From Lytechinus pictus (taxonomy: Eukaryota): DNA of 64,000 nt. The notes under the pieces are model-generated. The model did not search any database. It saw nothing but the letters and a program-made list of their open reading frames with translations, and was not told where the DNA came from. The stretch covers positions 5,892,001 to 5,956,000 of the forward strand of contig NC_087251.1 in assembly GCF_037042905.1 (NCBI RefSeq), read 5' to 3'. The position numbers and the translations under genes were made by a program. This document shows positions 1 to 64,000 of the stretch, one piece after another. How positions within the stretch are numbered: position 1 is the first letter of the stretch; each line of letters opens with the position of its first letter.

Positions 1-2625
1 CCATTAAATGTCTCAACATAGATAACATTTTGGCTATATAACTTAGACATAACATGAATAATCACATTGCCTCACTTGAAATTGCCCCCCTCCCCCCTTC
101 ACATGAAAAAGAAGAGATATACTCTTTGAAATTAATTCCACAAAAAATGAAACAATTTGAGACAAACATAAATTTATGTACTAAGAGGTGTGTTTATCAA
201 AACTCATATTATTAAACCATATAGGTGAAGAGTAAAGGCTAGAATCCAAAGATTCTGTCTGTGTCAAATACAAGTTAGCCACAGAACACAGAGAATCTAG
301 TCTCACTAGGTTAGACCAAGGGTCTGTTCCTACAGACTAGGTAGGAATGGGGTACAGGTACAATGCAATTTTTTTAATCCTCTGAGTATTGTATAATGCT
401 GCCTTGCAAAGTTGGTGAACAGTAATGCACCAAATAAATATGCAATATTCATATTAGTATTAGAATTATTACTTTAGTGTCTCTTTGAATGATTGAATGC
501 TATTTTAAATGAAGACCAGATTCATTGCCTTTTGTATGTTATCCTTTTTCTTGTTTATTTGCTTGCACACCTTGTACTTCATCCATTGATCTCAGCTCCT
601 AATTTTGATTGATGTTTGCTAGAGAGAGAGGGGAGAGTCGCTTTCCCCTAATCATACAGAGCTTGGTAATAACTACACTTGGGAGAAGGCGGAATGACGG
701 ATACCGGGCAGTGTTAGATGCGACACATGCATGTCAACCGTGTCATCTAATTTGTCTGCTACCCTCATCATCAGCAAGAGAACATCAACAAAAACAATCT
801 AACGTTTGATCAGCTTTGTTGGCAGTATTAAAGTTGAGTTTGTTTATGTTAGGTTTGATCAGTATTGCAGATTAGACATGCCTGTATGCATGCTTTTCAG
901 TTGATACATTTAGACAATGTGGTATCTACCAATGATTGAGGTTACAAGCTGACCTACTTCAAAGAGTTTTTGTGTAAGACATGTCCAAGACAAGGGCAGA
1001 GAGATTAGTCGACTGGTAATTTTTGTAGGTATATATATATTTCAGAATATAATAATGCATTAATTGGAACTGCTAATTTTCAGGGCTTTGCTTGATTTCA
1101 GACTCTCACATCAATCTTCCTTTTCTGATTATGTTTTAGTAAATCTATGTAGACCTTGTTGTGGGCTAATGATTAATAAGTATTTCAGCACATTGCTTAA
1201 CCGAGACTAAACTCTAAGTATATGACTGGGATTTGGAATAAATTAGTCCAACCCTACATTCCATTTTTTTAATAAAAAAACTTTAAATTCAAATCTTTAA
1301 GCTTTCAAATTGTAAATCTCTAAGTTTAAAATGTAAGTCCAGTATGTAGCTGATCATTCACCACAGCCTGTGTGGATTATTTTAAATCCATGAAATTTAG
1401 AAAACATGGGAATGCATTCATTTCTGAGGACAATTTAAGTGTTATTAAAGGTTAAATATAAGTTTGTAATCTACTTGAGATGTGGAATTAGTATTTAAGC
1501 ATTTATCTCAGATTTTTGAGGTGTGTGATTTTGCAATATTTCCAGATTTAGACAATATCAACTTGCAGCACTGTTTGCCATCTCCTTGTTGGAGTAAAAA
1601 AAACTATAGATACTTGTAGTTAACAAGATTTAGCTGATAATATGATTTAAGGTCGAAATTGCTGATATCTCCAAGAACTGTAAACCTTACAGAGTCCGTT
1701 GTAGGGAGACTAATCTAAAAAGCTTGGGGGAGGTGGGGAAATATATTCCTGACTTCGTATTCTTCTCTTAAAAGAACGAAATAGACCATGACAAAGTTAT
1801 ATTACCTGCTAATTTGGGGCTTGAAAAATCTACAAAATGAGATGGTTTCAGCTTTGATATTGTCTTAGCCATCATCAATTAAAACGATAATCTTGTTACT
1901 TTTACGCAGCCACACTTATAATTGTTTCATTATATAGCTGAATGCCATTAATATCATCAAAGCATGCACATCATCTACCGGATGACTTTAAAGTATGGAT
2001 GATGCGATATAGTTTAAGGGAATCAAATAAAAGCATCTATTTTTCTATTCTATTTGACATATGATCCATCAAGATAAAAATATTAGGTCACCTTGCTTTG
2101 TATTTTCTTTCCTTAACCTAGATTTCCAGTGCAGATAATTGAGATTGATATCTTTAGGGGGTAAAATGAATAAATGATATTTGCTAGTGCTATGATAGTG
2201 AAGCTTGAGGCAAGGATCTTTACTTTAAGTGCTTTTGGAAGACAATCAATCTGGATAGGGATGTGTAATAGCACCTCTATGACTTGTATTTATGATGGAG
2301 GATTTCCGGGGCTTAGCCCAGGCAGGAGCCAAGAAATGCAAGGGGAATGCAGGTAAACATGTTATGATAGCAACTAAGAGCTTCATCTCCCTGTTTGTAG
2401 CAACCGCAGCCAGCGTGATTCTGGTCTTGGGAATTCATCCTTGCATCCGTGGGCCATCTGTGGGAGTGAAGGTGATTTTAATGGATGCCATTTATTCTTG
2501 ATGCCCGTTTAATAGAGCTGTTGAGATGTCAACTCATTATGTCTTCATAATGACATAAGAGTAAAATTACACTCTATTGACCAAACAGTAGAGTATTGAC
2601 TCATGAATTGACATGTGAAGTAATA

Positions 2626-3002
2626 CCCCTTTCATAAACCCATCCTCCAATTAGCCGCCTAAGAGTAATGCGGATAATTCAATAAAAATTGCGTTCGCAA
2701 ACTCCGAAAATAATCCGCACTATTTTTACGAGCGCCCGTCCTGAAAAAGGCGGATAATCGTCATGACAACTGGACACGCCCCCTCCGATGCGGTTGTGTT
2801 GGAAAAGGGTGACCTTGTGACCGCACCATGGCAATTATCCGTATTATTTGAAAATGCGTTCATAAAGTAAAAAATCTGGTCCCGATGCCGCTATTATGCG
2901 GATAATTGCAGCATAAAAATAATGCGGATAACTCTGGTCCTCCTCTGATTTTACGACCAAATTATGCTGCTATTAGCCGCATAATTGGGTTTATGAAAGG
3001 GG
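2626..3002. mobile_element. MITE (non-autonomous DNA transposon), superfamily uncertain
   Basis: Perfect inverted ends taatacccctttcataaaccca (2621-2642) / tgggtttatgaaaggggtatta (2986-3007); TA on both sides of the cccc/gggg ends; CpG-rich interior with repeated gcggataat / attatccg motifs. Confidence 0.8.
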
Positions 3003-6000
3003 TATTAGAAGGCATGAATCCTTGTTTAACAAACTTCTTTGGTGTTGATTCATGAAGCAATATTCACTGTTTAGTTTGCTACAAGAATCTTACTTTGGCA
3101 AACACCTTCAGTGTCGATCCATCCATCTCTTTCTGATAAGGTGTCAAACTTTATTGAATCATGATATATAGTTCATCATAAACTTTTTTTTTATACACAC
3201 TCTTAGATAAAAAGATCTTGACCTTGAATTATTGTACTTTTTCAAGTTGTATCACCAGTATTGTAGACCTACCAAGGTCTTCTTAAAACATCTTTTGAAT
3301 TACAATTGAAGACAATATAATAATGCAGACATAAAGAAAATTCCTTCTGAGAAAAAGTAATTAAAATTATTATTCTTATATTATGTGAGTACTGTAATAC
3401 ATTATTCATAATCACAATACAGGTGAGATCCATAAGATTGTATTGAGATGAGTCTGTGTTCAAGATTTTATGATGAAGAAGACCTCTACTTCACCTCAGC
3501 TCATAAAAAAGACAATAAATAGTCGCATTATAGCTGGGATTGTTGGCTGTCAATGTAGAAATAAGATCAGGGCCAAGAATATCACTTGCGACCTCATCTA
3601 ACAAAAACAATCGTAAGTAACATCAAGATATTATGGATACCATCAGATGGAAATACACTGGTTGAACAAAGGACATTTTGATCATGGACAACTGGCATAC
3701 TTTGCTGGTCAGTATGAAATTGAAAATTTTTTATACAGTCTGTATGGGATATCAAACAAGGAACTGAAGAATTTTGCATTAAAAAGTTTAGTAAAAAAAA
3801 ATCATATATGAAATACCAGATTTTTATTTGAAGTCATTGGCATACCAAGATATTTTGTATCAGAATGAAAAAAAAATCAAAATCATTCTTTGTTGAAGAG
3901 GTGAATATGGATCATTTGATAAGTCATTGAAGTATGAAATACAAGATTTAGGATTATTGTACAGCACTATATCATTTGGGAAAAATACGCTATTCTATCT
4001 TTGCCACTCTCCACCCAGGTTCAAATGGGAAATGTCAGGAAGGCCTTGTATACTTTGAAGCCCCTATGTCTTAAAGCACTTTGTCTAATGGTATACATGA
4101 GTTTCTCAGCTTAAAAATAGGGTTATCATTTCATGTATGGAGTACAAGGGGTTAATAAAGATGCAGCTGTTGAAAGTTGGCAAATTATTATTTGGTGATT
4201 GATCTTCATCTATGGACTTATGACCATCTCTGTGGTTGAAGGGAACAAGTGACATGTGTGCCTGTGATGGATGTAAACGATATCTGTTCCAGACAGGCGC
4301 AGACATTGCAAGTAATGAAGATAATGGTCTCCAAGAGGTGCCAGCCGTTTGTCTTTTGCCTTTTCTTCTTCATCCCCTTGTTTTTATGTTGTTCCTGCCG
4401 ATTACTGTCCAAATCAAAACAAGGTAATCAGAGGGGGTCTCATCCCTTCTGCAGTTATGGTCTGGTTTTCTCATTATTAGATGACAGTGTCAATCAGTAA
4501 GACAACTTGTGTCTTGACTATGAAGAAATAAGATGCTTTGAGGAGGGGTAAACTAGTTATTATTCCAATCTACCCATGATGACAGGCTGTAATATAGTCA
4601 ATAAAAGCTTACTTTACATATGATAGGTGGAGGAGGGCAGGTGATATGAGTTTAAAGAGAAATAGAAAGAGGGTTGCAGAATACAAGGAGATGAGAGAGT
4701 TTAACGATGATCTCTATTGTAGTTGGCAACATTATTATTTGGGGATGCGGTTACCAGTATACCTGTTATGTTCAATTCCTTAGTATCATGGTACACTGAG
4801 GTAATATTCAAAGTCAATGAAAGATTGATGGGGCAAGATGGGATGAGGAAAGGATAGAGGAAACAAATAGGATGGAGATTTATATTACAATGTGTTTGAT
4901 ATAACAGTTCATTAACATCACCCAAATTGATTAACTTAGATGTGGGGATGAAGAAAAGAATACAGATTAAATCACTTGAGATCAGTAGTGTACTTTCTGA
5001 ACCGTGTTTGTAGTTTGTATGTATGGGGGGGAGACCATTTTCTGCCTATTTTTGTTTGGGGTGAGGATTAGCCAGTGAGTGTGTTAGTACTGAAGTACTT
5101 GAACCTTTAAAAGGGGTGTGAGAGTTCAGCTTTTGATTTTGCTTTTGATTTTTTTAGCTTAACTTCAGCTTATTTCAGCTTTGTACAAAAGTTTGGGAGC
5201 TCTTTCAATTTTAGGTTTTTTTCAACACTCCAGCTTTTTGTTATCGTGCACACTCCTGCTTTAAGAATTTCAAAGTAGTTTTGCTATCACCAAGCATCGA
5301 CCCCCCTCCCCCTCTGCAGAGTCCATTTTTAATCATCCAGCATATACTCAAGTCATCTGCTAGAGGAGAAGTGACACAATATGCGAACAGAAGGAGGGGA
5401 TGATAGGGGATGATAAGGCAGAATGATTCTGCATTTGTTCAAAGTTTTTAGGAGAGTTAGTAATGATTCTGTTTTGAATGATTGTTAGTGATGCAGGACT
5501 AAGCATTACTACTTAGTGCATTTCATTATAAGATCCCAAACCATGACAAGAAGTAGACTGGTCTCCTTGATAAAAGTTATTCTGATGCATTGGAAAGTCA
5601 TCCCATATCTACCATGCAAATATTAGAGAAAATTAAAACTAAGCACCAAAGGTAGCATGACTGCTTAGAGTATTTTCATGGGTCATACATTTGGGCTTCT
5701 TTGCAACAGTGAGCATATGAACATGCATACCTTGAATTTTGCATAAGGGGTCTGTGGTGCATGGTATGTCTGAATTAATTTCATTAGTTAACAATTAGTT
5801 TTGACAACTTAGTTATTATTTTTTTTAAATAAAGAAGTTCTCACAAATAAAACAAATCAATTTAGTTCATTTGTAAACAATACATGTTCTGTAATCTGTA
5901 TGACTATTGTCAACACAACAACCATGCCTTAGTCTTGAACTTTGACTGGAATTTTACCCAGCCTTTGAAGATTAAGAAGAAGTCCCGCAAACTCGTAGCA

Positions 6001-6661
6001 TATCAATCACAATGAAGTCCTTTACATTACTCTAATGCCATGGTACATCTCCTATGTCTGTTTATCTCATCATGCACTGCCATCACCACTCTCAAACATC
6101 TTGTTTTGATTTTTATACTTCACTACCAGCATGATGACCAAACACAAAGTAATTGTCTAGGAATGTTTTGCTTGGCTAGAATCCCCGTCCACAACAAACT
6201 TCTAGGATACAAAAACACAACTGGGAGGAATGTTAGGGACACAGAGAGAGAGAAAGAGAGGGGGATGGGTTGTGGCAGACAGGAAACAGGGATAGATGGA
6301 CAGACATCCATCAAGATTGTGTTTCTTTATTACAGTTATTAGTTCAATTAGGCCATTAATAATATATGTTATCAGGATAAGATGTGAACTCATTTAAATC
6401 ACTCCAATAATGAATTATGTTTACATGAAACTCAAAATGTAGTAAGAAACAGGTCTTTCTTAGAGGAATCCTAGATGCGAGAGATGCTTAGTGTCTTTAA
6501 AATAGGATCTCTTGCTAAAAGACATGGCACAGACTATTGTTAAAGTGCCTAAAATTACAATTTATTTCTATCATATTAGTTTAATGGGTCTTTCAATTAA
6601 TCAATTTTGAATTTATCAATCAATGATTTTGTTTTATTTCTATCTTTTGATCATTTTGTAG

Positions 6662-6783
6662 AGAACGTATCCGATGGTATCAAAGTGATTGATTTTGGGA
6701 ATGCCATACATGGTGTATATGAGGAGCTGTCATTGTACTATGATGAGTTTGAACTCCAAACCTTACTCTATAGGGCACCTGAG
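6662..6783 (+). CDS. Internal exon of a CMGC (DYRK/HIPK-related) protein kinase: subdomains VII-VIII, NVSDGIKVIDFGNAIHGVYEELSLYYDEFELQTLLYRAPE
   Basis: IKVIDFG and YRAPE motifs; T-rich tract plus TAG acceptor ending at 6661; consensus GAG|GTAAGT donor at 6784 (phase 0). No exon with the catalytic loop was found in 1-6661, so it presumably lies upstream of the window. Confidence 0.92.
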
Positions 6784-7897
6784 GTAAGTCAAGTACTTCA
6801 ATCTTTCTTTCCAATGCATGGTGGTGCCTGGGAATACCCTGGGCTGCAGTTCACCAAAGGCACATTCAAGCAATTTTCTTGAACTAGATTTGCAAACATG
6901 AAATACAAATCAAAATGTCAACACAATGTGCAATTATTGCAAGTGGGTGTTCAAACATCTTTTCACCAACCCCGATTCTCTGTCAATTCAAGATATATTG
7001 CTGAACGTCATATTCTTCACTTTGATCCAGGTTGTATTGGTCAACTTGAAGTGTATGCAGTGCATTTCTGAGCCGAAAGGAGTTCACTATTATAGTATCA
7101 GAAATCAATTCATATCTTGGTTGCATTTAACCAATCTTCACAATATGTGGTTCTGCAGAATCAAGTCAAAATTGCATCTTTAACACCATGATCCCCAGCT
7201 GAGAAGATGCCACTTGAACACAACCAAAATCAAACCATTCACCTCAGAAGAAATGCACATAAGCATTGGAGTGAACATGATTTCAAAAGCTTTGAAAAAT
7301 GGTTATTCACAGATGGGTAGAGGTGGGCATTGCATTCTTCTTTGTGGAAACCATGGATATTTCTACCATTTTGAAAGAAGATTTGCTAGTTTCATCAACA
7401 GTTTTTTTCTGTTGACAATGAAAGATCGTAGGTAGCAAGAGAGGGCAGTGGTGATCTCCGATTTCATTCCATTATGATTCTTTATTTGTTACAATGGTAA
7501 CTTTCATACACTTTGCCTTCATACAGCTTTATGTATGATACTAATTGCTGTGCTCTGCGGTACATACTTAGCCTTACCCAGCAACGCATAGCACATTTTA
7601 GGCACTAGTTACAATACTGCCTGTCTAGCTCTTAGTAAACTCATATATATAAAGTGAATGACTTGCAAGCTTTAATTGTATAACAAGTGGCAATTACTGC
7701 AGATTTTGCGGCTATGAGCAATGTGATAATAATAGCACAAAAATCATGAAAATACATGGTGTCATATGAATGCAAAGTGAGGTAAATCATACATGAAACA
7801 CAGCAGAAAGAGGAAATTTTTACTCTTTACTTTGGTGTTACATTTTTTAAGTTGTAATAACTCCTAAGCCACTAATTATTAAATGTTATGATGCCTG

Positions 7898-8052
7898 CAG
7901 CCTGTTGCATAAAACTTTTTACCTGAGAAAACTCTGGTAAAAACTGAAAACTAAGGTTAGTCTGATTTCTGCCATTGACTTTAACACGGGGCAAAAGCTC
8001 AGGTAAAAAATACCTGAGTTTTCTCAGGTAAAAAGTTTTATGCAACAGGCCC
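7898..8052. mobile_element. Short palindromic MITE, PIF/Harbinger-like
   Basis: About 35-bp inverted repeats gcctgttgcataaaactttttacctgagaaaactc / gagttttctcaggtaaaaagttttatgcaacaggc; CTG direct repeat on both flanks (7895-7897, 8053-8055). Confidence 0.75.
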
Positions 8053-11000
8053 CTGATTGGCTATCCATGCATATATTAGCATTTGGGTAATGTGCAGCAA
8101 TACGCACCCCAAATATGCAATGTTTTGACTTGAGCATTAATTAAAGTTTTTCTTTCATCCGTCCCTACATTATGAGTGTAAGGGTGGAAAAGGTTTTGTT
8201 TGTTTTGAGGCTTTTAATAAAATTCACAATTCATTAGATGACAGAATTACCATTGTTGATTATGAAATAGGTACCCACACATGGCCTATCATCAATGTAG
8301 GTCCATTTAGAAGAAACTTCTTTTGACATAATTATATCATTGTCTAATATCTAGGTGCCAAAACATGTTCCATAGAGCATTTGACTGAGCAAGGGGTCGA
8401 TGACGTGAGTGTAATACCCGAAGAAAAAAAACACATTGATGAAGCATTGACACCATGCTTCATTAAATAACAATCATTTCCATGCCATAGTAATTTGTGC
8501 AAAATAAAGAAATGGTTATACAAGGAGAGGCATTCTATCTTGAAGGTTACTTTCAGTTAACTTCATGACCTTCAATTTTTCAAAATTTCAAATCAATACA
8601 GTTTGAAAGTTTGGAACAAGAAGGGAAATAATTACATAAAGGCAAAAGGTAAAGAGAGAAAGATGGAGAAGAGATAGGTATAAAAACGGACTAAGATAGC
8701 AATATAGATAAAACTATAGAGATAGAGAGGAGACATCAGAGAGGAAGAAAATACACAACAGTAGAGATGGAGTAAGGTAACATGGTAATGAGAATGGGGG
8801 CAGAAAGGGGGGACAGAGAAAAGAAAAAAGAAGGGTAAAATGGGTTTTTTTTTAAGTCAGAGAGAAGAGATAAAAGGGGGAAGGAGCAAGAGACAGAGGG
8901 AGAGAGGGAGTTAGATAGCACATTCATGTGAATGATTCCACTCATTCCTTCCAAGCATGAAATTGTTTGAAGAAGCCGACAAGGGATGATAAAGTCCATG
9001 GAATCAGAATATTTTCAAAGGGGCATCCGTCGTTGAGAGAACAGCTCTTATTGGAAACTGAAAAATTGTCAGTGTGAGAAACTTATAGACGGGCATTAAA
9101 GCAGCTGTGGGCTGTCTAATAAAATTGTCCGCAAATTTACACACAAAATCATGAACGACCAATTTGTGTAGAGCCAAAGGTATGTCTCATTCACATTAGC
9201 TGAAGTTGAAATGTGTAAATGTTGCATTCAAATTCTCAGGGTAAGTTTTGTTGTTTTAGAATCTATAATTTAAGATCAAATATAATATGTAAGCTTAAGC
9301 TATTGAAATTTGAATGAATTAAAGAGAAAGGCTGTAACTGGTTTGTTGGATGAGTATGTAATATTCTTATGGGGTAAAACAAAGTTTTCAGTACAACAAA
9401 TCAAAGTGGCTTTATAAGATCTCGTTTTAGGAAGAGGCAAACCAGAAGCAGTTCATGGACAGGTACCAGATTAAGATCATTGTGGTTGCAATGCTGTAAG
9501 GGTGTGTTCAATCAAATATCTTTGCCAGACACACAAACAAGAATCACTCAAAATACAAACACATAATATGGTTATTTAAAAAGAGCATTTAATCACATTG
9601 TTTTTCAATCTCACGTACATGCCCAGCATGCATCACAGATGAATGAGTTTGACCCAGAATTTGAAAGCCAGCTTGGGATTGTATGCATTTGACGTATGAA
9701 GGGGGGGGGGGGGCTGTAGTAGAAGCATGATCAAGGTTTTTGCAGTTTTCAGTTGACTTTTCATATCTATCATTCTACAGGCTCGCTTATCAAATTGCAC
9801 CTTTTGGGGGGGCTTCCTGTTGGTTGATTTGAAAGACATAGTTTTGCAAGTGACCTTTATTTGAAGAAATCATTGTTTAAAAGCATGTTTGTAGGTTTAA
9901 ATATTTCTTGATTGAACACAACCTAAGTTTAATCACTCTTCAGTAGCATGCTTTCTGCACCTTGAACATGTAATAGATGTAATCTATTCTTGATAAAGGA
10001 CAGTGGTTTACCATAATGAGAAGTACCTTCATTCTTTCACCTCTGGTTGTAACACAGTTTAAAGTTATACTTTCAAGACTTTTTGAAAAGTGATCAGAAT
10101 TATGAGAAAATGGATATAGACTTTTAATCATGTTTCTTTGTATTTATGAAATTTACAGCTCTAGGCAAACACATTCAGCAATATGTTTGATTGAATTGTG
10201 TAAATTATGTAGACCTGATGCCTATGATCATAGGCAAAGAAATGCAGGCATACAAAAGAAAGTTTTCAATTACTGGATATTTCAAATTTAAAATTAGAAA
10301 TAAATGTCATGAATGTAAATCACAATGGTTAATGAAAATTGTACATCCTGACAGTTAATGTTTAAAGAGCAATATAAAATAAACAGAAGAAACTTTTTAT
10401 ACAGTTAGATGATACATTGATATGTATCAGCTTTAAAATTTTCAAGCCAGCTAGGTAAAAAGCAAAATTTTATTGATTCTTCCAGTTTAAGTGCCCAGAC
10501 TGTTTTATAACAAGATTTGTTTCTTATCTTTTACCCTTTTCTGTGGTAATTTTGTGAGATTCGGTTCTTGACAAGCTAACCAATAAGAGCATCACTTTTC
10601 CCTTTATTAAAATCTCAAATTTGATCAGCTTATTTGGTTTAACTCATTCTACTTGATCCGCTTTACAAGGAAATGAGGTGAAACAAGGATATACCGTACT
10701 TACCTTGTTTTCTAAGACCCAGGAATACACTTTTTCTTCAAGCTTAAAAAGAGTTAAACCCCAAAACTTATATAGCCTTTATCAGATGCAGAAAATGAAT
10801 ATTGAAGTGAAAGTATGCTGGAAAGCTTGACAAGGAATTTTAAATCATGAATCTATTTGAAAGTTTAAATTACTGTTTACAGTATTAAGGTGTGAACCTA
10901 TCATCAGGGTCGGGAATTTATTAGATATCAGCACTTAATGCCTTTCTTGCACTTTGAGGGCTAAATTGGTTTTTCCCAATTAATGAAGTTTTACAATCTT

Positions 11001-14000
11001 TGATTATTATTTCATTCCCAACATTCTGTACAGTAACTATTGAGTCAATGAAGAGGATAGATTATTCTCTTTGCCTTGTTTTGTTTGTGAAAAAGAAAAC
11101 TTTATAATTATATTAATTTCTAAGTGTGTAAAAAACCACATTACACAGCCCCTGTAATGTGATTCAAATTCAAAATATTTTATCCAGTAATTGAAAACTT
11201 ACTTTTGTATGCCTGCATTTCTTTGCTTATGATCATAGGCATCAGGAAATATACATTTTTTTACACTCACCTCATACTTGTTGAAAATATTCCACTTGCA
11301 TGTACTTGACATGATTTTTGTAATTTTTCTAATGTTCATTTTGAGACATCGATCATTGATAAACCAAATATTTATATATATATATATAAGTATAAATTCA
11401 ATCACCATGCAGTTGCATGAAGTATCTGTTTTAATTGCATGACAGGTGTTATTATCATTAATATTTGTGTTAATCATTGAACCAATTAATATGACTGTTA
11501 GAAAGTAGGGGTGGAGAAAAATCACAAATTAGTTATTCTGAACATGTACCTCGCCAAACTTGAATTATGTTTTCTAATTGGTTGATTTAAAAAGAAATTA
11601 ATATGACAGCTTAAACTCTAGGTTTCAAGTCACATGGAATTGCTGTATATCAAATAACTTCCAGTTGAGACTGAGAGCATCTTGTAACATAAAATAAAAT
11701 AAAATCACATTTTTTGTTTTATATGTTTTTGTTTGTTTTGTATGATTATCCAGATTTTTTTTAATCTGCATGATCACTTCCATTTGTTTTATTGTTTGTA
11801 AGAACAGTACCTATCAGTTGATACTCTTGTGTAATAAGTCCTTTTGGGTTAATTTTTAGTTCAGAGCAGATTCCATGTAAATCAGCTTAGTTCTGATAAA
11901 AATCTTACTAAAATGGTAATAACTACGATTGCACATTTGTGAACAATCTGCCTATCAAAACGTTTTATCAGCCAATATCAAAACAGGTTTCCTGGTATAA
12001 CAGCAGGTCTTATTCAAATCCTGAGGTGATTAGATACTTTATAATATAGTTTGGTTGTTTAGTTTCTTGGACTCCGAATGTGTCCAGAGTTGGATATTTA
12101 GCAGCGGAAATGGAAAAGTGACTGGAATTGATCCAGCAAAGTTGATTTGAAAGTCAGATTTTTAAAGTAGATTTATTACTGTGGCAAATGACCGATTGAA
12201 CCGAGAACTACCCTGGCTTTTGATAGCAGACCTCGGGGAGAGTTCGGAAAAGGCTTCAGTTTTAATGGATGAAAGAATACAAGAAATAGAAAGGAATGAG
12301 GGAGGATATTTTATGCAATATCAAAAATGAAAGTGAAAAAAAAATCAACAGAAAATTGAGTTGAGTACAAAAAAATGTTTCAACCATCATGTCATTCAAA
12401 AGTAAGCTGTTTTAGAACATGAGTCATCTTTAGTGAAGGCAGACATGTCATCGACCTCTCTCAATAAATAACCTTCATCCCTCTCCCGAAATGTGTTTCT
12501 ATTCAGCAACATTTGAACTATGCCAATTAATGAAGCAATCAGTAGATCATTAACACAGTTGCAAAGAACAATAAAATACTGAATTCATCAGAAAGCACTG
12601 ACCTGTGATAAATACATCTTTTTCATGGAATATTGATTAAATGGGAGGTCCATCTTTTGTTTCTCATTGCGGTAGAGTTGATTGTGACAATTCCATTTCG
12701 TCAAGCCTCAAACATTGGATGCACCCAGGTGCTAATGATGCATTGCAATAAAATAGAACCATCAAGGTTATACTGTTTGATGTTGACAGTTCAATATCTT
12801 GAACAAAGGGAAAGGAATATGTAATCATTTAAAAAATACAATAATTTTAAGTATTTATAAATTTGATTTATAATATGATGATGAATATGATGATAACATG
12901 ATAATTATAATAAAAATCATATAATAATCATAATGATAATAGTAATATTAATAATAGATATCATTTATTTAAATGGGTACAACGAAGTTCGTAACATTTT
13001 CTAACATTTTTTCTAACATTTTCTTTGCCTTTCCAGTATACATCTAGGATAATATCTATGGATAATATTTTTCGATTGAGTAGTTTTTTTTTATTTATCT
13101 TTTAGTTTGCTTACACTGTATTTCTCCTTTGTCTTTACCAATAATGTATTTTTATAAGCTGATATTCAAATAAATCACACCTTCTCTTGGTTCTCTCTTG
13201 TATGAGAGCTCATTTCTTCCTGCATCATCCTGGTAATAATGAATAATTTTTTTGGGAAATGTGATATCATTCCCATTCTGGTAATTATGTTCCCCTTCCC
13301 ATGGATTACAGATCCCATGGTTGCTCTGAAACGTTTGACTTGGAAAGGGGAAATTGATACAGTTCTATTCAACAGAGAAGGAGTATGGGAACCTGCATTT
13401 TAATTTTTCAATTCAAGACTTGCCATTGTGATTTTGATATTTGTCCTCTTATCCGTCTTGTTTCATTTGGTAATTTTTATATTTTTGTGTTTTCTTTCCA
13501 CCAGCCTTATTTATTCTTAACCATGTTTTGTTTTAGCTTACCCTTGCTTCTTTCCCATTATCCCTCTAACCTCTGAAAGTTTGACCATCCCCACCAATGT
13601 TCCCTCTTTCATCGTCTATATAAGCATCGCATCTGTTTTAACATTGACTATCACCATCTGAATTTATCCTAATTTTTTTTTCATTTTATTCTAATTTCTA
13701 ATAAATTCTGTTTTCTCTTACTTTAAAGAATTAAAATCTGCGCTCTTCCGCATTGGTCTCAATGAGATTACTTTTTAACTTTCTATTCAGTCTCCTTGAT
13801 GAAACTTATTTCTCTTCAGCTGTCTGCTCTTAAAATAGACACCCCCCCCCCTTGAATTCAGTCCCTCCTTCACCCCCTCTCTCTCTCTTTATCTCCCAAT
13901 CCATCCACCTTTCACACTGTCATCCTTTCTACCAGTCATAGGTCTCTCCCACTTTCCTCCTCCCCATTCGAAAATATTTTTCCCTCTTACTTTGTCTCCC

Positions 14001-14747
14001 ACATTTATTTTACCCATGAATATTTGTTCATATCTATTTTATTTCTCTGTTGTCTTCTCCCCTTCCATACATGCCCAATTCACTTTACATCTATCCTTAT
14101 TTTATGCTCTCTCAATCGTTATGTCCTTCATCAAGGCAAGCCTTCAATGGAATTAATCAAACATAAAATTCATGGAAAATATTCAGTTTTCTCCGCAGAA
14201 ATGCAAAATATCTACCATTATAGGTCAATGGCTTCCAATTGATAGAAACTTGTCTTTTATTGAGCATATCTCTTTATTAGATGATTACTATACCCTTGAG
14301 TTTCAACCATCGCTCATAGTACATGGATCATGCGTTCATAGAAATGAAAACTAGACAGTAAAAATGGGGAAAAGAGTAAATTACTCTTTTGTTTCTAAGG
14401 TTCAGTTAATTTTGTATGTCGGTGTATTTTTATTCTCTCAATTTTATTTGGCAAAAAAACACACCAAGAAGTGAGTTATATAAGTCTGTATGAGGGGTCA
14501 AAGGTCTATAAGCCGTATTATAAAACGAACTCACTGAATAGTATGTAGTTATTTAACAAAATAACATTCAATAGAATTGGTAGAAAAGCATCCTGAGTCA
14601 CTCCACTGCATTAAAGTGCATGACACTTTCAAAGTATTGTGCACGATTTGTTCATCTCATTATTCCCATAGTACCTTCGATAACTAAATAAATAATTATT
14701 TGAAATTAAGTTTGTTTTGTAGACATGTAAAGTACATTGTATTCATA

Positions 14748-15086
14748 ATCACTCACTGGTCTGGCTAGCTTCCTATGGGGGCTGGTGCCCTTATTTGCTA
14801 GAGCTCCTGTGAGTACTAAGCTGAACGGGCTAGCTCCTTAAATTGTTGGTGAACGGAGCAGCAAGCAAGAGGGTACCAGGCCCTACCAGGATGTAGCTAG
14901 AATTCCAGTGGGTGATGCAAAACTGTAGTAGTAACTTAAGATCTCTTTTTTTCTTTCTCATATTTTTATTATGTATTTATATTTATCCAAAGAAACTGTT
15001 GCTGCGCTAGTGCCATGGGCATCTCTGGACGGTGTGTGCACTCAATAAGACATCACTATTATTAATTATCATTATCGTTATTATTA
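14748..15086 (+). mobile_element. Probable 3' UTR/tail of a non-LTR retroelement containing a long fold-back
   Basis: 169-nt imperfect hairpin (14748-14916), then a GC-richer segment ending ...caataagacatcac followed by a degenerate (TTA)n tail as in L2/CR1-type 3' ends. Confidence 0.4.
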
Positions 15087-16012
15087 CAAGGGAAAACAAA
15101 TTAGGTTTTTTCATGTTCATTGTTGACAGCTGGTGTTGAGCAGATTTTTACAGCATTAGCACAGCACTGGACTTAGACAAGATTTGTATCTAGACTGGTC
15201 CCGCTAAGTATTGAGCAATCAATGCAATCAATGATATAATGAGTATCATTTTTATAAACCCTGATTTAGTTTTGTTTCCAAGTAAGGCAATCAGATTCAA
15301 GTGGATCCAACACCATACTTAACATCAACCATTCTCTGCTTGTAACATTCCACCATATTGGTAGTCATGATTCTATATCTAAGGGATGGGATGTCTCCTT
15401 TCATAAAATATTGAACTTTCAGGGGGTCATTTTTTACCAGTGCCAACTTTATCCTAGTTTATATGTATCAATTTTTCTCCACTGTCCTTCCTTTTCATTT
15501 TCTCTTAATTTTGAATTCTTGAATTCTTCAGAGAGTCACAAAGTTTTTTTTTTTTCACTCACACTAAAGTCAAAATATGTTTGGTTGCATTGGAAGTTTC
15601 AGGATATACATTGGACCTGAAGTGGTTATTGTGGTTTAGAGGAATCAAAGCAGAATAATGAGTGTCCTTTATTGGATATCTTTATCTTGAATGTCTATTT
15701 GTTCAGTTTATGATTTAGATAATCTTGAGTAGATGTGAAATACTTTCAGATGGGCCAGTTGCTGATTGTATTCAAATTTATAAAGTACGATGTCTTCTTT
15801 CAAAATCTCTTATGCAGACTGATCATTTCTCTGCATACTTATTACAAAGAACACACCATAGGAGACTCTGCACCCCCCCCCCCCCCCTGCAGAAGTTACT
15901 TACATAGCCACAAATTTTCTCGGTATAGGCTATGTATTGCCTCCAAATATGGGTGACAGAAGTTTACTTTGGTAGTTCGCTGTTTGTTTATTAAGTCCTC
16001 GGCAAACTATAT

Positions 16013-17787
16013 ATTTGATTTGATTTTATTTCAGCATTTTTCCAACAGAAATAATTAACAAACATAATGTACAACATAAAGAAAAAAATAGTGATACATT
16101 TCTTTTTACAAAAATAAATACAAATAATCATTCATTTGCAAAAATGTATATAGATAGTATTAGTTTGCAATATTATAAATTGTACTTTGTTGAGTAGACA
16201 AAAAAAAAATGCTGGAGACCGCTACCATAAGCAGTGCTTGACTAGGGTAGCGGCCTCAAAACGTATTAGCGAAATAGACAAAAAAGAACGAAGTACAAAT
16301 CAAGCATTGACTTAAATTAATTATAAACAGATATTATTAATACGATATTTACATGCAAGAACCTTGTATGCCTGATATTATGTGCACATTTGACGTATTT
16401 GCATGTGTTTGTGCATGTGCAAACGTTTGCGCGTGTGCAAATGTATATTTAAAATTGTATGTGTATGTATAAGTGTGTGTGTGTGTGTTGAGAGTGGGTG
16501 TGCGTGTATGTGTGTCGGTATATGAGGGTGTGGGGGTAGTATTAATTAGGAATTATTGAATGGTTCCAGGATACAGCTTGAAATGATAGAAAAGTTTAAT
16601 ACTATGACTTAACTTTTTGTCTCACCTGCATAGCAGAGTGAGACTATAGGCGCCGCTTTTCCGACGGCGACGGCGGCGGCGGCGTCAACACCAAATCTTA
16701 ACCTGAGGTTAAGTTTTTGAAATGACAGCATAACTTAGAAAGTATATGGACCTAGTTCATGAAACTTGGCCATAAGGTTAATCAAGTATTACTGAACATC
16801 CTGCCTGAGTTTCATGTCACATGACCAAGGTCAAAGGTCATTTAGGGTCAATGAACTTAGACCATGTTGGGGGAATCAACATCAAAATCTTAACCTAAGG
16901 TTAAGTTTTTGAAATGTCATCATAACTTAGAAAATATATGGACCTAGTTCATGAAACTTATACATAAGGTTAATCAAGTATCACTGAACATCCTGCATGA
17001 GTTTCACATCACATGACCAAGGTCAAAGGTCATTTAGGGTCAATGAACTTTTGCCGAATTGGGGGTATCTGTTGAATTACCATCATAACTTTGATAGTTT
17101 ATGGATCTGATTCATGAAACTTGGACATAATAGTAATCAAGTATTACTGAACATCCTGTGCAAGTTTCAGGTCACATGATCAAGGTCAAAGGTCATTTAG
17201 GGTCAATGAACTTTGGCCAAATTGGGGTATTTGTTGAATTACAGCCATAAATTTGAAAGTGTGTTGGTCTAGTTCATAAAACTTATTCATAATAGTAATC
17301 AAGTATCACTGAACATCCTGTGCGAGTTTCAGGTCACATGATCAAGGTCAAAGGTCATGTAAGGTCAAAGAACTTTGGCCACGTTGGGGGTATTTGTTGA
17401 ATTGCCATCATATCTCTATAAGTGTATTGGTCTAGTTCATAAAACGTGGAAATAAGAGTAACCAAGTATCACTGAACATCTTGTGCGAGTTATAGTAGTT
17501 TTCAAAATCAGCACTGCTGCTATATTGAATCGCGTGATGCAGGTGAGACGGCCAGAGGCATTCCACTTGTTTCATTTTCTGATGTAACAGTTTATGAGAT
17601 CAGATAGAAATTAAAAATTTACCAAGAAAATTGAAAATTGACCAAGACCCATAGAACTCTTTTTATATATATGCATAAATTATTCAGAATTGTATTTGCA
17701 TGTCATAAATTTTTTAAAGGATGATTTGAATGAGTTAAGAGAGGGACATTGTTTTAAGTATTGTGGTAAGGAATTCCAGGTATCTGG
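16013..17787 (-). mobile_element. 5'-truncated LINE (CR1/L2/Crack-like) 3' end, interrupted by a Helentron-type element
   Basis: Minus-strand 17787-17680 translates PDTWNSLPQYLKQCPSLNSFKSSFKKFMTCKYNSE*, the WNSLP...SL..FK C-terminus typical of CR1/L2 ORF2; stem-loop gagaccgctacc...ggtagcggcctc near 16215-16257; tail reads aaataaaatcaaatcaaat on the minus strand. Confidence 0.75.
16614..17572 (+). mobile_element. Non-autonomous Helentron-type element (HINE/DINE-1-like), family A copy 1
   Basis: Inserted in a T run with no TSD; 13-bp subterminal inverted repeats gtctcacctgcat (16619) / atgcaggtgagac (17537); short 5' IR gtgagac; (GGC)n microsatellite; tandem units of 192, 163 and 162 bp. Confidence 0.85.
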
Positions 17788-19124
17788 ATTGAGCCTATTG
17801 ATTGAGCCTAATACATTTGCAAAGACTGGCTATCTTTGGGAAACATTTCTGCCATGTATTTCTTCTTTAAAAATTTACAGAATTTTATGAAGACAATGAT
17901 GATTTTATGAGAAGCCTCAGCATGTTGATTTAACAACTATAGTTATTGTTTAGAGGGTTGATGTATAAGCCTGCTTCTTTATCTTTATTAGTGTTTTATC
18001 TCATAATATATATAGATATTTCCAGAGCTGACACAGTCCCTTTAATCATCCATAGCACAAGTTAGAATGATAGGATGATACAGAGAGAAAGACAGGGATG
18101 GAGAAAATAGGTGCGTGGGTGGTTTGTTTGGTCTGGTATTTGTCTGGTAGCTGTGTTAAGATAGGTCACCTGAAGGTCATAATGGCAACAGGGGATTCCC
18201 CTACTCTCTTTTTATTATGAATCAATGGCATCATGGCAGGTATTCTGCCACCAGGTCCCAGTTTTTATCACATGTTGTTATTATCCTTCTCACCTTTACA
18301 ACAGTGGGAATATCTGTGTTTTTACTTTTTAGAGACTATTTCTCATTGTTATTCTTTCCCAAGAACCTAAGTTTTTTTCTTCATAAAATACTGATAGAGA
18401 AACACAGGATGTCTGCAATTGTGAAAGTTCATTTTGCTCATTTTTTTTACAGAGGAGGAAGCTGTTTGTTTTATTGTTAGATTTTACAAACCTGTAGATA
18501 TCATATCAGAGAAAATAGTTGTCAAAACCACTTCAATTTCTCCATAGAATTATTCATCTGTGGCATATACCTTGATTCTCAAATCATACTCTGTAAAGTT
18601 CCTTTTTGACTGATCTTTCTAAAACCATTTTTGTCCTCCGGCAAGCAGTGATCTTGATTATAAAAGGATTGTGAAACTGGATCTTTGGGTCAAGTTTTTA
18701 TCCTTACAAAATGGAGAAATCAATATAATTGTATTGGCAGTTGCGCATTGGATTTTTGTAGGTCAGGTTTTCTTGATACACAATCATTACAAGGGAGTTG
18801 ATACATGTAAATCAAATCCAAGATTTGAAATATTTTGACCATCAGTGATCACCAAGTTCTCAATTGTTCTTATGGGTGTGGGGGTTTCGGGTTGGGATGG
18901 GATTGTAAATTTTTGTTTGCATATTTCTTAATTTTCATCTGAATTAATTTAAAGAAAAATGTATTTCATTGATTTTGAAGAGAGACCTATCTTCGAATTA
19001 GATACTTTGACTTTTAATAACTTTGTATTATGTATGTCAGTGTAAATGTATATTGTTTTTTAGTTAATAACCTGAAAATAAATTTTATTCATTTTTACAT
19101 GACATTAAAATATCTTAAATCTTG

Positions 19125-19403
19125 ATAATAATAATATCATAATATATTGTATAGCACACATACCCACCTTTCTAGATGCTCAAGGCACTTCTATATTTTC
19201 CCGACTAAGCTAATCTAACAATCCAAGTGCTCACAGTTTTTTGAGGACTTATTCCTGCTGTTACCCATTTACCTCACCTGGGGTGAGTGCAGCACATTGT
19301 GTATAGATTTCTTGCTGGAGGAATTAGACTACAGCTGGGATTAGAACCCATGACCTTCTGTTTTAAAGCCAGGATACTAATCCATTGGGCCACAAGGCTC
19401 CAC
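19125..19403 (-). mobile_element. tRNA-derived SINE, degenerate
   Basis: Minus-strand head gtggagccttgTGGCCCAATGG...GGTTCTAATCC (Pol III A and B boxes); body ccaggtgaggtaaatgggta; (TTA)-like tail. Confidence 0.75.
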
Positions 19404-20125
19404 ATCGAAAATTCCCGAGTTGCACTTAAGTCAGTGAATGCCTTGTATACCTCTTGTTACATATATTGCATTATAGAAATGTAAAATGTAACAGCTCTGA
19501 TATGCCCGTCAATCTTCATCAAAGTAATTCAACTAAAATAGTAATAAATTAAGTTTGCATTGAAGGAGTCAGGTCATACTTTTTTATCCCTCTTCATATA
19601 TCCAGCGTTGCCCCTATGATCACTAGCAATTAGATATCTTCCTCATAAATACATAGTCAGAAGGTCGTCTCTGTATGGCAATAATGCATCACTCAGTGAA
19701 CTGCATCTTTGCTTGACCAGCAAGGTATTCTCTATGGAGGAAAATAAGATCAGGGACAAAAGCCCTGGAAACAAACTAGATATCCAATGTAGATGGAAAC
19801 ACTCTTTATTGTGAATATGAGAATGGCCAAGGGCTAGGGCACTATATTTCATGCCTGGCAGGTTTGGGAATTGGTGTGCAAAGTCAACCCCTTGGGCTAT
19901 TTGAAAAGAAGTAGATTTAACCCTTTTCATCCTTCAGTCCAATCTCAGTGTTGGATATTTCATCTAAGTTTATTTGGGCTGCAAGGACAGTGTTTGATTT
20001 AGGGAAGGAGAGAGACTTAATGTTGGTAAATTTGCTGACCCAGAATATGCAAAAGGGTGAAAATTTGAAAGCTAGAGCATCGTCTCTTTTCCCAATTTTG
20101 TCTTTGGCCCATTTTTACTTTTGTC

Positions 20126-20575
20126 CTGGTGGGTGTTTCATAAAGCTGTTCGTAAGTTAAGAGCGACTTTAAGAATGACTGGTGATCCTTTCTTGTGGAA
20201 AATGGTATATTCATTGACGATGGTTAAACATGTAAGCGACTGACCGCGATTTCAATGCGCGTGGTCATTCAAAACGTTGTATCGCTTTTCACGTGGAAAG
20301 TCAATGCAGTGCAGATGGCCGATACAACAGTTTGGCTGACTGCGCGCATTGAAATCGCGATCAGTCAAAACATCGTAACGCTCTGCTATAGTACACGTTT
20401 CCGATGGGATTTGTGCATTTTATCAAAAATTTGTATGTCATCGCTGTGACAATCCCCTCATATCTCAGAAACTAAAATAAATTGCTTCCTAGAAATTCAG
20501 TTATGAATAGAATAGGACTTGTACATTCATTTTTCGGCAAATATCTCAAAATCAATTTTTTGACCAAAATTGACT
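20126..20575. mobile_element. Fused fragments of non-autonomous DNA transposons
   Basis: Harbinger-like left end cctggtgggtgtttcataaag with no matching right end, followed by a CpG-rich inverted repeat gactgaccgcgatttcaatgcgcg / cgcgcattgaaatcgcgatcagtc (20238-20366). Confidence 0.45.
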
Positions 20576-20716
20576 GATAAGACAGTTCGGATGAATGCTG
20601 ATGATATGTTGCACATACCACTTTTCAGTTTTTACTTTACCTTTTCCATTTAGCATGCATGTTCATGAACTCTCTATACTGAGTTGCAATATATTACTGT
20701 TATTTCATGTTTGATG

Positions 20717-22719
20717 TTTTTGTCTCACCTGCATAGCAGAGTGAGACTATAGGCACCGCTTTTCCGACGGCGGCGGTGGCGTCAACACCAACTCTTAGCC
20801 TAAGGTTTAGTTTTTGATATGACAGCATAACTTAGAAAGTATATGGACCTAGTTCATGAAACTTGGGCATAAGGTTAAGTATTATTAACCGTATCAGACA
20901 TCTGAGCAGGGCAAATTTATTACATTGTTGCCTGCTTAAGACTGGGATCAAGTTGTCGGTCAATAAATTTCCATTTGTTTAACCATGGACAAATTTATTG
21001 CCCGCTCAGGAAAGTCAATGAGAAAATGCGTGGAAATGTAGCGGGTAAAACATATCCGGGTATTCTACGTGCTTTTGTACGCGGCCTTGGACCGCGCAGT
21101 GCTATACGTCTCAATGCTAATCAAGTTGAGACAACGCTGGATCCTGCGTCCCTAGGCCAGGGATGCGTCATGTCAATTTCGTCACAATGGTAAAGTTCAG
21201 AGTCCCAGTCTGCTCAAAATGACTAGATTCCCATTCTTAAACTCTAAAATATCTAAATTTTAACGATTTTTGCTCTAGATGTCTGATTTGGTTAATAATA
21301 GCAATATCAACTGGCCTGGGGGCGAAAGGACATATATCGCCCTCACTTTGGGCAATATATGTCGTATCGCCCCGAGGCCAGTCAATATTGCTCAATAACT
21401 GAACATTCTGCCTGAGTTTCAGGTCACATGACCAAGGTCAAAGGTCATTTAGGTTCAATGAACTAAGACCATGTTGGGGGAATCAACATCAAAATCTTAA
21501 CCTAAGGTTAAGTTTTTGAAATGTCATCATAACTTAGAAAATGTATTGACTAACTTCATGAAACTTGGACATAAGGTTAATCAAGTATTACTGAACATCC
21601 TTCTTGAGTTTCACGTCACATGAACAATGTGAAAGGTCATTTAGGGTCAATGAACTTTGGCCGAATTGGGGGTATCTGTTGAATTACCATCATAACTTTA
21701 AAATTTTATGGATCTGATTCATGAAACTTGGACATAATAGTAATCAAGTATCACTGAACATCCTGTGCAAGTTTCAGGTCACATGATTAAGGTCAAAGGT
21801 CATTTAGGGTCAATGAACTTTGGCCAAATTGGGGGTATTTGTTGAACTACCATCATAACTTTGAAAGTTTATTGGTCTAGTTCATAAAACTTGGACATAA
21901 GAGATACCACATATCACTGAACATCCTGTGCGAATTTCAGGTCACATGACCAAGGTCATTTAAGGTCAATGAACTTTGGCCATGTTGGGGGTATTTGTTA
22001 AATTACCATCATAACTTTGAAATTTTATGGATCTGATTCATGAAACTTGGCCATAAGAGTAATCAAGTATCTTTGAACATCCCGTCCGAGTTTCAGGTCA
22101 CATGACCAAGGTCATTTAAGGTCAATGAACTTTGGCCATGTTGGGGGTATTTGTTGAATTACCATCATATCTCTGTAAGTGTATTGGTCTAGTTCATAAA
22201 ACGTGGACATAAGAGTAACCAAGTATCACTGAACATCTTGTGCGAGTTTCAGGTCACATGACCAAGGTCAAAGGTCAATGGACTTTGGCCATGTTGGGGG
22301 TATTTGTTGAATTACCATCATAACTCTGTAAGTATATTGGTCTAGTTCATAAAACTTGGACATAAGAGTCATCAAGTATCACTGAACATCTCATGCAAGT
22401 TTGAGGTCGCATGACCAAAGTCAAAGGTCATTTAAGGTCGTTGAACTTTTGCCATTTTAGAGGTAATTATTAGATTGCTGTCATAACTTTCAAAGTTTAT
22501 AGATATAGTGTATAAAATGTGGGTATAGGGGTAATCAAGTATCACTGACAAGTTTTAGGTCACATGATCAAAGTCAAATGTCAATGAACATAGTATTGTA
22601 TCATTATATGAATGGTGTTTTTTGTGAATAATTATTTTATAGTAGTTTGCAAAGTCAGCACTGCTGCTACATTGAATCGCGTGATGCAGGTGAGACAGCC
22701 AGAGGCATTCCACTTGTTT
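20717..22719 (+). mobile_element. Non-autonomous Helentron-type element, family A copy 2, with about 8 tandem units and a nested 514-bp insertion
   Basis: Same ends as 16614-17572 (tttttgtctcacctgcatagcagagtgagac ... atgcaggtgagac.gccagaggcattccacttgttt); units of about 153-193 bp. Confidence 0.85.
20884..21397. mobile_element. TSD-less 514-bp insertion with two abutting inverted-repeat pairs (candidate non-autonomous tyrosine-recombinase/Crypton-like element)
   Basis: Absent from the paralogous copy, whose empty site reads agtatt|actgaac near 16790; left end pairs with 21271-21300; right end pairs with 21301-21342. Confidence 0.65.
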
Positions 22720-25042
22720 AACCAGTTGTACTGCTATGAATGTAAACCTGTAAATTGTACACGATTCAGCCCTTTGGCTGCAAAGTGCAATATTAATAAA
22801 AACTTTTCAATTCAATGTCATAGCTGGCACTGTTTTGGAGATGCACAGTTACTGAATCTGTCCTTGTGTCAGACTAACAGTAACAGGTTCTCTTTTTCTT
22901 AGATACATTACCATGATGTAATTTTCTCCTGTTTTTTTATGCTTTCTGGTTTGAAACTTGCAATCAGTTTGTGAATAAGTAAGCAATGAATTCTGAGTAT
23001 GTGGATGTATTTGTTAGGGTTGGATATCTTTTCCTTCCTTGAAAGCAAAGCGCAATGAATCCCAGGGGTTTCTAATGAGGGGACACACACTGTCCTGATG
23101 CTTCATGCATTATGCATAGAAGACTGATGAAGGCTAATCATCATACTTGGCTACATCTGTTCTTCAATTGATGTGATATACAGGTTGAGAGTAAGGGGTG
23201 GGGAGCTAAACATCATTGCACATGGGTGATCTGAAGGCTACATTGCCCATAGATGATCATAGTACAGTCCCAAGTTCACAGAGTTACAAAGGGTTTTAGA
23301 GATTCCACTGTCCCCCATGATAAAAATTTGTAATTGATCTAATCAGTTTCGGCCATGGAAAGGTAAAGATCATATATAATTCGTCATCTAAAATGTTTAC
23401 AATGGTACTATCAAGAAACAAAATATGCTAATTAGCTATAAGGGTGTTGCAAGAGACTTGCAGTCCATTGTATGTCCTAAAATCAATAATAAGTCTTGTA
23501 ATTAATTGTAGATATACAATTGATTACTACTTGTCCACTTCTTGAGATGAAAATCATCGATATTGGGAAAAATGAGAGAAAATGTTTATTGCTTAAGTGC
23601 AAAGAATCCATTAACCCAACTTGATATTTTGATTTCTCGTCTGAGATAAGGACTATGAGTTGTGCTTTCATAGCACGTGCACTGTGGACTCCTGTGTTTG
23701 AACTGGTATCATGAATAATTTTCCTCAGTTTCACTTCAAAATGACTTCTAAAGCATGCTCTTTTCTGAATAAAAGGGGCTGGGTTAGCTCAGGCATGAAG
23801 CCATGAGATTGATTTCATAATGTAGCCCTCTGGTTGTGTCTTGTTAAAGAAGAATCTCAAGCTAATTGGTTTTCCAGATCAAGAATAGTGAACGTAATTG
23901 GACATCTGTGGTTGATGATGACTAGCCTTCTATAGTTGGTATTACTGTAGGTTTGGTAAGCACTGCCCAGAAAGTGCGCAAGACTAAGATAAATAAAAGA
24001 AGGAAAGAAGATTTATTAACATACATTTCCCATTATCATGTTCTTACAAGATATTAATCTGAATATTTAATGTAGTTGTGATGTATCTATCTACTTTGCT
24101 AGTTCATGTTTCATGGACTGCCTTCGAATATATATGTACACAGATTTCTTTGCGCGATAGCGCGAACCCATGTCTACTTCCACTCACACCTATATCATGC
24201 TAGCAAGTACGTTAAACTTCTTTATTTGCTGTAAATAACTGGGATATAATCATTTGATTTGCAAGTTCATTACGATTAACTTGCACGCCGAATAAAAGTA
24301 CACAATTTTCCAGCGTGCACGCGCTGCATCTCCCTATGAACGCACTATCCCAAGATCATCGTGCAAATTGGCGTCCATTCCCTCTTTTACTTTCGCCTGC
24401 CGCTGAGCACACACGTAGCTTAGTACATTCCCAAAATTGCATTTTTAAATCGTTAGTTTGACTGTTTTATCTTTGCATTTATCCCTTATTTCAATCTTTT
24501 CCTTTGGTTATAGATTGTTTAAAGTCATATCCTACCTCGCGGTGCCCTACGTGATATTTATTTCACGTTTTTATTCCATATTTCTTGTGAGTTTGAAAAC
24601 AAGATTACGTTTCCTCGCAGACGGGTTGCCTTTAACCCCCCCCCCCCCGCTGCTCCGCGCTCTCCTGTGTGTCGTGGGCGTTGATCCGACGCTTCCTTCT
24701 TCTTTATAATTCCTTATAATTCTTTTAATTCACTGACTTTACGCTTTTCGCTCCTCTCCACAGGTTCTGCTGGACTGGTAGGAGCGTCGTACCTTCTGTC
24801 TTAAACTTGTTTCAACTCTGTTGTTCTTGTTTTCAAGTTGGTTGATTGTTCCCTTTGTTTCAATCAATCCCTTTGTTCCTATTGTTCTTGTGAATTAATT
24901 AATTATTTTTAATTAATTAAAAAAAATTCTTAAACCTTGTCTTGAAAAAAAAAAAATTCACTCTTCCTCTGAGATCAGACATAGTATCTCAGCCTCTGTC
25001 GGGTATCGTGCATCATCGGCCTGCGGTCCTCTTCTTAACCAC

Positions 25043-25340
25043 ATGGCCGTTATCGGGCAGGATGCAAAAGCGTTAGGCCTTTCTGATCGTGCCTCTCAGT
25101 TGGTGATCCAGAGTCGGAGACATTTGACACTTGATCTTTACAATTCTCGTTTGGGCCGGTTCTCAGATTGGTGTACCACGCGGTCTATTGATCCTCGCAA
25201 CACTTTTATTGCCGCGATCGCGGATTTCTTTGTCCATCTTTTCGACATCGGTCGTTCGCTTTCAACCATCAGGGGTTTCCAGTCAATGATTGCCGCGTTT
25301 CATTCCAAGTTCCCAGATGGCTCTAACGTCTCGGGTCCTG
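25043..25340 (+). pseudogene. N-terminal core-binding (SAM-like) domain remnant of a DIRS tyrosine recombinase
   Basis: GLSDRASQLVIQSRRHLTLDLYNSRLGRFSDWC...DP...IADFFVHLF...STIRGFQSMIAAFH fits the DIRS recombinase pattern GLS..A..L...S.R..T...Y......F..WC...DP......DFL..LF.....STI..Y.SAI...H; no catalytic domain follows. Confidence 0.75.
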
Positions 25341-28300
25341 AGGTGCAGTTTTCTGAAACGGCGGTGAGTATGAAGGCAAACGGTAGAGTCCTTTGCAATG
25401 GGCTTGGAAGGGGATGGAACCATGTTATTTATGGAAGACGTTCACGTGCCCTCAAGGTGATGGCCAAGGACCTGTGACGGGGCCTAAACGGGAGGGGAAA
25501 CCCAAATCCTCAGCATCTTCCCCAGGTCTGCTCGACCCACCAGCCTTGGACAGAGCGCGGCTCTTTCCCCAGCATTAATATCGACTAGGCTCGATGCCTT
25601 GAGAGTCCCATACCCGGGGTGTAGGCAAAGGGCAGTCAGACCCTAGTCGCAAGAGACGTGTTGACTCTGTCAGCTCTTCGCTTTTGGTGAGAGGGACACA
25701 TCACCCAGGTCTAAAGTGAGGTGCCTCGCCTGACTCCAAAACTGGTGGCATTGACTTGATGCCAGCCTTCCCGACAATCAGGATGGCGGCTGTGGAGGAT
25801 CCCTGACCAGATTCAGAGCCTCTTGTTAACCCTCTTCTGCTCTAGCGGAGCCCCCGACAGAAGAGAAGGAAGAGTGAGGTGTCACAGGAATATAAGCCCT
25901 GACTAGTCAGGTGATCCTACCTCCTCTTGCGTTAAGTCTCAGACGCTAATGAATTTAATTCATAGCGCTCTAGACCAGTGTGGGCTCGTTTCATCGAGCA
26001 CCTCACAGGTCGCATCCGCCTGTGTCCCAGCACACCATAGTGATCGGCCAAGCGTAGAAAGCTTTTCCACGCTGAAAGAATCCGCCAGTGTTACTCACGT
26101 TTCTCTGTCGCCCAGGCCAGCACAAGGGGTGACTCCCCCCGTGCATCAGGCCCTGTCTGACAGTCTAGTACAGTCATGCTGGCTCAACTAGCCATGACTG
26201 CTGGCAGTATGATGTAGTTAACCACCCCGGCAGCTCTCAGCGCTCCACGCGGGGAGGAGACTGTCCATTAAGATGACCCCCCGCAGCTTATTGATGAAGA
26301 ATACTCGTCCATCAACAAATCTTTCCATGAGACATCCATGGGCACGACTCCCTAGCCAACACCCATAGTGAGAAGCACTTGTTCGGGGGAGAGATCGCCT
26401 CTCTCCTCAAGAGGAGATTGAGGTCAAAATAGGCAAATGAGATTATGAACAATCCTCAAAGCCTCCCACCCGCAGTTCTTCCTTTCGGAAAACTGTTGAA
26501 GGCTCCCCTGAGCCGCCCCTCAGCTGCCGCCCAGCAGCTTTGCGGCAGCCTTATGCTACTGCAACAGTAAGCCACTCGTGCTAAAGACCATGAGCGTTTG
26601 TGGTTCCAGCAGAGGGAGCAAAAAATGTTAAGATGTGAACCAGATGTTTACTGACACTCCTATATTTGGTGTAACGACGGAGCAATATCACAACTTTAAT
26701 TTAAGTTGCTGCATACTCTCGAGCTCTTTGGCGTTTTACCTACCAGCTCCATGCTTTCCTTATCCCTTGATTCTCGGCATGTAGAAGGTGAATTGTCAGC
26801 ATCTTACATGGCTGGAATGGAATTAAATTTCTACTACCACCGCTACCTGCTGGGAAGCATATACCCCTTCTGTCGCAGGTTTTTCTGGGCGCCCGCTTGA
26901 GTCATCACCCCCTATTTGCGGGCCGCGGCCTTAGCTCCCTAACCACAATAAGCTGGTTGGAGCTTCAGGGTGTCATTACTCTACCTCGCTACCCTTGCGG
27001 TCAAGCTCTCCGTAATTTTTGGTGGTTCCACCTCCTCTGGTGTTCTTGAGATCTGAGGGTTTGTCCCCATCGACTCTCCCCCATTTTCTCGGCGGCCTGG
27101 GCTGCTGGATGTATTGATGTGTTATGTAACACTCCTAATCAAATCCCCTTTTAGAGGCAAAGAGCCTAGAATCTCTCCTTCTCTTTTCGCCACACCTTCT
27201 AGGGTGAAATGGAGGAGAAGAACAAGGTATACCTCCCCTAATCTTAGGGGTAGTTCCTTTACCGGGCCAGACGGAAATACCTTTCAGTACTGATTTTTCA
27301 CCGACGGCCCAGCCGCAGTCTTATCAGTTTGCCGTCTGGGGAACTAGACTAGTCGGTAATCTGGGTTTCCCCGATGCAGTCGGATAGCACCGCTAGATTT
27401 TCTGGGAGATACCATGGGGTTTATATTTGACAGTCCGCCAAGACTTTCCCAGAGCGGTGTGTTTTGTTACTGGTCATGCCAGGCATTTTTCTGCCCTAGC
27501 TCCTGTTCTTTACTGCCTCAGATCATGGCGCCGATTGGGCGTGTTTTGATATTGTCATTCCCGAACACACGATGGCACACCAAGCTAGCGTCAAGTACCT
27601 TATCCGCACATGAGCACCGGCTTTCAACCACTGCTCTGCCCCCCGTGTTGTCGGGGATGGGCTGAGGTTGGTTTACCACTCCTTGAGGATGTGTTCACAC
27701 CTCACCCTTTTGTGAAAAGTTCACTTCTTCTGAGCTAGTCTATTCTAACTTTAGCACAGTAGCGGTTTAGGGCTTATCATATGGGACTAGTCACCTGACT
27801 TCCCTTAGTGTACTACGCCCCTGTGGAGGCTTTCACACCACCCATTTGGCTTAACTCATTTTAGTTTTCGCTTCTTTTGCCGAGTAGTCTGTTTATTATT
27901 TTTATCACGGACTTATCAAGGTAGAGTACAGTGTTGCCTCACTCGGGTGTGTTATTACGGAGGCTTTCACACCTTTCCTGTGGTGTAAATTTCTCTCCTT
28001 GTGCACAGCAGTCTCTTGGGTGTAGGAGTTTGTGCGCATGTCTCTGGTTTTCAAACACAGCCAGACCTGAGCCTCCCCGGGTCGCAAGCCTCTTGTTGTG
28101 CTACACTTCGGGGGCTTTCACACCACCCCAGTATCATACCCTTCCCCTCGGCACTTGGTGCACTATAGGGGAACGATACCTATGGCTTGTTGTTGGATGA
28201 TACGATCAACTTAACGCAAGCTGTTTTGATGTGGGAGGCAATACCAGAATACCTTGTACCCTCCATGGTGCACTACCTATCTGAAGCCTAGCCTCTCCCT

Positions 28301-28859
28301 CATTATTAGGGGGAGTCTGCTGGGCTGGAGCTCACGCCATTCCGTGTACCTTAATTTCTGTCGCGGAAATAAACATCAGATTAGTCTAGGTTTTACACAT
28401 GAGGCTTTTTAGAGATGCTTGTTGTGTCTCCTCAGGTCGGGCGTGTATGAGCTCACTTCAGACTTGGCTGCCAATGCCAGTGACAACCAGTCTTAACTTG
28501 GAAGTTTTTTTGCTGCTTCGGCTGTTTTTCTTCTTGCTCATTTATTCTAACTCGAATCTAAAATATATCCTAGATTGTTGAAGTACTTGTCCCAAGTGCC
28601 CTCCAAGGAGGAAACTTGTGCATTTTTGGAGTCTCTCTCAGGCTCATGTCGCCTTAGCATTTTCCTTGTTGAGCCTAGGTTAGGCCTTCTTGATGCATCG
28701 TATTACGTGTTTATTTTTGACAAGACATAATATGTTCGCAAATCGGAACAACTCTTGTATTCTTGTACAAATCCTGCCTTTCCCACTTCTTCATTTTGGA
28801 TCGCTTGGATGATCCAAGCGGCGGGCGCAGGTGCATGGCTATTGATGCGAGGTTGGAGG

Positions 28860-28975
28860 CTCTGGATACGAAGAAGTATTCACATGTCTTGAGCACTCTT
28901 CTTCAAGGTGTTCTCCTCAAAGACATGAGATGTTCCTGGCATTTTGCCTTTCCCTTACAAATTTTTAAAAGGAAA
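28860..28975 (+). pseudogene. Possible eroded C-terminal part of the DIRS tyrosine recombinase
   Basis: LDTKKYSHVLSTLLQGVLLKDMRCSWHF resembles H..R....S.A...GV.L.DI...A.W and lies just upstream of the ICR, the canonical position; catalytic residues are not retained. Confidence 0.4.
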
Positions 28976-31099
28976 ATTCCTCGGCTGAGGAGAGCTTGCG
29001 CCCTCAGCCTTGAAAGCAGCGGCCTCCGCATCTACATCTCCCTTGAACTTAGTTACTTCCTTTTTGTGACATGCCTCCCATGGTTATCTGTGCCAGTCTA
29101 GCAAAGTAGATGGATACATCCCAATTATTGAAGTAAATCATGAAAATACCTCCCTGATTTTCATATTTACGAGATAATCGGATGTATCCATGTACTATCC
29201 TGCCCTCCGTCCCCTCGCCTTGCGTGGATACATGTCACTTTTGCGAGTGCTTAAAGAGGAGGTTTAACGTACATGCTAGCATGAGATAGATGTGAGCGGA
29301 AGTAGACATAGGTTTGCCGGGAGGTGGCACTATCGCACAAAGAAATATGTGTACATATATATTCGAGGGTAGTCCATGAAACATGAACTAGCAAAGTAGA
29401 TGGATACATCTTATTATCTCGTAAATAAGAAAATATGGTATTTTCATGATTTCCCCTAAAATTCATATAAATAGTGAGGACTTGGTATACAGGTACTAAA
29501 TCCGTAAGATCCCTGATTGAAATTTACTACTATCCTTTTATGAATCATACACCATTTAAGATTTAGAGCTTATCTCTTCATCTTCCTGTGACTTTGCCTA
29601 TTGTATACAAATATATCAACTCTCTCACTCATGAGATGAAACATATCTTTTCTATCCTTTTTTTCATATTCAAGTTTCAAATATTCCAAATGTAATTTCA
29701 GTAAACATGTACAAAATCATGAATATGGTCATCTGTATGGGATTTTTTTTTTTTTACATGTGTAGCTCTCCCTCCCGCTTTCAGGTTGATATCTTGGAGA
29801 GGGGAAACTTTTCGAAAATTGCAAAATGGAAAAGAAAGCATAAAGGAATAAACATTGAAATTTGGGAGGGATGAAAGAAGAAATATGAGGGGTTAGGGGG
29901 AAACAGAGAGATAATTTTTTTCAGAGAACTGAGCATCCCACTCTCCCAGGTCAGTATGACCCCTGTAAGGTCAAGGTTACCTAGTGACGCTTGCTTGTAT
30001 GCTACTGCTTAATCACTGTAAATGTGCAAATCATCTTCATGGAAAGAAAATTGACGGGTCTTGGTTGGCCAGGTTTGATGCTCATCCAAGCAAACTTCAG
30101 ACGCTGTTATTTTTTCATCAACCTATCTCTAGCTCTTTGTCAATCAATAACCCTCTTGAGAGAGCGTTGGCCATAAATCATTTCAGGATGAACTTGAATT
30201 TAAAGCAGCTTCATGTTTTCTGTTTTAAAAAAGGGTCAAGCGATTCGGAAAGATGAACAAAATTTTGGCTTTTTGAAATTTAAAGTATCATTACTAAAAA
30301 CTGTAAGAGTACAATAGTGTGAAATTATGAAGAAGGTGTATTATATCGAGCATACACCTCCTCCCCCACTAACACGCAAACACACTTTTTGAAGTTAGTA
30401 TAAAATATATCTAGGAACTGACTCCAGCAACAGTAGGCCTATGTCTGTTGTATTTTTTTCTGGGCTCTCTTTCTTTTATTCTTTCCATCATTTTTTTGGG
30501 TGCTAAATATGGCTAAAAGCAGCTTATGTCATTATCAGGGATATTGAAATTTCCCATATTGCAAAAAGACATTTAAAGTCAAAAGTGGTATCCATAATTT
30601 TATGTGCGTTATTACTTCCTAACTCTTTTTTAAGTTCCTTGCCTCCTTATTGATAAGAGAGTTAATCTATGCTAATTGTATTAGACATGCTTCTGTCATG
30701 GCAGATATTTGGTAACTCATACTTGTTTTGTTACCATTGTGTTGTTATCATTATTAAATCATCATCATTATCCAAAGTAGATCTTAACAGAGTTTTGGCA
30801 ACATCATCGTAGTCGTTGAATCATGTATGTCATTGAATCATGTATTTGGAGTAAAACTTTGTGAAAATATATTTTGGTTAATATAGTTTTGAAAAAGCAG
30901 TAGATTGTATTTAAGGAGAGTAAGTAAGCAGTATGTGATGAAGATGCTTGAAAAGCAGTAAACTACTGCCAAAAGGTGTAGAATTGGCTACTATATATAA
31001 AAGGACATATTTTGATTATACAAAAAATACCTGTCTCTAAATTAAGTGTGATGACCAGATTGTATATTGGTTTTAAAAAAGGTCATGATATCGTCTATG

Positions 31100-32480
31100 A
31101 TATTATGAACCGGCTCAAACCTAATTTTGGGTCAAATTTTCGAAATTTATTTTTTGCATATTCTGAAAGCCTGTGATTCACTATTGATTTGCCAAATTTC
31201 AGATCAATTTTTGTATTATTTAAAGAATGAGAGCATATTGAAATTTATTACGAATAATCTCAACCCCATCCTTTGATTTTACAAACTGGCTCAAACCATT
31301 TTATGTGTACTATAAAGTCTCTTGGAATGGCATGCACAGGTCAAAGACCCGACCAAGATGCGTCTACAAAAACGTGCATGGCATGAATGATAATACAAAC
31401 TGGCTCAAACCATGGTTTGTGCTGTCAAAAAACAGTGCGCATGGTATGCATGATTTTACGAAGTGACTCAAACCCCTTTTTGTCTCGCCCACCAGAGGTG
31501 AAGGCGAGACTTAGGGATCCAAATGTCGTCCGCCGTCCTTATGACACATAACTCCACAACCGTAAGTCACTTTTCAACCAAGACCTGGATGTTACGCTGC
31601 AGTCGGAGGTCACATGGTAAGGTCAAAGGTCATTTTCAGGTCAACGTTAAAGTTTACATGCAAGACTCTCTTATGACACCTAACTCTGCAACCGCAAGTC
31701 ACTTTTCAACCAAACTTGGATGGTAGATGGACTTGGGGGACCTGCATGTTAGGCTGCAGTCGGAGGTCACATGGTAAGGTCAAAGGTCATTTTCAGGTCA
31801 ACGTTAGAGTTTACATACAAGACTCTCTTATGACACCCAACTCCGCAACCGTAAGTCACTTTTCAACCAAACTTGGATGGTAGATGGACTTGGGGGACCT
31901 GCATTTTATGCTGCAGTCGGAGGTCACATGGTAAGGTCAAAGGTCATTTTCAGGTCAACGTTAAAGTTAACATGCAAGGCTCTCTTATGACACCTAACTC
32001 CGCAAATGTAAGTCACTTTTCAACCAAACTTGGATGGTAGATGTACTTAGACGACCTGCATGTTATGCTGCAGTCAGAGGTCACATGGTAAGGTCAAAGG
32101 TTATTTTCAGGTCAACATTAAAGTTTACGTGCAAGGCTCTTATGACAAGTGTTATTCCATCCCAGTCATTTCAAAATGAAGTCTCGATACAATTCTGTTG
32201 CGTGCCCTCGCAAATCACGATATTTCTGGTTATTTTCATAAGTGGGCGAGACACAAAATCGCTTTTGCCTTGGTTTGTAGAAATTAGTAGCTTTGGAATG
32301 TATACATGCGCTTTAATTCAAATATTGAAGGAATGAATACGAACTGCGGACAAAATTTTGTTAATTATAAAAGCGCAAAGTTATGAGCGTCTGAAAAACA
32401 TACAAACTCAAACTTTGAATGTGATTATCCCAAAATCATGTTTTGGAGACCAGCCGAGGTTTGAGCCAGCTCATAAAATT
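31100..32480. mobile_element. Non-autonomous TIR element hosting a Helentron-type insertion
   Basis: ttatgaaccggctcaaacct (31103) vs aggtttgagccagctcataa (32457), 18/20 inverted match; motif repeated internally near 31280, 31395 and 31455; TSD not resolved. Confidence 0.55.
31477..32276 (+). mobile_element. Non-autonomous Helentron-type element, family B copy 1, four 157-bp tandem units
   Basis: T-run insertion; subterminal inverted repeats tgtctcgcccac / gtgggcgagaca; 5' IR ggcgagac; gtcc-type microsatellite remnant; 3' mini-hairpin caaaa-tcgc-ttttg; unit marker aaggtcaaagg at 31619, 31776, 31933, 32090. Confidence 0.85.
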
Positions 32481-32988
32481 ATTGAGATATAAGGACAGTG
32501 TACTGTACATTATTGTTGCTGGGCTGATAAAACCTTGTATCTTAAAATTCGAACATTTGGAGGGCAGCTTAGAAAAGGCTTTATCTTAAAAAAATGTAGG
32601 GGTGGTGGCAGTCTCATATTGCCTGAAAACAGTCTCCTGACACCTGTGAAGAACTCTTTTGAGGCAAAAGAAAGTTGCCACCCATGTTATAAATCTAAAA
32701 GCTGGGCTTATTCTGAGCTATCATCAAAACATTTAACGTTTGAGATACAATGTTTTATCCTGTTGAAGAGACTTTTTCTGATTTCTTTCAATAGTCCTTC
32801 AAACTTTTCCATATTGTTATCAAAATAACTTGCACCATCAGCTATTCCTCCTGGTATTACTCTACCCCCCCCCTCTTAAAGATCTTGCCATTGATTTTAT
32901 ACTGATAAATAAATCTTTTCTTATATCTAAGTCATTGCTATATTATTCTCTCCTCTTTTAGAATTCTAGGAAAACCCTTTAAAATGTA

Positions 32989-34629
32989 GGGGAGACCAGG
33001 GTTAGTTGGAACACGGGGTAAGTTGAAACATTGTAATCTTCTTTAACGTCTTTAAATAGATTTCTGCAATACTGCCCTCAATTTATTGTCATTATCAACA
33101 GCCATCCACCATATTACAGACAACACATGTGCAACAAGCCTGGTGAAGTTAGAAAGGAATTTTTGTTTTGTGACCTTCTGAGTAAATTTTTTCTCTTTCA
33201 GAAATATTTTATTATCTCAGAGAAGTTTATAGATCAAGTTGGGGGTATAATAGACACTTGTACAAAATGAGGTTATTAATATGCCATGGTGAAGTCCCTT
33301 TTTTGTGCTGTAAGCTTTTAAATGTCAAATGGGCCTCCGGAACAAAATTGAAGGGGCTAGTTGGAATATGTTCCAATTTACCCCAAACATAATTATGAAT
33401 AAAAACATTGGATATGAAAAAATATATAAGTATTTCACACTCTTCTGGACATGTATTGTATACCATGCTTGTTTTGTTTATCAGTTAGGTCTGAGTGTGC
33501 ATTTAAGGCCTATTGTAGGCCCCTAATGCAATATTAACCCTTATCAAACTGGGGGGTCTATTTTTGAGCCCCCCCCCCCTCAAGAAATTTAATCACTACG
33601 CCGTCACGCAAAATTTTGTGACTACACTGCTCGCTGACTTTTTACTTTTGAATCTTGCGCATCATTTGAGACCAAATTTGCGATGCCTGTGTGCGCGGTT
33701 TCTAAATCAAGCAACATTTTGTACGTGCATGTCGGACCCAAATTGCTCAAAAACGCGATTCCATGTACAACGTCAATGCAAATTGTGTTTTTCAACCAAA
33801 AGTCATAAATGTATGATTATTTTTTACTTTTGTTGGTTCAAATGGATTTATTTTATGCTATTTAGGATCGCAAAAGAGTCCCGACAAAGTTCATTGGAAA
33901 AAAACAAAGGTTCGAAAAAACAAAGAAATACAAATAAAAAAAACAAAAAATACATAAGAAATTATATTTTTTGCAATTTTAGGTGGATATTTGTTATAAA
34001 TGTGAAAATTGATACTCTCACCAAAAATTAGCATTCTACTAGCTTAATAAATAGAGTTAAAGGCAAAAACATACCAAAAAAAACAAACTTTGGGCAAATT
34101 TCATATGCTTATTTGCGTAATTAATAAAAAATAAAAAAAAATTGGTCTTGTAAATTTTATGCAGAAGTACATGAAATTGCTGATAGTACACTCAATTGCA
34201 TGTAAAATCAAACACACCCAAATATGTGGAATTCTGCACAGTCTGCTTGCGTGAGTGGCTGTATAATAGAAAACATAAAGTTCAACAAATCCACACTTTG
34301 AATATTTTTTTACTTAAAAAAATAAAGCAAATAGTCTAAAACCATGTGATATTACAGTTTTAAGTAGTTTTAGTATAATTCTCAATTGACCATGCAGTGT
34401 TCCAACTTACCATGTTCCAACTTACCACGTATTGGGGTAAGTTGGAACGTTTGTGATGTGTTGTTCAAGGTAGATTTTTTTTTAGTAACCATAATAGAGA
34501 TTTTATGGGGTACATTTGAAGCCCTTAGATATATCATATATGCTTCAAGCTGATTGTTTCTCGAATAAAATCTGTTTGGATTTTACAGCCATTTTTGTCA
34601 AAAATGTTCCAACTAACCCCGATCTCCCC
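32989..34629. mobile_element. TA-flanked MITE (Tc1/mariner/pogo-like)
   Basis: TIRs ggggagaccagggttagttggaaca / tgttccaactaaccccgatctcccc; TA at 32987-88 and 34630-31; subterminal gtaagttggaac repeats. Confidence 0.8.
33534..34160. mobile_element. Probable piggyBac-like non-autonomous fragment nested in the MITE
   Basis: Starts TTAA|CCCT followed by gggggg...cccccc and a CpG-rich body; right end uncertain (a weak candidate atagagttaa ends at 34060). Confidence 0.4.
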
Positions 34630-35769
34630 TATTCCTGACACAATAATTGTTTATAATTCAGTCATTCCGCAGTAGTATACATTTCAATTTCAAATTAGAT
34701 CAATGTATGATATGGAGAATATTTTAAGAAGGAAGAAACGTTTACTGATCCTGATGATACAATGAAATATTAATTTTGAATTGATTATGATTGTGTGTTA
34801 TTGTTTTTGTCAATGATTTCTCTCTGTCTTTTCTATTTTGGATATCTTGGAATGTTCTCAAACTATTACTTGAGGATATGCTGTAGAAAAAAAGGGGGGA
34901 GTACTATGTTTCATTCATGTATTCTGCACTCTTTTTCATGGACACCTCAGCTTTAGCCTCTCACCGAACAAATTTTTTTCAAGAGGGTATTGAAAGGAGA
35001 TACTGTGAGTGAGATGACATGTTTAACCATAATATTCATCAACCCATCCATGTATTGAAGAGCCTGCCCTCGCCCTCCAATCAAGGGTTAGGTACGATCG
35101 GATCATGCTATTGAATCACAGACATGTCCAGACATGTCTGAACCTTACGTGAGATGTCACATGAGCTTCAATCTGCTCCAAACCATACATTCTTCATTAT
35201 TCCCATCCATTTCTTATACTATCCTTCTAGTGTTTTCTATGAGATGCTTATGTCATCCACCTTTTGTGCAAGGACATTTATGTGTTTCTTTAACCAAAAC
35301 TATTATTTCAAGAAAAATGCTTTCATCCAAAATAAATTCAGATAGATATTGAAATTGTGAAGTAAACTACCTTTTCTCCCCTTTTTCATGATCATCCATT
35401 ATGTGATCATCTAGGCACCTGTGTTTTCAACTTTCCTCTTTTATATAACACTTAATAATCAAAATCTTTCTGCTTCATAAGATTCTATATTTACTCTCAA
35501 ATGTCTTTAATAACAGATGGAATTCATTATTATGCATTAGCTACTGTGTTAGAATCGACATTTATTCATACTTAAAGGAACCTGGATGAAATATCTTAGT
35601 TCAAATTTTTTATCAGATCACTGTAGTAGAAATTATGTACATTTTATTTGTAATATTAAATAAAGAGTTACCACTTCAGAAATGAAAATATTCTATCAAT
35701 GGGCCGTACAAAGAGTTATTATTAAACTTCTCCAGTCTAAAAGTTGTGTGCGAAGCAAGAAGGCTGGTG

Positions 35770-35865
35770 TTTCCATTTTTTATGAGTCTTTGGTATGATT
35801 GGGCAGGGGACTCAACCCACAACCTACCATGCATAAAGTTGGCCCATTAAGCCACTGAGTCGCCA
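35770..35865 (-). mobile_element. Highly degenerate tRNA-derived SINE head
   Basis: Minus strand reads ctcagtggcttaatgg...gtgggttgagtccc...tcataccaaagactcataaaaaatgg, resembling A/B boxes and a SINE body start. Confidence 0.35.
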
Positions 35866-36837
35866 CAGCTGGCTCCCCCCTCCCGGTTTTAGCACAAACA
35901 TTGAAATTCATGACAGAATAATTAGTGAGCTCAAAGCCAATAAAGAAGTTGTAGGTAATTTATTTTTCTGGATTCTTTGTAAGCTTGGATTCATTTTCTC
36001 ATATTTTACTCCATCAGATGCAATATTATTGTTTCTTTCAAATATATAGTTAAAATCAGATGAGGTTGATCTTGCTCCCCTATTGGCTTACCTCATGCTG
36101 TGCCACTCAAATTATGCTACCAACCTCTCTCAAATCTAGAAGATGGTGATATATCTGAAAATGAACTTAACAAGTGGATGTTCCTGGAAACTGATTTGAC
36201 TATAATCTGGTTTCAGTACGTTCCTATCTACTCTAGATTTTACATTTTCATTTCTAGAATACATGAATGCTCCAAAACTTGTGTTTCAAATTGTGAATTT
36301 TCCCCCAATGAAGACATGAGGATATAGAAGAAGGCTTAGTGATGATTTTACATGGAATGAATTTTTATTGATGTATTATATTATTTTACCTATTTTTTTT
36401 TACGTGCTTTGTTCTGTACTAGAAGAATGGAAAGAATTTCTTTTTAATTCATAATTGCTTCTTAATGTATTGGAAATGAAATTTACATTAATGTCAATAC
36501 ATTAGATGAATTCACAGTGAAATATATCTGTATTAAATTGCAAACTAGCTTGTGAACACATTCAGCAAGTATAGAGAAGTACAAATCTCATCTCTTCCTT
36601 TATCCTGTTGCATGTAGATCATATTGAACACATTTTTGTACATCATCATTCATTTGAAATGATGTCCAAAGTAGAGACATGACATAGCTGTGAACTACAT
36701 ACATAAATTGATCTGTTCTACTTATCTCAACAAGTTGATTTTGTCAGACATATCCATGGGTTTTGTAGCCTTCATAATCATAATTTCTTAGAATGTTTTT
36801 GCCAAGTGTCTGACTGGTACTTATTTCTTACTACCTA

Positions 36838-38570
36838 CACTCTAAGTTTTTATTAGTCAAGCGGGGGCAAAGATTTGTCAAACTTGCAGTAAAAATTTGT
36901 CATGCCATCATGACGATCACTTTATGTCAATTGACAAATCACTTTATAGTTTGACAAATTAAAAATCGGGAAACACCAATTCACGTCTCTACGTTACGAA
37001 TGTAAATCCTGCTTTGACAAACTACTTTAACTGACGAATCCAACAAGCACGAATTGACAAATGGATATTGTCAGTCCGATTGCACACGACGAATCTTATC
37101 AGACTTGACAAATTGAGGGACGAATTTAGACGTACAATACAAATTTTGGAAGGAAAGTTTTTGACAAATTTAAAACGGGTTTCCTTATCTTAAAAGATTT
37201 GTCATAATTCACATCGTGCGCATGCGCCCTGGAGATCGAGAGCAAATTTTTTGGTATCGCCATTCGATCGCAAACTCTCGCTTCCCTCACTGCACTGTCT
37301 CCAGGGACCAGGCCCGGCACTTCAGATCCTACCTGCAGTGACATCGACGTAGAACAACGGGTATGCACAACTTAATTTTTAATTGTCACGCAAATATTGA
37401 CAGTTACAGAGCTGTATAGACCTAACTGTTGCACATGTAGACTGTACTAGGCTGTATTAAAGTTCTCTATTGCCTGGCGCTGGCTGCTTACGGTCTGTAG
37501 CCAGGCCGGCATAGGCCTACCGGTACCGGTAGCACTAACGTTAGGCTCTAACCACTGGATGCAATAGCAATACACACAGGGTTTTTTCGAATTATAAATA
37601 GGCCTAGCTCTAGATCTAACGTTAGATCTATATGCAAGGAAGTTTGATGTTCTGAGTCTGACCCCTTTCGTGGTCTGATGCCGTCGGACTAAAGTCACAA
37701 CAGTTAGGCCTATTCTAGCTTCATCTTTTTCTATCTCTAGACTAGATCTAGATCTAACGTTAAACTCCTATCTAACGTTCTAGATCTATATCTAACTTTA
37801 GGTCTAATGTTAGACTAGTCTACATAATTAGAACTCTAACTTAGTGATGTAGATCTACTAGATCTAACGTTTGACCTAACGTTAGAATCTAACTTAGATC
37901 TACTAGTTAAAACTTAAAGTTCCACTTCATCAGTTACCCACTCGTATTCGTAACTAGAGGTCTAGACCTAAGACTAGAGTTAGGCTAGGTCCTATTCTGC
38001 ATGGAGTGTAGGCCTAGATCTAGGGTCTAGATCTCTATTTTTTTTTTAATTTGATAGAGTCTAGAATTCTAGGTTAGATCTAAATAAGTTAGAATCTAGT
38101 CTTGCATTTCGGATCACACACATTATTAAGTAATCTAGATCTAGAGTTACATGTGCAACAGTTAGGTTTATACAGCTCTAATGTATTAACTGTCAATATT
38201 TGTGTGACAATAAGTTGTGCATGCCATGACAACTCTGTTGTCAGCGACATAAACGATTAGTCATGCAGTGGGTTTCCGTGCAGTGCTAAATGACAAATTA
38301 ATTTTCATACATTACAAATTAATTTCCATGCATGACATACTGATTTTTTTGCATGACGAATCAAAATGGAAATTTGTCAAATAAGACCACTTTTCATTAC
38401 GAATTAAAATTTGTCTAATGACAAATCTTTTCCCATAAATACTTGACGAATTAAATTTGTCAAGGAAATCTGCTTGCATGACAAATTTATTTGACAAATT
38501 CAAAGTTTGTCAAATAAGACCATGTTTTGACGATTTTTTTTTGTCAATTGACTAGGTATTTTTAAGAGTG
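36838..38570. mobile_element. Non-autonomous CACTA/EnSpm(CMC)-like element
   Basis: TA|CACTCT...AGAGTG|TA ends; many subterminal ttgacaaa/tttgtcaa motifs in both arms; inner inverted repeat of about 80 bp (37363-37443 / 38145-38222). Confidence 0.7.
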
Positions 38571-40263
38571 TATGTTGTCTGCAGTTATTAAAGTCAATCC
38601 ATTTACCCGGTAGTCATTATGTTTGAATTAGAATGTTCCTGTGTGGTTGTGCACCATACATGACTGCAGTGGACGAGATGAGTTGTATGGCAGTGTGAAC
38701 AGCAGTTGAGATATATGTTATGAATATTGAGTATGAGACCTAGATATCCCTTTTCGGAAGCTGTCAGGATTTCATCAAGCTCCAATAGACTTACCTTTAG
38801 GGGATAGATACTTGAAGTGAAAAATTACTCTACATGTAAAAAAATATATTGTATGCAGAGAGGAAATAACAGGCTAATAATGGTTATTTTAAAATTGTGG
38901 TCTAGAAAGATTTTCTCAAACATTATTTGTTTTTATTTCTTGAATAAAATGTAGCTTAATTTTGAAATGTCCTTAAGTGGGGTTAAGTGACACATATCAT
39001 TGATTTTCAACTTATTTAAAGGTTCATTTATATTTTTCTGTTTCAATTTAACCAAGATGTCATTGACCTATGAAGAAATAATTATTTTCCTATTTTTAAG
39101 GGGTTAATTGTTCTAGTCTAGAGTTGGGAGCATACCCCTTGACATAAAATATGCTTACATACCATGTGTGTATGTGTCACTTGAAATTAAGGTATGGCCT
39201 CCCTTGGTATTAGACTTCTTGAAATTATTTTCTAGCATCTGCTTCCCTGGTAATGAAAATATTATTTATTTATTTTTTTTTTTTTCAAATCATATGTATT
39301 CATTCAAGCAGACAAAGCTTTCTTGAAATAAGTAGTTCCCATCTTCCCTTCAAAATGTCTAACATGTGCCTTTGCACAAGTCCAAATTATATGATGCACA
39401 TCAATCTTTTTAAAGTTATTATTGGATTTGTAACTCTGTATATGTTGTCAGTAATGCGAAGGTCGAGTTTGTAGAAGTAGGTCAGTGAAGGATAATATGA
39501 CTGGTACCATTAAAATGAATGTTTGAAATCTCTTTGGAAAAAAATAAAGAGACAGAGGTGCAACCCTGGATAGGATTCTGAAACCCTGATCATCTGATGA
39601 CATAATTTAAGACTCCACATCCCAGAATTTGCAGTGCTTAAACTGTAATTGCTTACAGCCTCCCCCATTTTTTTTTTCTTCTCTTCATCATAACTAATTT
39701 ATTTTGAATAGATATTTTTTTTGATGGAGAAACTATATATGTCAATAAGCTTTTATGTTGAAATGGCAAGGTACTTGTACCAGGGATTATTTGATTGACC
39801 AGGCTTGATTCTTTTTTATTATTTTTCAGTTAAATATGATTTATGATTTACAAACAGATCCCTTGTGATCAGGGACAATAGAGAATGATAAAAGTTTATT
39901 CTCTCTGCTCTGGCTAGATCAGATGCATGGTAATATGATAACGCTTTTTTTAATCATTTCACTGAAAATTCCAATACCATATAAATGATTCACATTCTAG
40001 GACCTGGGAATTGAAATAATCTATTATAATTGAAGGCAAGAGAGACATTAAATTACTGCATACCACAAACATATTCTTTTTCTTCATTCCTTGAGCTAAG
40101 TTGAATGAAATATATAATCAATGCATCAATATGTGTGCAATAAACAACATGTAAATGGACACCTTTTTGCCTTCAGTACACAAGCCAACAATATCAACAT
40201 CTAAATGCATGTTTGATTAAAATGTTTTCTAGATTTGATTTATATCCATACATTCATTTGTTA

Positions 40264-40971
40264 TTTTGTCTCACCCACCAGAGGTGAAGGCGAGACTTAA
40301 GGCCACCGCACACCTTACGACCCGACTGGTCTACGACTGGCTTGCGAGTGAGTAGAGATGAATCGCAAGGAAGTCTCAACACCACACACCTTGCGATCCG
40401 ACTACCATGCTCTCTGCGACTCACGTATTTGCTTTTTGCAATAGCAACTGAGAAAATGGCACTTATTACAGCGTATGCGTGTTGTATATCATATACGCGT
40501 CGTGCAACTCTGCTGTCTGATTGGCTGGAAGTTGGATTTGAGCTTGGAATCCAGTCATAAGGATTCAACATGTAAAATCCTTACAGTTTTCCTTGCGCCT
40601 TGTCTCTGACCGGCCGGCGACTCTCAAGCTGACAAGAGCTGTGACGTCACTCAGTCGCAAGCCAGTCGTAGACCAGTCGGGTCGTATTGTGTGTGGTGGC
40701 CTTAAGGGATCCAAATGTTGTCCGTCCGTTCGTCCGTCACAAATAACTCTGCAACATTTAGTCACTTAGCAATCAAACTTAGGGGACAAGCATGTGATGC
40801 TGCAGTCAGAGGTCACATGGTAAGGTCAAAGGTCATTTTGAGGTGATTGATATGACATAACTCCTCTCTTTTGAACCAAACTTGGGTTTTAGCTGTACTT
40901 AGGAGACCTGCATGTTATTGTGTTCAGATGCCACAAGTGGGCAAGACAAAAATTGCTTATGCCTTGTTTTT
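40264..40971 (+). mobile_element. Helentron-type element, family B copy 2 (short), interrupted by a MITE
   Basis: Same 5' end as 31477 (ttttgtctc.cccaccagaggtgaaggcgagactta), resuming gggatccaaatg at 40706; gtccgtccgttcgtccgtc microsatellite; about one tandem unit; 3' gtgggcaagaca...gccttgtttt. Confidence 0.8.
40301..40701. mobile_element. TTAA-flanked MITE (Kolobok-like GG...CC ends)
   Basis: About 52-bp TIRs ggccaccgcacaccttacgacccgactggtctacgactggcttgcga / tcgcaagccagtcgtagaccagtcgggtcgtattgtgtgtggtggcc; TTAA on both sides; host element is uninterrupted at about 31510. Confidence 0.85.
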
Positions 40972-43682
40972 AATTCAGTGTGCTCCTTGTTTACAAAGGA
41001 TATTGAGGAAATTTTTTGTCGACAAAGATAAGACATTGATGGATTTTCATACATTTGAGGTTGATCGAATCAATCGTAACTCTTTGTAAGACGAGGCCCT
41101 GATGTGCATTAGCATGTGTGCTTAAAGGGAAGGGGGTGTATATAGATATATGTATGTGGATGACATTAGCCACATGAAAGGTTTCACAAGTTCAGCTCCT
41201 TAACTCATGGTAAGACAATATTAATGCATTAGACATAAAATGATGTTTTCTCTTTCATTGTATAGAATTATCATTAATGTATCATTTTTCCCTCCATTTT
41301 TCTATCAACTCTTTTCTGTTTTTACCTCTTTGTTTTGTAATTTTGATCATATTGTATGATTTTTCTATTTCATTTTCACCTATGTTGGCAGTCTTATCTT
41401 ATTATACCTTATCCTGATGAATATATTTTAGGGGTATTTTGAGAAAGGTTTGTGTGTTGGGGGAGGGTCATTGCAATGTAAATTATTACTTTGTTTGAAG
41501 GTCTTTGTATCATGCACATCTTGAAAGCAGGTTACTCATGGTCATGCATTGATCACATTCTATTAACAAGATATTTTAGTCATAACATGATTATCATCAT
41601 CTTGTGAATATTATCTGAATTAATGATACATTTAAGGAGCAAGTGGTCTCATTAAACATTATTTGCTTTGCCTCTGACACATAGTGCAATCATTTTGTTA
41701 ATGACACGTTCCACATCCCTCGATAGGCGTCATTAGCCCCCATTATCACAATAGTTTGCTCTATTTAATCTGGGACACCCAATTGCACATTTCAGAGCAA
41801 GATATAATGTTAGGATAATAGTAATAAAGATTAATGAGTGACACAATAATAAATTGAGTGGCACTAGTTCTATTCAGAAAGGACAATGACTGTATTGAAC
41901 TTGATTGAACTAAACATCAGGAGCTATATCATGCTTGTTATTGTCAATGGGTTTCATTGATTTTCAGTGAGGATTTATTTGTGCATACTATTAACTTGTG
42001 CAGCAGATGTGCATGCATTGAGATAAAATCAAGAGAGAATAATGTAAATAAAACATTTGATTAAACGACTGTCAGTCTTGAGTAATACATATCCAGAGAT
42101 GGTTAAGATAGTGAATAGTTGTATTATTTCTAACAAAATTCATGAAAATATATATAAAGTTCACCCTCACATGCAGTTATTGATTCCCACACCTGTATTG
42201 CAATATGAGAACTGGTGTGTAACTGCAGTTCTTACTTTTTTTTTAATAGTTTTATTGTAGCTTTTGAATTTTAGGTAAAGCTAAAAATAAACCATAGTGG
42301 ACCCCCTATGTTTCCTATACATCAGCCAATTTATTTATTTTCACAGCCTCAGTTGCTCCTTGTCCGTAGCTCATATTTGATCAGATACTCTGCTTGATAA
42401 ATCCTGATGTTTTACAGATAACCTCATCAAATTATTACACCACAAATGACATACTAAGGATTTAAGAACAATTCAACTATTTCCAATGGATTTAATGAGG
42501 AGCAATCATTCAGGGTAGATACCCAATATCTTCCTAATTGAGCTCTCAACTGACATAGTGTGTTGACATCCATGGCCTTACCTTGACCATCTTATTAACA
42601 TTCCCATGCCCCCTTGGATAGGGTATTAAACTCACCTGTCACTGTGATCTAGTTCATGTTGTTTAACATCATCATTGTTCTAGAAATGGGATGGCTTACT
42701 GGGTAGGCCAGGAGGGTATTACTTAGCATTACACACGTTCAATGAATTATGCAGAATTGAAGCCTTCCTTAGGTTAGATCATTAAAACTATGGTGATATA
42801 TTCCATGTTTAAAAACAAATGAATCAATTTCTGTACCTTCTTGAACTTCAAATTGTTTCCATATTGACCTCTTCAATATAAAAAAATCATTAGTTTGGGA
42901 TAAATGATGGAAACGCATTGTGCTAAAAAATGGGTATTCTTTACCGTGTTACTTTTGATGTTGTTTGTCTATAGTTTTTGGTTGTTTCTTCTCATGGCAT
43001 CATGCTTCAAACATTTAGTCTATTGCCTGAGATGAAAGAGCAAAATAAAAAGGGGGTTCCTCTACCACTACCAGGTTATGATGTCCATGGTGCTGCAATG
43101 ACAATTTTCTGCTTTCTCGTTGCAGTCACTGACCATAGTATACAGCAAAGCAAAGCAAACCAAACATTGTTTCTATTGATAATATTTTCCATGCAAGTAT
43201 TAAAGTTTTGAAAAAAATACATGTTTGATGTTTTTTGGGGAAAGTCAACAATAATTATTGGGCATGCAATAACCTGTTCAGATGAATCTAGACTTGTCAT
43301 CATGTTCCTTTTGGGGTAATTGTTAGATGGGCACTATCAATTAGAACATGAAGGCCATTATAAAACTGCATCAATGATCATTAACTGAGAACTTAGAGGG
43401 GTGTAAGTTCATTTTGTCATGAAAGGGTTATTTCCAATGAGATCTTATATAATGAGTGACATTTGATAAAAAGCCAGAAGGGTAATAACTCTTGACAACT
43501 CAAAACGACTTTAAACCACTTCTGCTCTGAACAGAGTGTAGAGAGTTTATTACATGGTTTAACCCAAACACCTACTGTTTGTTAATGATCTGTCTAGTTC
43601 ATGCTGTCAGCCTGACCCAAATCCTTCCACCTTTGAGCTCCAGAAGGACACACAAGTATTACATTTTTTATATTTATACTTT

Positions 43683-43805
43683 TTGATTGAATTGAATTTA
43701 TTTGGCATCATTAGAAATCAATGTGTCAAAATAATCTACAATCACAAAAATGATGAAGCAGGACCTCTGAAAAGCAGCAAGTGCTTATGGGTCTGGCCCT
43801 ATGAC
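43683..43805 (-). mobile_element. LINE 3' tail fragment
   Basis: Minus-strand aataaattcaattcaatcaa tail and an aagcag..gtgctt stem-loop similar to the one near 16230. Confidence 0.35.
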
Positions 43806-46800
43806 AGCACATCAAAATAAATATTGTAGGCCTACACTTATTACAAAATGGGGAAATACATTTACACAATAAATGACTTTTATTTCCTGCATATATATAT
43901 ATATATATATAATCATTTCAAGGTTTACACTTAATGTTCTTTCACACCATCTTTAAAGTATTCTAAGTATTAATTTTCAGACACTATCATAAATGATTTC
44001 TTCTGTTGATATTCTACAAAGAATGTGTAACATTCAATCATTGAGTTATGACTGTCTGGAGCCATTCCTTCTAACCACCAGCTTACTTCACTACCATTAT
44101 GTCTCCCTCTCTTGTCTGTCATTTAAAAGTCATGTGTTGGGATCTTTGTTGCTTTTTAAATGGTTTATTTGATTCATTTCCTCACCCTGATGGTTAAAAA
44201 TAATGGATGTGGTATTTTTTTAGTTTTGATTCAGTAATGACTTCCAGTTGGGTGTATTACATACCATGTTACATTCCAAAATGTTTTGAATGTTAGTCAT
44301 AATTTGAAGGCATTCAAGGTAATCGAGGGGTCGCTTTTCATTTCCTTTTTGGTAGTGAGTTATTTTAATTTCATACTCTGTGCCAAATACTGACTACATA
44401 GCCAAATAAGTAAGTGTGAAAGTTTATAAAAAAAAGTGTGTGAAAGTTGCTTCAAATGTCTACTCTATGGGTGGTCTGATAAGAAAACACATTAATTAGA
44501 TCAGTAAATCTATTGAAGAAAAAGAAAACTAAACACAAAAAGTAGTTAATGTTAATCATGTTAATGATAAGATTTCTCCATAAGTTGTTAAAAGGAGAGA
44601 GTGGGTGCTATTTACATGGTACAATAGAATAGAATGTTAAAATTTTTAGGGTTTGAGAGTTTCAACCTTTGAGCAATTTTGATTATGAAACCAAACCACA
44701 CATGAACCAGGTTACTTTGACCTCTCTCACAACTAGGGGGTAGAAAAGGGGGTGGATTATGTAACTTTGGAACTGGCTTTTCCAGATGTTGCAAAGAATG
44801 ATATCATGACACACACTGTCAGCTGCTGTGCACAGTGCATTTTTTTAAATCTGGTGTGTGGATCCTCCTACTTCATCTTTTCAGTGTCAAACTGAATACT
44901 CTACATGCAATTAAGATATCAAAAAAGTAAAATCCCAAATAAAAAAGATAAACCATTATGAACATGTTCAATAAGTTATGTAAGGCATCAACTCGAGAGT
45001 GGTAAACATGGAATTCTCAAAGAATCTCACCCAATTATCCTTTTTTTTTAAACATACTACTTCACTCTTTGAAATTTAGTTGATTGTCATGCCTATTGCA
45101 TTCAGAGACCACAAAACTATCTTGTTCATAAACCTGATTATTTACACTGTATACATCTTGCCACACGATCGATAGAATATTTTAAAATTTGGCTAATAAT
45201 AGCACACTTACTGCAAGTAACAGTTTTCCCTTAGAGAAAGCAAATCTGCTTTCAATGGGAACTATAATTGAGCTTGGATTTAGAAAAAAAAAAAAATTCT
45301 TAAAACATAAAATGGAAGATTAGTAGTGGAATGAACAGAAAAACTTTATTTAACAATATTCTTTCTTATGTTGTAGAATAATTATATTTGTGGTGTATGA
45401 GAGATGAGTCTAGTTGTTGGCCATTGCTCCCGAGAGGAGGCGAGAGGATAACCCCAAGAGGCTCGTGAATTTCTTAAAAGTGCTGTGTCATTTTTGCTTG
45501 AGTGTCTAATGAGACCACACATTTGTTTCATTATAGAAAACATAGGGAAATTATTTCCTTCCTGTACTTTTCTTTTAATCCTATTGTGGTCTAATTGATG
45601 GAAGCCAGTGGAGCAGTATATTTGTGTCTTGACTGTCTTAATCTTTCTCTCTATTCTGTGCAGAGACTCAGAATGGCACAATAACCATGCAACTTTACAG
45701 CAAGTATATTATTGCATTTACAATATAAGCTATAGTTTAAATCTATCTTGTTGGAAAATAATGTTAATTTTTAAAAATTTTCTGTGCAGATACTCCCCCC
45801 CCCCTCTCCCTCTCTCTCTGTCTGTTTCCTCCTACTCCTCTAAAGATGAATTGCCAACAATTTCAAAGAAACATCTAATGTCAAGTTGCATTTTTTAAGA
45901 AGAAAAAAACTGAAAGTCAAACTACTAAATATCATCCAATCCTCTCATGGTTTCCTTTATGCAACTATTTTTTATCAGTATCCAGCCCACTTTGCAGGAT
46001 GTCATATGTACTTTCTGAGCCAGTATATCTAGGTCTTTCACCATTCGGCCATTCAACTCTGATGTTTGCAGTCTCGTCAAAGCATATTAGTGATCCTACC
46101 CATCCCATTTCATTCTGCCCCGAGACACCACTGTATTTGTCATGCTTCTTTTCCTTTCCGCTATTATCTTGCTTTAGAATCAGAGGGACATTTTGTCATT
46201 TTTAACACAAAATTAAACCTTTCTTCCTCTGAAATGCAATTATGTCCCTCTATCTAGCTTAATTCATATTTTCTTTTCAACAAAATTTTAAAAGCTCTTT
46301 ATTTTATGAAACAGTGAGCTGTATTATTCCATTTGCTCTTAATGGTAATGTTTTCCCTTTTTTTTTTTGGGGGGGGGATATATGAAGTTATAGGTACAGA
46401 TATATTCAACACAGTACAAATATACTCTTTAAGATAGAGAGCAAAAAAAATGATGTTACTGATAGGAATAATTGTAACCATTGCAATCCCTTTATTTTTA
46501 CTAAGAAGTTGGAAAGCACTATTTTGTTTTTCTTTAATAAGGAAGTTAGTTCACATCTATTGTAGATTTCAAGCAAGTAGTGATTCACACAGATTACTGA
46601 AGTGATGTCATACAACTTTTTTTTGTGTGTATTGGATACCATGTTTTAGTGGAGCATGATGTAATACATCTACAGACTAAATTTAGAGGGAATCAGTTCA
46701 GATTCTCGAAATATTGCTGCTTGAATACGTATTTCGCTCCTTTGAAATCAGTTTGAAGTTACCTGGTTCCATGCAGATAATAACCAGGCCAATTTACACA

Positions 46801-47721
46801 TGATTTTCAGTGGGGCTCATTAGTTATTCACATGGCTATACCTTGGGTCACCATGAACCAAGTCATTTCAAATACCTTTGAGGGTTTCCTTTTTTTATGA
46901 TTCAAACAAGAATGAAATAAGATGTAGTGACAACACTTGTTGAAAGCAATGGTAATGTAGAAGAAAAAGAAAGAAAGAGAGGGAAAGTTACTATTCAAAT
47001 GGAAGAAATTTATTACTGCACTTACTAAATATCTTTGTAATTGTAAGTGTAATTTTTGAAAACTTTGCTGATAAGCAACTTTTTTTAAGTTGCATTTCCT
47101 GTGCTTTATGATTAAAAGTGAATAAATATCATATGAAATCTGAAGGAAGAAACTCTTGTCACTTCCCAAGTGATATCTAAAATTATTTTACTATAAATGT
47201 TTAACAAATTTTGTTCATACAGGAGCAAGCAAGTGTCCAGTGAGCGAGTATTATAAAATCATTTTGATTTATATTCTAAGACATATTGTGGTTCTAGATT
47301 TTTTTTTTGGGGGGGGGATTTGGGAAGGGGTGTATCCTTCATGTCATATATATATATATACATAAAAAGATCCAATTCCAAATCAAGTAAAAATGCAATT
47401 TCCATGTGTTGATCACACTCAAATGATCAAGGAAAGGAAGAGGAGATAAGCTACATCATTTCCTGTTCCAGATTGTGTCTGATAAACTAGATAGATTTAC
47501 ATAAATATATCTGTTCCTGAGAAATATTGCAAATTCAGTTTACTCCCATTTTGGAGGGGGAGGGTGGACTGTATTCTTTAATCGCAATGTATTCAAATCT
47601 TTTTATTCTCCATAATATATATTCTTCCGATGTCTGGATATTTCTTGTCAACAGGAATTTTCTACTCCGATTACTTCTGTTGATCTTTGCTGTATGCTCT
47701 AATTTTACACCATCATTTTAA

Positions 47722-50143
47722 AGGACAATTCCACTCTAACAAAAAGTTGATTTGAATAAAAAGAGAAAAATCCAACAAGCATAACACTGAAAATTTCATC
47801 AAAATAGGATGTAAAATAAGAAAGTTATGACATTTTGAAGTTTCGCTTTATTTCACAAGACAGTTATATGCACATCCTGGTTGGTATGCAAATGAGACTG
47901 ATGATGTCATCCACTCACTATTTCTTTTGTATTCTATTATCTGAATTATGAAATATTCTAATTTTCTCCTCATTGTCAAGTGTCAACATTGTCAACAATT
48001 AATTCCTCCCTGAACATATGGAATTAGCATTGTTTAATACTACAGTGCGTCCCAAAAAAAACTATACACTTTTGAAATGGCTGCCAAATAAAAGATTTAG
48101 CACTTTGGGGTAAAAGACTTATAGATATGGAAAGCCAATATAGTCAACTTTCAAATGACACCAAAAAGTTGAAAAACTATTCATGCTTGAGCGAGTACTG
48201 CCCACTGAAACAAAGGGTATGAAAATTAGGGTGGGCCGGAATTAGCCTTCCAATTTCTCTCAGGTTTTTTTGTTTGATACTTGCAAAGTTGAGGGTTATT
48301 TGGTGAATAAGAGATCAGATGTGATCAGATTGTTGTTTGTGAAAATGTAGTGCATTATTAAATTGAAATGTAATGCATGAGTGATCATGAATTGCAATTT
48401 TTAGTGCGGCATTTTGTCTTTATCATGTGGATCTCAACAATGTATTCATGACAGTCAGAAGAGGGGGGTAATATGACTTACATGTAGGTAGGTGAAGTAC
48501 GTTGATGGTATAACGCTCAACAGAACATTTAGCAACCCCTCCCTCCATCTCTACCCCCTCCCCCCCACTTCTTGAGAGACTAAGCTTGACTAGGCTGGGC
48601 AGGAATTAGCCTTACAGTTTTTTTGAGAGGTTAGTCCTTTGGAACTTACAAAGCTAAGGGTGTTCTGCTATTTATGAGTGAGATAAGGTTTGGTTTCTTA
48701 GGCAAATTTCATGAGTTACTAAATTGAAATGTTATGCATGAGTGAACAGGAATTGTAATTTTAGTGTAGCATATTCATCTTGTGGACCTCAGAAGTGTAT
48801 TCGTGAGAGTCAGATTAATGTGATGGTACATGTTACAAGCAACAGGCCGAGATATGCTAACTTGCTAAGACTTGGTTAAAAGGGCATTCCTCTTCATTTT
48901 GTCCTTTTACAAATTAAAAGTCATATGTACCCTCCCCTCTCCACCTCCATTTCCCAGCCCCCCCTCTCTCTCTTTCTCTGTCTCATTTCATGGATTGTAG
49001 CCTATTCAAAACTTAACTGCCAAGTGACCGGTGGCTGATGGTCAGTTTTTTTATTTAATGATTACCAAGAAATTTAATGATTATGGTGATTAATGAAGTA
49101 ATTTATTGAAAAAAACGAATGTTTGATTGGTCACATTGCACATTGAATGAGTTGATTTACTGATGAATTGTTGATTGAATGATTGATAGGAAAAAGTTGA
49201 TGCCCCAATTCAGAATTAATCATTAAATCAACATTCTGCTCTGGACTTCACTTGTACATGACAATAGCCATCAGTCTCTCAACAGGAGGGGAGGGCGGGA
49301 AAGAGGGAGGGGGCGGGGGCTGAATGTTCTGTTGACCCTTGTTCCATCAACCTACTTCTCCCACTTAAGTCCTATCCCCCCCTATTCTTCCGACACCCAT
49401 GAACACATTGCTGATATCCACATAATAAAGTTGAAATGCTGCCCCAAAAGAGATCCAAATGATAAAGTTGAAATGCTGCCCAGAAAGTGTAATTTATGTT
49501 CACTCATGCATTAAAGTTCAATGTAATAATTTAAAAAAATTGCTTAAGCAACCAAAACTGGTCACGGTGATCATTAATTTATCACAACGCCCTTAACTTT
49601 GCAAGTTCGAAAGGATTTGCCTCTCAAAAACTGACATAAGTTGGAAGGCTAATTCCAGCCCACCCTAATTTTCATACCCTTTGTTTCAGTGGGCAGTGCT
49701 CGCTCAAGCATGAATAGTTTTCCAACTTTTTGGTGTTATTTAAAAGTTAACTTTATTGGCTTTCTATATATGTAAGTCTTTTCCCCCAAAGTGCTACATT
49801 TTTTATTTGGCAGCCATTTCAAAAGTGTATAGTTTTTTTTGGGACGCACTGTATATGGTTCAGTCAACTTGGTCCTTACTGTCAAATCTGTTAAAAAAAA
49901 CACGAAATAATGTATAATTCAAACAATAAAAAACAAAAGAAATAGTGAGTGATTGACATTATCGACTGACTCATTTGCATGACACTGAGTTGTGCATATC
50001 ACTGTTTCATGAAAAATAAGTGAAAGTTAAAATGCCATAACTTTCTTATTTTACATTCAATTTTGATGAAATTTACAGTGTTATGCTAGTTTGATTTTTC
50101 TCTATCAATTCAAATCAACATTTTTCTGGGGTGGACTTGACCT
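47722..50143. mobile_element. TTAA-flanked long-TIR MITE (Kolobok-like), split by a nested MITE
   Basis: TTAA|aggacaattccac ... gtggacttgacct|TTAA; imperfect inverted arms of about 200 bp (aaatttcatcaaaat..atgtaaaataagaaagttatg / cataactttcttattttacat..attttgatgaaattt). Confidence 0.8.
48043..49851. mobile_element. Tc1/mariner-type non-autonomous element
   Basis: TA|cagtgcgtcccaaaaaaaactatacacttttgaaatggctgccaaataa and its inverse ending gggacgcactg|TA; TIRs of about 210 bp; internal degenerate duplication (about 48235-48455 vs 48600-48815); no transposase ORF. Confidence 0.88.
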
Positions 50144-51285
50144 TTAAGAACAGATAAAGGAACTAACATCAATCCAAAAGCTTTCCTTAAACAGATGAAT
50201 TATTTAAAAGGATAAATTATTCCAAATGTTTTAATGCTCTGTGTCTTTTAATGATATGATGACTTCACTTGGATAGTTAATTTAATGTCGGAATTTAAGC
50301 AGAATGATGAGGAGATCATGCATGGTTAGAGAAGATTCAGAGGAAAAATCTTGATTAAGATTTTGTGATTTTTACCACCATTTCATATTTTCAAAATGAC
50401 GGTTTTCAATGGTTTTTGCTCTAATTACCAATGAATTAACATTCTGCTCATTTTCATGTTAACAGATTCAGCCAATACTTCAATGAATCAACAGAAAGCT
50501 TCTCCAAATTAGATAAATAAAGATTTATTTGAAAAGGGAAAAAGGGCTTTCCATAGATTTGCAAAATAACAATTTAGAATTAAAGAAATATTTAAAGGAA
50601 TAATGCTACAAAACACTATTGCCATTTTGAGGGCTATATAGAAAGTCTTTTTTCCTTAAATTTCATAATGTACACCTTACCTGTCCAGGCAATGTTAAAG
50701 GTCATTTGGCCTCAAAACTTATCAGATCATCAAAGTGTCAGAGATATGTTGTCCAATATTGTTCCAATCCTCATATTAACATGGTTATCATTGTGACATT
50801 TATGGGTTATCTTAACATGGGATCTTTCAGTTTTTGGAGTCTGACCTGATTGCATATAATGTGTTTCTATGATATTGCATTTATATGATTCATTTTGGAT
50901 TGGTCTTTCCTTAATAAGAGGGACTGAATGGAGTTGAATAAATTGCAGATTAGAAAGGTTTGATAAGAAACTAAAAAATGACTAGTTCAGAAGATATGAA
51001 AGGATTTATATCAAGATTTCTATATCTTCTGATTTTGATGGAAGAATGCTAAAAACAAATTGTGTGTGTATGATAACAACACACTGAGATATGTTTCAGT
51101 GCCTTTGACCACACTTAATTCTAATCTTAAAAAAAACCCACACACCTTGATATGGGTTCTCATGTAGTCAGTGAACTTTCTATTGATTCCGACATTTGGA
51201 TGAGTTGTATAGTAGCATAATAAGTGTGAGATTGAATTTCTCCAATGCTTGGTCTCTCATCTACGGACCAGAATATAATCTTGAG

Positions 51286-52421
51286 CAGTGGCGTAACTAC
51301 GGGGGGGGGGGGGGGATGGGGGGGCACGTGCCCCCCCAATCGGCTGGCAAAAAAAAAAAAAAACGGGGAAGAGGAGAAAAAGAGGGAGAAAGGAAGAGAA
51401 ACGTAGTGGGAATGAAGAAATTATTGTTCATTATAATGTTATTTTATAATAATGTTATGTTATAATACATAAGAAACATTTTTTCATAACTTTATTTTGC
51501 TCAGGCCTAGATGTCTTCATTGTTCCCGGTACTCGCATTGTCTGTTTAACGTTTTTAAGTCAATATACACCAAATATATTTCCTCGCACTTCGACTTATT
51601 ATTGTTTTAGGTAGTGACATATGGTTCTTTTTCATGACTACTTAAAGTGATTGCCCCATTTTAAGGGGTTAATATAAAACATTTCCTGTCCGTGCTTACG
51701 TTCGCATTAGTAGATTGGTGAGATATGTCTGCTCTTCATGAATTCCTAAAAATCGGTCCTTAAAATGTCCCTTTTTCTGATCTGAATATCAAAAATTTTC
51801 AGCTCGCGCTTCGCGCTCGCATCATTTGCTTAGTGAAATACGTATCGTATGGTCTTAGTGAATTCTTACAAACAGGCCTTAGAATGCCTCTCTTCAGGTC
51901 TGAATATCCTAAATTTTCAACTCGCGCTTCGCGCTCGCAATATTTCATGAGTGAGATGCGTATTATCATGATTACAATGACTACAAAAAGTGCTTAATGT
52001 GTTTAGATGTAGCAAAATCAGCAAGCGCTTTGCACTCGCATTAGATGACTATGGTGAGATATGTATACTCTTAATGGATTCCTAAAATATAGTCCTTAAC
52101 ATGTCCTTGTTTGGGGTCAATATTTACAAAAATTTCAGCTCGCGCTTCGCGCTTGCATTGTTTGTTTAGCGAGACAGGTATGTATCATGATTACAAAAAT
52201 TTGCTTATAATGTCCTTTTTTGGTCTGCATATAAAAAATGTTCAGCTCGCGCTTCGCGCTCGCATTATTTGAGCAGTGAGATACATATCCGTTTAATGGC
52301 ACTGTCCTTAAAATGTCCCTATTAGGTCAGTATACCTGGCAACTGAGCGCGAAGGCGCTCACTAAGTGACTCAAAATTTTTGCTGGTGCCCCCAAATGCC
52401 GTGACTCACGGTACGCCACTG
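51286..52421. mobile_element. hAT-type MITE
   Basis: cagtggcgta...tacgccactg ends; exact 8-bp TSD ATCTTGAG (51278-51285, 52422-52429); internal units of about 110-120 bp containing ctcgcgcttcgcgctcgc. Confidence 0.9.
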
Positions 52422-53242
52422 ATCTTGAGTGATAATTCTCTTCCATGCTCTAGTAAGAGGCATCAATCCTCAAGTAATTTTCTTGCCATCTTAGAGAGGA
52501 AGCTTAGTTTTTGCTATGATATGTGGTAATATTATGGGTGAACATTCAGGATGCATTTTGAAAATAATATGATGATACATAGAAATTACCACAATATAGG
52601 AAGCATCAGAATCAGACTATATAGAGTCAACTTTATTAAAAATCACATTCCGGAAGTTTTTTGTTTCATGAGTGTGTTACATATTTTAAGAGACATTTCT
52701 TTTACAATTGAAAGCAGCAGACATTCTAGAGACGGAAGTCCTTGATTTGAGTTTGCCAGTTGTACAGTTTGCTATCTAAATCCCTTTTTACTACCTTACA
52801 GCCAAATTCATCCTGATAGTTGATTTGAACAAAGAAGCACTACACAAAATTGAATCAAGCTCAGAACCATAAAGTTATGGAATGATAAATTTGTAAATAT
52901 GTGCCCAACACATAATATACATGTGAGCGCGCTCATGATCTTGTGCATTCAGTATGTCTCATGTTTCATTATATGATATATAAAAATATTTCATTTTTTA
53001 TAGATTTGATGTTGAGAGAGCTTGCCATTGAATCACAATAATCATTGAAATTGATTTTGCATGTTCCATGGGACATTCCAGCTGTTATTGCGACTTGTGA
53101 TGGATACTGCTTTCAGTAGCCAGTGATGATCAGTAGGTAACACGTTTTACACTCTTCATCAATAGCATTTTGACATATGCATCATAATGTACTTTGCGCA
53201 TGTAGAAAGGGTTGGGGTGTCAGCTTAGAGGGGCTGCAGTAG

Positions 53243-53300
53243 CGCACGTGTACCTGGGGGCGGAGTTACAATTGGCAGGTGCATAACTTTCAACCAATCA
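53243..53300. promoter_or_regulatory. Promoter-like motif cluster
   Basis: CACGTG (53245), GGGGCGGAGT GC box (53257), ATTGG (53271) and CCAATCA (53294) within 60 bp, outside any recognisable repeat. Confidence 0.4.
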
Positions 53301-55110
53301 TCTAGCAGGGCAAGGTCCTTAGTATGTGGAATGTTCCTAATACTCTGTCTTCTCCATTTTTCTATCTCCTCACACATCCTCATTCTATCTCAACATGTTT
53401 CCTGATGACCTTCTTTTGAGCTGGATGAATGTCTGTAATGGAAACATTAATGAGTTTGTGAAACAGAAATCTAAACCTTGCTACAGGTGTAGCTGTGTGT
53501 CTCTTGAGAGTTTTCTTGTACGAAGAATAAAGTTAGGCATGATGCAAAAGAAGGTTATTCTGTTTCCATGAAAATTTAAGAAGGAAACGGAGTAGGAAAA
53601 AAATTGAATGAAGAGTAAGGAAACTGCAAACATGCCTGGGCTTGAATGTGCTGAATGTTAATGAAGGAACAGTAGGGATTTGGGGGCTATCCATAAAAGG
53701 GCATGAAATGAAAAGGGTTTTTTCCCCTCCATCTTTAGTTCAGTGACCGCTGGGGACTGAATGAAAAGAAGTTGTACTCTCAGTGCATGGATGATTGGTC
53801 AGAAGTTAGCTGGTTGGATTGCATGTCTAATGACCATGAGTAACCTCGACTAGACACATACAAACAGGCAAAGGTTATTCATCAAGCCCCTTACCTCATT
53901 AATGAAGGCACGCTTAGTGTTATTACCCCACAGGATGGTGTGACATTCATTTGCAGTAGAGATAGTTTGACAGTATTGTTGATGTATAATTCAACAAAGA
54001 AGTTAAGTTGATAAATCCCACATGTAAGAGATGGTAGTTTTTTATACTGTTTTTAATGGTTCTTATGAAAGCATTTCTGGTTTCACCCCATCTCACTTTC
54101 AGAGATGCATGAGCAATCAGTTAAAGGGCTAAGAAATAAAGGGATAAAATTAGAAATTCATGGTATATCTTTGTTTGTCTTTTAACTATACCAAAAGTGA
54201 CTTTGTGAACTTGTCATTCAGATGAGGAGGATCATAGAAATCATAGCAAGGTTACTTTTTTTTATAGAATTTTATATAATAGACCTAGATTTTATTTTGC
54301 ATTTCACGATCATTGCATTTGATATGGTGATGATCAAATAAAGCTTTAAAAGCTGAGATTTTCTTCCATATTTTGTGTCTATGTCAGCAAATAAAATGGC
54401 ATATAAGCTTTCTTTACTGCTATTGTATTTGATGTGAATAGGGCTGAACAGAGTTTTCCTTTTGTAGGTCACCACTTGAACCCCAATCCTGGGAAAAGGT
54501 GCCAGGGTTCGAGAACAAACTTTCCTGAAAGCCTTTCAGCGTTTCCCGCATCTTCTTTTGATGACGATAAAGGAAGGATGGTCGGCTCCAACACGCAATG
54601 CGTGAATCAGAACATGAGACAAGTCTGGACTTGTCTGCTCACCGTGTGTTTGAGAACATTGATGGTGTTTAGAGGGAAAGCAAAGCCAAGCATTGTAAAG
54701 ACTTTGGTGTGATCCATTCTCCATCCTTTCCTAGTAGAAATCATTCTCTTCTTGACAAACCTCAGGGAACTAAATCCTTCTAATGTATATTGGCAAGAGA
54801 GGAAATATAAACACGGACCCTGGGCAAAGATTTCATATTATTTTCAGGACTGGATTTTTTCCCTTTAATTGAAGGCTGTCATATTGGGCTTCAAGTAGCA
54901 ACAAAAAGTACCTTGTAAGAACCTCACGAAAACAGGCTTACCAAAAATCAATGATTATTCCTTGTTCGTGAATATAAGAAATATACACAAGTGAAAGCAA
55001 ATCTCATGCATTTAAAAGCAATTAATGTAATTTCTTACATTTGTGCTTTATTCTTATTCCCAGCTTTCTTTATTAAAAAGTGCAAGAAATAGAAATGTCT
55101 TTGTTACCTG

Positions 55111-55843
55111 GGGTGGTATTGTGGAACACTGTCATAACTTTTGTCATAAATTTTGTCATTTCTCTCCGAGATGTGACACCGCTATGATTGTCACAAATTG
55201 GTATTCTGAAGATTGTCTTTTTCCTGTCACATCTCTCTAAGTTCCCGCCCATCTTTTTGGAAGCAAACCAATCAAACTCATCATTAGTTCCCAGTGGGAG
55301 CCCTTCTAGCCAATAGGAAGGCCCCGTGGCAGGTAGGGCATATCCCCAATACAGTTGCTGGCATCGCGGAACTACGCGTATATTGATGCGCTTAATTACA
55401 AAGAGAGACAGGGAGCTTTGAAGGATTTTAGAGGAGAACTAGAAAAAGAAGGAAAACAGAGAAAAAAGGAGGAATTCATATGTAGGGCCTAACTAATTGT
55501 AGCATGAAAAAATAATTTTGAAAATTGTCATGGATGATGAGTAAAACTAATACTACAATATGCTTGACATTTAGTTGGCAGGGTTTCGGGATATTTAGTA
55601 CAAAAAGATATGACAAAATTTATGACTGCTACCCCCCTGTCATAACTTTTGTCATATCTTTTGCTTGTATAAAAGGATTACACGTATTTAAAGCCGCGTA
55701 TTTTTGGTGCGCGCTAAAAAGAAGAGACAAAATTTATGACAATTTTTGTGACAAAAGTTATGACATCCACCAGAATACCGATTTTGTCATATCTCTGAGA
55801 AAAGATAAAATATGGAGAAAAGACAATGTTCAGAATACCGCCC
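55111..55843. mobile_element. PIF/Harbinger-like MITE
   Basis: CTG|gggtggtattgtggaacactgtc ... gacaatgttcagaataccgccc|CTG; repeated ttgtcat/atgacaa subterminal motifs. Confidence 0.75.
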
Positions 55844-58525
55844 CTGGAGTTTTTGTCTTAGTACTCAAAGTGCACATAATACCTGGAATTCTTGGTAGAG
55901 ATTGATTTCATTATTTTTTTATTATTTGTTCCCAGGTTCTGTTGGGGAGAAAGACCGGCAGGTCATTCAACCAAGGAGATATCCTTGATTCAACCCTATT
56001 ACCTCCTTCATACCAACCCTCCCTGTTCATGATTAAATGTATCCCACATGTAACGTAACATCTTACTTAATTGGATTTGGCATGGTAGAATACATTTACA
56101 CCTTCTCTTCATCAAGACAACAAATCTTCTGACAAAGTGTTTACTATGTTTTCATATCCTTTTAATTAGGTAATGGACAGTGTGATGGATACATGTATTT
56201 CCTCTTTTCAAAAGTGACTTGATTAGTAAAGACATTTAGCTTACTTGGTGCCATGAGAAAGGACCTGATGTTTTGTAAAACTAAATTTTGTCTCAAACTG
56301 TCAGGCTTCCAAATAAGATAGGTTATCGGTGAACTAACTGTCCAGTATATTGTATCTATGTTCAAGGGACTTTTAGGTGATTTTGAAAATCACTATTTCA
56401 TCCATATAGCCTGCAATTTATGTATGTTTTTTTAATGAACTTTCTACTTTACCACAATATTTACCTGGATCTTGCTCTGACTTTGATATTGATACATTTG
56501 TTTGTAGAAATCTCGATATGGGATTACACTCAGAGAAAACTATTGCCCTACATGCATAGAATGATTATAATCATAAATTTAACAATATTTGTTATCATCC
56601 CATTTAAGTTTATAGCTTCCTTAGGGCTGATAATAGAGAGGATGATGGTTGGTTGTTAGACCTTTTCACATCTAACTTAGATGTAAATCTGAAATTCAGA
56701 GTAAAAGGCCAACAACCCACTGCTATGAATCACAACACAGGTCATGTGATGTCAGTTATCTTCTCTTGTCAGTAAATATATTTCTACCCTTTGCTCAGTG
56801 ACCTATATTCATTGTCTTCCTAAAAGCCTACAGCTGATACTGCAAATTTTGTTTAGGTAAATGACGCAAACGGTGGCAGTGAACCCCACAAAGTTGTCAC
56901 ACTTAAAAAATGCAGTCAGCTGGAAGGAAATGGAGGCTGGATTGAATACAAATGGTGGAATTATTTTCTTTTATTGTGACTGTTTTGCATGAAAGATTAT
57001 CTGATTTTGTGGGATAGCAGTTTGAGTCATCATCCATTCTCATTTCTGACTTTTTCCTCAACATTTTGAGTTTTAATTTCTTCTTTCTGTTTCCATCCTT
57101 TGGTTTGATATGTTTTCTAATCACTTTCAAACAAAAATGTGTTCACATTAAGAAAAAATAACAGTGATTTGTAAAAAGAAATAAAAATGGTGTAAGGTTG
57201 TCAGGTCTTACTTTGGATAGTTAGTTATACAATTTTTCAAAAAAAAATAAATTTTTATTATTACTATTAATTAAAATGCCCATTTGTTCTTTTTAAAAAG
57301 GACATGACAGAAGGTATGTTTGTGAATTTACTACATTTTGAATAAGTGTGTTTTGAGGGTAGATTTAAATTCATTTATTATTTGATACTTCAGTTTTGGA
57401 GGCTATTCAATAAAACTGGTATGGCATGAGATATGTGATCAGTAGTTCTTTATTTTTACTGAACAGAAAGCATTTTCACAAAGAAAATAACATTGAAATT
57501 ATAAAAATAATCTATTTCCCCAGAATAGGAAGAACTTTGTAATAGAATCAATATAATTCTGTCTTTATGGTAATTGATTTGGCCCTGATATATGAAGTTC
57601 AAATAAAAATCAGATTTTTATCTTTCTTGTTTTTGACTGAAATTCCTTCAATCACTTTTTTGGTCATTCATTATATTGCATTCATTTTCATCTCGCATTC
57701 TCTCAGATGGATGATGTCACCTCTATTTTTAGAACCTTAGGGTTTGTGAGCCCTTCTCCCCTATTCTCATATTTTATTTTCTGTTTGTTCAGTCGATGAC
57801 ACCCTTTAGTAATTCCATTTTTCCCTGCCGGATGCACCACGCTTTCAATTAAATGCTCTTTAGAGCCGTGCCATGACACAGTCATTGGATGAAACATGAC
57901 ACCCATGAACAAAGTATGATGGGTAATAGTAACACCCATCTCCTCTTCCCTACCATGCATTAGTCAATACTATTAACCTCTTGATTGCTAATTACTATTG
58001 TCTTCATTTCATTGCAGTCTGAACTGTGGGTAATGAGCACATGATCTGTTGTGCCATGTTTGACGTTTCTCCCTCAGGCCATGTTATTCCATACACCAAC
58101 CTGTCAGTCAGATACCAAGCAATTCCCTGAATCATCCCAATTTATGCATTAGTCATGTGAAGATTAATATCATTGTCACACAATTAAAAGGAAGGGACTT
58201 TCCTTTGTCCATTATTTGAAACTAATTTACATATTTTATTAATTCTACTAAGTATTCATTTTAGCAGTAACATTCTATTCTATATATTCCTTTATCGTTG
58301 AAGGACATTAGTTTGATTTGGTTTGATTTGATCGAAAAACGAAAGCCGTACTTGACATTGTACAAAAATAGAAAGAAATGAAAGAAAATATAAGCACATA
58401 AAGATGGATCACTGTTCTTCGTAGATGTTCTGGATGCATGCCTTGTATTTATTTAAGGAATAAAAAAAAAAGGGGGAAGTAGAAAGAAAAAGAAAGTGTA
58501 TGGAAAGGGATAGCTTAATTGTGCT

Positions 58526-59080
58526 ATATATGATCATCTATATAGAGTCTTTTAGTGATACATTAAAAACTGTAAAAAAAATAGTCATTTGGAATAAAAA
58601 AAATGCATATCTTAGTCTGCGTCAATTGCCTGTGCAGTATCAGAGCATATCCCTAAAAGGACAAAAATCCGATGAATATCCCATAAGCTCCTGTACAAAA
58701 TTTGCTGTTGAATATGAGACCTGCGAATGCGTGAAATATGCAACACGTACAGCAATGCGCAACGTGTACATCAATGCGATACGCAGCATAGCACAATTAC
58801 GCTCAATGACATCATAATGAACTACATGTAAGTCGCATGTCAACGACCAAATTTGATCCTATGAAGTGATGATGCCAAAATGTGATAAGTGATATATCTT
58901 GTTAAATTAAATTTCTCCCTCTTTTTTTTTTTGGGGGGGGGTGGGATAGATGATAATAAATATATTGGATGGCTCTATTTCATGAAATACCAGAAATATT
59001 CCACTCATTAGGGCCAAATATTTTCCCAAACTCTTAGAATATTTCTGGATTTCCATTCTGAGCCATCCTTTATAATATAA
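58526..59080. mobile_element. Older element with the same end geometry as 20884-21397
   Basis: Terminal hairpin ggatggctc...ccagaaatattc / gaatatttctgg...gagccatcc (58961-59074); adjacent atagatgataataaata is a partial inverse of tatatatgatcatctat at 58526; CpG-rich interior. Confidence 0.4.
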
Positions 59081-60369
59081 ATATCTGTATGTTCAGTTTT
59101 ATTAATTTTATAATCAAACTTTTTGTTGGATCATCTCCCCCCCCCCCCCTCCATCAGATTTCCCTCTGACGTCATACCTTGTAGCGTATGATTGTCTTAA
59201 AGTACTCAATTATTTACCCTTCCCTATTTTTTTCTAACTTTCCCCTCTTGTATTTTTATGTGAACAACCTTTCAACCAATAGCCCCCAATCAGCTCCTCC
59301 TTTTACGCCTACATCTCTTCTTATATTTCTGTTGCTCTCTCTTCTCTCTCCCATTCCTCACCCCCTCCCTTTCTTTCCAAGACATTTTCTCCTGATTTCG
59401 TGATTCTTTTCATTCATATAAGACATAAGAACCATGAGAAATCTGTATTATTCATTCATTGGGGCCATCAAAAGTCAATGACATATGTATGCATGTGAAG
59501 AAAACAACTTATGCTGTAAAATTCAAACATTATCTGTCCCAATTCTGGTTGAGTGTATTTGATTTATAACAATTTGAATAAAAGTAGTCCAGTAAAATTG
59601 ATATATTTCCTTTTTAAGCCAAATTAAAACTGCAGAGAAATAATGTTGCACTATTGCTGTTGATAGAGAAGAAATTTCAAATAGATTGGAGATCGTAAAC
59701 GAATCTGTCAAGCTCCACTTTTTTCTGCTGTTCCAATAGTTATTGTGTCACTGCCTGAAGGATATATGTGACATACATTCCCCCTCTTCATGTTTAGTTA
59801 TTACTGGAGATATGGTGAGGTATTATGATTTATTCAGTGATTAAAAAGGAAATCATATGATATTTATGCCTGATTTTGAGTGCTAGATAGTTAATGAAAA
59901 TGGCATATATTAATTTTAAAAGCAGCGGGGGAAGGTCTGATTTACTGCAAATAACCTCATTTTCTTTCCTTGTAGAAACATCTCAATGAGGCCCCACTAT
60001 AAGAATACCATAATATCAAAGAAACGTTTGTTTCAAATTATTTTTCAAAAAACAAGATTCAGCACCAGGGCCATGGGAATGATTCTTTTGCTGGGGGTAC
60101 TAAAGTAAATTTGATAAGCAAAACAAAAAAAAAAGAAAAAAAGGGAGTTTCAATACAAAATTGAGGTCGTTTTGGTCACAAGAAATTTGACAAGCAAAAA
60201 AAATAAATAAATAAGATAGATATATGCACATGTAATGCCAAGTAATAGGCCATATGCCTTGATTCACCCATGTGATAGGTCCATGATTCACCATATGACC
60301 CCAGACATACAATTTGTTATCTTTCATTTTAATGATTGTTCCTCTATCTTTTGTTTCTCTTTCTTGTAG

Positions 60370-60435
60370 GTACTTCTTGGTCTCCCGTTTGGACAAGAAA
60401 TTGACATATGGTCTCTTGGCTGCATCTTAGCTGAG
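60370..60435 (+). CDS. Kinase exon, subdomain IX: VLLGLPFGQEIDIWSLGCILAE
   Basis: DIWSLGCILAE motif; long pyrimidine tract plus TAG acceptor; GAG|GTACGG donor; phase 0 at both ends. Confidence 0.93.
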
Positions 60436-61112
60436 GTACGGTTTGAAAATAAAATATAAGAAATTCATGCTGTCATTTTACAAATTAATCATTTGGTAAA
60501 CATCCTTTGAAGATAATTCTTTAAATTTGAATTGCATTGGGTTGAGTGGGATTCTAACCAGCCTATTCCATGCTACTAACTTCTTGATACAAAACTCAGT
60601 AGAGTTTGATAATTTTTCTAATTTGTTGAAATGCAGTTCAGCAATGATTGGAGCTGTGCTGTGGTGTTAAAAATATTGGCATTGGTGAACAGTTAGTCTG
60701 TGGAACCATTAAGTAAATTGGTTGGAAAAAATAAAGAAAAGCTGCATAATGTCTATAGAAGCTACATCCCACCTTCAATCATTCATAGTCTGTATTGATG
60801 TGTACAGTAATAGAAAAAACACCCTCTTAGCTCATTAAAGTATGTCCACATTGAATTAATGAGACTATTGCATAATTGCTGCTTTTTTCCAATTTCTGCC
60901 ATATCCTTGATTCATTTAAGTAGCTAGCTCACCAAGTAATCTTAGGCCAGTACCGTATAGCTTAGCTATTGATCATACAGTTGCCTTTGCAATTGATTTT
61001 AATGAGTGATTGAACCTAATGATCAATGAAGTGTTCTTCCACCAATCAGCAAGCTTTGTTCCGATGAGTCTATTTTTGTAAGTGGTTCATTCTATTTCCT
61101 TCTTCATCATAG

Positions 61113-61269
61113 CTTTACCTAGGGAAGCCCCTATTCTGGGCCAAGCAGAAGAAAGAGCTTTTGAGCCAGATGACATCACTGTTTGGTCCACTCCCAACTA
61201 AAGTCTACCAGAGGGCCAAGTTCTTCACTCAATTCAAGGAAGCAGTCGGACAACCCCTGTCATTCATGG
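61113..61269 (+). CDS. Kinase exon, subdomain X/CMGC insert: LYLGKPLFWAKQKKELLSQMTSLFGPLPTKVYQRAKFFTQFKEAVGQPLSFM
   Basis: Continues AE|LYLGKPLF as in DYRK/HIPK ELFLGWPLY/ELYTGxPLF; pyrimidine tract plus TAG acceptor; G|GTATGC donor at 61270 (3' boundary less certain). Confidence 0.87.
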
Positions 61270-62386
61270 GTATGCTATACATGTCCTGAGGAGATTCTAA
61301 ACTTTGTTCCAAAAGAAACTTATCAAACTTCACATGCCCACTACACAAATTCCACTCAGTCAAAGTGAACAAAATTTTGACACAGGCTAGCTTTAATAAT
61401 CTTTTCTAAGCACATGTCAATGATTAAGAGATTGGTATAATAATAAAGAAACTGTAGCCCCTCATATCAATTGGTTCCTGAATCCAAAGTCACAAAATGG
61501 CAAAAGAAAGACTAGTGAAAATGAGATGGGATGAAACCAAATAGTCGTTCTTTGCTTAACTGATATTGAGTCCATTTGTGCATTATGCTTCTCTGACCTC
61601 AATAGATAATTTTAACTTCCTGTAACTTCTTAGTTTTTGTAGCAATCAATTAAACATGCCAATGGTCATACTGTAACTTTAATAAACTAGTAAGTTTGTT
61701 TGATCCGATCTCATTCCCATCTCATTCTAACCCCAAACTTCTCAGGTCTTGGATGACCTACTAATGTAATAGATTGCAAAGTAACCATTGATTACCAAAG
61801 GAAATTAATTAGGGATATACCCTGCTCACTTAAAACTAAAAAACAATAACAACAAAACAAAATAAAATGCAGCTCTGAAAATTTTCCATGATCATGATCT
61901 AAACCACTCTGAAATAAAATCTTGTTAATCTTTGGGAAAAAAAATCATCTCCTTTTTTAATGTATTTTTAAAGTAAGCTTGCATGTAAGCCAAAATATGA
62001 TTATGATATAAATGGTTTTAAAGAGATTTAAAGCCCAATGTGTGGTTTATATTCATTTTGACAAGCTCCTGTCATTACTATTACCACTACCGTAACCACC
62101 ATCACAAACCACAAACATTTTCATGCCTACCCTTGTGGTCACACTGACAGTTTCTGATTTAAGTAGATAACATAATCAATTACATACTTTATCAGTCAAT
62201 AGTTGATGAAATAATATGATAACCTACAAAATTTCCTGCTGGTATTGGTTTCTTAATACAGTTGAAAAAGAATTGTTATTTAAATGGCAATTGAAGATGT
62301 ATGCCTCGTAAGGCATCTTCTCCTTTCCACATATTTAACCCGCCCCCTTTTTTTTCTTAGCTGTTGCACATTTCATTTTAAGTATA

Positions 62387-63022
62387 CAGTGTGTATCAAA
62401 AAAAGTTTACACTTAGAAAAAATCCTGTAAAATTATACATTTGGAATATCCTGAAGATTTTTCCATATTTTAACATTGGTACAGATCCATTTAAGCAAAT
62501 GATGATATAACTGTCTAAAAATATTTCCGCTTGAGTGAGCACCACTTACTTTTGAAAAGTTAGTGAAAAATGATTTGCGCAGAACTTTGAAATAGTTATG
62601 TGAATAAAAGTAGACCTTAATCATTAAGAAAACATGGAATTTAGCTAGTAAAACTGATTTGAAGATATCTTTTACCTTTTTAGAACTTGTTTCCTTGCCC
62701 AAAACACTTCGAAGAGTGCAAAGCGCCCTACCCCACTCCCCCACACACCGAAATATATGAGAAATGTTTCACAGGGTAAGTTTGATTTCGCCCTTTCCCA
62801 TTGACACAGCGTGAAAACAAGCATTTCTGCGCAAACAGATTTCTGCGAGCTTGACGAAAATGGACAGTGCTCACTCAAGTGTAACATTCTGTCAAAACTT
62901 TTACTTTCATTGGATAGATGAGACCCAAACCCAAGAATATATGTGAAAAATTACCCACATGTTGTATATTATTTAATTCCAAGGGCTTTTTCAAAGTATA
63001 AACTTTTTTTTTTAAAGCAATG
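62387..63022. mobile_element. Tc1/mariner-type MITE
   Basis: TA|cagtgtgtatcaaaaaaagtttacacttagaaaaa ... tttttcaaagtataaacttttttt..caatg|TA; inner inverse motifs cttgagtgagcac / gtgctcactcaag and tttgcgcagaa / ttctgcgcaaa. Confidence 0.75.
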
Positions 63023-64000
63023 TATAGTAAAATTGCAGCTCTACACCTACTCCAGGATATTGCCATGTGTTATCAAGAAAGAACAAGTTCAGATTGTCGT
63101 ACCCTTTTTCAGATTTTTTTATCACTCTTTCTCATTTTGTGATTTAAGATTTCCGCATTTTAATCAAGGGTCAAATTATTCCAGAGGCCACTGTAGATGA
63201 TATTGGCAATAGAAGCACATTACCTTTTATATTACAGAATGAAATGTCTGACTGATTGCTAGTTTTCTTCTTATCTGATGAGAAATTTTTCATGTGAATG
63301 AAGAAAAAAAAAGTGCCTATGTGTTTTCCTGGAAAAAGGGAAATGAAAGGGAAACTACAATTCTTGCTTGTTTAAAAACCGTACACATCAAAGTATAGCA
63401 TTGTTAATGACCATTTTTCTTCATCAGAATTTCATAAGAACAAAAAAACTTTTTTTTTTTCATTCTTACCTCTAGGGTTTTAATCTCATTGATGCATATA
63501 AAGCTGGCACAAATTGGCACATACTCTACAAAGTAAATCAGCTGTTTGTCTCTCCAGAGAGAAACAGGTTCAATAAACTGTGGGATCCAAGTAGGAGATG
63601 TTTCATGAAGCAAATACCCAGTAATGCATGACTTTATGAAGGACAAATATGAAGTGCCAAAATATAAACTCAATATTCTTTTGATTTGTGAAGATGTATT
63701 TCAGATCTTCTAATGATTATATTACAATTCTGCAATTGATATTTTGATTATAATAGTTTTGTAAATGATAATTTTATCAGCATAATTCAACCTAAGCTAA
63801 TGTGATTCAAACTGATTGAAAAATCTTCCCTGGCTTATCATAGTCTCCAGTTATTCATATAGTCATGTGTAACTCTACAAACAGATTTATGAAAAAGCTC
63901 CCCTCCAAGAATAGAATATAAAAGTTAGAAAATGATTTTTTTTGTGAATAACACACCAACATTTCAAGTGGTTTAGCAAACATGTTCCAACATGTTCTCT

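Follow-up and report, generated by a model that had tools for sequence, protein, structure and literature searches.

The 512-bp insertion at positions 20881 to 21392 (+ strand) of a stretch of Lytechinus pictus DNA is very probably a non-autonomous CryptonA DNA transposon, as judged from short terminal motifs and an architecture that link it to relatives from other animals. All positions refer to this stretch of 64,000 nucleotides (contig NC_087251.1), which was analyzed as a whole and is herein called the window. We infer that the element in all likelihood belongs to CryptonA and is mobilized in trans, with an autonomous copy elsewhere in the genome supplying the tyrosine recombinase. It represents neither a new class nor a derivative of DIRS; non-autonomous CryptonA elements are already known, and the element by itself is a decayed member of an ordinary family. 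What is new is the terminal plan, L...L′R′-hairpin-R, in the DNA of other animals, where it is tied to an intact recombinase gene. In this plan, each end (L and R) has an inverted partner inside the element (L′ and R′), and the two partners lie directly next to each other. The literature searched contains no such plan for Cryptons; Repbase, Dfam, figures, and subscription journals lay outside this search and may have it.

Architecture of the element

The + strand of the element corresponds to the orientation of the gene in autonomous relatives. It starts with the left terminus L (20881–20908, +), which begins ATTATTAACC... and has its counterpart in TTTATAAAA.. at the 5′ end of two complete relatives, L047 and L003. 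The inverted copy L′ (21271–21299, − strand) pairs with L in 26 of 29 columns (E 1.8e-4 in the window) and directly abuts R′ (21300–21342, +), the inner arm of a terminal hairpin. R′ is followed by a hairpin loop, 7 nt long in the window copy (21343–21349, +), and by the outer arm R (21350–21392, +), with which the hairpin reaches the right terminus (...ATATTGCT, then CAA); the arms measure 43 nt each and match at 86%. A preliminary description of this DNA had placed the inverted left end at 21271–21300 and the inverted right end immediately after it, at 21301–21342, and both repeats are recovered here with their borders moved by one position. The site at which L′ and R′ meet contains the 16-mer TATTGCT-ATTATTAAC (21291–21306, −), which is identical in 13 of 16 positions to TATTGCT-TTTATAAAA found in the CryptonA relatives. 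Further inside, a small inverted repeat with 14-bp arms and a 20-nt loop is located at 20957–21004 (no strand assigned).

A double-hairpin fold, as proposed before, is predicted for the single strand: the stems L:L′ and R′:R abut end to end, and none of 100 shuffled sequences is equally stable (z −9.0). The longest open frame comprises 95 codons, the element gives no profile match, and it has no coding capacity. It contains neither terminal inverted repeats nor long direct repeats, and terminal direct repeats of 4 to 6 bp, a trait of CryptonF and CryptonS of fungi and oomycetes that is not reported for animal Cryptons either, are absent at all six pairs of bounds that were tried. An identity from Rfam was rejected, as the seven matches, all microRNA hairpins, score far below the gathering thresholds.

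Among the six pairs of bounds, only 20881–21392 puts the joined ends in register with the internal site. Herein, R joined to L is colinear with the inverted internal site without gaps, with 24 of 28 positions and the central 18 nt identical, and the rejoined host carries one extra and three missing bases relative to its paralog. The bounds had earlier been regarded as defined at 20884–21397; with these, the rejoined host is short of 4 nt and R joined to L does not fall into register with the internal site, so that the bounds shift by 3 to 5 nt. The claim that the internal site approximates the reverse complement of the right end joined to the left end therefore stands for 20881–21392 but fails for 20884–21397. 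None of the six pairs restores the exact paralogous empty site, since the rejoined host lacks either TCAA on the left or three bases on the right, and the ends remain uncertain by about 4 to 5 nt. The element is flanked by ...AAGT and CAAT..., and direct repeats in the flanks do not exceed 2 nt at any of the six pairs; thus there is no target site duplication (TSD), in agreement with the preliminary description. TCAA, the tetramer missing at the left junction, stands at the right junction (21392–21397), so that some bases seem to have been displaced; for SE elements, bases carried along from the donor site are described in PMC9345347. The left junction (20873–20890) forms a palindrome, GGTTAA-6 nt-TTAACC, half of which is host-derived.

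Host repeat and neighboring elements

The host is a non-autonomous, Helentron/HINE-like repeat of approximately 2 kb (20717–22719, +), judged by comparison with the features given in PMC4067079. It carries 13-bp subterminal inverted repeats at 20722–20734 and 22684–22696 and central tandem units of 156 to 192 bp, the first of which received the element. An array of 157-bp units at 31582–32147 is related to these tandem units. A paralogous host copy without the insertion lies at 16614–17572 (+), with the empty site at about 16777–16797; its part 16614–16993 is 92% identical to the host. Empty sites are also present in sequencing reads as joints from 20878 to 21398 with either TCAAGTATT or TCAAGTATC in between, which confirms, together with the paralog, the empty host site reported earlier.

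At a distance of 2.7 kb from the element, a decayed DIRS1-type element occupies 24073–29452. It possesses inverted terminal repeats (ITRs; 24080–24220 and 29259–29410), an internal complementary region (ICR) at about 29098–29201, and a right extension to 29452. Its ORF fragment at 24917–25477 resembles the N-terminal SAM-like domains of integrases (Atlas score 0.96, to be taken as a lead only), matches no Pfam family, and is unrelated to CryptonA by BLASTP. Other inverted-repeat pairs of 40 to 900 bp, probably MITEs or fold-back elements, are found at 47718–48581/49273–50147, 10214–11246, 37360–38225, 40296–40706, and 7900–8050.

Relatives with the same ends

The ends of Crypton-N1_SSa and of CryptonA-N2_SSa from salmon, and those of human Eulor5/Eulor6, combine a hairpin with a similar junction motif, and this resemblance led to a scan for relatives. 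The pattern consisted of the two hairpin-base heptamers and the start of L′ with some degenerate letters, and it yielded 133 loci, 85 from metagenomes and 48 from GTDB. Because the pattern was loosened with these fish Cryptons in mind, the scan is biased toward these; the heptamer spacing of the window element itself, 79 nt, lies just under the gap ranges scanned. Some 119 of the 133 loci are apparently due to chance and were left out of later comparisons, and the A/T-rich locus L026 (score 32) was dropped after viewing.

Long hairpins occur in nine of the 133 loci, although the pattern did not demand them. Translation of these loci led to the C terminus of a recombinase. Its single longer homolog is P0001, a protein from fish carrying both DUF3504 and Phage_integrase domains. 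With this CryptonA protein, tblastn gave matches in six of the 133 loci, one of them weak (E 0.002), and a profile of 54 homologs gave matches in five. In all six recombinase-bearing loci, the gene points toward the junction and the hairpin; it is intact in L047 and decayed in the five others. The homologs with names among the best 120 are cnidarian. The junction TATTGCT-TTTATAAAA is present in all 14 relatives examined, with one variant only. The 13 of 16 identities of the window junction are reached at 11 of 128,000 positions in the window, and this match sits exactly where the two stems meet; other motif matches of that level (55659/55680, 30902/31065, and 63022/63362) were viewed and have no such anatomy. 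The exact 16-mer of the window occurs in 13 of the 133 loci, none of which has a long hairpin or a recombinase match. The terminal TATTGCT is followed by TAA in seven of 11 loci and by CAA in the window. BLASTN aligned the window element to none of the relatives.

The complete relative L047 is an element of 2113 bp (2206–4318) with the 5′ end TTTATAAAATAACT and the plan L...L′R′-hairpin-R. Its ORF matches DUF3504 (E 3.5e-8, above the cut-off), Phage_integrase (9.2e-7), and QRICH1 (1e-5, below the cut-off) and contains the recombinase motifs RRG, NHSVR, SGH, and LQNY; the gene appears to contain an intron. L′ lies at 4180–4192, R′ directly after it, and R ends at 4318. The joined ends agree with its own internal site at 25 of 28 positions, and its stem pairs without gaps over only 11 bp. 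Besides the recombinase exons, L047 contains no ORF of at least 100 amino acids starting at ATG for a polymerase or reverse transcriptase. By its sequence, L047 is an intact-looking CryptonA and a candidate for both enzyme and substrate. L003 (59–520) is a complete element of 462 bp without a gene; it follows the same plan, its joined ends agree with the internal site at 27 of 28 positions, and its predicted fold has a z of −13.1. The end-to-start junction thus equals the inverted internal site in all three complete elements (24 of 28 positions in the window, 25 in L047, and 27 in L003).

The preliminary description had taken the insertion for a non-coding element of the tyrosine-recombinase kind and had called for longer elements with such ends and a recombinase, with or without reverse transcriptase. 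L047 bears out the former, as it has the same plan around an intact DUF3504/phage-integrase gene, and answers to the latter with a recombinase and no reverse transcriptase, albeit from the DNA of another animal. The halves of the element, suspected of being two independent MITEs, stand together in the complete elements L047 and L003, and the window element is not flanked by a TSD, so that the refutation proposed in that description fails.

Past their first 8 bases, the hairpin arms are family-specific: the window copy and 11 loci are identical in three to eight of 26 positions, whereas complementarity is kept. At stem positions 14 to 15 of the antisense strand, a mismatch of GA opposite GA is found in L003/L029 and in L111, and GA opposite AA in L039 and L035; it is absent from the window copy, L077, and L063. 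The R arm is echoed in direct orientation about 40 to 90 bp inward from the 5′ end in L047 (2243–2277; reached in none of 2000 shuffles) and in L003 (one of 2000); in the window element, the echo is not significant (222 of 2000). The antisense strand of the L003 loop contains C-GNA-G motifs.

Outside these loci, the exact family motifs gave no matches in viral contigs or in metagenomes, the architecture pattern gave none in viral contigs, and the CryptonA protein gave 39 candidates in viral contigs, none of which was confirmed. Among the 48 GTDB loci, only L111, an 822-bp contig of a bacterial assembly, has a long hairpin; it resembles the fish-like loci, its genome holds no second match, and it is probably contaminating animal DNA. 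The CryptonA profile has no match in the 64-kb window, and no autonomous partner of the family was found in it.

Copies in sequencing reads

Twenty public runs carry part of the element, and none carries half of its words. In all four runs that were aligned, each of the 30 bins of the element is covered. Compared with the window copy, the longest aligned pieces show about one difference per eight bases. In one run, as many as 63 contigs support a single variant site, and in two + strand contigs the alignment sets in at 20883, with 192 and 731 letters of foreign DNA upstream. Because of this divergence, the contig numbers, and the foreign flanks, the window element is regarded as a decayed copy of a dispersed multi-copy family. 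No second copy is located within the 64-kb window, and none of the listed read pieces spans the insertion 20881–21392. Other copies read T and G at 21308–21309 in R′, which improves the pairing with R, and at least one contig departs from the window sequence at 21347; hence, the loops of other copies may differ. In run X5, a joint leads from 21392 to 20880 with one T in between at a depth of 507. It may be a circle junction, a tandem junction, or the internal site of better-matching copies, whose inverted form would give the same joint. In the RNA run X23, the two strands have about the same coverage, which gives no information on expression; no RNA run is among the carriers listed.

Family assignment

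The element is most likely a CryptonA rather than a DIRS or HINE element because the same plan and the junction matched at 13 of 16 positions surround DUF3504 recombinase genes. Very improbable is the identity as a HINE, a Helentron-associated non-autonomous element with subterminal inverted repeats and a 3′ stem-loop that is moved by a Rep/helicase. The gross layout and the missing TSD are alike, and such elements exist in this genome, the host repeat being one. According to PMC4067079, however, HINEs have subterminal inverted repeats of 12 to 15 bp, with the 3′ copy 38 to 60 bp from the end, palindromes of 5 to 10 bp, and flanks of T runs (at least two T each). The repeat of the element measures 28 to 29 bp and lies 93 nt from the end, its 43-bp arms reach the terminus, and its flanks are not T runs; moreover, its junction motif links it to loci that contain a recombinase.

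That the element arose by deletion from a DIRS1-type retrotransposon, with L′R′ as the remnant ICR, is hardly credible: an internal region complementary to both termini (colinear at 24 of 28 positions) and the decayed DIRS-type element nearby would suit it, whereas the element lacks the ITR pair, the right-end extension, and the second L′ before R of that neighbor, shares nothing with the neighbor's ends (equally good scores are reached by 452, 140, and 320 of 500 shuffles), contains no reverse transcriptase or RNase H, and has in L047 a complete 2.1-kb relative with a recombinase only. The neighboring element was therefore rejected as the source of the ends. The earlier appeal to the logic of the DIRS1 ICR holds for the geometry, but not for the descent. 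ATon elements are TIR-bearing and AT-specific (PMC3422177) and do not match.

Mechanism of movement

The likeliest single model, favored tentatively at slightly less than an even chance, is that a single folded strand is the substrate of the recombinase, with L′R′ serving as the splint. A strand exposed at a replication fork or in an extruded cruciform would form the pairs L:L′ and R:R′. These stems would stack end to end, so that L′R′ would form a continuous splint and the host flanks would exit at one point. A single strand exchange at this point would join R to L and free a circle whose junction corresponds to the internal site. The element would stay on the other strand, and thus its copy number could rise. 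The circle would finally integrate at A/T-rich sites without duplication, sometimes displacing a few bases. Precedents are the tyrosine recombinases that act on folded single strands at integron attC sites (PMC2727003) and the strand-biased circles of SE elements (PMC9345347).

Neither arm of the hairpin is simply copied from the other, since the arms are unrelated in sequence between families yet complementary, and the mismatch at positions 14 to 15 is kept in three families; this suggests that the hairpin structure is under selection. Against the folded-strand model count the equal folding energies of the two strands (−35.8 and −35.9 kcal/mol), which provide no strand bias, as well as the short gap-free stem of L047 and the lack of the 14–15 mismatch in the window copy. 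In a wider sense, it is possible, at odds somewhat below even, that animal CryptonA elements, from coral-like to fish-like DNA and in Lytechinus pictus, are single-strand recombination elements that move replicatively in an integron-like manner and keep the donor. Such a route is described for no eukaryotic tyrosine-recombinase transposon in the literature searched.

Rather doubtful, though still a serious contender for the same family, is classical recombination between duplexes, in which the circle arises by two strand exchanges, L′, R′, and the arms serve as extra binding sites that organize the synapse, and the fold is incidental. Duplex circle excision through direct repeats of 4 to 6 bp is the proposal published for Cryptons (PMC3212892). 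Across animals, the sequence is conserved in the bases nearest to the junction, the 5′ echo of the R arm in L047 and L003 resembles arm-type binding sites, and the energies show no strand bias, all of which would suit such a mechanism. It leaves unexplained, however, why family-specific arms of 40 to 60 bp stay complementary, does not account for the exact abutment of L′ and R′ in the register of a circle junction in three of three complete elements, and faces joined ends that have no inverted symmetry around a 6- to 8-bp spacer.

A role in DNA synthesis is improbable. A terminal hairpin is a ready primer, and herein it would prime the copying of the released strand, while L′R′ would template the repair of the ends in the way of the DIRS1 ICR. 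The geometry indeed equals that of an ICR as defined in PMC6681497. Templated regeneration should, however, keep the arms perfectly complementary, whereas three families keep a fixed 2-nt mismatch, and the only gene found in L047 at the ORF threshold given above is the recombinase.

Implications

The movement of Cryptons has so far been proposed by analogy only, and the published account of animal Cryptons gives them no terminal repeats. The terminal plan common to the window element, the 462-bp L003, and the 2.1-kb L047 defines their ends to within a few bases. It thereby offers a rule for finding non-autonomous Cryptons that tools based on TIRs and TSDs miss, and it opens the mechanism to tests with short oligonucleotides. 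Should the model of the folded strand hold true, integron-type recombination would have a counterpart in eukaryotes, and high copy numbers would be accounted for; the 512-bp element would then be a minimal substrate, and L047 would provide the matching type of intact enzyme.

Comparison with known systems

HINE/DINE-1 derivatives of Helentrons share with the element a subterminal inverted repeat followed by a 3′ stem-loop and the absence of a TSD, but they have far shorter repeats and palindromes, T-run ends, and a Rep/helicase partner (PMC4067079). The ICR of DIRS1 likewise is an internal segment complementary to both termini within a tyrosine-recombinase system; in contrast to the element, DIRS1 has long ITRs and a reverse transcriptase and uses its ICR in reverse transcription (PMC6681497).

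Integron attC sites and SE elements resemble the proposed way of working: a tyrosine recombinase reads a folded strand or makes one-strand circles, the donor is not emptied, and the stems are conserved in structure and not in sequence (PMC2727003, PMC9345347). Both are bacterial and use other integrase families, and attC folds on itself without a splint of two distant ends.

Among Cryptons, Crypton-N1_SSa, CryptonA-N2_SSa, and Eulor5/Eulor6 are non-autonomous members with strongly similar termini (PMC5753468); the words "hairpin" and "palindrom" are absent from the main text of that report, which proposes no mechanism. For animal Cryptons, terminal repeats were not found, and the supplement lists them as n.d. 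(PMC3212892). Compared with these published descriptions, rather than with the sequences directly, the window element, L047, and L003 have an internal inverted partner for each end. A close resemblance in kind is to CryptonA-1N1_OL of medaka, a non-autonomous element of 554 bp, which is alike in size, lack of coding capacity, high copy number, and lack of a TSD (PMC3212892). As for CryptonA, the relatives that share the ends of the element encode a DUF3504 recombinase only.
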